Shown here: one piece after another, positions 1-49,062 of the stretch
Position numbering within the stretch: the first letter of the stretch is position 1
Layout: the number at the start of each line of letters is the position of its first letter
Origin: a virus
Taxonomy: Duplodnaviria > Heunggongvirae > Uroviricota > Caudoviricetes
Length of the DNA stretch: 49,062 bases
IMG/VR virus record: IMGVR_UViG_2917891409_000001
Location: 1 to 49,062 of that record
Direction: 5' to 3' (one strand)
Program-made: the position numbers and the translations under genes
The notes under the pieces: model-generated
What the model was told of the DNA's origin: nothing
Databases searched by the model: none
Seen by the model: only the letters and a program-made list of their open reading frames with translations

Positions 1-654
1 ATGAAGTGGGGTATGTATTTATTCTTTTTATCATTATTGCAGATTCTATTTCTGATAAAAATGAAGTCTTTATCTAAAGCGTGTAAAATTGAAAATAGCT
101 ATTTAGTTATGCAGCCGGTATCTTTACCTATAAAAATTTTCACCAGCAGTTTGTGTATAATGGCATTTTCATTTTTTATCGGTTTTATTCGCAATTGTCA
201 AGTCGTAACTGAAAATAATATACACTTTTTAACAGGTATGGATAATCTGATGGCATGGTTGCTTGGAAGTGGATTAATGGTTGGCATTAGTGGTTTGCTA
301 ATACCCTATTTTTTTATCAAAGCTATCGAAATTTCAGACAAAGGGATTGTGATTGAAAATGTGGATGTCCCATACTCATTAAAAAAATTTTCTGCAGGAA
401 ATAACGTCAGGGTATTTATTCAGTTTTATTTGAAAGGGAAAAAATATGTTTATGCGACGACCAGCAAAAATGAACTGGAGTGGGAGACTAAAGCGGAAGG
501 GATAAATTTTCCTGAAACAGATGCTAAAAAAAGATTAATTAGTGTATTGGAGCGAAATAAGAAAAACGCTAAAGTTATTTTCTTTCCGTTATCGATAAAA
601 ATTGCAGCGGTTTTATTTGTCATGATGTTAATATTGACTTTCATGACTTTATAA
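1..654 (+). CDS. hypothetical membrane protein, AT-rich gene (possibly truncated at window start)
   Basis: 217-codon ORF in very AT-rich DNA, hydrophobic segments; converges on ybhC; no recognised homolog. Confidence 0.4.
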   Translation: MKWGMYLFFLSLLQILFLIKMKSLSKACKIENSYLVMQPVSLPIKIFTSSLCIMAFSFFIGFIRNCQVVTENNIHFLTGMDNLMAWLLGSGLMVGISGLLIPYFFIKAIEISDKGIVIENVDVPYSLKKFSAGNNVRVFIQFYLKGKKYVYATTSKNELEWETKAEGINFPETDAKKRLISVLERNKKNAKVIFFPLSIKIAAVLFVMMLILTFMTL

Positions 655-701
655 TTCCGGATGAGATGTATACACATCACCATCCGGTAATTTTAAACGT
701 A

Positions 702-1985
702 TTACTTCTTCGCTTCTGCAACCACTTTGCTACCCACGCCGCGGTTATTGTATTCCCACATGCGGTTGTAGTTAGTGTCATTCAGATTGCGCTGTACTTC
801 GTCGCTATCGTCAACGCTGCCGGTATTACCCGCAAATGGACGATTGGAAATCACCGCATCGGCCCACGGTTTAGCCGTGTTAAAACCTTCGTTGATGGCG
901 CTATCACGGATCACCACCTGACCGTTGGTATTGGCATCAACATCCAGCGAGCGGCCCAGTTGCGCCACGCCATCACCGGAAGCATTGAAACGGCTGTTTA
1001 CGGCGAGGAAACCGTAATAGATGTTAGACAGTGTAGCCGGTGCAAACACGTACGCTTCTTGCTGGGTACGGGAGTTCACCACGCGGAATTCGGTGTTATC
1101 GAACACCACCGCGCCGCGACCAGAAACGATATCCACATCCCCTTCAATGTAGCTATTCGTCACCAGAGTACGCGGTTGACGATTGGTTTCCAGACGGTTT
1201 TGCACACCACTGTTGGTGACAAAGAAGGTGTTCTGACGACCGAGAATGTTGACGTTATTGATCTGCACTTTGTCGCCATCAGTACGCAGCGCCACCGCCG
1301 GATGGTTACCCGCATCTACGCTATCGCCCAGCGTGTTTTCGATGGTTAGGTTTTGCAGTTGCAGGCCATTGTTTTGTGACCAGAAAACCGCAGAACAGAG
1401 CACGCCAATACTGTCGCTGCGTTTGCTCTGGCAGCTATCGTACATGTACCACGCTGGTTTACCTGGCATATATTTGCCGCGCGGGTTGACGTCGTGACGC
1501 CAGTCGGCAGGGCTCATGCTCCCATCAAGGGAAAGCCCAATCTTCACATCAATCGGTTTTTCACCTGTACCGTACAGAGTAATTCCACCCGGAGCGGCAG
1601 GGACATAGACCGTGCCTTCATACTCACCAGGCATCACGGCAATATACTGGCGCTTGTTGGTACGCTTGATAATTGCCGCATCCACCGCTGCCTGAATCGT
1701 GGTATGCGTTACACCTTGGGTACCCGCCGGGCCGACAACAAAGTCAGGTTGCGCAGGCAGGGTAATCGGGGAAGGATTCCACGCTGCAGCACCTGGTGTC
1801 AGGGATGCAAAATAGTGTTGAGCATCGAAATTCTGCGCTTCTTTTGCCGACAGAATCGGGCGAGAAGAGGTACCAGGCGCGGTTTGATCAGAAGGACGTT
1901 GATCGGGCGGTGTTGAGCTACAGGCGGTCAGCGTCACGCCAAAAGCCAGTGCCAGCGCCAGACGGGAAACTGAAAATGTGTTCAC
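702..1985 (-). CDS. ybhC: YbhC, pectinesterase-family outer-membrane lipoprotein / putative acyl-CoA thioesterase
   Basis: 427 aa; N-terminal lipoprotein signal (LTAC); sequence recalled as E. coli YbhC, which flanks att-lambda. Confidence 0.9.
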   Translation of the reverse strand: MNTFSVSRLALALAFGVTLTACSSTPPDQRPSDQTAPGTSSRPILSAKEAQNFDAQHYFASLTPGAAAWNPSPITLPAQPDFVVGPAGTQGVTHTTIQAAVDAAIIKRTNKRQYIAVMPGEYEGTVYVPAAPGGITLYGTGEKPIDVKIGLSLDGSMSPADWRHDVNPRGKYMPGKPAWYMYDSCQSKRSDSIGVLCSAVFWSQNNGLQLQNLTIENTLGDSVDAGNHPAVALRTDGDKVQINNVNILGRQNTFFVTNSGVQNRLETNRQPRTLVTNSYIEGDVDIVSGRGAVVFDNTEFRVVNSRTQQEAYVFAPATLSNIYYGFLAVNSRFNASGDGVAQLGRSLDVDANTNGQVVIRDSAINEGFNTAKPWADAVISNRPFAGNTGSVDDSDEVQRNLNDTNYNRMWEYNNRGVGSKVVAEAKK

Positions 1986-2032
1986 AGGTTGCTCCGGGCT
2001 TTAAAATGGAAAAAATGAATCCGTTGAAGCCT

Positions 2033-2047
2033 GCTTTTTTATACTAA
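2033..2047. other. attL: attL core (lambda-type 15-bp common core GCTTTTTTATACTAA)
   Basis: exact core sequence followed by the lambda P' arm sequence. Confidence 0.85.
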
Positions 2048-2290
2048 GTTGGCATTATAAAAAAGCATTGCTTATCAATTTGTTGCAACGAACAGGTCAC
2101 TATCAGTCAAAATAAAATCATTATTTGATTTCAATTTTGTCCCACTCCCTGCCTCTGTCATCACGATACTGTGATGCCATGGTGTCCGACTTATGCCCGA
2201 GAAGATGTTGAGCAAATTTATCGCTTATCTGCTTCTCATAGAGTCTTGCAGACAAACTGCGCAACTCGTGAAAGGTTGGCGGATCCCCTT
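2048..2290. promoter_or_regulatory. attL P' arm (Int arm-type and IHF site region)
   Basis: sequence GTTGGCATTATAAAAAAGCATTGCTTATCAATTTGTTGCAACGAACAGGTCACTATCAGTCAAAATAAAATCATTATTTGATTTC matches recalled lambda attP P' arm. Confidence 0.7.
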
Positions 2291-3191
2291 CGAAGGAAAG
2301 ACCTGATGCTTTTCGTGCGCGCATAAAATACCTTGATACTGTGCCGGATGAAAGCGGTTCACGACGAGTAGATGCAATTATGGTTTCTCCGCCAAGAATC
2401 TCTTTGCATTTATCAAGTGTTTCCTTCATTGATATCCCGAGAGCATCAACATGCAATGTTGTAGGGATGGCAATTTTTACGCCTGTTTTGCTTTGCTCGA
2501 CATAAAGATATCCATCTACGATATCAGACCACTTCATTTCGCATAAATCACCAACTCGCTGCCCGGTAACAACAGCCAGTTCCATTGCAAGTCTGAGCCA
2601 ACATGGTGATGATTCTGCTGCTTGATAAATTTTCAGGTATTCGTCAGCCGTAAGTCTTGATCTCCTTACCTCTGATTTTGCTGCGCGAGTGGCAGCGACC
2701 GGGTTTGTTGTTATATGGCCTTCAGCTATTGCCTCTCGGAATGCATCGCTCAGTGTTGATCTGATTAACTTGGCTGACGCCGCCTTGCCCTCGTCTATGT
2801 ATCCATTGAGCATTGCCGCAATTTCTTTTGTGGTGATGTCTTCAAGTGGAGCATCAGGCAGACCCCTCCTTATTGCTTTAATTTTGCTCATGTAATTTAT
2901 GAGAGTCTTCTGCTTGATTCCTCTGCTGGCGAGGATTTTTTCGTAGCGATCAAGCCATGAATGTAACGTAACAGAATTATCACTGTTGATTCTCGCTGTC
3001 AGAGGCTTGTGTTTGTGTCCTGAAAATAACTCAATGTTGGCCTGTATAGCTTCAGTGATTGCTATCCTCCTGTCTCGGCCTAATCCAAACTCTTTACCCG
3101 TCCTTGGATCCCTGTAGCAGTAATATCCATTGTTTCTTATATAAAGATTAGGGGGTAAATCCCGGCGCTCATGACTTCGCCTTCTTCCCAT
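2121..3191 (-). CDS. int: lambda-type integrase (tyrosine recombinase)
   Basis: 356 aa, MGRRRSHERRDLPPNLYIRNNGYYCYRDPRTGKEFGLG... as in lambda Int; overlaps xis. Confidence 0.95.
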   Translation of the reverse strand: MGRRRSHERRDLPPNLYIRNNGYYCYRDPRTGKEFGLGRDRRIAITEAIQANIELFSGHKHKPLTARINSDNSVTLHSWLDRYEKILASRGIKQKTLINYMSKIKAIRRGLPDAPLEDITTKEIAAMLNGYIDEGKAASAKLIRSTLSDAFREAIAEGHITTNPVAATRAAKSEVRRSRLTADEYLKIYQAAESSPCWLRLAMELAVVTGQRVGDLCEMKWSDIVDGYLYVEQSKTGVKIAIPTTLHVDALGISMKETLDKCKEILGGETIIASTRREPLSSGTVSRYFMRARKASGLSFEGDPPTFHELRSLSARLYEKQISDKFAQHLLGHKSDTMASQYRDDRGREWDKIEIK

Positions 3192-3387
3192 TTTTGATCC
3201 TCTTCAAAAGGCTACCTGTTACTGGTCGATTTAAGTCAACCTTTACCGCTGATTCGTGGAACAAATACTCTCTTCCGTCCTTAATCGGTGGTGGGAATAT
3301 CCTGCACTCGCGTACCCATCGACGAACTGTTTCAAGGCTTCTTGGGCGCCGCTGGCGTGCGTTCCACTCCTGAAGTGTCAAGTACAT
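3169..3387 (-). CDS. xis: excisionase
   Basis: 72 aa, MYLTLQEWNARQRRPRSLETVRRWVRE... as in lambda Xis. Confidence 0.9.
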   Translation of the reverse strand: MYLTLQEWNARQRRPRSLETVRRWVRECRIFPPPIKDGREYLFHESAVKVDLNRPVTGSLLKRIKNGKKAKS

Positions 3388-3426
3388 CGCAAAGTCTCCG
3401 CAATTACACGCAAGAAAAAACCGCCA

Positions 3427-3594
3427 TCAGGCGGCTTGGTGTTCTTTCAGTTCTTCAATTCGAATATTGGTTACGTCTGCATGTGCTATCTGCGCCCATA
3501 TCATCCAGTGGTCATAGCAGTCATTGATGTTCTCTGCTTCGATAACTCTGTTGAATAGTTCTCCATTCCATTCACCTGTGACTCGGAAGTGCAT
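3427..3594 (-). CDS. small hypothetical protein (55 aa) downstream of xis
   Basis: own translation MHFRVTGEWNGELFNRVIEAENINDCYDHW...; below ORF-track length cutoff. Confidence 0.4.
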   Translation of the reverse strand: MHFRVTGEWNGELFNRVIEAENINDCYDHWMIWAQIAHADVTNIRIEELKEHQAA

Positions 3595-3677
3595 TTATCA
3601 TCTCCATAAAACAAAACTCGCCGTAGCGAGTTCAGATATAATTTCCACCAAAGGCAGTAGTTGCTTGATGCTAAGAA

Positions 3678-4106
3678 TTATTCAATATCTATTCCTGTAA
3701 TATCTTTTATCTTTTTCCTTGCAAAGCCTTTTGCTAGTGATTTTGAAACACTCATAAGTGTACTAATTCCCTCATCCTTAAAGTTTGTTTTTATAGCTTG
3801 CCAGACCTCCTTTTGACGTAAGTCAGCAATAAAGTCATGCCCTCTTGCTGTCAACCTCAGTGGTACTTCGATCCAACTATATCCAACACCTTCCCCTAAC
3901 GCTTTGGACATTATATGACCGAACCCAGGTTTTCCATCAACCCTGACTATTAATTCGTAGTCACATAATAATCGCATATGGAAAATAAAATTTTGGTCAT
4001 ATCTATTAAAGCCATTATCCTCTAGTTCACTAAGCATCGTGTCAGGGCCATGAGTTTTTTCGAATGCGATAAGTAGATCTTTTAGATATTGCTGGTCTAA
4101 TTTCAT
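3678..4106 (-). CDS. hypothetical protein (142 aa), accessory gene in pL operon
   Basis: ORF in AT-rich segment, no recognised motif. Confidence 0.5.
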   Translation of the reverse strand: MKLDQQYLKDLLIAFEKTHGPDTMLSELEDNGFNRYDQNFIFHMRLLCDYELIVRVDGKPGFGHIMSKALGEGVGYSWIEVPLRLTARGHDFIADLRQKEVWQAIKTNFKDEGISTLMSVSKSLAKGFARKKIKDITGIDIE

Positions 4107-4134
4107 TGCCGCCTCCGTGACATGTCACAGAGAT

Positions 4135-4473
4135 TTATATCATTAATTTTGTTTCGTGCCAGCCTTTGGTCACCCAGCATTGTGAGTCACCATTACACGG
4201 GCATGAATTAACAGGAACTCTCTCGCCGCACTTACCGCAACGTTTTCTGCTGATCGATTTTATACGCCAGCGCACACGTGCATCATCTTGGCGGCTCAGT
4301 AACGCGATGTACTCACCAAACTCGTAAGGCGCACGCCTGAAGCGACGCGTGGCACAGTTACGCTCCAGCATTTCAATTTCCTGAGCATCAAGTACAAGCT
4401 CCAGCTTACGCATACCGGATGATGCTTGCTTGGCCCTCTGATCGGCTTTGCGCTCTGCTGCTGATTTAGCCAT
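4135..4473 (-). CDS. hypothetical protein with C-terminal Cys-rich (zinc-ribbon-like) motif
   Basis: 112 aa; CGKCGERVPVNSCPCNGDSQC near C-terminus. Confidence 0.5.
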   Translation of the reverse strand: MAKSAAERKADQRAKQASSGMRKLELVLDAQEIEMLERNCATRRFRRAPYEFGEYIALLSRQDDARVRWRIKSISRKRCGKCGERVPVNSCPCNGDSQCWVTKGWHETKLMI

Positions 4474-4690
4474 TCTGCTTTTCCTGCATCAGGAGAAAGA
4501 CAATCATAGCGGCGCGGATGCTTCCGATATCTCTTTATGCGATAAGCACATACAAGCAGCGAACCATCAACTGGAGTGAGTGAGGAATCGACCACAAGCA
4601 ACGCCCCTTGCAATATGCCTTCGCGGTAATGGCTGTCACCCGCGGAACAATTTATCTGCTGGCTGCATGAAAAGCCAGCAATACAACTTT

Positions 4691-4722
4691 TGCTGACTTT
4701 CCACCGTTAACGCGACACAACC
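4691..4722. repeat. 32-bp perfect inverted repeat, left copy (partner at 5681-5712)
   Basis: TGCTGACTTTCCACCGTTAACGCGACACAACC; exact reverse complement at 5681-5712. Confidence 0.85.
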
Positions 4723-4809
4723 TTTGTTCCTGAGCTTCACGTTGCAGAGCCGATAATCTCCGTCTCTTTAAATTAAAAAGACGGAGACTATTAAAAACTC
4801 ATTAAAACA

Positions 4810-5454
4810 TCAGGAAACAACAGATTCCCCGTAAAACGCTACAGCCTGTGCAGACTGGGAGTCCATATCATCATGGAGATCTCTGGAGTATGGGAGGGAG
4901 TTGACTGTCGATATAAATATACTGTCATTTTCTAAAGTGAAAATTTCTGATTCGAGACTACCAATATCACCACGTACAGGATTAGTCCACCCACTAAACA
5001 GTAAAAATCCCCATTCCTGAAAAAGCCCGGAATTCACTTCACGTTTTACATCATGAAACATTTCTCCCGTCAGTTCATCGAAAGGGACATTATTGATATC
5101 GCGTCGTGCCGGGACAGTCCCTTTTTTATCCTCAATCCAAAACAATGCATCGTAAAATCTGTCCGACGTTGCGGTACGAGGTTTAAAGAAGCGATAAGGT
5201 TTAATTAAATAAGATGACACATTTTTCCCTGTGGCTTTATCCTTCGCAAAAATAACAAATGTTTTACCAATGCAACTTTCATCAATATCATTTGAAAATG
5301 ACACCACGCCGTCCTGATTTACAGTCAGCGAATTGTCTCCCGCATTGGTGACAACACTCCAGTCCAACGTATTATTATTGACAACATCATTGTCAACCAC
5401 CATCTGAAATGTCGCACCTGGAAATAATGTTTTCGGGAATGAACCATTAGCCAT
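4810..5454 (-). CDS. hypothetical protein, paralog A of a 3-member family (possible Ig-like N-terminal domain)
   Basis: 214 aa; shares SLFPGATF..VIDND.....G.V.F........GK.FVIFA.DK and C-terminal AQAVA.YGES with ORFs at 17817-18536 and 20319-20999. Confidence 0.6.
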   Translation of the reverse strand: MANGSFPKTLFPGATFQMVVDNDVVNNNTLDWSVVTNAGDNSLTVNQDGVVSFSNDIDESCIGKTFVIFAKDKATGKNVSSYLIKPYRFFKPRTATSDRFYDALFWIEDKKGTVPARRDINNVPFDELTGEMFHDVKREVNSGLFQEWGFLLFSGWTNPVRGDIGSLESEIFTLENDSIFISTVNSLPYSRDLHDDMDSQSAQAVAFYGESVVS

Positions 5455-5680
5455 GTCTTTTTTTTATATCGAACACATGGTGGCTCACTAGAACACCGGT
5501 AATTTTTGGCATAAAAAACTCCTTATTTGTTTAATTGAAATGCGATCAATAAATTCGATCACCAAAGAGATATTATTACTTTCACAAGAATAAATGTTGT
5601 TATTTGTTTATTATAAAACAATCATCACCCAGAAAAGAAAAAGATGCAGCTCGTTAACAAAAACCTTTGTGGCATATTAA

Positions 5681-5712
5681 GGTTGTGTCGCGTTAACGGT
5701 GGAAAGTCAGCA
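5681..5712. repeat. 32-bp perfect inverted repeat, right copy
   Basis: reverse complement of 4691-4722. Confidence 0.85.
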
Positions 5713-5926
5713 GATAAAATTGTTCTGTGGGTGACAATCCATCACCCTGAGGATGCTGATATTGCCCCTTGCGCATCATGTGGATTAATTCAACGCCGGC
5801 CAGTATCGTAGCCGTTCCATGAAATAGGTGTGCAAGTTCTCCGGTTGCTCACGGGCTACCTGTTCTGCAATTACCGGTATATTCATCCGCTCTTTGTAGG
5901 CAACGCCGCTGGCGGCCAGGTCAACG

Positions 5927-5962
5927 TTGAAGTGGTCAACCAAAACTGGCCACCGAGTTAGA
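5927..5962. mobile_element. solo IS3-family terminal inverted-repeat-like sequence (remnant)
   Basis: TGAAGTGGTCAACCAAAACTGGCCACCGAGTTAGAG closely resembles the IS end at 48695 (TGTAGTGGTCAAGTAATATTGGCCACGG); no transposase adjacent. Confidence 0.4.
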
Positions 5963-5968
5963 GTTTTT

Positions 5969-6451
5969 TCAGTTGTCGCGTATATCAGATGCAAGCGACT
6001 GTTCGGATTTTGAGTTACATTTCTGTGCAAACATCTCCACCCCCTGCGCCCGTACTTCAGCCAGGCATTTGCGGAACTCGGAAACGTACTGCTCAACGCT
6101 CATTCCCCAGCTAAGTGGGCATTCGTTGAATGTTTCGCCTTCGTGTTCTTCATCAGGTAGCTCTTTGGTAAAGAACTCACGCTCAATGGCGTGGAGTGTG
6201 TCAGCAAAACGGCGTAAATTACTCAAACCTACCGCAATGGAGAATTCAGGAGCATCACATCCGACGCCCATCTGCTGATATACGGTGGTTTTGAAGGCCT
6301 TAAGCCCAGCATTTTCAGCCGCCAGAGCCTCGCATTTAGCTTCAAGTTCACCGAATTTACGAACAAGATATTCAGCGTTTGTTTCGTTAACCTTTAAATC
6401 ACGTGGTATGCATTTACCTTTCAGAAAACCATCCATCTCAATTAGTGTCAT
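5969..6451 (-). CDS. hypothetical protein (160 aa)
   Basis: ORF in leftward operon; stop overlaps next gene start region. Confidence 0.5.
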
Positions 6452-6657
6452 TTGTTAATCCTCAAAACTTTATGCCCGGGCGCAAAAGCACGCGTTTTGT
6501 CTTTGCTTATTCGCCACCCGTCTGTACGGGCCTCTTTTGCACAGCCAGCCCATGACGTACCGATATACTCACCGAAGTCTGGCGACTTATATTTACCATC
6601 TGTACACTGGCGACAATCACAATAGAGATGCATGGTGTAACTTGCGGCAATAGCCAT
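6448..6657 (-). CDS. hypothetical small Cys-containing protein (69 aa)
   Basis: ORF preceded by AGGAGA Shine-Dalgarno-like sequence. Confidence 0.45.
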   Translation of the reverse strand: MAIAASYTMHLYCDCRQCTDGKYKSPDFGEYIGTSWAGCAKEARTDGWRISKDKTRAFAPGHKVLRINK

Positions 6658-6668
6658 ATCAGTCTCCT

Positions 6669-6848
6669 TTAGTGCGCAAGTGGTTTTTCCAGCGGTTTTG
6701 CGCCGTGCTGGGCTTTTTGCAACAACTGTGACCCATCACCCCCAAAAACCCCCGTCAACCTCAACCGTCTGTTACTAATCCTCACCCACCGCCAGACATC
6801 AAAGCCGTTTCTGCGAGCTAACAGAATTTTTGCCTTACGGTTTTTCAT
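6669..6848 (-). CDS. small hypothetical basic protein (59 aa, MKNRKAK...)
   Basis: own translation; start sequence duplicated at 7017. Confidence 0.35.
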   Translation of the reverse strand: MKNRKAKILLARRNGFDVWRWVRISNRRLRLTGVFGGDGSQLLQKAQHGAKPLEKPLAH

Positions 6849-7017
6849 CTTACTGCGTACCCTTTCTTCCGCCTGTTCTGTGACGCGGTAGGCTTACGCT
6901 TTGCGGCAAAAGCCACCTGACCAAATGGATGGAGTACCGCTATCTTATGGTTGCTAATAACCAGCTCCACCACACGCACAGGTCGCTGTAAAAAAAAGTC
7001 GTTTTGCCTTACGGTTT
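6845..7017 (-). pseudogene. small ORF (MKNRKAK... paralog) interrupted at an A8 run (6990-6997)
   Basis: as written it stops after 22 codons; removing one A gives a 58-aa ORF whose TGA overlaps the next ATG (ATGA coupling). Confidence 0.3.
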
Positions 7018-7191
7018 TTCATCGTTTTGCTCTCCTGCGTTTCTTTGCTGCACGTCGTGCAGCTGCAATACCTGTACGACGCTTCGGGGCCGTGATGCCG
7101 TTGCCATCAGTAAAACCATGCGGCTTTATGAGTGACTGTGACAGCCAAAAACGGATCGGATGTGGTAATAAGCCAACAAATGCCACCTGCA

Positions 7192-7755
7192 TTACGCACT
7201 CTCCTTGTGCAATTGCTTATTAACGTAATCCACAATTTCAGATGACAGTTCAAACGGCGATTTCATCGCATCAATATCCACGTTTCTGTCAATATGTCGG
7301 ATTAAATCGTTCAGGGTTTCAGCACGGATTCCAGATTCAGAAATGCTGTTTTTGCGGCGATCCTGAAGTTCAATCAGGAACTGCCGTAAGAGCGTCCACC
7401 ACTCGCTGTCTACAACCGGCGAACGCATACCCAGCATTTTGTCAGCATCGGCAATCAGCTTGGTCAGGTTCTTATCGCTTATTCTGGTTTGCTGGTTCGC
7501 TTTTGTTTCCAGTTCCGCAATGCGTTTTTTTGCTGCTCCCAGCTCAACTCGCAGTTTCCCAACCGTTAGCGCAATATCCTCGTTCTCCTGGTCGCGGCGT
7601 TTGATGTATTGCTGGTTTCTTTCCCGTTCATCCAGCAGTGCCAGCACAATCGATGGTGTTACCAGCTCATGGAAAAGGTCCGCATCAAATCCCCAGTCGT
7701 CATGCATTGCCTGCTCTGCCGCTTCACGCAGTGCCTGAGAGTTAATTTCGCTCAC
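7192..7755 (-). CDS. Ea22-like coiled-coil protein
   Basis: 187 aa, position and size as lambda ea22; identity by family resemblance only. Confidence 0.45.
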   Translation of the reverse strand: MSEINSQALREAAEQAMHDDWGFDADLFHELVTPSIVLALLDERERNQQYIKRRDQENEDIALTVGKLRVELGAAKKRIAELETKANQQTRISDKNLTKLIADADKMLGMRSPVVDSEWWTLLRQFLIELQDRRKNSISESGIRAETLNDLIRHIDRNVDIDAMKSPFELSSEIVDYVNKQLHKESA

Positions 7756-7974
7756 TTCGAACCTCTCTGTTTACTGATAAGCTCCAGATCCTCCTGGCAA
7801 CTTGCACAAGTCCGACAACCCTGAACGGCCAGGCGTCTTCGTTCATCTATGGGGTCGCCACACTCACAACAATGAGTGGCAGATATAGCCTGGTGGTTCA
7901 GACGACGCATTTTTTATTGCTGTATTGCGCTGTAATTCTTCGATTTCTGATGCTGAATCAATGATGTCTGCCAT
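7752..7974 (-). pseudogene. TraR/DksA-family C4 zinc-finger protein, apparent +1 frameshift in T6 run at 7910-7915
   Basis: N-terminal frame MADIIDSASEIEELQRNTAIK, second frame MRRLNHQAISATHCCECGDPIDERRRLAVQGCRTCASCQ...; one fewer T restores a 73-aa ORF. Confidence 0.5.
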
Positions 7975-8072
7975 CTTCCATTAATCCCTGAATTGTTGGT
8001 TAATACGCTTGAGGGTGAATGCGAATAATAAAAAAGGAGCCTGTAGCTCCCTGATGATTTTGCTTTTCATGT

Positions 8073-8288
8073 TCATCGCTCCTTAAAGACGCCGTTTAAC
8101 ATGCCGATCGCCAGGCTTAAATGAGTCGGTGTGAATCCCATCAGCGTTACCGTTTCGCGGTGCTTCTTCAGTACGCTACGGCAAATGTCATCGACGTTTT
8201 TATCCGGAAACTGCTGTCTGGCTTTTTTGATTTCAGAATTAGCCTGACGGGCAATGCTGCGAAGGGCGTTTTCCTGCTGAGGTGTCAT
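8073..8288 (-). CDS. hypothetical small protein (about 71 aa)
   Basis: internal ATG of 104-aa track ORF, avoiding overlap with upstream gene. Confidence 0.35.
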   Translation of the reverse strand: MTPQQENALRSIARQANSEIKKARQQFPDKNVDDICRSVLKKHRETVTLMGFTPTHLSLAIGMLNGVFKER

Positions 8289-8364
8289 TGAACAAGTCCC
8301 ATGTCGGCAAGCATAAGCACACAGAATATGAAGCCCGCTGCCAGAAAAATGCATTCCGTGGTTG

Positions 8365-8922
8365 TCATGCAGCCTCCCGACGGGCAAGAATCCTTGAGCC
8401 GAACGCCATCAACTCTCCACGATCAACGGTCGTAAAGTGGCAGTGTGTACGGGGGTATGGGTGCCAGATAATGAGCATCGAGCCTTTATTATTTCCACTG
8501 ACGGGTTTCCCGGTGAGTGGGTTAATAAATGCCAGTCGTCCTGCCGTGATGAATCTGACCTCACTGGCGGTTTGTATCGCTTCATGAAACCATCCGACAG
8601 ATGTGTCAGCAGGCAATAACATTACACATCCCACACTACTGAATTTGTTTTCAGTGGCTGCCTTTTTCACAAAAGGGGAAATATTGCTGTATGGTGGATT
8701 CAACCAGACATAACCAGAGGCATATCCCATTGCTTCAGGCCATGAAGTGGTTAATGTGTTCTGCTCCTGTGAGATAAAAAGCCGACATAGTCGGTTTTTT
8801 TCGCTGGCTGCAGCATCAAGTTGAAAAACGAACTCTGCATTAAGCGCAGCAAAAATCTCTGGTGGTGTGCGCCAGCTGTCGCGATGTTCGGCAGGAGTAT
8901 TGCTTCCGGTGAAATCAGTCAT
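8365..8922 (-). CDS. phage orphan DNA N6-adenine methyltransferase
   Basis: 185 aa with NPPY catalytic motif (WLNPPYS). Confidence 0.75.
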   Translation of the reverse strand: MTDFTGSNTPAEHRDSWRTPPEIFAALNAEFVFQLDAAASEKNRLCRLFISQEQNTLTTSWPEAMGYASGYVWLNPPYSNISPFVKKAATENKFSSVGCVMLLPADTSVGWFHEAIQTASEVRFITAGRLAFINPLTGKPVSGNNKGSMLIIWHPYPRTHCHFTTVDRGELMAFGSRILARREAA

Positions 8923-9077
8923 ACAGCCCCCCGTTTATTATTTATCTCCTCAGCCAGCCGCTGTGCTTTCAGGGGATTTCGGATAACAGAAAGGCCGGGA
9001 AATACCCAGCCTCGCTTTGTAACGGAGTAGACGAAAGTGATTGCGCCTACCCGGATATTATCGTGAGGATGCTTCAT
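8919..9077 (-). CDS. small hypothetical protein (52 aa)
   Basis: own translation; ATGA overlaps with exo stop and methyltransferase start. Confidence 0.35.
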
Positions 9078-9754
9078 CGCCATTGCTCCCCAAATACAAA
9101 ACCAATTTCAGCCAGTGCCTCGTCCATTTTTTCGATGAACTCCGGCACCATCTCGTCAAAACTCGCCATGTACTTTTCATCCCGCTCAACCACGACATAA
9201 TGCAGTCCTTCACGCTTCATACGCGGGTCATAGTTGGCAAAGTACCAGGCATCTTTTCGTGTCACCCACATGCTGTACTGCACCTGGGCCATGTAAGCCG
9301 ACTTTATGGCCTCGAAACCACCGAGCCGGAACTTCATGAAATCCCGGGAGGTAAACGGGCATTTCAGCTCAAGGCCATTGCCGTCACTGCATAAACCATC
9401 GGGAGAGCAGGCGGTGCGCATACTTTCGTCGCGATAGATGATCGGGGATTCAGTAACATTCACGCCGGAAGTGAATTCAAACAGAGTTCTGGCGTCGTTC
9501 TCGTACTGTTTTCCCCATGCCAGCGCCTTAGCATTAACTTCCGGAGCCACACCGGTGCAAACCTCAGCCAGCAGGGTGTGGAAGTAGGACATTTTCATGT
9601 CAGGCCACTTCTTTCCTGAGCGGGGCTTTGCTATCATGTTGTGAACTTCTGAAGCGGTGATGACGCCGAGCCGTAATTTGTGCCATGCATCATCCCCCTG
9701 TTCGACAGCTCTCACGTCGATCCCGGTACGCTGCAGGATAATGTCCGGTGTCAT
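9074..9754 (-). CDS. exo: lambda exonuclease (Red alpha)
   Basis: 226 aa, [37 protein letters not shown]... as lambda Exo. Confidence 0.95.
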
Positions 9755-10536
9755 GCTGCCACCTTCTGCTCAGTGGCTTTCTGTTTCAGGAATCCAAGAG
9801 CTTTCACTGCTTCGGCCTGTGTCAGTTCTGACGATGCGCGAATGTCGCGGCGAAATATCTGGGAACAGAGCGGCAATAAGTCGTCATCCCATGTTTTATC
9901 CAGGGCGATCAGCAGAGTGTTAATCTCCTGCATGGTTTCATCGTTAACCGGAGTGATGTCGCGTTCCGGCTGACGTTCTGCAGTGTATGCAGTATTTTCA
10001 ACAATGCGCTCGGCTTCATCCTTGTCATAGATACCAGCAAATCCGAAGGCGAGACGGGCACACTGAATCATGGCTTTATGCCGTAACATCCGTTTGGGAT
10101 GCGACTGCCACGGTCCCGTGATTTCTCTGCCTTCGCGGGTTTTGAATGGTTCGCGGCGACATTCATCCATCCACTCGGTAACGCAGATCGGATGATTGCG
10201 GTCCTTGCGGTAAATCCGGCATGTGCAGGATTCATTGTCCTGCTCAAAGTCCATACCATCAAACTGCTGGTTTTCATTGATGATGCGGGACCAGCCATCA
10301 ACGCCCACCACCGGAACGATGCCGTTCTGCTTATCAGGGAAGGCGTAAATTTCTTTCGTCCACGGATTAAGGCCGTACTGGTTGGCAACGATCAGTAATG
10401 CGATGAACTGCGCATCGCTGGCATCACCTTTAAATGCCGTCTGGCGAAGAGTGGTGATCAGTTCCTGTGGGTCAACAGAATCCATGCCGACACGTTCAGC
10501 CAGCTTCCCTGCCAGCGTTGCGAGTGCAGTACTCAT
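9751..10536 (-). CDS. bet: Red beta single-strand annealing protein
   Basis: 261 aa, [48 protein letters not shown]... as lambda Bet. Confidence 0.95.
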
Positions 10537-10541
10537 TCGTT

Positions 10542-10838
10542 TTATACCTCTGAATCAATATCAACCTGATGGTGAGCAATGGTTTCAACCATGTACCGGA
10601 TGTGTTCTGCCATGCGCTCCTGAAACTCAACATCGTCATCAAACGCACGGGTAATGGCTTTTTTGCTGGCCCCGTGGCGTTGCAAATGATCGATGCATAG
10701 CGATTCAAACAGGTGCTGGGGCAGGCCTTTTTCCATGTCGTCTGCCAGTTCTGCCTCTTTCTCTTCACGGGCGATCTGCTGGTAGTGACGCGCCCAGCTC
10801 TGAGCCTCAAGACGATCCTGAATGTAATAAGCGTTCAT
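10542..10838 (-). CDS. gam: Gam, RecBCD inhibitor (short form; a long form with upstream start is possible)
   Basis: 98 aa, [21 protein letters not shown]... as lambda Gam. Confidence 0.9.
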
Positions 10839-10913
10839 GGCTGAACTCCTGAAAATGGCTGTGAAACTATTGCCCGGGAAATGCCAGGCTGATTAGGAAA
10901 ACAGGAAAGGGGA

Positions 10914-11324
10914 TTAGTGATTCAGGCCGTTGCCTCGTCCGTCGAGAAAAACTTCCACGAGCAAATCACGGGTATAAGTGCGCTCGATGCCGCGATGCAG
11001 ATAAAGCCGTCCGCGTAAATTAGCTGATGCAGTCCAGGTACCATCTTTGTGTTTGACCAGCATTCCTGGCATGACCGCGCCGCGATTAACGGTCTGCGTT
11101 CCGTAATGTTGATGAACCATAAAAACTCCTGCCCGTAAGCTGGGCTGCTGAACATATAGAGACTTCTGCGCGTATTCAGGCGGTGGATGGCCGCCGGTTG
11201 TCATAACTAAGCCGCCTCGTTGAAGCGACTGAGGTATGAAGTGTTGAGTTGATTTCAGCTGGTCACACCGACGTTCACGCGTCCGCTTCACCCCTCGCAC
11301 TCCCCGGAGCCTGCTGAAATTCAA
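10914..11324 (-). CDS. hypothetical protein at N/kil position, first gene downstream of OL-like operators; start uncertain
   Basis: TTG-start ORF with Arg-rich N-terminus (RLRGVRGVKRTRERR); alternative ATG at 11204; not similar to recalled lambda N, Kil or CIII. Confidence 0.35.
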   Translation of the reverse strand: MNFSRLRGVRGVKRTRERRCDQLKSTQHFIPQSLQRGGLVMTTGGHPPPEYAQKSLYVQQPSLRAGVFMVHQHYGTQTVNRGAVMPGMLVKHKDGTWTASANLRGRLYLHRGIERTYTRDLLVEVFLDGRGNGLNH

Positions 11325-11395
11325 GCTGCGGATCTAAGCGGTCATCGCAACGGTGAATCAGGTGGTTGCCGTATCGTTGTGTTGTTGCGATATGG

Positions 11396-11450
11396 TGATA
11401 ATAGCTATTGCTATTGGTGATATCAATACTTATTGCTATTGACTGATGTG
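11396..11450. promoter_or_regulatory. putative OL operator cluster / pL region
   Basis: repeated TTGCTATTG motifs shared with the cI-cro intergenic region. Confidence 0.35.
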
Positions 11451-11559
11451 TTTTGATATTAAATGTTTGATAGCAAAAAGAATTAATTTTGTGACTTGCA
11501 TCGCATAGCGATAACTGAAGCGGGGTTGTGGTGGTTTTTTGAACGGTGTGTGTGATGAG

Positions 11560-11594
11560 GGTAGGGCAAAAGAAAACCCGGCGCGGTGGCCGGG
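11560..11594 (-). terminator. putative intrinsic terminator ending the cI-cassette operon
   Basis: GC hairpin CCCGGC..GCCGGG followed by T-rich tract on minus strand. Confidence 0.4.
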
Positions 11595-11602
11595 TAGCAT
11601 CA

Positions 11603-11794
11603 CTATTCGATTTTTTTAACCATGTAGTTACGTCGTGATGTTCCTAATCTTTCATTGTGAATCTCAGAAACGCTTACTACGAGCGATATTCGTTCACCAA
11701 CTTTATATTTACTTTGAATTTCTCCTAACATATCAATCGGATAAGAAGCCTTTATTTTTCCAAGCTCGCTTGCAATCTCCAATTTCCCGTACAT
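11603..11794 (-). CDS. small hypothetical protein (63 aa), third gene of rex-position cassette
   Basis: ORF directly downstream of the 221-aa gene, same strand. Confidence 0.45.
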   Translation of the reverse strand: MYGKLEIASELGKIKASYPIDMLGEIQSKYKVGERISLVVSVSEIHNERLGTSRRNYMVKKIE

Positions 11795-11868
11795 GGATAA
11801 AATAGCAAGTTCGCCTGATATATGCTCATCCGGTAGCTGAACGACCTTCGTTAAAGCTAAGCGAGCAT

Positions 11869-12534
11869 TCAGTTTTTTATATCTTCTGAAGAAATTGACA
11901 CTTGTCTGGTACCATCACTTAAAGGTCCAATCCAAGTAAGATCAAAGTTAAGACTATATTTTTCGCACTCATTTATGATGTTTTTTAGGTTAGCTGTTGA
12001 TTGCGAACCAATTTCGGCAATTTTAGCCGTGAATGTTTCTTCATCAATGGATGAGAGTAGTGCAAAAATCTCCTTAACAGCATGACTGGATACTGTTTCG
12101 ATGAGCTCGCAAGAACCAGTAGAAAAAGTAACACCTAACTTCGTCGAACCTGGACGCAAGTCTGCCAATCTCATGTCTAATGATTTTTTAACATCAATCG
12201 GCACACGACTAGAATCTTTCCCAGATCCAAGTCGGTAAACTGCTTTCTGTACAAGGGATGCGAGATTACCTGAAATTACAGATAGAATATCTAACGGAAT
12301 AGACCCGAAATCGACCAAAACACCTTTTAATCTCAACTCCATGAAATCACGTAAAGGATGTTGGTTATCGATTGCACGTTGTCTCTCTCGGAGATCGCTC
12401 AGATGGGAGTCAAGTGATCTAAATATAATGTCATCAGCAAATGATCTCCCCTTATTTTGAGCAAGCAGATCCACATCGCGTTGAATGAACGCAATTCGCT
12501 CCTTGAGGGAGTTGAATGTTTTTTCTTCGCTCAT
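11869..12534 (-). CDS. hypothetical protein (221 aa), partner of nucleotidyltransferase gene
   Basis: start overlaps stop of upstream gene by 4 bp; contains RAIDNQH (Rx5H, HEPN-like spacing, weak). Confidence 0.55.
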   Translation of the reverse strand: MSEEKTFNSLKERIAFIQRDVDLLAQNKGRSFADDIIFRSLDSHLSDLRERQRAIDNQHPLRDFMELRLKGVLVDFGSIPLDILSVISGNLASLVQKAVYRLGSGKDSSRVPIDVKKSLDMRLADLRPGSTKLGVTFSTGSCELIETVSSHAVKEIFALLSSIDEETFTAKIAEIGSQSTANLKNIINECEKYSLNFDLTWIGPLSDGTRQVSISSEDIKN

Positions 12535-13004
12535 AACATTACCCTCACGAGGCCTTTAGGATTCTCCTTCCGATCAAAACCAAACCACCCTCTCCAGTAA
12601 CTTCGCCTTTCACTATAATCGATTTCTGGATGATTTTCAGGCAGCAAAAGAACGTCAATGCTGTAGTTTTCTTTAATAAAATCTCTATTTAACAATGAGC
12701 TAACCAATGGCATCAGCGTGTTTGGCAAAGAGTTTAGGGCCAAATAATCGACGACCACGAGTATATCTATATCATCAGGTTCAGGTTTCTCTGTAGTGAA
12801 TGAACCATCGATCCACACTTCAGAAAAACATAGACACTGCTGATTAACAAGTTTAAATTGCTCAATAAGCTGTATAAAATTACAGTATAGCATACTTCTT
12901 CTAACGGATTTTGGGAAGGTGTCGACACAAAGAGACTTGATGCCATCACTATCCATATCATGAAATCCTGCTGTAAGAAGAGGTGGGAAGCTAGGCTTTT
13001 CCAT
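12531..13004 (-). CDS. nucleotidyltransferase-fold protein (pol-beta superfamily, minimal nucleotidyltransferase-like)
   Basis: 157 aa; motif DGSFTTEKPEPDDIDILVVVD fits G[SG]x9-13DxD, later acidic residue in SIDVLLL; sits where lambda has rexA. Confidence 0.6.
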   Translation of the reverse strand: MEKPSFPPLLTAGFHDMDSDGIKSLCVDTFPKSVRRSMLYCNFIQLIEQFKLVNQQCLCFSEVWIDGSFTTEKPEPDDIDILVVVDYLALNSLPNTLMPLVSSLLNRDFIKENYSIDVLLLPENHPEIDYSERRSYWRGWFGFDRKENPKGLVRVML

Positions 13005-13085
13005 CCTAAGTCCTTGTTTATGCCATATAGTGTTCTATTTAATATTCTTGAAAAGAGTGTGCCTTAAAAAGCTACAGGCTAATTA

Positions 13086-13613
13086 TTAACCATGCTTCCT
13101 GTACGTCTGCGGCATGCTCCCAATAACCTTACCGAAGATGAACACCCGGTTCATCTCGTCTTTCTCGATCGGGTCCCACGGTGAGTAGCTCTTGTTATCA
13201 GAGATAACCAGTAGCTTATCCTTCATCATTTGCAGGCGCTTTACATGGGCGGTGTCGTCATACAGAAACGCATAGATACCATCACCGTCGAAAGATTTAA
13301 CCGTGATATCAACGAACAGCAGATCACCTGGTTCGATCGTTCCTGACATGCTGTCACCACGCACGTTAATGATGCGGATATTTTCCGCCTTCCTGCCATC
13401 GAACATGTGACGAGCATCGTCAAACGAGTACTCAACCGAGCGTAGAACTTCTACAAACTCACGGTTGATTACACCCGGCCCAGCACTGACTTCTATATCA
13501 AGAACGTCAATCTTGAAGTATTTGGAATGGTTGACAGCAGGCTTCCCTGATTGTTGACCGTCATTTCTCATCGGGCCTATGCCTGATGAGAGCCACTCTG
13601 TTCGAACACCCAA
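13086..13613 (-). CDS. cI: CI-like repressor, C-terminal S24 peptidase (LexA-like autocleavage) domain fragment
   Basis: GDSM serine motif and downstream Lys; upstream frame is open and joins the HTH fragment if one T of the T6 run at 13634-13639 is removed. Confidence 0.7.
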   Translation of the reverse strand: MGVRTEWLSSGIGPMRNDGQQSGKPAVNHSKYFKIDVLDIEVSAGPGVINREFVEVLRSVEYSFDDARHMFDGRKAENIRIINVRGDSMSGTIEPGDLLFVDITVKSFDGDGIYAFLYDDTAHVKRLQMMKDKLLVISDNKSYSPWDPIEKDEMNRVFIFGKVIGSMPQTYRKHG

Positions 13614-13626
13614 TGCATTAGCTATT

Positions 13627-13779
13627 TCAACAATTTTTTGTTGAGCCGCGTGCGTTGCCGCTTGTTAGTCTCCAGATTGTGGGTTGAGCTACGCCAGACG
13701 CCTTTGCAAGAGCGCCTTGAGACATTCCAGATTGTTCCATCGCTAGGTTTAAGCGATCAGCAAGAGTTTCTTTTTTCAT
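13627..13779 (-). pseudogene. cI: CI-like repressor N-terminal HTH fragment (frameshifted relative to C-terminal domain)
   Basis: MKKETLADRLNLAMEQSGMSQGALAKASGVAQPTIWRL... HTH_XRE pattern, ends prematurely. Confidence 0.65.
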
Positions 13780-13789
13780 AAGTTTTTAA

Positions 13790-13870
13790 TTTATACGCTT
13801 GCGTATTGATGGTCAAAACATGTTTTGCTATTGATTGAATTAATACGCATTGCTATTATCCATTCATTGT
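13790..13870. promoter_or_regulatory. putative OR operators with divergent pRM/pR
   Basis: palindrome ATACGCTTGCGTAT plus repeated TTGC(G)TATTGAT motifs between divergent cI and cro-like genes. Confidence 0.4.
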
Positions 13871-13884
13871 AATACCAATAGGAA

Positions 13885-14118
13885 TTGATAATGACAAATC
13901 AAACCATTCAACTCGCAATCAGTATTACAGGTAGTCAAAAACGACTGGCAGATCTATGCGGTGTAGCCCAGCCCACTGTTTGGCGTTGGCTACACGGTGG
14001 CGGAATTGATGCCCGCTATGTAATGAAAATTGTCTCAGCCACTGGTGGAAAGATTAAACCAGCAGATATTCGTCCCGACCTTGCACCATTGTTTAACGCG
14101 AGTAATTCTGCCGCCTAA
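13885..14118 (+). CDS. cro: Cro-like HTH regulator
   Basis: 77 aa, HTH (LADLCGVAQPTVWRW), divergent from cI. Confidence 0.6.
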   Translation: MIMTNQTIQLAISITGSQKRLADLCGVAQPTVWRWLHGGGIDARYVMKIVSATGGKIKPADIRPDLAPLFNASNSAA

Positions 14119-14142
14119 ACTGCGGCGTTAACTGATAAGGCA

Positions 14143-14688
14143 ATGACTATGCAACCACTTACATACCAACAGACTAGCGGATTTAGCCCGACTGCGGTGA
14201 TAAATCGTTCTCAAACAAAACAGGCGCCAGGCCACGAAAAAATCCGTGATGCCGTTCGCGCCTGGTCGGCTGCAGATAATCAGGATGTTGTTGCCGCACT
14301 CATTGTGAATGAGTATCGGGAGCAGGGCGGCGGCACCATCGATTTCCCTGATGATGTCAGCCGTGCACGCCAGAAGCTGTTCCGCTTCCTCGATAACAAA
14401 TTCGATTCTGAAAAATACCGAAATAACGTGCGTGAACTGACCCCGGCAATTCTGGCGGTACTACCGCTGGAATATCGCGGCCACCTGGTTGAGCAGGATA
14501 GCTTCATGGCTCGGTTGGCTGAAATGGAAAAGGAACTCAGTGAGGCAAAGCAGGCGGTCATTCTCAACGCACCACGCCACCAGAAACTGAAGGAAATGAG
14601 TGAAGGTATTGTGTCGATGTTTCGTGTGGACCCGGATCTGGCTGGTCCATTAATGGCGATGGTGACCACCATGCTGGGGGCAATATGA
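14143..14688 (+). CDS. hypothetical regulatory protein at cII position
   Basis: 181 aa between cro-like gene and O; not lambda CII-like by sequence. Confidence 0.4.
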   Translation: MTMQPLTYQQTSGFSPTAVINRSQTKQAPGHEKIRDAVRAWSAADNQDVVAALIVNEYREQGGGTIDFPDDVSRARQKLFRFLDNKFDSEKYRNNVRELTPAILAVLPLEYRGHLVEQDSFMARLAEMEKELSEAKQAVILNAPRHQKLKEMSEGIVSMFRVDPDLAGPLMAMVTTMLGAI

Positions 14689-14773
14689 CAGGTTCAGAAA
14701 TGGCGAAAGCGGTCTGCGGGAACAGAGCCGACTTTCAGGTGCAAATCGTAACGCACTCATTGCGGAAGGAATT

Positions 14774-15703
14774 ATGGCAAACACTGCTGAGATATTCAAT
14801 TTTCCAGTGCCGGATGAGGCACAAAAGGAGCGGCGCGTGGCAGATCTCGATGATGGTTATACGCGCATTGCAAATGAGTTGCTGGAAGCTGTGATGCTGG
14901 CCGGATTAACACAGCACCAGCTTCTGGTCTTTCTGGCTGTCATGCGCAAAACATATGGCTTTAATAAAAAACTGGATTGGGTTAGCAACGAGCAACTTTC
15001 CGAATTAACCGGGATATTGCCGCACAAGTGTTCTGCTGCAAAAAGTGTTCTGGTAAAGCGTGGGATTTTTATTCAGAGCGGGCGGAATACCGGCATTAAT
15101 AATGTGGTCAGTGAATGGTCAACATTACCCGAATCAGGTAAGAAAAATAAAGTTTACCTGAAAGAGGTAAATTTACCTGAATCAGGTAAAAAAAGTTTAC
15201 CCAAATCAGGTAAAGACGTTTACCCGAATCAGGTAAACACAAAAGACAAAATAACAAAAGACAATATAAAACCTTATTCGTCCGAGAATTCTGGCGAATC
15301 CTCTGACCAGCCAGAAAACGACCTTCCTGTGGTGAAACCGGATGCTGCGATTCAGAGCGGCAGCAAGTGGGGGACAGCAGAAGACCTGACCGCCGCAGAG
15401 TGGATGTTTGACATGGTGAAGACCATCGCGCCATCAGCCAGAAAACCGAATTTTGCAGGGTGGGCTAACGATATCCGCCTGATGCGTGAACGTGACGGAC
15501 GTAACCACCGCGACATGTGCGTGCTGTTCCGCTGGGCATGCCAGGACAACTTCTGGTCCGGTAACGTGCTAAGTCCGGCCAAACTCCGTGACAAGTGGAC
15601 CCAACTCGAAATCAACCGTAACAAGCAACAGGCTGGAGTGACAGCCGGAAAATCAAAACTGGACCTGACAAACACTGACTGGATTTATGGGGTGGATTTA
15701 TGA
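14774..15703 (+). CDS. O: replication initiator O
   Basis: 309 aa; internal iterons; C-terminus matches recalled lambda O. Confidence 0.85.
   Translation: MANTAEIFNFPVPDEAQKERRVADLDDGYTRIANELLEAVMLAGLTQHQLLVFLAVMRKTYGFNKKLDWVSNEQLSELTGILPHKCSAAKSVLVKRGIFIQSGRNTGINNVVSEWSTLPESGKKNKVYLKEVNLPESGKKSLPKSGKDVYPNQVNTKDKITKDNIKPYSSENSGESSDQPENDLPVVKPDAAIQSGSKWGTAEDLTAAEWMFDMVKTIAPSARKPNFAGWANDIRLMRERDGRNHRDMCVLFRWACQDNFWSGNVLSPAKLRDKWTQLEINRNKQQAGVTAGKSKLDLTNTDWIYGVDL
15120..15275. repeat. ori: ori iterons (about five TACCYGAATCAGGTAA-like repeats) plus AT-rich tract inside O
   Basis: direct repeats read in sequence; established lambda ori architecture. Confidence 0.7.
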
Positions 15704-16401
15704 AAAACATCGCCGCACAAATGGTTAACTTTGACTGTGAGCAGATGCGCCGGATCGCCAACAACATGCCGGAACAGTACGACGAAAAGCCACAGGTACA
15801 GCAGGTAGCGCAGATCATCAACGGTGTGTTCAGGCAGTTACTGGCAACTTTCCCGGCGAGCCTGGCTAACCGTGACCAGAATGAACTGAACGAAATCCGC
15901 CGCCAGTGGGTTCTGGCTTTCCGGGAAAACGGGATCACCACAATGGAACAGGTTAACGCAGGAATGCGCGTAGCCCGTCGGCAGAATCGACCATTCCTGC
16001 CATCACCCGGGCAGTTTGTGGCCTGGTGCCGGGAAGAAGCATCCGTTAACGCCGGGCTGCCAAACGTCAGCGAGCTGGTTGATATGGTTTACGAGTATTG
16101 CCGGAAGCGTGGCCTGTATCCGGATGCAGAGTCTTATCCGTGGAAATCGAACGCGCATTACTGGTTGGTTACCAACTTGTACCAGAACATGCGGGCCAAT
16201 GCGCTGACTGACGCGGAATTACGGCGCAAGGCTGCCGATGAACTGACCTGTATGACAGCGCGAATTAACCGTGGTGAGACGATACCTGAACCAGTAAAAC
16301 AACTTCCTGTTATGGGCGGTAGACCTCTAAATCGTGCACAGGCTCTGGCGAAGATCGCAGAAATTAAAGCTAAGTTCGGACTGAAAGGAGCAAGTGTATG
16401 A
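15700..16401 (+). CDS. P: replication protein P (DnaB loader)
   Basis: 233 aa, same length and recalled sequence as lambda P. Confidence 0.9.
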   Translation: MKNIAAQMVNFDCEQMRRIANNMPEQYDEKPQVQQVAQIINGVFRQLLATFPASLANRDQNELNEIRRQWVLAFRENGITTMEQVNAGMRVARRQNRPFLPSPGQFVAWCREEASVNAGLPNVSELVDMVYEYCRKRGLYPDAESYPWKSNAHYWLVTNLYQNMRANALTDAELRRKAADELTCMTARINRGETIPEPVKQLPVMGGRPLNRAQALAKIAEIKAKFGLKGASV

Positions 16402-16697
16402 CGGGCAAAGAGGCAATTATTCATTACCTGGGGACGCATAAGAGCTTCTGTGCACAGGACGTTGCCGCGGTAACAGGCGCAACCGTAACCAGCATAAATC
16501 AGGCTGCGGCTAAAATGGCGCGGGCAGGAATCCTGGTCGTTGATGGTAAGGTCTGGCGAACGGTGTATTACAGGTTCGCTACCAGGGAAGAACGGGAAGG
16601 AAAGGTGAGCACGAATCTGATTTTCAAGGAGTGTCGCCAGAGTGCCGCGATGAAGCGGGTTTTATTTGTTTATGCGGCGGGGGGAGGAAATCAGTGA
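16398..16697 (+). CDS. ren: Ren
   Basis: 99 aa, MTGKEAIIHYLGTHKSFCAQDVAAVTGATVTSINQAA... as lambda Ren. Confidence 0.8.
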   Translation: MTGKEAIIHYLGTHKSFCAQDVAAVTGATVTSINQAAAKMARAGILVVDGKVWRTVYYRFATREEREGKVSTNLIFKECRQSAAMKRVLFVYAAGGGNQ

Positions 16698-16972
16698 GGT
16701 TGACGATAACTAATATCTGGCGCTATATTCTGTGTGTTGCCGCAAAATCGGCACACGGGATTGGCGTCCCGGATAAGGTAATCGCGACTACTACACGCCG
16801 CGAGCGTGTTTTTTATTGTCGTAAGCATACGCACATCTGAATTATGGTGGGGCGTGTAGGGCCGACTTCGGTCGGGCCGGTTGATTACCCCGGTTACGCC
16901 AACCCTACATGTCTCACCACCAAACTGATTGGCGTCAGCGGTGGTGGTTAACTTGATTTATAGGTAATCATC

Positions 16973-17578
16973 ATGAGCACACAACTAGTCTTTCATCAAA
17001 CAAAATTCCATCCTGTTAAACACAACAACAGTATCTGGCTTACTGCCGTTGAGATTGCTCAAGCTCTCGGATATAAAAAATCTGATGCCGTAACTCAGAT
17101 CTACGATCGAAATTCCGATGAATTTAGGGCAGATATGACTGAGACCCTCAATTTGAGTGTCTCAGGGAACTACCAGAAAACAATACGCATTTTCTCCCTC
17201 CGTGGTGCCCATTTGATCGCTATGTTCGCCCGCACTCCTGTAGCCAAAGAATTCCGCCGCTGGGTTCTGGATATTCTCGATCGAGAAGTTCAACAATCCC
17301 CAATCACAAAACAATTCACTGATAACGAACTTTGCACACTCGCCTGGTTATGGCGAGCAGGGGATGTGATGTTAACCGCCTGCCAGAATGTTACTCCACT
17401 TCTTCAGGTTGCGGAGCATCGCGAAGCCGGTCGCTTTACTTCTATTGAGCAAGAATATCCCCAGATACTACATAAGGCGCGCGAAATCCTTGCCAGAGAA
17501 ACGGCACATGTAAGATTCCAGCCGTGGCAGGATGATAAGTGGAGCCGAGTATTGCCGCATTTGCGTTCTGAGCAGTAG
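16973..17578 (+). CDS. phage antirepressor-like protein (Bro-N/KilA-N-type N-terminus)
   Basis: 201 aa; HNNSIWLTAVEIAQALGY motif. Confidence 0.6.
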   Translation: MSTQLVFHQTKFHPVKHNNSIWLTAVEIAQALGYKKSDAVTQIYDRNSDEFRADMTETLNLSVSGNYQKTIRIFSLRGAHLIAMFARTPVAKEFRRWVLDILDREVQQSPITKQFTDNELCTLAWLWRAGDVMLTACQNVTPLLQVAEHREAGRFTSIEQEYPQILHKAREILARETAHVRFQPWQDDKWSRVLPHLRSEQ

Positions 17579-17816
17579 CAATAAAGTTTCCGGTGAGAAA
17601 TGTCACCAGCATTTTGTTATGAAACGGGTATTGGCGGTATATTGGGGGCGGGGCTTTAGTTATTAGGTGTCGAGAATTAATTGTTTGTAGCAATATAAAA
17701 AGGAGCGCTTAAGTTCGTTTATTTTTTAAGCTTCATATACATAGTGGATAAAAATGAGAACCACCCGCTGAACGGGTGGTTTTGCGCAAGTTAAATTTTA
17801 TAATTTCAGTGAATCT

Positions 17817-31125: not shown

Positions 31126-32425
31126 TCTCCCGCATATTGCCAGCATGGCCTTTAATGAGCCGCTGATGCTTGAACCCGCCTATGCGCGGGTTTTCTTTTG
31201 TGCGCTTGCAGGCCAGCTTGGGATCAGCCGCCTGACGGATGCGGTGTCCGGTGACAGCCTGACTGCCCAGGAGGCACTCGCGACGCTGGCGTTATCCGGT
31301 GATGATGACGGACCACGACAGGCCCGCAGTTATCAGGTCATGAACGGCATCGCCGTGCTGCCGGTTTCCGGCACGCTGGTCAGCCGGACGCGGGCGCTGC
31401 AGCCGTATTCGGGGATGACCGGTTACAACGGCATTATCGCCCGTCTGCAACAGGCTGCCAGCGATCCGATGGTGGACGGCATTCTGCTCGATATGGACAC
31501 GCCAGGCGGAATGGTGGCGGGAGCATTTGACTGCGCTGACATCATCGCCCGTGTGCGTGACATAAAACCGGTATGGGCGCTGGCCAACGATATGAACTGC
31601 AGTGCAGGTCAGCTGCTTGCCTGTGCCGCCTCCCGGCGTCTGGTCACGCAGACCGCCCGGACAGGCTCCATCGGCGTCATGATGGCTCACAGTAATTACG
31701 GTGCTGCGCTGGAGAAACAGGGTGTGGAAATCACGCTGATTTACAGCGGCAGCCATAAGGTGGATGGCAACCCCTACAGCCATCTTCCGGATGACGTCCG
31801 GGAGACACTGCAGTCCCGGATGGACGCAACCCGCCAGATGTTTGCGCAGAAGGTGTCGGCATATACCGGCCTGTCTGTGCAGGCTGTGCTGGATACAGAG
31901 GCTGCAGTGTACAGCGGTCAGGAGGCCATTGATGCCGGACTGGCTGATGAACTTGTTAACAGCACCGATGCGATCACCGTCATGCGTGATGCACTGGATG
32001 CACGTAAATCCCGTCTCTCAGGAGGGCGAATGACCAAAGAGACTCAATCAACAACTGTTTCAGCCACTGCTTCGCAGGCTGACGTTACTGACGTGGTGCC
32101 AGCGACGGAGGGCGAAAACGCCAGCGCGGCGCAACCGGACGTGAACGCGCAGATCACCGCAGCGGTTGCGGCAGAAAACAGCCGCATTATGGGGATCCTC
32201 AACTGTGAGGAGGCGCACGGACGCGAAGAACAGGCACGCGTGCTGGCAGAAACCCCCGGTATGACCGTGGAAACGGCCCGCCGCATTCTGGCCGCAGCGC
32301 CACAGAGTGCACAGGCGCGCAGTGACACTGCGCTGGATCGTCTGATGCAGGGTGCACCGGCACCGCTGGCTGCAGGTAACCCGGCATCTGATGCCGTTAA
32401 CGATTTGCTGAACACACCAGTATAA
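31106..32425 (+). CDS. C: head protease/scaffold C (with nested Nu3)
   Basis: 439 aa from GTG at 31106 (VTAELRNLPHIASMAFNEPL...) as lambda gpC. Confidence 0.85.
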
Positions 32426-32434
32426 GGGATGTTT

Positions 32435-32767
32435 ATGACGAGCAAAGAAACCTTTACCCATTACCAGCCGCTGGGCAACAGTGACCCGGCTCATACCGCA
32501 ACCGCGCCCGGCGGATTGAGTGCGAAAGCGCCTGCAATGACCCCGCTGATGCCGGACACCGCCACCCGTAAGCTGGTTGCGTGGGATGGCACCACCGACG
32601 GTGCTGCCGTTGGCATTCTGGCGGTTGCTGCTGACCAGACCAGCACCACGCTGACGTTCTACAAGTCCGGCACGTTCCGTTATGAGGATGTGCTCTGGCC
32701 GGAGGCTGCCAGCGACGAGACGAAAAAACGGACCGCGTTTGCCGGAACGGCAATCAGCATCGTTTAA
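32435..32767 (+). CDS. D: head decoration protein D
   Basis: [12 protein letters not shown]... as lambda gpD. Confidence 0.9.
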
Positions 32768-32824
32768 CTTTACCCTTCATCACTAAAGGCCGCCTGTGCG
32801 GCTTTTTTTTACGGGATTTTTTTT

Positions 32825-33850
32825 ATGTCGATGTACACAACCGCCCAGCTGCTGGCGGCAAATGAGCAGAAATTTAAGTTTGATCCGCTGTTTCTGCGTC
32901 TCTTTTTCCGTGAGAGCTATCCCTTCACCACGGAGAAAGTCTATCTCTCACAAATTCCGGGACTGGTAAACATGGCGCTGTACGTTTCACCGATTGTTTC
33001 CGGTGAGGTTATCCGCTCCCGTGGCGGCTCCACCTCTGAATTTACGCCGGGATATGTCAAACCCAAGCATGAGGTGAATCCGCAGATGACCCTGCGTCGC
33101 CTGCCGGATGAAGATCCGCAGAATCTGGCGGACCCGGCTTACCGTCGCCGTCGCATCATCATGCAGAACATGCGTGACGAAGAGCTGGCCATTGCCCAGG
33201 TGGAAGAGATGCAGGCAGTTTCTGCCGTGCTTAAGGGCAAATACACCATGACCGGTGAAGCCTTCGATCCGGTTGAGGTGGATATGGGCCGCAGTGCGGC
33301 GAACAACATCACGCAGTCCGGCGGCACGGAGTGGAGCAAGCGTGACAAGTCCACGTATGACCCGACCGACGATATCGAAGCCTACGCGCTGAACGCCAGC
33401 GGCGTGGTGAATATCATCGTGTTTGATCCGAAAGGCTGGGCGCTGTTCCGTTCCTTCAAGGCCGTCAAGGAGAAGCTGGATACCCGTCGCGGCTCTCATT
33501 CCGAGCTGGAGACAGCGGTAAAAGACCTGGGCAAAGCGGTGTCTTATAAGGGAATGTATGGCGATGTGGCCATCGTCGTGTATTCCGGACAGTACGTGGA
33601 AAACGGCGTCAAAAAGAACTTCCTGCCGGACAACACGATGGTGCTGGGCAACACTCAGGCACGCGGTCTGCGCACCTATGGTTGCATTCAGGATGCGGAC
33701 GCACAGCGCGAAGGCATTAACGCCTCTGCCCGTTACCCGAAAAACTGGGTGACCACCGGCGATCCGGCGCGTGAGTTCACCATGATTCAGTCAGCACCGC
33801 TGATGCTGCTGGCTGACCCTGATGAGTTCGTGTCCGTACAACTGGCGTAA
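32825..33850 (+). CDS. E: major capsid protein E
   Basis: 341 aa as lambda gpE. Confidence 0.95.
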   Translation: MSMYTTAQLLAANEQKFKFDPLFLRLFFRESYPFTTEKVYLSQIPGLVNMALYVSPIVSGEVIRSRGGSTSEFTPGYVKPKHEVNPQMTLRRLPDEDPQNLADPAYRRRRIIMQNMRDEELAIAQVEEMQAVSAVLKGKYTMTGEAFDPVEVDMGRSAANNITQSGGTEWSKRDKSTYDPTDDIEAYALNASGVVNIIVFDPKGWALFRSFKAVKEKLDTRRGSHSELETAVKDLGKAVSYKGMYGDVAIVVYSGQYVENGVKKNFLPDNTMVLGNTQARGLRTYGCIQDADAQREGINASARYPKNWVTTGDPAREFTMIQSAPLMLLADPDEFVSVQLA

Positions 33851-33891
33851 TCGTGGCCCTTCGGGGCCATTTTCTCTCTGTGGAGGAGTCC

Positions 33892-34287
33892 ATGACGAAA
33901 GATGAACTGATTGCCCGTCTCCGGTCGCTGGGTGAGCAACTGAACCGTGATGTCAGCCTGACGGGGACGAAAGAAGAACTGGCGCTCCGTGTGGCAGAGC
34001 TGGAAGAAGAGCTTGATGACACGGATGACACTGCCGGTCAGGACACCCCTCTGAGCCCGGAAAATGTGCTGACCGGGCATGAAAATGAGGTGGTATCAGC
34101 GCAGCCGGATACCATGATTGATACGGCCGCTCTGGTCACGGTCGTGGCACTGGTGACGCTGCATACTGATGCACTTCACGCCATCCGGGATGAACCTGTG
34201 GCATTTGTGCTGCCGGGAACGGCGTTCCGTGTCTCTGCCGGTGTGGCAGCACAAATGACAGAGCGCGGCCTGGCCAGAATGCAATAA
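33892..34287 (+). CDS. FI: DNA packaging protein FI
   Basis: MTKDELIARLRSLGEQLNRDVSLTG... as lambda gpFI. Confidence 0.8.
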   Translation: MTKDELIARLRSLGEQLNRDVSLTGTKEELALRVAELEEELDDTDDTAGQDTPLSPENVLTGHENEVVSAQPDTMIDTAALVTVVALVTLHTDALHAIRDEPVAFVLPGTAFRVSAGVAAQMTERGLARMQ

Positions 34288-34298
34288 CGGGAGGCGCT

Positions 34299-34652
34299 GT
34301 GGCTGATTTCGATAACCTGTTCGATGCTGCCATTGCCCACGCCGATGAAACGATACGCGGGTACATGGGAACGTCAGCCACCATTACATCCGGTGAGCAG
34401 TCCGGCGCAGTAATACGTGGTGTTTTTGATGACCCTGAAAATATCAGCTATGCCGGACAGGGCGTGCGCGTTGAAGGCTCCAGCCCGTCCCTGTTTGTCC
34501 GGACTGATGAGGTGCGGCAGCTGCGGCGTGGAGACACGCTGACCATCGGTGAGGAAAACTTCTGGGTAGACCGGGTTTCGCCGGATGATGGCGGAAGTTG
34601 TCATCTCTGGCTTGGGCGTGGCGTGCCGCCTGCCGTTAACCGTCGCCGCTGA
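34299..34652 (+). CDS. FII: head-tail connector FII
   Basis: 117 aa as lambda gpFII. Confidence 0.85.
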   Translation: MADFDNLFDAAIAHADETIRGYMGTSATITSGEQSGAVIRGVFDDPENISYAGQGVRVEGSSPSLFVRTDEVRQLRRGDTLTIGEENFWVDRVSPDDGGSCHLWLGRGVPPAVNRRR

Positions 34653-34663
34653 AAGGGGGATGT

Positions 34664-35242
34664 ATGGCCATAAAAGGTCTTGAGCAGGCCGTTGAAAACC
34701 TCAGCCGTATCAGCAAAACGGCGGTGCCTGGTGCCGCCGCAATGGCCATTAACCGCGTTGCTTCATCCGCGATATCGCAGTCGGCGTCACAGGTTGCTCG
34801 TGAGACAAAGGTACGCCGGAAACTGGTAAAGGAAAGGGCCAGGCTGAAAAGGGCCACGGTCAAAAATCCGCAGGCCAGAATCAAAGTTAACCGGGGGGAT
34901 TTGCCCGTAATCAAGCTGGGTAATGCGCGGGTTGTCCTGTCCCGCCGCAGGCGTCGTAAAAAGGGGCAGCGTTCATCCCTGAAAGGTGGCGGCAGCGTGC
35001 TTGTGGTGGGTAACCGTCGTATTCCCGGCGCGTTTATTCAGCAACTGAAAAATGGCCGGTGGCATGTCATGCAGCGTGTGGCCGGGAAAAATCGTTACCC
35101 CATTGATGTGGTGAAAATCCCGATGGCGGTGCCGCTTACCACGGCATTTAAACAGAATATTGAACGGATACGGCGTGAACGTCTTCCGAAAGAGCTGGGC
35201 TATGCGCTGCAGCATCAACTGAGAATGGTAATAAAGCGATGA
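34664..35242 (+). CDS. Z: tail completion protein Z
   Basis: 192 aa as lambda gpZ. Confidence 0.9.
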   Translation: MAIKGLEQAVENLSRISKTAVPGAAAMAINRVASSAISQSASQVARETKVRRKLVKERARLKRATVKNPQARIKVNRGDLPVIKLGNARVVLSRRRRRKKGQRSSLKGGGSVLVVGNRRIPGAFIQQLKNGRWHVMQRVAGKNRYPIDVVKIPMAVPLTTAFKQNIERIRRERLPKELGYALQHQLRMVIKR

Positions 35243-35634
35243 AACATACTGAACTCCGTGCAGCCGTACTGGATGCACTGGAGAAGCATGACACCGGGGC
35301 GACGCTTTTTGATGGTCGCCCCGCTGTTTTTGATGAGGCGGATTTTCCGGCAATTGCCGTTTATCTCACCGGCGCTGAATACACGGGCGAAGAGCTGGAC
35401 AGCGATACCTGGCAGGCTGAGCTGCATATCGAAGTTTTCCTGCCTGCTCAGGTGCCGGATTCAGAGCTGGATTCGTGGATGGAGTCCCGGATTTATCCGG
35501 TGATGAGCGATATCCCGGCACTGTCAGATTTGATCACCAGTATGGTGGCCAGTGGCTATGACTACCGGCGCGACGATGATGCGGGCCTGTGGAGTTCAGC
35601 CGATCTGACTTATGTCATTACCTATGAAATGTGA
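35239..35634 (+). CDS. U: tail terminator protein U
   Basis: 131 aa as lambda gpU. Confidence 0.9.
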
Positions 35635-35641
35635 GGACGCT

Positions 35642-36382
35642 ATGCCTGTACCAAATCCTACAATGCCGGTGAAAGGTGCCGGGACCACCCTGTGGGTTTA
35701 TAAGGGGAGCGGTGACCCTTATGCGAACCCGCTTTCAGACGTTGACTGGTCGCGTCTGGCAAAAGTTAAAGACCTGACGCCCGGCGAACTGACCGCTGAG
35801 TCCTATGACGACAGCTATCTCGATGATGAAGATGCAGACTGGACTGCGACCGGGCAGGGGCAGAAATCTGCCGGAGATACCAGCTTCACGCTGGCGTGGA
35901 TGCCCGGAGAGCAGGGGCAGCAGGCGCTGCTGGCGTGGTTTAATGAAGGTGATACCCGTGCCTATAAAATCCGCTTCCCGAACGGCACGGTCGATGTGTT
36001 CCGTGGCTGGGTCAGCAGTATCGGTAAGGCGGTGACGGCGAAGGAAGTGATTACCCGCACGGTGAAGGTCACCAATGTGGGACGTCCGTCGATGGCAGAA
36101 GATCGCAGCACGGTGACGGCGGCCACCGGCATGACGGTGACACCCGCCAGTGCTTCCGTAGTGAAAGGGCAGAGCACCACGCTGACCGTGGCATTCCAGC
36201 CGGAGGGCGCAACCGACAAGAGCTTCCGTGCGGTGTCTGCGGATAAAACAAAAGCCACCGTGTCGGTCAGTGGTATGACCATCACCGTGAAAGGTGTTGC
36301 TGCAGGCAAGGTCAACATTCCGGTCGTATCCGGTAATGGTGAGTTTGCTGCGGTTGCAGAAATCACCGTCACCGCCAGTTAA
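35642..36382 (+). CDS. V: major tail protein V
   Basis: 246 aa from ATG 35642, [22 protein letters not shown]... Confidence 0.9.
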
Positions 36383-36397
36383 TCCGGAGAGTCAGCG

Positions 36398-36820
36398 ATG
36401 TTCCTGAAAACCGAATCATTTGAACATAACGGTGTGACCGTCACGCTTTCTGAACTGTCAGCCCTGCAGCGTATTGAGCATCTTGCCTGGTTGAAAGAGC
36501 AGGAAAAAAAGGCTGAATCCAGTGGCAACCTGCAGGTGTCTGTAGAGGATCTTATCAGAGGCGGGGCGTTTCTGGTGGCGATGTCTCTGTGGCATAACCA
36601 TCCGCAGAAGACAAAGCTGCCGTCCATGAATGAAGCCATTACGCAGATTGAGCAGGAAGTGCTTACCACCTGGCCCACGGAGGCAATTGCTCAGGCTGAA
36701 AACGTGGTGTTACGTCTGTCCGGAATGTCTGAGTTTGTGGTGAATAATGCCCCTGAACAGGCAGAGGACGCCGGGGCTGCAGAGCCTGTTTCTGCGGGAA
36801 AGTGTTCGACGGTGAGCTGA
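36398..36820 (+). CDS. G: tail assembly chaperone G
   Basis: 140 aa as lambda gpG. Confidence 0.9.
   Translation: MFLKTESFEHNGVTVTLSELSALQRIEHLAWLKEQEKKAESSGNLQVSVEDLIRGGAFLVAMSLWHNHPQKTKLPSMNEAITQIEQEVLTTWPTEAIAQAENVVLRLSGMSEFVVNNAPEQAEDAGAAEPVSAGKCSTVS
36796..36802 (+). promoter_or_regulatory. programmed -1 ribosomal frameshift slippery site GGGAAAG (G to G-T)
   Basis: heptamer G GGA AAG in G frame near G stop; established for lambda G/GT. Confidence 0.75.
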
Positions 36821-37236
36821 GTTTTGCCCTGAAACTGGCGCGTGAGATGGGGCGACCCGACTGGCGCGCCATGCTTGCCGGGATGTCATCCACGGAGTAT
36901 GCCGACTGGCACCGCTTTTACAGTACCCATTATTTTCATGATGTTCTGCTGGATATGCACTTTTCCGGGCTGACGTACACCGTGCTCAGCCTGTTTTTCA
37001 GCGATCCGGAGATGCATCCGCTGGATTTCAGTCTGCTGAACCGGCGCGAGGCTGACGAAGAGCCTGAAGATGATGTGCTGATGCAGAAAGCGGCAGGGCT
37101 TGCCGGAGGCGTTCGTTTTGGCCCGGACGGGAATGAAGTTATCCCCGCTTCCCCGGATGTGGCGGACATGACGGAGGATGACGTAATGCTGATGACAGTA
37201 TCAGAAGGGATCGCAGGAGGAGTCCGGTATGGCTGA
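36802..37236 (+). CDS. T: T portion of the G-T frameshift fusion protein
   Basis: 144-aa -1 frame ORF overlapping the G 3' end, as lambda gpT. Confidence 0.75.
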   Translation: MFDGELSFALKLAREMGRPDWRAMLAGMSSTEYADWHRFYSTHYFHDVLLDMHFSGLTYTVLSLFFSDPEMHPLDFSLLNRREADEEPEDDVLMQKAAGLAGGVRFGPDGNEVIPASPDVADMTEDDVMLMTVSEGIAGGVRYG

Positions 37237-39790
37237 ACCGGTAGGCGATCTGGTCGTTGATTTAAGTCTGGATGCGACCAGATTTGACGAGCAGATGGCC
37301 AGAGTCAGGCGTCATTTTTCCGGTACGGAAACTGATGCGAAAAAAACAGCGGCAGTCGTTGAACAGTCGCTGAGCCGGCAGGCGCTGGCTGCACAGAAAG
37401 CGGGGATTTCCGTCGGGCAGTATAAAGCCGCCATGCGTATGCTGCCTGCACAGTTCACCGACGTGGCCACGCAGCTTGCAGGCGGGCAAAGCCCGTGGCT
37501 GATCCTGCTGCAACAGGGTGGTCAGGTTAAGGACTCCTTCGGCGGGATGATCCCCATGTTCCGGGGGCTTGCCGGTGCGATCACCCTGCCGATGGTCGGG
37601 GCCACCTCGCTGGCGGTGGCGACCGGTGCGCTGGCGTATGCCTGGTATCAGGGTAACTCAACCCTGTCCGATTTCAACAAAACGCTGGTCCTTTCCGGTC
37701 ATCAGTCAGGTCTGACGGCAGATCGTATGCTGGTCCTGTCCAGAGCCGGGCAGGCGGCAGGGCTGACGTTTAACCAGACCAGCGAGTCACTCAGCGCACT
37801 GGTTAAGGCGGGGGTAAGCGGTGAGGCTCAGATTGCGTCCATCAGCCAGAGTGTGGCGCGTTTCTCCTCTGCATCCGGCGTGGAGGTGGACAAGGTCGCT
37901 GAAGCCTTCGGGAAGCTGACCACAGACCCGACGTCAGGGCTGACAGCGATGGCGCGCCAGTTCCATAACGTGACGGCGGAGCAGATTGCGTATGTTGCTC
38001 AGTTGCAGCGTTCCGGCGATGAGGCCGGGGCATTGCAGGCGGCGAACGAGGCCGCAACGAAAGGGTTTGATGACCAGACCCGCCGCCTGAAAGAGAACAT
38101 GGGCACGCTGGAGACCTGGGCAGACAGGACAGCACGGGCATTCAAATCCATGTGGGATGCGGTGCTGGATATTGGTCGTCCTGATACCGCTCAGGAGATG
38201 CTGATTAAGGCAGAGGCTGCGTTTAAGAAAGCGGACGACATCTGGAATCTGCGCAAGGATGATTATTTTGTTAACGATGAAGCGCGGGCGCGTTACTGGG
38301 ATGATCGTGAAAAGGCCCGTCTTGCGCTTGAAGCCGCCCGAAAGAAGGCTGAACAGCAGAGTCAACAGGACAAAAATGCGCAGCAGCAGAGCGATACCGA
38401 AGCGTCACGGCTGAAATATACCGAAGAGGCGCAGAAGGCTTACGAACGGCTGCAGACGCCGCTGGAGAAATATACCGCCCGTCAGGAAGAACTGAACAAG
38501 GCACTGAAAGACGGGAAAATCCTGCAGGCAGATTACAACACGCTGATGGCGGCGGCGAAAAAGGATTATGAAGCGACGCTGAAAAAGCCGAAACAGTCCG
38601 GCGTGAAGGTGTCTGCGGGCGATCGTCAGGAAGACAGTGCTCATGCCGCCCTGCTGACGCTTCAGGCAGAACTCCGGACGCTGGAGAAGCATGCCGGAGC
38701 GAATGAGAAAATCAGCCAGCAGCGCCGGGATTTGTGGAAGGCAGAAAGTCAGTTCGCGGTACTGGAGGAGGCGGCACAACGTCGCCAGCTGTCCGCACAG
38801 GAGAAATCCCTGCTGGCGCATAAAGATGAGACGCTGGAGTACAAACGCCAGCTGGCTGCACTTGGCGATAAGGTCACGTATCAGGAGCACCTGAACGCGC
38901 TGGCGCAGCAGGCGGATAAATTCGCACAGCAACAACGGGCAAAACGGGCAGCCATTGAGGCGAAAAACCGGGGGCTGACTGACCGGCAGGCAGCGCGGGA
39001 CGCCACGGAACAGCGCCTGAAGGAACAGTATGGCGATAATCCGCTGGCGCTGAATAGCGTCATGTCAGAGCAGAAAAAGACCTGGGCGGCTGAAGACCAG
39101 CTTCGCGGGAGCTGGATGGCAGGCCTCAAGTCAGGCTGGAGTGAGTGGGAAGAGAGCGCCACGGACAGTATGTCGCAGGTTAAAAGTGCAGCCACACAGA
39201 CCTTTGATGGTATTGCACAGAATATGGCGGCGATGCTGACCGGCAGTGAACAGAACTGGCGCAGCTTCACCCGTTCCGTGCTGTCCATGATGACAGAAAT
39301 TCTGCTTAAGCAGGCAATGGTGGGGATTGTCGGGAGTATCGGCAGCGCCATTGGAGGTGCTACCGGTGGCGGCTCATCAGCGTCAGGTGGTGCAGCCATT
39401 CAGGCAGCTGCGGCGAAACTCCATTTTGCGACCGGAGGATTTACGGGAACCGGCGGCAAATATGAGCCAGCGGGGATTGTTCACCGTGGTGAATTTGTCT
39501 TCACGAAGGAGGCAACCAGCCGGATTGGCGTGGGGAATCTTTACCGGCTGATGCGCGGCTATGCCACCGGCGGCTATGTCGGTACACCGGGCAGCATGGC
39601 GGACAGTCGGTCGCAGGCGTCCGGGAAGTTTGAGCAGAATAACCATGTGGTGATTAACAACGACGGCACGAACGGGCAGATAGGTCCGGCTGCTCTGAAG
39701 GCGGTGTATGACATGGCCCGCAAGGGTGCCCGTGATGAAATTCAGACACAGATGCGTGATGGTGGCCTGTTCTCCGGAGGTGGACGATGA
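37229..39790 (+). CDS. H: tail tape measure protein H
   Basis: 853 aa as lambda gpH. Confidence 0.95.
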   Translation: MAEPVGDLVVDLSLDATRFDEQMARVRRHFSGTETDAKKTAAVVEQSLSRQALAAQKAGISVGQYKAAMRMLPAQFTDVATQLAGGQSPWLILLQQGGQVKDSFGGMIPMFRGLAGAITLPMVGATSLAVATGALAYAWYQGNSTLSDFNKTLVLSGHQSGLTADRMLVLSRAGQAAGLTFNQTSESLSALVKAGVSGEAQIASISQSVARFSSASGVEVDKVAEAFGKLTTDPTSGLTAMARQFHNVTAEQIAYVAQLQRSGDEAGALQAANEAATKGFDDQTRRLKENMGTLETWADRTARAFKSMWDAVLDIGRPDTAQEMLIKAEAAFKKADDIWNLRKDDYFVNDEARARYWDDREKARLALEAARKKAEQQSQQDKNAQQQSDTEASRLKYTEEAQKAYERLQTPLEKYTARQEELNKALKDGKILQADYNTLMAAAKKDYEATLKKPKQSGVKVSAGDRQEDSAHAALLTLQAELRTLEKHAGANEKISQQRRDLWKAESQFAVLEEAAQRRQLSAQEKSLLAHKDETLEYKRQLAALGDKVTYQEHLNALAQQADKFAQQQRAKRAAIEAKNRGLTDRQAARDATEQRLKEQYGDNPLALNSVMSEQKKTWAAEDQLRGSWMAGLKSGWSEWEESATDSMSQVKSAATQTFDGIAQNMAAMLTGSEQNWRSFTRSVLSMMTEILLKQAMVGIVGSIGSAIGGATGGGSSASGGAAIQAAAAKLHFATGGFTGTGGKYEPAGIVHRGEFVFTKEATSRIGVGNLYRLMRGYATGGYVGTPGSMADSRSQASGKFEQNNHVVINNDGTNGQIGPAALKAVYDMARKGARDEIQTQMRDGGLFSGGGR

Positions 39791-40116
39791 AAACCTTCCG
39801 CTGGAAAGTGAAACCCGGTATGGATGTGGCTTCGGCCCCTTCCGTCAGGAAGGTGCGCTTTGGTGATGGCTATTCCCAGCGAGCGCCTGCCGGGCTGAAT
39901 GCCGACCTGAAAACGTACAGCGTGACGCTTTCTGTTCCCCGTTGGGAGGCCGCGGCGCTGGAGTCGTTTCTGGCTGAGCACGGGGGCTGGAAGGCCTTTC
40001 TGTGGACGCCGCCTTATGACTGGCGGCAGATAAAGGTGACCTGCGCAAAATGGTCGTCGCGGGTCAGTATGCTGCGTGTTGAGTTCAGCGCAGAGTTTGA
40101 ACAGGTGGTGAACTGA
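39787..40116 (+). CDS. M: tail tip protein M
   Basis: 109 aa as lambda gpM. Confidence 0.9.
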   Translation: MKTFRWKVKPGMDVASAPSVRKVRFGDGYSQRAPAGLNADLKTYSVTLSVPRWEAAALESFLAEHGGWKAFLWTPPYDWRQIKVTCAKWSSRVSMLRVEFSAEFEQVVN

Positions 40117-40815
40117 TGCAGGATATCCGACAGGAAACACTGAATGAATGCACCCGTGCGGAGCAGTCTGCCAGCGTGGTGCTCTGGGAAATCGATCTGA
40201 CAGAGGTTGGTGGAGAACGTTTATTTTTTCTGTAATGAGCTGAACGAAAAAGGTGAGCCGGTCACCTGGCAGGGGCGACAGTATCAGGCGTATCCCATTC
40301 AGGGGAGTGGTTTCGAACTGAATGGCAAAGGCACCAGTACGCGCCCCACGCTGGCAGTCTCTAACCTGTACGGCATGGTCACCGGGATGGCGGAAGATCT
40401 GCAGAGTCTGGTCGGCGGAACGGTGGTCAGGCGTAAGGTTTATGCCCGTTTTCTGGATGCGGTGAACTTCGTCAACGGAAACAGCGACGCCGATCCGGAG
40501 CAGGAGGTGATTAGCCGCTGGCGCATCGAGCAGTGCAGCGAACTGAGCGCGGTCAGTGCCTCCTTTGTACTGTCCACGCCGACTGAAACGGATGGTGCCG
40601 TTTTTCCGGGGCGCATCATGCTGGCTAATACCTGCACCTGGACCTATCGCGGTGATGAGTGCGGTTATAACGGTCCGGCGGTCGCGGATGAATATGACCA
40701 GCCGACGTCCGATATCACGAAGGATAAATGCAGCAAATGCCTGAGTGGCTGTAAGTTTCGCAATAATGTCGGCAATTTTGGCGGCTTCCTTTCCATTAAC
40801 AAACTTTCGCAGTAA
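40116..40815 (+). CDS. L: tail tip protein L, apparent +1 frameshift near 40220-40229
   Basis: N-terminal 39 codons MQDIRQETLNECTRAEQSASVVLWEIDLTEVGGER in one frame, remainder (track ORF 40207-40815) in +1 frame. Confidence 0.75.
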
Positions 40816-40820
40816 ATCCC

Positions 40821-41564
40821 ATGACAGAGACAGAATCAGCGATTCTGGCGCACGCCCGACGATGTGCGCCAGCGGAGTCGTGCGGCTTCGTGGTGAGAAC
40901 GCCGGAGGGGGAAAAATATTTCCCCTGCGTGAATATCTCCGGTGAGCCGGAGGAGTATTTCCGGATGTCGCCGGAGGACTGGCTGCGGGCAGAAATGCAG
41001 GGTGAGATTGTGGCGCTGGTCCACAGCCACCCCGGTGGTCTGCCCTGGCTGAGTGAGGCCGACCGGCGGCTGCAGGTGCAGAGTGATTTGCCGTGGTGGC
41101 TGGTCTGCCGGGGGGCGATTCATAAGTTCCGCTGTGTGCCGCATCTCACCGGGCGGCGCTTTGAGCACGGGGTGACGGACTGTTACACGCTGTTCCGGGA
41201 TGCTTATCATCTGGCGGGGATTGAGATGCCGGATTTTCATCGCGAGGATGACTGGTGGCGTAACGGTCAGAATCTCTATCTGGATAATCTGGAGGCCACA
41301 GGGCTGTATCAGGTGCCGTTGTCATCAGCACAACCGGGCGATGTGCTGCTGTGCTGTTTTGGTTCATCGGTGCCGAATCATGCCGCCATTTACTGTGGTG
41401 ACGGCGAGCTGCTGCACCATATTCCTGAACAACTGAGCAAACGAGAGAGGTACACCGACAAATGGCAGCGACGCACACACTCCCTCTGGCGTCACCGGGC
41501 ATGGCACGCATCTGCCTTTACGGGGATTTACAACGATTTGGCCGCCGCATCGACCTTCGTGTGA
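40821..41564 (+). CDS. K: tail tip protein K
   Basis: MTETESAILAHARRCAPAESCGFVV... as lambda gpK. Confidence 0.9.
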   Translation: MTETESAILAHARRCAPAESCGFVVRTPEGEKYFPCVNISGEPEEYFRMSPEDWLRAEMQGEIVALVHSHPGGLPWLSEADRRLQVQSDLPWWLVCRGAIHKFRCVPHLTGRRFEHGVTDCYTLFRDAYHLAGIEMPDFHREDDWWRNGQNLYLDNLEATGLYQVPLSSAQPGDVLLCCFGSSVPNHAAIYCGDGELLHHIPEQLSKRERYTDKWQRRTHSLWRHRAWHASAFTGIYNDLAAASTFV

Positions 41565-42109
41565 AAACGGGGGCCGAAGCCATCCGGGCGCTGGCCACGC
41601 AGCTTCCGTCGTTTCGCCAGAAACTGAATGAGGGCTGGTATCAGGTGCGCATTGCCGGGCGTGATGCAGGCGAAACCGAATTATCTGCCCGTCTTAATGA
41701 ACCGCTGGCAAATGGTGCCGTGATCCACATTGTGCCGCGTCTGGCGGGAGCTAAAAGTGGCGGTGTTTTTCAGGCAGTGCTGGGTGCGGCGCTGATTGCG
41801 GTGGCATGGTGGAACCCTGTGGGCTGGCTGGGTGCCGCGGCTGTATCGGGCATGTATGCGGCAGGGGCCAGTATGATCCTGGGCGGTGTGGCTCAGATGC
41901 TGGCACCGAAAGCCAGAACTCCCCGTACACAGACAACGGATAACGGTAAGCAGAACACCTATTTCTCCTCACTGGATAACATGGTTGCCCAGGGCAATGT
42001 TCTGCCTGTTCTGTACGGTGAAATGCGTGTGGGGTCGCGGGTGGTTTCTCAGGAGATCAGCACGGCAGACGAAGGGGATGGTGGTCAGGTTGTGGTGATT
42101 GGTCGCTGA
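41462..42109 (+). CDS. I: tail tip assembly protein I
   Basis: MAATHTLPLASPGMARICLYGDLQRFG... as lambda gpI; overlaps K 3' end. Confidence 0.85.
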   Translation: MAATHTLPLASPGMARICLYGDLQRFGRRIDLRVKTGAEAIRALATQLPSFRQKLNEGWYQVRIAGRDAGETELSARLNEPLANGAVIHIVPRLAGAKSGGVFQAVLGAALIAVAWWNPVGWLGAAAVSGMYAAGASMILGGVAQMLAPKARTPRTQTTDNGKQNTYFSSLDNMVAQGNVLPVLYGEMRVGSRVVSQEISTADEGDGGQVVVIGR

Positions 42110-42166
42110 TGCAAAATGTTTTATGTGAAACCGCCTGCGGGCGGTTTTGTCGTTTATGGAGCATGA

Positions 42167-44692
<2,526 letters not shown>

Positions 44693-44753
44693 CGCCAGCA
44701 GACTGGATCAGTTTTCCAAAGAGTGGAAAGACGCCAACGATAAATGGAATGCC

Positions 44754-49062: not shown

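What the first reader, a model, noticed from the sequence alone, without database searches (positions are those of the whole stretch)
4691..5712. Paralog A sits in a ~1 kb segment bounded by perfect 32-bp inverted repeats
TGCTGACTTTCCACCGTTAACGCGACACAACC at 4691-4722 is exactly reverse-complemented at 5681-5712, enclosing the gene and its upstream region. Perfect long inverted repeats around a single gene suggest an invertible or mobile cassette (recombinase-driven inversion or a MITE-like unit), although no recombinase is adjacent. A short hairpin (4759-4790) lies just downstream of the gene.
Basis: seen in the sequence. Interest (0 to 1): 0.55.

Follow-up and report, generated by a model that had tools for sequence, protein, structure and literature searches.

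The report
Insertion-sequence stubs bracket a flippable prophage gene
The perfect inverted repeats are the leftover tips of two copies of an IS6-family insertion sequence that face each other across a foreign 1-kb gene cassette in a lambda-like prophage; related genomes carry the cassette in both orientations, so it has flipped at least once, most likely by ordinary homologous recombination and not by a dedicated switch.

Summary
The repeat is real. Arms 4691-4724 and 5679-5712 are 34 nt and 100% complementary, with 0 expected by chance. Weaker pairing extends out to 4634 and 5736.

Each arm is the 3' end plus right terminal inverted repeat (IRR) of an IS6-family insertion sequence (ISEas1-like, 80-89% DNA identity). 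The right stub still encodes the last 39 residues of the transposase (E 1.6e-16). Both IS tips (GGTTGTGTCGCG...) point inward at a 958-bp, low-GC cassette. The outer parts of both IS copies are deleted, and the stubs are fused to a 5'-truncated humD and a 3'-truncated theta/HolE-like gene.

The cassette carries one gene, a signal-less homologue of the invasin D4-D5 adhesive tip, and a strong hairpin.

Among 32 related loci with at least one flank, 13 have the window's orientation and 19 the opposite one. All share the same unique flank junctions, so the flip came after the IS truncations. One inversion explains the cassette tree, so rapid switching is not shown.

No invertase is present. The prophage has Red-like exo/bet.

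It is not a MITE, a mobile cassette or a functional IS6 transposon. This is an ordinary kind of element, but a clean example.

The gene also has an A7/A8 tract that is frameshifted in this window.

The parts
4452..4638 (-). 5'-truncated humD (UmuD-like S24 peptidase) remnant; this is the left phage flank
   Evidence: NCBIfam HumD matches positions 43-99 of 129 (E 4.6e-12). It aligns with an E. coli S24 pseudogene up to 4638, and the sequences diverge after that. The junction with the IS lies at the microhomology ATGG(C)TGTCA.
4634..4722 (+). Left IS6-family stub: the last ~89 nt of the IS (end of the transposase ORF, a small hairpin, the IRR), with the tip at 4722 touching the cassette
   Evidence: blastn: nt 722-811 of an ISEas1-like IS match 4634-4722 at 80%. 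Multiple alignment with three intact IS6-family 3' ends. E. coli plasmid hits are annotated as IS6 family.
4691..4724 (.). Left arm of the perfect 34-nt inverted repeat (32 nt of IS tip plus TT)
4723..5680 (-). Passenger cassette, 958 bp. Its GC content dips to 0.30-0.44, against about 0.48-0.52 in the flanks
   Evidence: Composition profile. It lies between the two IS tips. Its gene plus part of the upstream region is 79% identical to non-prophage loci L007 and L008, which have no IS arms.
4753..4791 (-). Hairpin 18 nt downstream of the stop codon; probable terminator, with only a weak U-tract (UUAU)
   Evidence: z = -5.9. The consensus terminator scan did not call it.
4810..5454 (-). Gene A as it reads in this window: 214 aa, homologous to the invasin D4(-D5) tip, no signal peptide
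   Evidence: Pfam Invasin_D4 E 3.5e-8. PDB 1cwv invasin residues 303-365, E 6.2e-7. A profile search hits the C-termini of inverse autotransporters.
5449..5511 (-). Original first 19 codons of gene A (MPKITGVLVSHHVFDIKK...), now in another frame and ending at a TAA that overlaps the restart ATG
   Evidence: Homologues are 232-233 aa and start MPKITGVLV.
5458..5465 (-). A8 homopolymer tract. A7 gives the intact 233-aa protein; A8, as here, gives a frameshift
   Evidence: A8 in 11 of the loci examined, A7 in 22.
5679..5712 (.). Right arm of the perfect 34-nt inverted repeat
5681..5824 (-). Right IS6-family stub: IS nt ~634-811 with a 34-nt internal deletion (junction within 5705-5712, between 8-nt direct repeats TGCTGACT). 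The tip at 5681 touches the cassette
   Evidence: tblastn: transposase aa 191-229 match 5824-5708, 74% identity, E 1.6e-16; blastn 83%. The undeleted form is seen in L001, L014, L021, L011+L016 and L024.
5785..5943 (-). 3'-truncated theta/HolE-like gene whose reading frame runs into the right IS stub; this is the right phage flank
   Evidence: Pfam DNA_pol3_theta positions 13-58 of 70, E 5.3e-22. Called as a 52-aa gene in L022.

Best explanation
The arms are the right-hand ends (end of the transposase gene plus IRR) of two copies of one IS6-family insertion sequence. The copies sit in inverted orientation with their tips against a 958-bp passenger cassette. The structure is therefore the decayed core of an IS-bracketed segment inside the early-left region of a lambda-like prophage.

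Shown:
- Homology of both arms to IS6-family 3' ends.
- Inward direction of both tips.
- Loss of both outer IS parts. The stubs are fused to humD' on the left and to a theta-like gene on the right.
- The same two fusion junctions in all relatives.
- Two orientations of the cassette between those junctions.
- Patchwork arms, including a 34-nt deletion that is present in neither, one or both arms.

Inferred:
1. The inverted pair arose either by intramolecular replicative IS6 transposition 'in trans', which makes an inverted second copy and flips the DNA between, or by capture of a fragment from an IS-rich replicon.
2. After both IS copies were truncated, the cassette flipped by homologous recombination and gene conversion between the remaining 56-89-nt arms. 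Host RecA or the prophage's own Red-like exo/bet could do this.
3. The flip is rare and is not known to have a regulatory role.

The stubs cannot transpose. The cargo is a self-contained gene with a terminator-like hairpin: a signal-less invasin-tip homologue, frameshifted here at an A8 tract.
For: **IS identity**
- the only E. coli matches to the arm lie at the ends of annotated IS6-family elements.
- the intact ISEas1-like element has IRs GGTTCTGTCGCATTAA.
- nt 722-811 match 4634-4722; nt 649-750 and 790-811 match 5809-5681; the transposase C-terminus matches with E 1.6e-16; there is no other transposase match in the window.
- 158 plasmids match, all listed hits are annotated IS6 family, best 89%.
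- the alignment ends at the shared tip ...CGTTAAYGCGACASAACC.
- PMC7986276: IS6 tips begin GG and have a cTGTt motif; inverted copies arise by the in-trans intramolecular reaction.

**Truncation junctions**.

**Both orientations, same junctions**
-.
- The inverted set includes the complete chromosome CP056159.1 (L042) and a 4.67-Mb ENA metagenome-assembly contig (L034).

**Arm patchwork**: the main inverted group has both arms identical over 56 nt.

**Recombinases**
- No invertase.
- Red-like exo and a RecT-family bet at 9074-10536.
Against: - No read-level data were available, so ongoing inversion in one culture is untested.
- Cassette haplotypes need only one inversion, so the flip could be a single historical accident.
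- The left-flank arm in inverted loci carries right-arm-type bases right up to the outermost TGTCACCC. That needs either a crossover in about 8-13 nt of homology or a later gene conversion. The exact path is not resolved.
- How the inverted IS pair first formed cannot be tested, because the outer ends and their 8-bp target duplications are gone.
- No consensus promoter was found upstream of the gene.
Confidence: 0.8

Rival explanations
1. A programmed invertible switch like Hin/Gin/Cin/Pin or fimS: a site-specific recombinase crosses over inside the repeats to flip the gene.
For: - Both orientations occur in nature.
- The segment size (~1 kb) and the 34-nt repeats resemble the Mu G segment and the Salmonella H segment (own knowledge).
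- The element is phage-borne.
Against: - The arms are IS6 ends, not hix/gix-like sites.
- No serine invertase is in the 49-kb window. The only tyrosine recombinase is a lambda-type Int with an arm-binding domain.
- The cassette has its own terminator-like hairpin and no split gene or promoter at the boundary, so a flip has no obvious read-out.
- Orientation is fixed within each lineage.
- The arms vary by deletion and patchwork, which a site-specific system would not tolerate well.
Confidence: 0.04
2. A non-autonomous mobile cassette (MITE or mobile insertion cassette) that an IS6 transposase supplied in trans can move.
For: - The arms contain a complete IS6-type terminal repeat.
- IS6-family MITEs exist (PMC7986276).
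Against: - Both tips face inward, so the cassette lies outside both IS copies. A MITE or MIC has its tips at the outer edges.
- Both arms are right ends, and there is no flanking 8-bp duplication.
- All 33 loci show the unit between the same humD' and theta' junctions.
- The 26-mer occurs in only 2 of the representative genomes of 185,579 species. The 22-mer occurs in 0 metagenome contigs and 6 viral genome bins, all at this locus.
Confidence: 0.04
3. A functional IS6 pseudo-compound transposon or a Tn5/Tn10-like compound transposon carrying gene A.
For: A passenger gene bracketed by two copies of one IS is the layout of a compound transposon.
Against: - Functional IS6 pseudo-compound transposons have directly repeated IS copies (PMC7986276). 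These copies are inverted.
- Both IS copies have lost more than 630 nt, including the transposase start and the outer ends.
- No intact IS6 transposase is in the window.
Confidence: 0.05
4. The orientation difference is an assembly artefact caused by the repeat.
For: Short-read graph contigs break at the arms: L026 and L009 end inside them.
Against: - The inverted state appears in 19 loci from independent assemblies, including a complete chromosome and a 4.67-Mb ENA metagenome-assembly contig.
- The window state appears in 13 loci.
- In the window-type loci the arms are perfect over only 34 nt and differ outside that. Only the main inverted group has arms identical over 56 nt.
- Each state has its own linked SNPs in the cassette.
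Confidence: 0.02

Closest known systems
IS26/IS6-family inverted pairs made by intramolecular replicative transposition in trans (He et al. 2015, PMC4471558; Varani et al. 2021, PMC7986276)
   Same: Two copies of one IS6-family element sit in inverted orientation around a short DNA segment, with like ends facing the segment. Tip sequence and layout are IS6-type.
   Different: Both copies are reduced here to 89-nt and 144-nt stubs, so no transposase and no outer ends remain. The diagnostic inverted 8-bp target duplications cannot be checked. The host is a lambdoid prophage rather than a resistance plasmid, and the cargo is not a resistance gene.
Compound transposons with inverted IS (Tn5, Tn10)
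   Same: Inverted IS copies bracket a passenger gene, with the inside ends against the cargo.
   Different: The IS family has a different mechanism (cointegrate-forming IS6). The outer ends are deleted, so the structure cannot move.
Phage invertible segments: Mu G (Gin), P1 C (Cin), e14 P (Pin), Salmonella H (Hin)
   Same: A phage- or prophage-borne segment bounded by short inverted repeats and found in two orientations.
   Different: Those have an adjacent serine invertase, conserved crossover sites and an enhancer, and inversion swaps gene 3' ends or a promoter. None of these is present here.
Lambdoid phage 'morons' (extra, self-contained genes between conserved phage genes)
   Same: A single foreign gene of deviant GC content with a terminator-like hairpin, in the accessory early-left region.
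   Different: It is bracketed by IS stubs and replaces parts of two neighbouring genes instead of sitting cleanly between them. No promoter was identified.
Invasin/intimin C-terminal receptor-binding module (D4-D5 of Yersinia invasin, PDB 1cwv)
   Same: Sequence homology of the cargo protein to D4 and, by profile, to the following C-terminal region of inverse autotransporters.
   Different: It is a stand-alone 233-aa protein without signal peptide, LysM, beta-barrel or Ig-repeat stalk. The fold of its C-terminal half is not established (pLDDT below 50).

Membership tests
IS6-family insertion sequence (as remnant) | 15-20 bp terminal inverted repeat with GG at the tip and a cTGTt motif | tested here: met
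   The tips read GGTTGTGTCGCGTTAACGG, against GGTTCTGTCGCATTAACGG in the ISEas1-like IRR. The motif description comes from PMC7986276.
IS6-family insertion sequence (as remnant) | IS6-type DDE transposase gene ending ~50 nt before the IRR | tested here: inconclusive
   Only the last 39 codons survive in the right stub (74% identity, E 1.6e-16) and about 7-10 codons in the left stub. Homology is clear, but the gene is not intact.
IS6-family insertion sequence (as remnant) | About 800 bp long with both IRL and IRR, flanked by an 8-bp direct repeat | tested here: not met
   The stubs are 89 and 144 nt, IRL is absent on both sides, and the outer flanks are deleted. These are remnants, not elements.
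IS6 pseudo-compound transposon | Flanking IS copies in direct orientation | tested here: not met
   The copies are inverted. The requirement is stated in PMC7986276.
MITE / mobile insertion cassette | IS-type terminal repeats at the outer edges of the unit, target-site duplication, several genomic copies | tested here: not met
   The tips face inward. All 33 loci share a single locus context.
Site-specific DNA invertase switch (Hin/Gin/Cin/Pin) | Serine invertase gene next to the segment | tested here: not met
   tblastn with a Hin sequence recalled from memory gives no hit with E below 0.6 in the window. The Pfam scans were partial, covering 23 of the window's ORFs, and showed only Int, exo and bet as recombination enzymes.
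Site-specific DNA invertase switch (Hin/Gin/Cin/Pin) | Both orientations present within one clonal population | not testable with these tools
   Only assemblies were available. Orientation is fixed within each lineage.
Phage moron | Own promoter and terminator, deviant base composition | tested here: inconclusive
   The cassette's GC content dips to 0.30-0.44, against ~0.50 in the flanks. There is a strong hairpin after the stop codon, but no consensus promoter upstream.
Invasin/intimin tip module | Invasin_D4 Ig-like domain followed by the C-terminal lectin-like domain | tested here: inconclusive
   D4 is met. The profile aligns through position ~175-200 to adhesin C-termini. The AlphaFold model of residues 107-233 has pLDDT below 50.

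The most novel reading that the evidence does not exclude
The IS stubs may have been co-opted as a recombination-driven flip-flop, using RecA or the prophage's Red system. Together with the slippery A7/A8 tract, this would give two-layer on/off variation of a prophage-borne, signal-less invasin-tip protein. Relatives of this protein are partners of Scabin-like ADP-ribosyltransferase toxins, so it could be a toxin adaptor, a receptor-binding subunit or an immunity factor released or used at lysis.
Probability: 0.06. Interest if true: 0.6.

Novelty: new member of a known kind. Interest (0 to 1): 0.3.

Why it matters
The result turns an apparent 'mystery switch' into a readable history:
1. IS6 activity.
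2. Truncation of both IS copies.
3. Recombination between the stubs.

It shows that arms as short as 56-89 nt have been enough to flip a gene inside a prophage. It also warns that perfect repeats around a gene can be inward-facing IS tips rather than recombinase sites or MITE ends.

The cargo is a side lead. It belongs to a small family seen almost only in Escherichia cryptic clades and E. marmotae. Its members are free-standing invasin-tip homologues. This prophage carries three copies, one with a hypermutable tract, and relatives elsewhere sit next to an ADP-ribosyltransferase.

Tried and rejected
- **Rfam.** A scan of 4400-6000 at E up to 1 found nothing, so the arms are not a known RNA.
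- **Phage database.** A distant blastn of 4600-5800 found no match. Among 5,426 complete E. coli genomes only the flanks match, at 19% coverage or less.
- **Metagenome scan** with the 22-mer gave 0 hits.
- **Empty site.** I looked for a site where humD and the theta-like gene are adjacent. E. coli relatives share only one flank at a time, so none was found.
- **IS6 traces near the paralogues.** I checked paralogues B and C and the 71%-identical homologues L007 and L008. Only 12-nt chance matches turned up.
- **Structure.** AlphaFold on a 9-sequence alignment gave mean pLDDT 52, with residues 107-233 below 50. I ran no fold search because the matches would be meaningless.
- **Promoter.** The consensus scan found no minus-strand site upstream of the gene, and no hybrid promoter from the IS tip.
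- **Hix-like site.** I considered a hix-like half-site at 5655-5680 (ACAAAAACCTTTGTGG). I dropped it because no invertase is present and the sequence lies inside the cassette, not at a boundary.
- **Literature.** Searches found nothing on this cassette or protein.

Full report
**1. The observation**

The repeat finder reports arms 4691-4724 and 5679-5712. They are 34 nt long, 100% complementary and 954 nt apart. A search allowing three mismatches finds only these two copies in the window, and none appears in 100 shuffles.

Weaker pairing continues outward: 4634-4653 pairs with 5717-5736, and 4651-4664 with 5705-5718. The segment holds one minus-strand ORF (4810-5454) and an AT-rich upstream region. 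GC content inside the segment dips to 0.30-0.44, against about 0.50 outside.

It has an 18-bp stem, and the region folds with z = -5.9 against shuffles.

**2. Setting**

The window is a lambda-like prophage inserted next to a pectinesterase (ybhC-like) gene. Its recognisable genes are:
- Int, 2121-3191
- Xis, 3169-3387
- Red-like exo, 9074-9754, and a RecT-family bet, 9751-10536
- a repressor, replication, lysis and tail genes

About 40% of the first 25 kb matches Escherichia phages such as PhiR30_1 at 95-97% identity. Three test segments spanning 4300-6060 are 100% identical to contig PDIH01000072 of GCA_004745335.1, an unclassified Escherichia.

The cassette is absent from 50,697 phage records. 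It is also absent from 5,426 complete E. coli genomes, where only the flanks match.

**3. What the arms are**

The only E. coli matches to the arm region lie on plasmids, at the right-hand ends of annotated IS6-family elements. An intact ISEas1-like copy (L004:2280-3090) has terminal repeats GGTTCTGTCGCATTAA, and its transposase gene ends about 50 nt before the right tip.

Matches of that IS to the window:

| IS region | Window coordinates | Identity |
|---|---|---|
| nt 722-811 | 4634-4722 | 80% |
| nt 649-750 | 5809-5708 | 83% |
| nt 790-811 | 5702-5681 | not compared further |
| transposase aa 191-229 | 5824-5708 | 74%, E 1.6e-16 |

In the plasmid collection, 158 records match the right stub, and all the listed hits are annotated IS6 family. 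The best is 89% identical, from Klebsiella michiganensis.

A multiple alignment with three intact IS6 3' ends shows that both window arms end at the common tip ...CGTTAACGCGACACAACC. After the shared 16-nt repeat, the arms follow the right-end sequence of the IS and not the left-end sequence.

Both arms are therefore right ends, and both tips point inward. The cassette lies outside both IS copies, as in the centre of a compound structure. The extra TT/AA is ordinary cassette sequence.

**4. The junctions**

- **Left.** The phage sequence up to 4638 is a humD (UmuD-like) gene lacking its first ~42 codons. It joins the IS at a short microhomology, ATGG(C)TGTCA.
- **Right.** A theta/HolE-like ORF (5785-5943) lacks its last ~12 profile positions and reads into the IS stub near 5824.
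- **Within the right stub.** There is a 34-nt deletion between two 8-nt direct repeats, TGCTGACT. The undeleted form survives in L001, L014, L021, L011+L016 and L024.

No other IS6 transposase sequence exists in the window. The stubs cannot transpose.

**5. Relatives and orientation**

Exact-word scans gave the following:

| Collection | Word | Result |
|---|---|---|
| 185,579 species representatives | 26-mer | 2 loci |
| Viral contigs | 22-mer | 7 stretches from 6 viral genome bins |
| Metagenome contigs | 22-mer | none |

Look-ups of the encoded protein added 23 more loci. For each locus I blasted the left flank, the cassette and the right flank separately and read the arm junctions directly.

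- **Window orientation, 13 loci:** L001 (right flank only), L002, L011+L016, L013-L015, L017 and L021-L025.
- **Inverted, 19 loci:** L009, L012 and L027-L043. These are mostly E. marmotae and allied strains, in a prophage remnant next to fliE. They include the complete chromosome CP056159.1 and a 4.67-Mb ENA metagenome-assembly contig.
- **Not scorable:** L026 has no flanks.

In the inverted loci the humD' junction is attached to the promoter side of the cassette, and the long IS stub with theta' is attached to the terminator side. The junction sequences themselves are the same as in the window.

Those junctions are unique deletion events. They must predate the split between the two orientations, so the flip happened after both IS copies were already dead. 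That rules out the IS6 transposase of these copies as the agent of the flip. It leaves recombination between the remaining arms.

**6. How often it flipped**

There are 16 cassette haplotypes. The window-orientation set is a tight group, with 13 differences or fewer. The main inverted set lies about 20 differences away. L012 is inverted but closer to the window group, and L009 is distant from everything. One inversion on one branch explains this pattern, so rapid or programmed switching is not shown.

The arms are nevertheless a patchwork:

| Loci | Arm state |
|---|---|
| Main inverted group | Both arms identical over 56 nt; both carry the 34-nt deletion |
| Window type | The deletion is in one arm only |
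| L014 type | The deletion is in neither arm |
| L012 | A deleted arm on the humD' side and an undeleted right-type arm on the theta' side |

This pattern is what repeated exchange or gene conversion between inverted repeats produces. The exact sequence of events cannot be reconstructed.

**7. Mechanism**

Shown:
- The arms are IS6 stubs.
- The tips face inward.
- The junctions are shared by all relatives.
- Two orientations exist.
- There is no invertase. Int is a lambda-type enzyme with an arm-binding domain.

Inferred from established knowledge:
- Inverted IS6 copies typically arise when the element transposes replicatively within its own molecule 'in trans'. That reaction also inverts the DNA between the copies. 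Functional IS6 pseudo-compound transposons need direct repeats (PMC7986276).
- Homology of about 25-50 bp or more is enough for RecA- or Red-mediated exchange (own knowledge). The prophage encodes exo and bet.

The alternative origin is capture of an IS-cassette-IS fragment by illegitimate recombination at the two microhomology junctions. It is equally compatible with the data.

**8. The cargo**

Homologues are 232-233 aa and begin MPKITGVLV. In the window an A8 tract (5458-5465) replaces A7. This puts the first 19 codons out of frame. The short leader ORF stops at a TAA that overlaps the ATG at 5454, so re-initiation is conceivable.

A8 occurs in 11 of the loci examined and A7 in 22. The tract length has changed at least twice within the tight window-type group.

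The protein matches the following:
- Pfam Invasin_D4 (E 3.5e-8)
- invasin 1cwv residues 303-365 (E 6.2e-7)
- by profile, the last 150-180 residues of inverse autotransporters that carry LysM, IAT_beta and Big_1 domains

It has none of those upstream parts and no signal peptide. The AlphaFold model is usable only for the N-terminal Ig-like half.

Homologues 71% identical, in Escherichia sp. E3659 and in a Logan assembly, lie just upstream of a 422-424-aa Scabin-like ADP-ribosyltransferase. They have no IS arms.

Two further paralogues in the window sit in a 2.46-kb tandem duplication, and one of them is frameshifted.

**9. Verdict**

But it is not a recombinase switch and not a MITE-like unit. 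It is a decayed IS6-bracketed passenger gene, which is a known kind of structure. The documentation here is unusually clear, and the cargo is modestly interesting.

Noticed in passing
window 5458-5465 (minus strand A8), leader ORF 5449-5511: A homopolymer tract in codons 17-19 of gene A. A8 frameshifts the gene here and in 10 related loci. A7 keeps the 233-aa protein in 22 loci, including every inverted locus. The tract length changed at least twice among near-identical cassettes. The leader stop overlaps the restart ATG (ATGGCTAA).
   Followed up: partly
window 16698-19160 and 19168-21630: A 2.46-kb tandem direct duplication (86-97% identity). Each unit holds a Bro-N/P22_AR_C antirepressor-like gene on the plus strand and an invasin-D4 paralogue on the minus strand. 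Paralogue B (17817-18581) has a C-terminal frameshift. Paralogue C (20319-21044) is intact.
   Followed up: partly
L007:5001-7034 (Escherichia sp. E3659) and L008:299-2335: 71%-identical homologues of gene A lie directly upstream of a 422-424-aa protein with a Scabin-like ADP-ribosyltransferase domain, next to a tyrosine integrase. This suggests the family works with a toxin.
   Followed up: no
window 48703-49062 (minus); L027-L043 around 3545-4719: An IS3-family transposase fragment (rve domains) lies at the window's end. Separately, the inverted-type loci carry an IS3-family element inserted beside the theta-like gene.
   Followed up: no
window 11869-13004 (minus): A DUF6932 gene (12531-13004) and an unassigned 221-aa ORF (11869-12534) sit beside the S24-type repressor (13086-13613), in the position where lambdoid phages often carry exclusion or defence genes.
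   Followed up: no
L001:1-1761 (Escherichia whittamii) and L028:2200-2335: Further decay states. In E. whittamii the cassette is cut at window position 5142 and the left arm is gone. In L028 the promoter-side arm is reduced to its last 11 nt.
   Followed up: partly
window 4452-4638 and 5785-5943: Remnants of humD (UmuD-like) and of a theta/HolE-like gene flank the structure in a lambdoid early-left region. Both gene types are better known from P1-like phage-plasmids. E. coli matches to the left flank include 220 plasmid places.
   Followed up: no

What the first reader, a model, noticed from the sequence alone, without database searches (positions are those of the whole stretch)
11603..13004. 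Uncharacterised three-gene cassette at the rexAB position, directly downstream of cI
Directly after the cI-like repressor, on the same strand and before a terminator and the OL-like operators, sit three genes with no lambda counterpart: a 157-aa protein with a pol-beta nucleotidyltransferase signature (DGSFTTEKPEPDDIDILVVVD), a 221-aa protein whose start overlaps it by 4 bp, and a 63-aa ORF. In lambda this slot holds rexA-rexB, expressed from pRM in the lysogen, and it is a known hotspot for exclusion genes in lambdoid prophages. The segment is markedly AT-rich compared with flanking phage DNA. The nucleotidyltransferase-first, partner-second order resembles MntA/HepT-type toxin-antitoxin or Abi modules, but the partner is larger than a typical HepT and carries only a weak Rx5H motif.
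Basis: partly seen in the sequence, partly recalled or inferred. Interest (0 to 1): 0.85.

Follow-up and report, generated by a model that had tools for sequence, protein, structure and literature searches.

The report
Two-gene candidate phage-defence cassette beside cI
The "three genes" after the phage repressor are really two, a small nucleotidyltransferase and a 310-residue partner split here by a one-base frameshift; the pair is already listed as the untested defence candidate PDC-M63 and its function is still unknown.

Summary
The gene count is wrong. The 221-aa and 63-aa ORFs are residues 1-220 and 248-310 of one 310-aa protein (B). It is split by a missing base in a T-run at 11873-11878. 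B is uninterrupted in phage PhiR30_1, in all 54 IMG/VR loci and in every listed full-length match among about 96 E. coli genomes.

cI, O, J, L, kil and orf60a carry similar frame breaks, nearly all in homopolymer runs. That points to sequencing error, or less likely a decaying prophage.

Gene A (157 aa, DUF6932) is a minimal pol-beta-type nucleotidyltransferase with its catalytic residues conserved. B has no Pfam domain, no conserved catalytic residues and no conserved Rx4-6H motif. Its C-terminus models as an OB fold, so B is not HEPN.

The pair matches PADLOC candidate PDC-M63, which was predicted by guilt-by-embedding. One published deletion test in its native host showed no defence.

A-B is always adjacent with a 4-nt overlap. 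It sits directly downstream of a cI-like repressor in at least 41 of 54 viral loci. The slot holds other cargo in near-identical phages. Defence expressed in the lysogen is the best reading, but it is unproven.

The parts
13086..13779 (-). cI-like repressor (HTH + S24 peptidase). In this window it is split into 50-aa and 175-aa ORFs by an extra T in the run at 13634-13639.
   Evidence: Pfam HTH_31/HTH_3 on the 50-aa ORF and Peptidase_S24 (E 7e-19) on the 175-aa ORF. Indel against PhiR30_1. Removing one T gives a 230-aa ORF.
13785..13897 (.). OR-like operator and divergent promoter region (pRM/pR).
   Evidence: Repeats and promoter-like sites. ATTGCTATT has an exact copy at 13849 and near copies at 13824, 13871 and 13877.
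13005..13085 (-). cI-A intergenic spacer of 81 nt with no predicted promoter or terminator on the coding strand. Co-transcription with cI is inferred from this.
   Evidence: The scan of 11200-14200 finds no minus-strand promoter or terminator here.
12531..13004 (-). Gene A: 157-aa DUF6932 minimal nucleotidyltransferase (PDC-M63A). G67-S68, D78 and D80 are invariant and D117 is nearly invariant.
   Evidence: Pfam PF22014 E 4e-26. PADLOC PDC-M63A E 7e-43. Alignment A2. Model pLDDT 96. Top Foldseek PDB hits are MNT-type nucleotidyltransferases. Sub-threshold hits to nucleotidyltransferase Pfam families in 18-26 of 58 members.
11603..12534 (-). Gene B: a 310-aa partner (PDC-M63B, phrog_6603) with an N-terminal helical and alpha/beta region and a C-terminal OB fold. 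Here it is broken into 221-aa and 63-aa ORFs.
11873..11878 (.). Frameshift site in B. The window has T6 (A6 on the coding strand). PhiR30_1 and every listed full-length E. coli match have one more base.
   Evidence: (matches span 1412 nt against a 1411-nt query).
11576..11595 (-). Intrinsic terminator closing the cI-A-B unit, equivalent to tIMM of lambda.
   Evidence: ACCCGGCCACCGCGCCGGGT followed by TTTCTTTT, with 7 stem pairs of which 6 are G-C.
11398..11441 (-). OL-like operators and pL-like promoter.
   Evidence: Promoter-like site TTGATA-17-TATTAT at 11426-11398. Repeats at 11400-11416 and 11425-11441. Exact ATTGCTATT at 11407 and 11432.

Best explanation
Anatomy. This is a two-gene accessory ('moron') cassette of the PADLOC candidate family PDC-M63. 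It lies in the immunity region of a lambdoid phage or prophage, between cI and the terminator that precedes OL/pL. It is therefore most likely transcribed with cI from pRM in the lysogen.

The two proteins. Gene A is a catalytically intact minimal nucleotidyltransferase and the only enzyme in the pair. Gene B is translationally coupled to A through an ATGA overlap. B is a 310-aa non-catalytic partner with an N-terminal helical region, a middle alpha/beta region and a C-terminal OB fold.

Proposed function and mechanism (inferred). The pair is a superinfection-exclusion or abortive-infection module expressed in the lysogen. B holds A in check through its N-terminal region. B uses its OB fold to bind a ligand that appears on infection, either single-stranded nucleic acid or a phage protein. 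A then transfers a nucleotide to a target and growth of the incoming phage stops. The target could be a nucleic-acid 3' end brought by B, or a protein hydroxyl group.

The frameshift. In this window B is split by a one-base homopolymer frameshift. Because cI, O, J, L, kil and orf60a are broken in a similar way, this is most likely a sequencing or assembly error.

Confidence by layer:
- Two-gene PDC-M63 unit with a frameshift: about 0.95.
- Defence function: about 0.55.
- The specific mechanism: about 0.25.
For: One gene, not two:
- phrog_6603 and PDC-M63B cover both fragments.
- A one-base repair restores 310 aa.
- B is intact in PhiR30_1, in 54 of 54 IMG/VR loci and in every listed full-length match among about 96 E. 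coli genomes.

Nucleotidyltransferase:
- DUF6932 hit, with G67-S68, D78 and D80 invariant and D117 nearly invariant.
- pLDDT 96 and top PDB matches to MNT-type nucleotidyltransferases.
- Nucleotidyltransferase Pfam families recur among family members.

B is non-catalytic with an OB fold:
- Only S130 and W201 are invariant across 70 diverse homologues.

Obligate pair:
- A lies upstream of B with a 4-nt overlap in 53 of 54 viral loci; in the remaining locus, L041, a full-length A lies at the same position.
- The pair also occurs in Edwardsiella, Serratia, Pseudoalteromonas, Bermanella and Psychroserpens.

Defence association:
- PDC-M63 was derived by embedding within BREX, DISARM, type I RM and Hma systems.
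- A cI-like gene lies directly upstream in at least 41 of 54 viral loci.
- Diverged copies (A 61-78% identical) occupy the same slot in prophages with other immunity types, one of them near sieB.
- The slot is swapped for GevT/GevA and other cargo in near-identical phages.
- The Psychroserpens copy lies next to a Lit-type Peptidase_U49 gene.

Expression: there is no promoter or terminator between cI and A, and the terminator follows B directly.

Error pattern: 12 of 33 single-base indels against PhiR30_1 lie in homopolymer runs; they, plus one indel outside a run in O, break seven genes whose proteins are otherwise well conserved (96-100% identity for the five checked).
Against: - Deleting PDC-M63AB in its native host E. 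coli NILS69 did not change infection by 10 virulent phages.
- The depositors of PhiR30_1 left both genes as 'hypothetical', although they named defence genes in sister phages.
- The OB domain is not consistently basic (family median pI 6.8), so nucleic-acid binding is not assured.
- The structural matches for A are weak (best E 5e-3, TM 0.35).
- The middle of the B model is low-confidence (pLDDT 41-52 over residues 101-150).
- No A:B complex model could be made.
- Co-transcription with cI is inferred from sequence only.
- Without the reads, a real pseudogene cannot be excluded.
Confidence: 0.5

Rival explanations
1. Type VII toxin-antitoxin logic, as in MntA-HepT. B is a growth-inhibiting toxin that acts by binding through its OB fold. 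A is the antitoxin that keeps B inactive by nucleotidylylating it, possibly on the invariant Ser130 in a beta-hairpin loop. Phage infection would tip the balance.
For: - Gene order is nucleotidyltransferase first, with a 4-nt overlap, as in MNT-HEPN pairs.
- The top structural neighbours of A include MNT antitoxins 7ae2_B, 8xeo and 6m6u.
- B has an invariant Ser in a flexible loop.
- A with a truncated B is tolerated: the Treponema 92-aa B, and this window if its frameshift is real.
Against: - B is not HEPN, has no conserved catalytic residues and R53x5H59 is not conserved.
- No toxicity data exist.
- Ser130 may be conserved for structural reasons only.
- An IS3 insertion between A and B is tolerated in strain OkiPb01716, but this is uninformative about which protein is toxic.
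Confidence: 0.2
2. One reading: three separate genes, including an independent 63-aa protein, form an MntA/HepT-like module.
For: Three ORFs are present in the window as sequenced.
Against: - The 63-aa ORF is the C-terminus of B.
- All 54 viral loci and every listed E. coli match have one uninterrupted 310-aa gene.
- The break lies in a homopolymer run, and similar breaks occur in cI, O, J and L.
Confidence: 0.03
3. A non-defence moron. The pair would serve the lysogen or the prophage in another way, for example by modifying a host RNA or protein for fitness, by modulating prophage induction, or by countering a host system.
For: - There is no defence phenotype in the only test.
- Both proteins lack any characterised relative.
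- cI-adjacent slots also carry non-defence cargo, such as a lipoprotein in PhiR26_1.
Against: - The pair also occurs outside prophages: embedded in RM, BREX or DISARM loci, next to a Lit-like peptidase, and in primase-bearing integrative elements.
- This distribution is typical of mobile defence cassettes and hard to reconcile with a lambdoid-specific regulatory role.
Confidence: 0.2
4. The frameshift in B is real. The window would then be a decaying, defective prophage in which the cassette is a pseudogene and A survives alone.
For: At least seven genes are broken, including the essential O, J and L. Eight of the 13 unpaired single-base indels cluster at 7.9-14.7 kb.
Against: - All but one of the breaks lie in homopolymer runs.
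- The proteins checked in the early region remain 96-100% identical to the intact PhiR30_1 versions, with no accompanying decay.
- No other copy among about 150 shows the same break.
- This pattern is more typical of homopolymer miscalls.
Confidence: 0.2

Closest known systems
PDC-M63 (PADLOC phage defence candidate; cassette CAS_00189, FAM_00167>>FAM_00523, of Payne et al. 2024, bioRxiv 10.1101/2024.01.29.577857)
   Same: Both proteins match the family HMMs: A at E 7e-43 and B at E 6e-32, with the C-terminal fragment at 3e-4. It is a two-gene, same-strand unit.
   Different: Nothing distinguishes it. This is a member. The family itself has no demonstrated function, and its one native-host deletion test was negative.
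MntA-HepT / MNT-HEPN type VII toxin-antitoxin systems
   Same: A small minimal nucleotidyltransferase with GS...DxD is encoded first and overlaps the partner gene. MNT antitoxins are among the best structural matches for A.
   Different: The partner is 310 aa, is not HEPN, has no conserved Rx4-6H and ends in an OB fold. A belongs to DUF6932, reaches other nucleotidyltransferase Pfam families only below threshold, and has no sequence-level PDB relative.
Lambda rexA-rexB
   Same: Same position (cI, cargo, terminator, OL/pL) and the same inferred pRM-driven expression in the lysogen.
   Different: No sequence relationship. The Pfam and PADLOC scans gave no Rex hits. The domain content is different.
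AbiE / MenAT nucleotidyltransferase toxins (DUF1814)
   Same: Two-gene modules in which a nucleotidyltransferase-fold protein is the active component (established knowledge).
   Different: No DUF1814 hit. A is about half the size. Gene order is reversed, since the toxin is second in AbiE and MenAT (from established knowledge, not tested here).

Membership tests
PDC-M63 (PADLOC candidate) | First protein matches the PDC-M63A HMM | tested here: met
   PDLC04744, E 7.4e-43, residues 1-156 on profile positions 1-148 of 152.
PDC-M63 (PADLOC candidate) | Second protein matches the PDC-M63B HMM over its full length | tested here: met
   The 221-aa fragment hits six PDC-M63B HMMs (best E 6e-32, profile positions 22-201 of 309). 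The 63-aa fragment hits positions 246-305 (E 3e-4). The repaired ORF is 310 aa.
PDC-M63 (PADLOC candidate) | Genes adjacent on the same strand | tested here: met
   4-nt overlap in the window and in 53 of 54 viral loci; a full-length A is also present in the remaining locus, L041.
PDC-M63 (PADLOC candidate) | Anti-phage activity | not testable with these tools
   Listed as an untested candidate. Deletion in NILS69 had no effect on 10 virulent phages.
pol-beta-type nucleotidyltransferase superfamily | hG[GS] motif, DxD and a third acidic residue, all conserved | tested here: met
   G67, S68, D78 and D80 are invariant and D117 is at least 90% conserved in 58 sequences.
pol-beta-type nucleotidyltransferase superfamily | Nucleotidyltransferase fold | tested here: met
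   Model pLDDT 96. Top Foldseek PDB hits are 2rff, 7ae2_B, 1no5 and 8xeo, with probability up to 0.93 but weak E-values (5e-3) and TM 0.35. Sub-threshold Pfam hits to DNA_pol_B_palm (26 of 58), Polbeta (23 of 58) and NTP_transf_2 (18 of 58).
MNT-HEPN (MntA/HepT) type VII TA | Partner is a HEPN-domain RNase with a conserved Rx4-6H motif | tested here: not met
   No HEPN Pfam hit for B. Only single chance-level HEPN hits among 70 homologues. H59 of R53x5H59 is invariant only within Enterobacterales and is lost in the wider family, where only S130 and W201 are invariant. The fold matches are OB, not a helical bundle.
MNT-HEPN (MntA/HepT) type VII TA | The nucleotidyltransferase nucleotidylylates the toxin | not testable with these tools
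   This needs mass spectrometry or an in vitro assay.
Lambda RexAB | Homology to RexA and RexB | tested here: not met
   No Rex family among the Pfam, PADLOC, NCBIfam or PHROG hits.
Lambda RexAB | Located between cI and the terminator before OL/pL | tested here: met
AbiE / MenAT (DUF1814 nucleotidyltransferase toxins) | Nucleotidyltransferase of the DUF1814/AbiEii family | tested here: not met
   No such Pfam hit in A or in any of 58 homologues at E up to 0.1.
OB-fold proteins (C-terminus of B) | Five-stranded barrel with a helix between strands 3 and 4, and structural similarity to known OB folds | tested here: met

The most novel reading that the evidence does not exclude
The DUF6932 nucleotidyltransferase and its OB-fold partner form a mechanistically new class of immunity expressed in the lysogen. 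In this reading a minimal nucleotidyltransferase is controlled by a non-HEPN, non-catalytic sensor. On infection it nucleotidylylates either the partner's invariant Ser130 or a nucleic-acid end held by the OB fold. Protection would be mainly against temperate phages, which would explain the negative result with a virulent-phage panel.
Probability: 0.2. Interest if true: 0.7.

Novelty: already known. Interest (0 to 1): 0.4.

Why it matters
About 2% of complete E. coli genomes carry this exact cassette, and many lambdoid prophages of Enterobacterales carry relatives. It sits in the classical rexAB position and is co-oriented with the repressor. If it is active, it would add a nucleotidyltransferase plus OB-fold mechanism to prophage-encoded immunity. 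It would also give a function to Pfam DUF6932 and to an unannotated 310-aa family with 274 clusters at 50% identity. For the scan, the practical lesson is that this window carries many homopolymer frameshifts. Small 'extra' ORFs next to truncated genes in it should be read as fragments, not as genes.

Tried and rejected
- HEPN or HepT identity of B: rejected.
- Rex homology: none.
- An independent 63-aa gene: rejected.
- Programmed frameshift in B: rejected, because about 150 other copies are uninterrupted.
- Sequence search of PDB with profiles of A and B: nothing meaningful, even at E up to 10 for A.
- Pfam scan of 70 diverse B homologues: no recurrent family.
- NCBIfam: no meaningful hit.
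- Rfam on 10500-15000: no RNA family.
- Literature: no paper mentions DUF6932 or the RefSeq/GenBank accessions. 'GevT' was not found.
- Brenes & Laub 2025 (Cell Host Microbe 33:1004) is the source of the PhiR phages and is the paper most likely to have tested this slot. It is not held and could not be read.
- My initial recollection that 'PDC-M' meant Millman candidates was wrong. The PDC sets come from Payne et al.'s guilt-by-embedding study.
- The search for related loci with the diverse alignment A3 failed for lack of conserved stretches, so A1 was used instead.
- An A:B complex prediction was not possible with the tools.

Full report
OBSERVATION

On the minus strand the window has ORFs at 12531-13004 (157 aa), 11869-12534 (221 aa, ATGA overlap with the first) and 11603-11794 (63 aa). 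They follow a cI-like repressor whose pieces carry HTH and Peptidase_S24 domains.

GC falls to 0.37-0.43 over 11600-13000, against about 0.50-0.53 on either side. The only minus-strand intrinsic terminator in 11200-14200 is at 11595-11576, eight bases after the last stop. A pL-like promoter follows at 11426-11398. The 9-mer ATTGCTATT has exact copies in the 49-kb window only at 11407, 11432 and 13849, which mark the OL- and OR-like operator clusters that bound the immunity region.

THE GENE COUNT IS NOT

PHROG family phrog_6603 has 310 positions. It matches the 221-aa ORF at positions 1-220 (E 9e-127) and the 63-aa ORF at 248-310 (E 3e-30). The PADLOC PDC-M63B models map the two fragments the same way.

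The closest phage record, PhiR30_1 (PV340558.1), is 98.8% identical over 11400-13900. It has one 933-nt gene here and an intact cI. The window lacks one base in a T-run (T6 at 11873-11878). Adding it restores a 310-aa ORF.

The cassette is at least 99% identical in 98 of 5,426 complete E. coli genomes. Every full-length match listed spans 1412 nt against the 1411-nt query and is annotated as two genes. All 54 IMG/VR loci that carry the gene have it uninterrupted.

cI is split by an extra T at 13634-13639. Against PhiR30_1, 12 of 33 single-base indels across about 30 kb of alignable sequence lie in homopolymer runs. These, plus one indel outside a run in O, break orf60a, kil, B, cI, O, L and J. 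The proteins checked in the early region stay 96-100% identical. This pattern fits homopolymer miscalls better than decay, but only the reads can settle it.

THE PROTEINS

A is a DUF6932 protein (PF22014, E 4e-26; PDC-M63A, E 7e-43). In 58 homologues spanning Gammaproteobacteria, Bacteroidota and Spirochaetes, G67-S68, D78 and D80 are invariant. D117 and a C-terminal RSYWRGWFGFDR...PKG motif are nearly so.
- The model has pLDDT 96.
- Its best PDB neighbours are minimal nucleotidyltransferases: 2rff, the MNT antitoxins 7ae2_B and 8xeo, and HI0073. The scores are weak (E 5e-3, TM 0.35).
- 18-26 of the 58 members give sub-threshold hits to NTP_transf_2, Polbeta or DNA_pol_B_palm.
- No solved structure is related at the sequence level.

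B has no Pfam family. The family has 274 clusters at 50% identity, and almost all full-length members listed are about 300-325 aa. Across 70 diverse members only S130 and W201 are invariant.
- The model has pLDDT 71.5. It shows two long N-terminal helices, a mixed alpha/beta region of lower confidence, and a well-modelled C-terminal barrel at 229-310.
- The OB domain is not consistently basic (median pI 6.8), so its ligand is open.
- The 63-aa 'third gene' is most of this OB fold.

CONTEXT

A precedes B with a 4-nt overlap in 53 of the 54 viral loci; the 54th, L041, also carries a full-length A at the same position. A cI-like HTH-S24 repressor lies directly upstream on the same strand in at least 41 of them.

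Diverged pairs (A 61-78% identical) occupy the same slot in E. coli and Salmonella prophages with different cI, Cro, N and replication modules. One of them lies near sieB.

In phages whose flanks are about 95% identical to the window, the slot instead holds GevT/GevA, other two- or three-gene sets, or a lipoprotein gene.

Outside lambdoids the pair occurs in several settings:
- DUF927-primase integrative elements of Edwardsiella and Serratia.
- Pseudoalteromonas, near a Tn3-family transposase gene fragment and mercury-resistance (mer) genes, and Bermanella.
- Psychroserpens (Bacteroidota), beside a Lit-type Peptidase_U49 gene.

WHAT IS KNOWN

PDC systems are the 145 untested candidates that Payne et al. 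derived from genes embedded in BREX, DISARM, type I RM and Hma loci. PDC-M63 is cassette CAS_00189 in that set.

One study deleted PDC-M63AB, which was prophage-borne, in E. coli NILS69 and saw no change for 10 virulent phages. No held paper mentions DUF6932 or these accessions. The PhiR phages come from Brenes & Laub 2025, which I could not read. Their GenBank record leaves A and B as 'hypothetical'.

MECHANISM

Shown: a conserved, obligately paired, translationally coupled nucleotidyltransferase and OB-fold protein, in a repressor-linked, terminator-bounded slot.

Inferred: co-transcription with cI, a defence role, A as the effector enzyme, and B as a non-catalytic regulator or sensor.

The main rival is MntA/HepT-like logic, with B as the toxin and A modifying it, perhaps at Ser130. 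Membership of MNT-HEPN fails on the defining HEPN partner. Resemblance to RexAB is positional only.

VERDICT

This is a real cassette, correctly located but miscounted. It is already catalogued as PDC-M63 and is common in E. coli. Its function remains unknown. Interest is moderate.

Noticed in passing
window 13634-13639 (cI, 13086-13779): The cI repressor is split into 50-aa and 175-aa ORFs by an extra T in a homopolymer run. Removing one T restores a 230-aa HTH-S24 repressor.
   Followed up: yes
window 7910, 8927, 11120, 11521, 13783, 14709, 32803, 32817, 40220, 44667, 45179: There are further unpaired single-base indels against PhiR30_1, almost all in homopolymer runs. They break orf60a, kil, the O N-terminus, tail protein L and tail-tip protein J (840-aa and 271-aa ORFs at 42170-45569). 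Eight of the 13 unpaired indels cluster at 7.9-14.7 kb. This points to sequence-quality problems across the window, or to a defective prophage.
   Followed up: partly
window 11291-11426: Only about 100 nt separate the pL-like promoter from the kil-like ORF. No N-type antiterminator or cIII gene is apparent at the usual position, here or in the PhiR30_1 annotation. How leftward antitermination works in this phage is unclear.
   Followed up: no
L002 (PhiR47_2), L012 (4A7), L011 (PhiR68_2), L013 (PhiR70_1), L010 (PhiR26_1): With near-identical cI and pL flanks, the cI-adjacent slot carries at least five alternative cargos. These include a pair annotated GevT toxin / GevA antitoxin (with an ASCH domain), for which I found no paper.
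   Followed up: partly
L019:141-3112 (Psychroserpens burtonensis contig VOSB01000054.1): The A-B pair is followed by a Peptidase_U49 (Lit-type) gene and a DUF6933 gene. This may be a small defence island in a Bacteroidota genome.
   Followed up: no
L017:563-1293 and L018:1799-2529 (Treponema): DUF6932 is followed, with a 4-nt overlap, by a 92-aa protein that matches only the N-terminal two helices of B (hhalign probability 97%). The arrangement appears in two independent contigs. This suggests that the N-terminal hairpin of B is a separable module, possibly the part that binds A.
   Followed up: partly
L020:4994-6156 (E. coli OkiPb01716, NZ_AP042701.1): An IS3 element is inserted between A and B. 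It slightly shortens A (154 aa) and uncouples B from it.
   Followed up: no
E. coli hits H65-H69: Related prophages that carry this early region also encode a DUF4041-domain protein, the domain of the recently described SNIPE membrane nuclease. Several defence loads may therefore sit on one prophage lineage.
   Followed up: no

What the first reader, a model, noticed from the sequence alone, without database searches (positions are those of the whole stretch)
13086..13779. cI-like repressor split by a +1 frameshift in a T6 run
The HTH N-terminal frame runs 50 codons and stops; the S24 peptidase domain continues in another frame that is open upstream. Removing one T at 13634-13639 yields a canonical roughly 230-aa CI-type repressor (HTH, linker, GDSM/Lys autocleavage domain). 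If real, the prophage lacks an intact repressor, which is hard to reconcile with stable lysogeny unless the prophage is otherwise defective.
Basis: seen in the sequence. Interest (0 to 1): 0.6.

Follow-up and report, generated by a model that had tools for sequence, protein, structure and literature searches.

The report
Sequencing-error frameshift in prophage repressor
The split phage repressor gene is really in the deposited sequence, but it is almost certainly an Ion Torrent homopolymer miscall and not a biological mutation, so the gene underneath is an ordinary intact lambda-type cI repressor.

Summary
On the minus strand, a 50-codon HTH ORF (13779-13627) stops just after a T6 run (13634-13639). 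The Peptidase_S24 domain continues in another frame (13613-13086). Removing one T gives a 230-aa HTH + S24 repressor that is 229/230 identical to the cI of phage PhiR30_1.

The biological reading does not hold. The window is PDIH01000072.1:135518-184579, from Escherichia cryptic clade II strain E2586. That draft was sequenced only with Ion Torrent single-end reads at 45x (PMC6639607).

Five other assemblies of the same host lineage and prophage were compared with the window over about 43.7 kb. They show 0 substitutions and 14 one-base length differences, all at nucleotide runs. Twelve of the 14 are an extra base in the window.

The same kind of difference also splits Q, tail genes L and J, and a gene downstream of cI. 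All four A/T 8-mers in the window are 7-mers in the sister assemblies.

Two sister assemblies carry T5 and an intact 230-aa cI. One of them is probably built from E2586's own reads. No T6 copy was found in 709 E. coli complete genomes or in three contig collections.

Verdict: a homopolymer sequencing artefact (about 0.93) over an ordinary, known repressor. Low interest.

The parts
13086..13779 (-). cI-type repressor gene (230 aa once one T of the run is removed): XRE-type HTH, linker with an Ala-Gly site (VSAGPG), and Peptidase_S24 domain (GDSM ... VKRL)
   Evidence: Pfam HTH_3 + Peptidase_S24 on the sister copy. 229/230 identity to PhiR30_1 cI. N-terminus resembles 434 repressor and C-terminus resembles UmuD'.
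13634..13639 (.). T6 run (A6 in gene orientation) that carries the extra base; relatives have 5
   Evidence: No T6 copy in 709 E. coli genomes. An exact 33-mer with A6 has 0 hits in three collections, while the A5 version has at least 120 hits.
13627..13779 (-). 50-codon ORF: native residues 1-48 of cI plus Asn-Cys-stop
   Evidence: Partial HTH_3/HTH_31 match. No gene with exactly this product is on record in the assembly collection.
13086..13613 (-). 175-codon ORF that holds the complete S24 domain
   Evidence: The source annotation calls only a 161-aa product from the internal ATG at 13571.
13783..13787 (.). Second run-length excess (T5 against T4), 4 nt upstream of the cI ATG in the pRM/leader region
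   Evidence: All 123 aligned relatives have T4. Sisters L138 and L139 have T4.
13788..13884 (.). OR-like intergenic region between cI and cro, with operator-like CAATAGCAA-type motifs
   Evidence: exact copy at 13825-13833 and near copies at 13850 and 13876..
13885..14118 (+). cro-position gene (YdaS-type HTH), divergent from cI
   Evidence: PF15943, E 1e-14.
12531..13004 (-). DUF6932 gene just downstream of cI (rexA position); PADLOC candidate PDC-M63A
11869..12534 (-). PDC-M63B-like gene, 221 aa here against 310 aa in relatives; cut short by a one-base deficit in the run at 11873-11878 (T6 against T7)
11400..11445 (.). OL-like operator cluster (two exact CAATAGCAA copies)
23319..23324 (.). 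A6 run (A5 in sister) that splits antiterminator Q (229 aa in sister)
40220..40222 (.). T3 run (T2 in sisters) that splits tail gene L (232 aa in sisters)
44667..44672 (.). A6 run (A5 in sisters) that splits tail-tip gene J (1132 aa in sisters; 840 + 271 aa ORFs here)

Best explanation
The extra T at 13634-13639 is a homopolymer over-call left in an Ion Torrent-only draft assembly (strain E2586, PDIH01000072.1). In the real DNA the run is most likely T5. The gene then encodes an ordinary 230-aa lambda/434-type CI repressor. By analogy with characterised members, its XRE-type HTH domain would bind the OL and OR operators, and its S24 Ser-Lys domain would dimerise and undergo RecA*-stimulated self-cleavage at the Ala-Gly site during SOS induction. 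Shown here: the provenance and sequencing platform, the pattern of discrepancies, and the intact state in sister assemblies. Inferred: that E2586's DNA itself has T5 (no read-level check was possible), and the operator binding and autocleavage.
For: 1) Provenance. L137, L150, L152 and L155 from GCA_004745335.1 contig PDIH01000072.1 are 100% identical to the window, and the window ends at the contig end. PMC6639607 states that PDIH is strain E2586, sequenced with Ion Torrent single-end 35-400 nt reads at 45x and assembled with MIRA/SPAdes.

2) Sister assemblies of the same host lineage and prophage show 0 substitutions and only one-base run-length differences:
- RHJN01000010.1 (L138): 8 over 16.45 kb.
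- Logan SRR6148324 (L139): 4 over 10.8 kb.
- Logan SRR8835202 (L156): 4 over 17.9 kb.
- Logan SRR8835202 (L153) and VATN01000034.1 (L154): 2 over 12.4 kb.
- Union: 14 sites in about 43.7 kb, 12 of them +1 in the window.

3) The miscall rate rises with run length. All four A/T 8-mers in the window are 7-mers in the sisters, while only about 1 in 1000 3-mers is affected. PMC12046094 describes this behaviour for Ion Torrent.

4) L138 and L139 carry T5 and an intact 230-aa cI with HTH_3 + S24.

5) The same kind of difference also breaks Q, L, J and the PDC-M63B-like gene. Such a set is implausible without a single substitution.

6) The errors run both ways. The Logan assembly of SRR6148324 splits int at a GG/G site where the window is intact.

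7) No T6 allele was found elsewhere: 709 E. coli complete genomes with this allele all lack it. The A6 33-mer has 0 hits in genome, viral and metagenome contigs, against at least 120 hits for A5.

8) E2586 has the second-highest CDS density of the 16 strains in the paper's Table 1 (1.03 per kb, against 0.91-0.94 for several others). That is expected if many genes are split (my arithmetic).
Against: No read pile-up could be inspected, so the state in E2586's DNA is inferred. That SRR6148324 is E2586's own run is also an inference: among the PD** assemblies of that project, only PDIH carries this prophage's lineage-specific proteins, and the accession number fits the batch. If it is a different isolate, it shows only that a clone-mate has T5. 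Three run-length states (6997, 11878, 14710) are shared by the window and the Logan SRR6148324 assembly against RHJN01. Some length differences may therefore be real or systematic, not random.
Confidence: 0.93

Rival explanations
1. The frameshift is a real mutation in strain E2586. The prophage would be a decaying, cryptic element that has lost cI together with Q, L and J, for example in a lineage with elevated run-slippage mutation.
For: The deposited consensus at 45x carries it. If Q were also truly broken, late genes would be silent, which would soften the cost of losing the repressor. Three run-length states are shared between two assemblies, so not every difference need be random noise.
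Against: There are 14 length changes and 0 substitutions in about 43.7 kb against sisters. From my recollection of mutation-accumulation experiments in E. coli (Lee et al. 2012 PNAS, not consulted here), substitutions outnumber indels several-fold even in mismatch-repair mutants. The strong dependence on run length and the +1 bias fit flow-based sequencing. Early genes that would be toxic on derepression look intact (KilR 68 aa, O 309 aa, P 233 aa), so a true cI null should be counter-selected. The Logan SRR6148324 assembly has T5.
Confidence: 0.05
2. The T6 run is a functional slippery site. A full-length repressor would be made from the shifted gene by transcriptional slippage or +1 ribosomal frameshifting, or the run would act as a phase-variable switch of immunity. 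Alternatively, the two pieces would work as a split repressor.
For: A/T runs can support low-level slippage in principle (general knowledge). The two ORFs overlap the run, so one slip would restore the frame.
Against: No other genome or contig carries the shifted allele, so there is no conservation to suggest a programmed event. All relatives encode the fused protein with A5. From my recollection, six A is shorter than the runs of about 9 or more known to give efficient transcriptional slippage. The 50-aa piece ends inside the HTH_3 domain (residues 13-63 in the intact protein), so it lacks the last helices of the fold. The many records with a 161-aa S24-only product are start-codon choices on intact genes, not splits.
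Confidence: 0.02

Closest known systems
cI repressor of Escherichia phage PhiR30_1 (XSB42258.1) and the E. coli prophage protein WP_001295669.1 ('XRE family transcriptional regulator')
   Same: 229/230 identical once the extra base is removed. Same neighbourhood: divergent YdaS-type cro, YdaT-type gene, O, P and ren on one side, and DUF6932 plus a 310-aa gene on the other. About 98% DNA identity across the immunity region.
   Different: Only the one-base run lengths at 13634-13639 and 13783-13787, plus 14 substitutions in 901 nt.
Phage 434 repressor (N-terminal domain, PDB 1per/1r69/2r63) and lambda CI-type repressors in general
   Same: The N-terminal residues 6-67 align with the 434 repressor DNA-binding domain (E about 2e-5). 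The architecture is HTH + linker + S24 domain, and the gene sits between OL- and OR-like operator clusters, divergent from cro.
   Different: Low sequence identity to 434 and a different immunity specificity. The operator motif appears to be CAATAGCAA-like, which was not tested.
LexA/UmuD S24 self-cleaving peptidases (PDB 1umu, 1ay9)
   Same: The C-terminal residues 137-219 align with UmuD' (E 1e-4). The Pfam Peptidase_S24 match is full length. GDSM and VKRL motifs and an Ala-Gly site are present (read from the sequence).
   Different: It is a phage repressor, not an SOS regulator or polymerase subunit. Cleavage was not tested.
Ion Torrent homopolymer indel errors that create false frameshifts in draft bacterial assemblies
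   Same: One-base run-length changes whose frequency rises with run length, mostly at A/T, which differ between independent assemblies and split genes. The error mode is described in PMC12046094 and the platform is stated in PMC6639607.
   Different: Nothing notable. This looks like a textbook case.

Membership tests
Lambda/434-type CI repressor (HTH + Peptidase_S24, LexA-like self-cleaving repressors) | N-terminal XRE/Cro-C1-type helix-turn-helix DNA-binding domain | tested here: met
   HTH_3 (28.3 bits, cutoff 23) at residues 13-63 of the repaired or sister protein. Alignment to the 434 repressor DNA-binding domain. In the window as written, the ORF stops at residue 50, so only part of the domain is encoded.
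Lambda/434-type CI repressor (HTH + Peptidase_S24, LexA-like self-cleaving repressors) | C-terminal Peptidase_S24 domain with a Ser-Lys dyad | tested here: met
   PF00717 match, 67-68 bits, profile 5-116 of 116. GDSM (Ser) and VKRL (Lys) motifs are visible in the sequence. Assignment of the dyad residues is by motif, not by a structure-based alignment.
Lambda/434-type CI repressor (HTH + Peptidase_S24, LexA-like self-cleaving repressors) | Ala-Gly (or Cys-Gly) self-cleavage site in the linker | tested here: met
   'EVSAGPGV' at residues about 96-103, at the start of the S24 match. Cleavage itself cannot be tested here.
Lambda/434-type CI repressor (HTH + Peptidase_S24, LexA-like self-cleaving repressors) | Both domains encoded in one continuous reading frame | tested here: not met
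   Not met in the window as deposited, because of the T6 run. Met in every relative examined, including sister assemblies with no substitutions against the window: L138, L139, L132 and L140-L147, L149, whereas L148 is broken at a different run. The failure is attributed to a sequencing error.
Lambda/434-type CI repressor (HTH + Peptidase_S24, LexA-like self-cleaving repressors) | Immunity-region context: divergent cro, flanking operator clusters, lambdoid prophage | tested here: met
   YdaS-type cro at 13885-14118, then O, P and ren downstream. Operator-like motifs at 11.40-11.44 kb and 13.82-13.88 kb. Lambda-type int at the ybhC-side attachment site and lambda-like structural genes.
Lambda/434-type CI repressor (HTH + Peptidase_S24, LexA-like self-cleaving repressors) | Operator binding, immunity to superinfection, and RecA-dependent induction | not testable with these tools
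   Needs experiments.
Sequencing artefact (flow-based homopolymer miscall) | The source data come from a platform with this error mode | tested here: met
   PDIH (E2586): Ion Torrent only, single-end, 45x. Identity of the window with PDIH01000072.1.
Sequencing artefact (flow-based homopolymer miscall) | Differences from clone-mate assemblies are confined to run lengths, with no substitutions, and scale with run length | tested here: met
   0 substitutions and 14 indels in about 43.7 kb. 4 of 4 A/T 8-mers are affected.
Sequencing artefact (flow-based homopolymer miscall) | Raw reads at the site are heterogeneous or favour the shorter run | not testable with these tools
The nearest proxy is the Logan assembly of SRR6148324 (probably the same strain's run), which gives T5.

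The most novel reading that the evidence does not exclude
The extra T is real in strain E2586. The lysogen would then carry a lambdoid prophage whose repressor, Q, L and J were all knocked out by run-slippage mutations without a single substitution. That would imply an unusual slippage-prone mutational regime, or a phase-variable immunity switch, in an environmental Escherichia clade II strain.
Probability: 0.04. Interest if true: 0.35.

Novelty: not a real feature. Interest (0 to 1): 0.05.

Why it matters
The finding matters mainly as a caution. Frameshifts at A/T runs in this contig, and presumably across the 16 Ion Torrent clade II drafts, should not be read as pseudogenes, defective prophages or missing immunity. 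If the frameshift were real, it would raise the question of how a lysogen survives without a repressor. The evidence says that question does not arise here. The gene underneath is a common, already annotated cI allele, found in hundreds of E. coli prophages and in isolated phages.

Tried and rejected
1) Looked for the same split elsewhere.
- A 131-nt probe against E. coli complete genomes matched 709 genomes, none with T6.
- The exact A6 33-mer had 0 hits in genome contigs, viral contigs and metagenome contigs. The A5 control had at least 120 hits.
- The 50-aa product is not on record.

2) The 161-aa S24-only product is on record in 953 blocks, which at first looked like widespread splitting. 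Reading 11 such loci showed intact 230-aa frames with A5 in ten of them (L132, L140-L147, L149), so the short product is a gene-caller start choice. L148 has a different run change at the ATGAAAAAA start. Rejected as evidence for a natural split.

3) Comparison with more distant phages (PhiR30_1, PhiR11_1, 120 IMG/VR loci) flagged some run differences (8927, 11121, 11522) that turned out to be polymorphic among relatives and not private to the window. They were dropped from the tally.

4) The one-base deficit at 14710 was considered as a break in O. The lambda-like O start (MANTAEIF...) lies downstream at 14774, so O is probably unaffected. The state is shared with the Logan SRR6148324 assembly and may be real.

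5) Programmed frameshifting or a two-piece repressor was rejected for lack of any conservation and because the HTH domain is truncated.

6) A literature search for the PhiR phage series found nothing relevant.

7) The lookup of the 787-aa Stf ORF failed because of the start codon I chose. It succeeded with the 785-aa version.

Full report
**Observation**

On the minus strand, an ATG at 13779 opens a 50-codon ORF that ends at 13627, just after an A6 run (T6 on the + strand, 13634-13639). A 175-codon ORF in another frame (13613-13086) follows. The first ORF matches HTH_3/HTH_31 only over the first part of those profiles. The second carries a complete Peptidase_S24 match.

Alignment with an intact phage copy (PhiR30_1) and an intact E. 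coli prophage copy shows that the only length difference inside the gene is one extra base in that run. A second one-base excess lies 4 nt upstream of the start codon (T5 at 13783-13787, against T4).

**What the gene is**

With the run at five, the gene encodes 230 aa. It has HTH_3 at residues 13-63, a linker with an Ala-Gly site (EVSAGPGV), and a full-length S24 domain with GDSM and VKRL motifs.

- It is 229/230 identical to the annotated cI of phage PhiR30_1.
- Its N-terminus aligns with the 434 repressor DNA-binding domain and its C-terminus with UmuD'.
- It sits in a standard lambdoid immunity region. On one side are a divergent YdaS-type cro (13885-14118), a YdaT-type gene, O, P and ren. 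On the other side are two accessory genes in the rexAB position.
- Operator-like CAATAGCAA motifs cluster at 11.40-11.44 kb and 13.82-13.88 kb.

The prophage starts at a lambda-type int next to ybhC (the att-lambda side) and runs through lambda-like head and tail genes to the end of the window.

**Is the split found elsewhere?**

It is not. Of 5,426 complete E. coli genomes, 709 carry this N-terminal allele. The best match to a 131-nt probe differs by exactly the one-base gap, so none has T6. An exact 33-mer with A6 has no hit in 185,579 species-representative genomes, in IMG/VR or in JGI metagenome contigs. The same 33-mer with A5 hits at least 120 IMG/VR contigs. The 50-aa product is not on record in the assembly collection.

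A 161-aa S24-only product is on record in 953 blocks, but this is a gene-calling effect. I read 11 such loci. Ten have A5 and an open 230-aa frame. The eleventh (L148) has a different run change at the start codon. The true start has no Shine-Dalgarno sequence, as expected for a pRM-type near-leaderless message, so callers pick an internal ATG.

**Provenance**

Exact-protein look-ups with the window's YbhC and prophage proteins returned contig PDIH01000072.1 of GCA_004745335.1. That contig is 100% identical to the window wherever it was fetched. The coordinates place the window at 135,518-184,579, ending at the contig end.

[quoted passage not shown] It was sequenced only on Ion Torrent (single-end reads of 35-400 nt, 45x) and assembled with MIRA/SPAdes. 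This also explains why ybhC is only about 97% identical to E. coli.

Ion Torrent is known for homopolymer indel errors that grow with run length, differ between runs of the same isolate, affect adenine most often, and create false frameshifts (PMC12046094).

**The decisive comparison**

The same look-ups returned other assemblies of the same host lineage (identical YbhC) and the same prophage. Against the window they show the following:

| Assembly | Locus | Span compared | Substitutions | One-base indels |
|---|---|---|---|---|
| RHJN01000010.1 | L138 | 16.45 kb | 0 | 8 |
| Logan assembly of SRR6148324 | L139 | 10.8 kb | 0 | 4 |
| Logan assembly of SRR8835202 | L156 | 17.9 kb | 0 | 4 |
| Logan SRR8835202 and VATN01000034.1 | L153, L154 | 12.4 kb | 0 | 2 |

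The union covers about 43.7 kb (window 1-16454 and 21439-48724), with no substitution at all and 14 one-base length differences:

| Site | Window / sister | Effect |
|---|---|---|
| 5465 | T8 / T7 | |
| 6753 | C5 / C4 | |
| 6997 | A8 / A7 | |
| 7915 | T6 / T5 | |
| 11878 | T6 / T7 | truncates the PDC-M63B-like gene |
| 13639 | T6 / T5 | splits cI |
| 13787 | T5 / T4 | |
| 14710 | C1 / C2 | |
| 23319 | A6 / A5 | splits Q |
| 26418 | T4 / T3 | |
| 32803 | T8 / T7 | |
| 32817 | T8 / T7 | |
| 40220 | T3 / T2 | splits L |
| 44667 | A6 / A5 | splits J |

Twelve of the 14 are an extra base in the window, and twelve are at A/T. All four A/T 8-mers in the window are 7-mers in the sisters, whereas only about one in a thousand 3-mers is affected. 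RHJN01 and Logan SRR6148324 both have T5 at the cI site and an intact 230-aa cI. Q (229 aa), L (232 aa) and J (1132 aa) are intact in the sisters.

The noise runs both ways. The Logan assembly of SRR6148324 splits int at a GG/G site and lengthens an A7 run where the window is intact.

**Interpretation**

Fourteen length changes with no substitution, a steep dependence on run length, a +1 bias, and a source that is Ion Torrent-only together make the cI 'frameshift' a sequencing and assembly artefact. I put this at about 0.93.

Among the assemblies of that BioProject, only PDIH carries this prophage's lineage-specific proteins. The number SRR6148324 also fits the project's accession batch. That Logan assembly was therefore probably made from E2586's own reads and gives T5. 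This link is an inference, not something I could verify.

Two of the three run states that the window shares with that assembly against RHJN01 (11878, 14710) were checked against more distant relatives, all of which carry the RHJN01 length. All three, including 6997, may be real strain differences or systematic miscalls. I cannot tell which, and it does not affect the cI site.

**Rivals**

- *A real mutation in a decaying prophage (about 0.05).* This would need ten or more slippage events and no substitution. From my recollection of E. coli mutation-accumulation work (not consulted here), that does not fit even mismatch-repair mutants. It would also leave apparently intact kilR, O and P derepressed.
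- *Programmed slippage, phase variation or a two-piece repressor (about 0.02).* There is no conservation to support this. It would also rely on a 50-aa piece that ends inside the HTH domain.

**Verdict**

The biological implication is not supported. What lies there is a common, already annotated cI allele. Novelty: not a real feature. Interest: about 0.05. The practical lesson is that run-associated frameshifts in this contig, and probably in the whole set of Ion Torrent clade II drafts, should not be read as pseudogenes.

Noticed in passing
window 11869-13004 (minus strand): The two genes downstream of cI, in the rexAB position, are a DUF6932 protein (157 aa) and a 310-aa protein (221 aa here because of a run-length deficit at 11873-11878). 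They match the PADLOC candidate defence system PDC-M63 A and B (E 7e-43 and 3e-42). In relatives with the same cI, this slot holds other cargo instead: HipA_2 + DUF3037, SIR2_2, or a 313-aa protein. It looks like a defence-gene hot spot co-transcribed with the repressor.
   Followed up: partly
window 23319-23324, 40220-40222, 44667-44672: Antiterminator Q, tail gene L and tail-tip gene J are each split by a one-base run excess that is absent from sister assemblies showing no substitutions over the regions compared. These are the same kind of artefact as in cI.
   Followed up: yes
window 5458-5465, 6990-6997, 32803-32810, 32817-32824: All four A/T runs of length 8 in the window are length 7 in sister assemblies. 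Two of them lie in the D-E intergenic region.
   Followed up: yes
window about 17197-18900 and 19659-21330: A module of about 2.46 kb (a Bro-N/P22_AR_C-type gene plus an Invasin_D4-like gene on the opposite strand) is present twice in tandem at 86-97% identity. Sister contigs break near here, which suggests an assembly-confounding repeat.
   Followed up: partly
window 1-654 (+): A 217-aa ORF between ybhJ (aconitase family) and ybhC has no Pfam match and no megablast match in 5,426 E. coli complete genomes. It appears specific to this Escherichia clade II lineage.
   Followed up: no
window 48703-49062 (minus strand): An IS-type transposase fragment (rve family) sits at the very end of the window, which is also the end of contig PDIH01000072.1. 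The prophage's right end and attR are therefore not in the window.
   Followed up: no
window 14685-14774: A one-base deficit at 14710 (C against CC in RHJN01 and TC in 105 other relatives) removes a 30-codon N-terminal extension of O that annotators call in relatives (339 aa against 309 aa). The lambda-like start at 14774 is unaffected. The state is shared with the Logan SRR6148324 assembly, so it may be real.
   Followed up: partly
window 13780-13800 and relatives: The cI start codon has no Shine-Dalgarno sequence and lies about 9 nt after a TATAAA box, which suggests a leaderless or near-leaderless pRM transcript as in lambda. This is probably why gene callers often start the gene at the internal ATG and give a 161-aa product in 953 blocks.
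   Followed up: partly
window 46835-46989 and 47024-47178: A 155-nt internal direct repeat (91% identity) lies within the side tail fibre gene.
   Followed up: no
locus L148 (GCA_008122345.1), about 200 nt upstream of position 2501: Another assembly has the same cI allele broken at a different run: ATGAAAAAGAAA in place of ATGAAAAAAGAAA at the start codon. Runs in this gene seem to be recurrent sites of length miscalls or changes.
   Followed up: no

What the first reader, a model, noticed from the sequence alone, without database searches (positions are those of the whole stretch)
40116..40815. Tail tip gene L interrupted after 39 codons
The lambda-like L N-terminus terminates at 40233 while the remainder of L is read in the +1 frame from about 40207. 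A single T deletion in the TTTATTTTTT tract restores a full-length L. As written, the prophage could not build a tail tip.
Basis: seen in the sequence. Interest (0 to 1): 0.45.

Follow-up and report, generated by a model that had tools for sequence, protein, structure and literature searches.

The report
Sequencing-error frameshift in prophage gene L
The break in the lambda-like tail-tip gene L really is in the deposited sequence, but it is almost certainly one of many single-base errors from Ion Torrent sequencing and not a genuine defect of the prophage.

Summary
L reads 39 codons (40116..40235) and continues in the +1 frame (40207..40815). Removing one T from TTT (40220-40222) gives a 232-aa L that aligns full-length with lambda gpL.

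The biological reading is not supported. The window is 100% identical to contig PDIH01000072.1 of Escherichia cryptic clade II strain E2586, an Ion Torrent draft (45x, single-end reads). Independent assemblies of the same prophage cover 32.7 kb of the window. They differ from it at 10 positions. All 10 are one extra base in the window within a same-base run; there are no substitutions. Three of them break L, J (44667) and antiterminator Q (23319). Removing each extra base gives a protein identical to the sister assembly's.

None of 7,872 L copies in 4,086 complete E. coli genomes has the extra T. Neither do the species-representative genomes or the metagenome contigs. The only other carrier is the E. 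coli MS 124-1 draft, whose prophage has five single-base indels in tail genes.

Best explanation: a run-length sequencing or assembly error (about 0.85). Rivals: a real recent frameshift (about 0.1), or recoding (about 0.02). Low interest. Raw reads were not examined.

The parts
40116..40815 (+). Lambda-type tail tip gene L, split in the deposited sequence by one extra T
   Evidence: After the extra T is removed it encodes 232 aa that align full-length with lambda gpL (PDB 8IYK_L, E = 1.5e-155) and match PF05100. The repaired protein is identical to sister assembly L137.
40116..40235 (+). N-terminal L fragment, 39 codons plus stop (TAA at 40233-40235)
   Evidence: No protein with this exact sequence is on record.
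40220..40229 (+). The tract TTTATTTTTT. TTT (40220-40222) is TT in every comparator; the T6 run (40224-40229) is unchanged
   Evidence: Absent from 7,872 L copies in 4,086 complete E. coli genomes.
40207..40815 (+). Remainder of L as an ORF in the +1 frame (202 aa counted from TTG)
   Evidence: PF05100 E = 5e-98.
42170..45569 (+). Tail tip gene J, split into 840-aa and 271-aa ORFs by one extra A in the run at 44667-44672 (A6 here, A5 elsewhere)
   Evidence: Removing one A gives 1132 aa identical to the sister's J.
22912..23602 (+). Antiterminator Q gene, truncated at 140 aa by one extra A in the run at 23319-23324 (A6 here, A5 elsewhere)
   Evidence: Removing one A gives 229 aa identical to the sister's Q.
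5458..5465 (.). T8 run, T7 in RHJN01. The same A8/A7 discordance occurs between PDIE01 and RHJQ01. It shortens the adjacent Invasin_D4-like gene from 233 to 214 aa
6749..6753 (.). C5 run, C4 in RHJN01. It lies in a small gene called in RHJN01 but with no protein on record for the window's contig
6990..6997 (.). A8 run, A7 in RHJN01. It lies in a small gene called in RHJN01 but with no protein on record for the window's contig
7910..7915 (.). T6 run, T5 in RHJN01 and in four unrelated E. coli assemblies (L155, L141, L144, L145)
26418..26421 (.). T4 run, T3 in three independent read-level assemblies (SRR8835202, SRR8061821, SRR6148324)
32803..32824 (.). Two T8 runs (32803-32810 and 32817-32824) between genes D and E, both T7 in the sister assemblies. 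The second is also T8 in E. coli MS20659, so it is ambiguous

Best explanation
The extra T that splits L is an error in the deposited consensus. It is a run-length or high-frequency-indel miscall of the kind made by Ion Torrent (flow-based) sequencing, carried into the MIRA/SPAdes assembly of strain E2586. Shown here: the platform; the window's identity with that contig; and the fact that every difference from independent assemblies of the same prophage is one extra base in a same-base run. Inferred: that the E2586 DNA molecule carries TT at this site, and therefore an intact L, J and Q and a potentially functional tail tip.
For: (1) Source and platform. The window is 100% identical to PDIH01000072.1. 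The genome announcement lists PDIH00000000 as strain E2586, sequenced with single-end Ion Torrent reads of 35-400 nt at 45x and assembled with MIRA and SPAdes (PMC6639607).
(2) Pattern of differences. Sister contigs (RHJN01 and the Logan assemblies of SRR8835202, SRR8061821 and SRR6148324) cover 32,669 nt of the window. There are 10 differences, all +1 base in the window within a same-base run, 9 of them A or T, with 0 substitutions and 0 deletions. The two-sided chance of 10 of 10 going in one direction is 0.002.
(3) The window's versions are the broken ones. Removing each extra base restores L (232 aa), J (1132 aa) and Q (229 aa), each identical to the sister protein. Three further insertions coincide with genes that are shorter, or have no protein on record, only in the window's contig.
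(4) Independent support. Unrelated complete genomes agree with the sister assemblies at 5 of 6 testable sites. A second PDI*/RHJ* assembly pair shows the same kind of A8/A7 discordance with 0 substitutions over 5.1 kb.
(5) Rarity. The extra T is absent from 4,086 complete E. coli genomes (7,872 L copies), from 445 genomes with the window's own local variant, from the GTDB species representatives and from the metagenome contigs. In viral contigs it occurs once, against at least 120 intact copies.
(6) Run-length dependence. All four 8-base runs in the covered regions are discordant, against 3 of 28 six-base runs.
(7) Literature. Ion Torrent high-frequency indel errors occur about once per 1,000-2,000 nt, are most often A/T insertions, cause frameshifts in assemblies, and are mostly not reproduced between runs (PMC3623719). 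Ion Torrent assemblies show frameshifts and raised pseudogene counts (PMC12046094). CDS density in the announcement's Table 1 is high for E2586, about 1,027 per Mb against about 910-930 per Mb for the 100x strains (my arithmetic).
Against: No raw reads were examined, so the error is inferred and not observed. I could not establish whether the sister assemblies come from strain E2586 itself or from clonal sister isolates, so a mutation private to E2586 is not formally excluded. The L site is atypical: it is a 2-base run called as 3, the only discordant one among 1,096 three-base runs. PMC3623719 reports that long runs tend to be under-called, whereas here 7-base runs read as 8. The identical insertion also occurs in a different prophage of E. 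coli MS 124-1. Under uniformly random errors that coincidence is unlikely, about 2 chances in 597 runs. It points to site-specific behaviour that I cannot attribute to chemistry as opposed to mutation. The sequencing technology of the MS 124-1 draft was not verified.
Confidence: 0.85

Rival explanations
1. It is a genuine, very recent frameshift in the E2586 prophage. Replication slippage added a T, L became a pseudogene, and the prophage is tail-defective.
For: The break is in the public record, and no protein is on record for the L interval there, which fits a pseudogene. Prophages do decay, and the contig ends in an IS fragment just beyond the tail-fibre gene. The same insertion in MS 124-1 could indicate a mutational hotspot.
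Against: It would require 10 single-base insertions and no substitution in 32.7 kb relative to otherwise identical prophages. From my memory of E. coli mutation-accumulation studies (not checked here), indels are about a tenth of point mutations in wild type and perhaps a quarter to a third in mismatch-repair mutants. That gives P of about 1e-10 to 6e-6 for 10 of 10. Extrapolated, the rate implies about 1,560 such indels genome-wide, which is implausible for a free-living isolate. Slippage should favour the adjacent T6 run over the 2-base run. None of 7,872 L copies in complete genomes has it. The platform is known for exactly this artefact.
Confidence: 0.1
2. It is recoding. The extra T is real, and L is still made by a +1 ribosomal slip of tRNA-Phe on U UUU UUC, or by RNA polymerase slippage on the T6 run, giving G-G-E-R-L-F-F-C-N in place of G-G-E-R-Y-F-F-C-N.
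For: By inspection of the sequence, tRNA-Phe can re-pair perfectly one base downstream within UUUUUU, and the zero-frame stop lies two codons later. The same change occurs in two different prophages.
Against: The frameshift is not conserved: 0 of 7,872 copies in complete genomes, none in the GTDB representatives or metagenome contigs, and identical sister prophages lack it. No stimulatory feature is evident; the next zero-frame codon is CUG, which is common in E. coli (my knowledge). From memory, a 6-base run is short for efficient transcriptional slippage. J and Q carry similar one-base insertions, which argues for a general error process and not a dedicated signal in L.
Confidence: 0.02
3. 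It is an assembly consensus artefact caused by collapsing reads from two paralogous L genes in the same genome, and not a base-calling error.
For: The Logan contig L125 stops at 40205, just before a site (40208) that differs between L variants. That pattern would be expected if the genome had a second L copy. Many public short-read assemblies break 30-45 codons into L.
Against: The known L variants do not differ in length at this tract, so mixing them would not create an insertion. The other nine insertions lie in regions with no sign of duplication.
Confidence: 0.03

Closest known systems
Bacteriophage lambda tail tip protein L (gpL; PDB 8IYK chain L; Pfam PF05100 Phage_tail_L)
   Same: After the extra T is removed, the protein is 232 aa and aligns end to end with lambda gpL (E = 1.5e-155). 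This includes the C-terminal cysteine-rich segment, which reads identically in the alignment. Gene order is lambda-like, H-M-L-K-I-J-lom-tail fibre.
   Different: As deposited, the reading frame is broken after codon 39. By my count of the alignment there are six amino-acid differences from lambda gpL. The host is Escherichia cryptic clade II, not E. coli K-12.
Ion Torrent run-length and high-frequency-indel (HFI) errors in draft assemblies (Bragg et al. 2013, PMC3623719; PMC12046094)
   Same: Single-base indels, mainly A/T insertions, at roughly one per few kb. They produce frameshifts, are not reproduced in independent data sets, and come without substitutions.
   Different: All discordant long runs here are over-called, while PMC3623719 reports a tendency to under-call long runs. 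The L site recurs in a second, unrelated draft (MS 124-1), whose platform I could not verify.
Programmed -1 frameshift in the lambda tail chaperone genes G/GT
   Same: It is a real frameshift in the same tail operon. The window has the heptamer GGGAAAG at 36796, near the end of G where the T frame overlaps.
   Different: From established knowledge, the G/GT shift is conserved across long-tailed phages. The L break is not conserved: 0 of 7,872 copies.

Membership tests
Lambda gpL / Pfam PF05100 Phage_tail_L | Significant full-length match to the family profile | tested here: met
   Repaired protein: PF05100 positions 1-206 of 206, E = 3.7e-100. C-terminal fragment alone: positions 6-206, E = 5.1e-98.
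Lambda gpL / Pfam PF05100 Phage_tail_L | End-to-end similarity to the structurally characterised lambda gpL | tested here: met
   Residues 1-232 align with 1-232 of 8IYK chain L, E = 1.5e-155.
Lambda gpL / Pfam PF05100 Phage_tail_L | Position in the tail-tip gene block between M and K | tested here: met
   M at 39787..40116 (PF05939), L, K at 40821..41564 (JAB/NlpC_P60), I (PF06805), then J.
Lambda gpL / Pfam PF05100 Phage_tail_L | A single uninterrupted reading frame | tested here: not met
   In the deposited sequence the frame stops at 40233-40235. It is met only after one T is removed.
Flow-based sequencing run-length / HFI artefact | The sequence derives from a flow-based platform | tested here: met
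   Window = PDIH01000072.1. PDIH00000000 = strain E2586, Ion Torrent single-end reads, 45x (PMC6639607).
Flow-based sequencing run-length / HFI artefact | Differences from independent assemblies of the same DNA are single-base indels in same-base runs, without substitutions | tested here: met
   10 indels, 0 substitutions in 32,669 nt. A second PDI*/RHJ* pair shows 1 indel, 0 substitutions in 5.1 kb.
Flow-based sequencing run-length / HFI artefact | The indel is not reproduced in independent data sets for the same element | tested here: met
   RHJN01, SRR8835202 and SRR6148324 all have TT at the L site. Whether any of them is the same strain is unknown.
Flow-based sequencing run-length / HFI artefact | Reads at the site are mixed or strand-biased in run length | not testable with these tools
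Programmed frameshift / transcriptional slippage (recoding) | The frameshift is conserved among homologues | tested here: not met
   0 of 7,872 L copies in 4,086 complete genomes; 0 in the GTDB representatives and metagenome contigs; 1 against at least 120 in viral contigs.
Programmed frameshift / transcriptional slippage (recoding) | A slippery sequence that allows re-pairing in the new frame | tested here: met
   By inspection, UUU UUU C permits +1 re-pairing of tRNA-Phe. The T6 run is present in all intact L genes too, so this feature does not discriminate.
Programmed frameshift / transcriptional slippage (recoding) | A stimulatory element or slow-to-decode codon at the shift site | not tested
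   None is evident by inspection, and no folding or reporter test was done.
Genuine prophage pseudogene | The lesion is reproducible on independent sequencing of the same strain | not testable with these tools
   Requires the reads or resequencing of E2586.
Genuine prophage pseudogene | The lesion sits in a background of ordinary divergence (substitutions as well as indels) from close relatives | tested here: not met
   0 substitutions against 10 insertions.

The most novel reading that the evidence does not exclude
The extra T is real in both E2586 and MS 124-1. In that case CGTT-A-TTTTTT in L would be a recurrent insertion hotspot in lambdoid prophages, and a small amount of functional L (with Y36L) would still be made by +1 slippage on the U6 run. 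That would leave the prophage leaky and not dead.
Probability: 0.03. Interest if true: 0.4.

Novelty: not a real feature. Interest (0 to 1): 0.05.

Why it matters
Biologically it matters very little. The prophage is an ordinary lambda-like element beside ybhC (the lambda attachment-site region in E. coli, from my knowledge) whose tail-tip genes are most probably intact. The practical lesson is about data quality. In this draft, and probably across the PDH*/PDI* Ion Torrent set, single-base 'pseudogenes' at same-base runs should not be read as gene decay. That applies to prophage completeness calls, pseudogene counts and pan-genome analyses of Escherichia cryptic clade II. If the break were real, it would only mean one more tail-defective prophage.

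Tried and rejected
(1) Exact look-ups of the truncated products in the window (39-aa L fragment, 840-aa J fragment) found nothing on record. This fits the record treating them as pseudogenes but gave no recurrence data.
(2) The exact broken-tract pattern gave 0 hits in the species-representative genomes and the metagenome contigs.
(3) I searched the literature for the RHJN/RHJQ assemblies to learn their strain and platform and found nothing. So I cannot say whether they are E2586 resequenced or sister isolates, nor confirm that they are Illumina data.
(4) I considered that L003 was the early draft of E. coli MS 85-1, its best match. I rejected this because of 74 substitutions. Exact protein look-up identified it as MS 124-1.
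(5) I considered that the sister assemblies under-call and the window is correct. I rejected this because the window's versions break conserved genes and unrelated complete genomes side with the sisters at 5 of 6 sites.
(6) I tried to derive a simple flow-order (carry-forward or incomplete-extension) mechanism for TT being called as TTT next to A-T6. I could not derive one convincingly and do not claim one.
(7) I considered a paralogue-collapse artefact and judged it unlikely, because the L variants have the same tract length.
(8) One paper search failed on a term-length limit and was repeated.

Full report
**1. The observation**

The window has an ATG at 40116. It reads 39 codons, MQDIRQETLNECTRAEQSASVVLWEIDLTEVGGERLFFL, and stops at TAA 40233-40235. 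A second ORF in the +1 frame runs 40207..40815. The downstream ORF matches Pfam PF05100 (Phage_tail_L) over profile positions 6-206 of 206, E = 5e-98. By eye, the first 35 residues of the upstream piece match lambda gpL in the alignment.

Alignment to intact relatives places the lesion exactly. Relatives read CG-TT-A-TTTTTT-C and the window reads CG-TTT-A-TTTTTT-C. The extra base is therefore in the short run at 40220-40222, and the T6 run at 40224-40229 is unchanged. Deleting one T in silico gives a 232-aa protein. That protein aligns residue 1-232 with lambda tail tip protein L (PDB 8IYK chain L, E = 1.5e-155).

**2. Surroundings**

The region is a lambda-like morphogenesis block: terminase, portal, protease, D, E, FI, FII, Z, U, V, G/T, H, M, L, K, I, J, lom and tail fibre. 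The prophage lies next to ybhC, the lambda attachment-site region in E. coli by my knowledge. L is not the only broken gene.
- J is split into 840-aa and 271-aa ORFs by an extra A in the run at 44667-44672.
- Antiterminator Q stops after 140 aa because of an extra A in the run at 23319-23324.
- Removing one base from each restores a 1132-aa J and a 229-aa Q.

**3. Where the window comes from**

No complete E. coli genome contains this sequence. The ybhC flank is only 96-97% identical to all of them, and bases 1-692 have no match. Exact protein look-ups placed the window on NCBI contig PDIH01000072.1 of assembly GCA_004745335.1, with 100% identity over all stretches compared. That record has no protein across the L or J intervals.

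[quoted passage not shown] It was sequenced with single-end Ion Torrent reads of 35-400 nt at 45x and assembled with MIRA and SPAdes.

**4. The decisive comparison**

The same prophage occurs in other public assemblies:
- NCBI RHJN01 (contigs 10 and 50);
- Logan read-level assemblies of SRR8835202, SRR8061821 and SRR6148324.

Together they cover window 1-7989 and 21439-46118, a total of 32,669 nt. Across that length there are 10 differences from the window:

| Window position | Window run | Sister run | Effect |
|---|---|---|---|
| 5465 | T8 | T7 | shortens the adjacent Invasin_D4-like gene (214 vs 233 aa) |
| 6753 | C5 | C4 | in a small gene called only in RHJN01 |
| 6997 | A8 | A7 | in a small gene called only in RHJN01 |
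| 7915 | T6 | T5 | not examined |
| 23319 | A6 | A5 | breaks Q |
| 26418 | T4 | T3 | unclear |
| 32803 | T8 | T7 | non-coding, between D and E |
| 32817 | T8 | T7 | non-coding, between D and E |
| 40220 | T3 | T2 | breaks L |
| 44667 | A6 | A5 | breaks J |

There are no substitutions and no deletions. L136 (SRR8835202) is identical to the window over 12.3 kb apart from the L and J bases, and it is 100% identical to RHJN01 where the two overlap.

Further points:
- The repaired L, J and Q are each identical to the sister proteins.
- At 26418, three independent read sets agree against the window.
- A second assembly pair, PDIE01 and RHJQ01, shows the same behaviour: one A8/A7 difference and no substitution in 5.1 kb.
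- Unrelated complete genomes agree with the sisters at 7915, 23319, 32803, 40220 and 44667. Only at 32817 does one relative share the window's T8.
- All four 8-base runs in the covered part of the window are discordant, against 3 of 28 six-base runs.
- Against more distant relatives, the cI-like repressor region also has T6/T5 and T5/T4 differences at 13634 and 13783, and the window lacks one base at 14709.

**5. How common is the L break elsewhere?**

| Collection | Result |
|---|---|
| Complete E. coli genomes, window's local variant | 445 genomes match, none with the extra T |
| Complete E. coli genomes, commoner local variant | 4,086 genomes (7,872 L copies) match, none with the extra T |
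| GTDB species-representative genomes | 0 matches to the broken tract |
| Metagenome contigs | 0 matches to the broken tract |

The single other carrier (L003) is a different prophage, with unrelated H and M genes and a diverged L N-terminus. Exact protein look-up identifies it as E. coli MS 124-1, a draft with HMPREF locus tags (EFK71001.1 and EFK71002.1, each seen on one contig). Compared with its closest complete relative, that prophage has five single-base indels. They lie in genes annotated there as the tail protein at the V position, the tape measure (two), L and J. There is no substitution across the 4.3 kb around L. The other 30-45-aa 'L' proteins in the same cluster read normally through the tract and are simply cut at contig ends.

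**6. Interpretation**

Ten single-base insertions with no substitution, all in same-base runs, nine of them A or T, all in one direction, three of them breaking conserved phage genes, in an Ion Torrent draft: this is the signature of a platform and assembly artefact. The literature describes Ion Torrent high-frequency indel errors at about one per 1,000-2,000 nt. They are most commonly A/T insertions, are mostly not reproduced between runs, and cause frameshifts in assemblies (PMC3623719). Raised frameshift and pseudogene counts in Ion Torrent assemblies are also reported (PMC12046094).

The rate seen here, extrapolated, predicts about 1,560 such sites genome-wide. That fits E2586's relatively high CDS density in the announcement's Table 1 (my arithmetic). 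A real mutational origin would need indels to make up 10 of 10 differences. From my memory of E. coli mutation-accumulation data (not checked here), indels are roughly 10% of mutations in wild type and 25-30% in repair-deficient lines. The probability is then 1e-10 to 6e-6.

**7. What remains unexplained**

- The L site is a two-base run and not a long one. Its recurrence in MS 124-1 is unlikely under uniformly random error, about 2 chances in 597 runs in the shared region.
- PMC3623719 notes that high-frequency indel sites overlap between runs more than chance would predict, which suggests motif dependence. I could not derive a specific mechanism for this context, and I did not verify the MS 124-1 platform.
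- PMC3623719 reports under-calling of long runs, whereas the window over-calls them.
- I could not determine whether the sister assemblies are the same strain, and no reads were inspected.

These points keep the confidence at about 0.85 and not higher.

**8. Alternatives**

- A genuine private frameshift in E2586: about 0.1.
- Recoding by +1 slippage on U UUU UUC: about 0.02. It is mechanically conceivable by inspection but unsupported by conservation.
- Paralogue collapse during assembly: about 0.03. L variants do not differ in tract length.

**9. Verdict**

The gene is an ordinary member of the lambda gpL family. The 'interruption' is best filed as not a real feature, and interest is low.

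Noticed in passing
window 42170-45569 (extra A in run 44667-44672): Tail tip gene J is split into 840-aa and 271-aa ORFs by one extra A (A6 here, A5 in sisters and relatives). Removing it gives a 1132-aa J identical to the sister assembly's.
   Followed up: yes
window 22912-23602 (extra A in run 23319-23324): Antiterminator Q is truncated at 140 aa by one extra A. The sister assembly and E. coli F374 have A5 and a 229-aa Q. No protein is on record for this interval in the window's contig.
   Followed up: yes
window 13086-13800 and 14709: The cI-like repressor is 161 aa on record here against 230 aa in relatives. Compared with non-sister relatives the window has T6/T5 at 13634 and T5/T4 at 13783, and it lacks one base at 14709 (AAAG-CGG). 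No sister assembly was obtained for 7990-21438, so these remain unassigned.
   Followed up: partly
L003:5517, 6788, 7831, 9684, 12718 (E. coli MS 124-1 prophage): The only other sequence with the same extra T in L has five single-base indels relative to the MS 85-1 complete genome. Each lies in a tail gene that is intact there. The draft's sequencing platform was not verified.
   Followed up: partly
window about 40205-40250; protein cluster 1: Hundreds of public short-read contigs end 30-45 codons into L (partial L proteins of 30-45 aa, on up to 152 contigs each). Logan contig L125 also ends at 40205. This is where the variable 5' end of L meets the highly conserved remainder, so it is probably a repeat or mosaic boundary shared by co-resident lambdoid prophages.
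   Followed up: no
window 36796-36802: The heptamer GGGAAAG lies near the end of gene G, where the T frame overlaps. This is consistent with the conserved programmed -1 frameshift that makes the G-T tail chaperone fusion in lambda-like phages, and it appears undisturbed.
   Followed up: partly
window 48703-49062 (- strand): A transposase fragment (rve integrase-core domains) sits just after the tail-fibre gene, and the source contig ends there. The distal tail-fibre and assembly genes seen in relatives (L001) are therefore missing from the window, either because of an IS insertion or because the assembly breaks at a repeat.
   Followed up: no
window 1-2100: Bases 1-692, including a 217-aa ORF with no Pfam hit on record, match none of 5,426 complete E. 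coli genomes by megablast. ybhC is only 96-97% identical to all of them. Both fit the cryptic clade II host. The integrase (2121-3191) abuts ybhC, the region that in E. coli holds the lambda attachment site (my knowledge).
   Followed up: partly
window 46835-46989 and 47024-47178: Two copies of a roughly 155-nt direct repeat, about 91% identical to each other, lie inside the 787-aa tail-fibre gene.
   Followed up: no
window 32817-32824: This T8 run is T7 in the sister assemblies but also T8 in E. coli MS20659. Unlike the other discordant runs, it may be a genuine length polymorphism in the non-coding stretch upstream of the major capsid gene.
   Followed up: partly
L131 and L139 (Logan SRR6148324): This read-level assembly of the same prophage has its own scattered single-base indels (A7/A8 at window 387, GG/G at 2773 splitting the integrase, GG/G at 40353 splitting L). 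This suggests it is another Ion Torrent data set from the same project. Errors differ between data sets, as the literature describes.
   Followed up: partly
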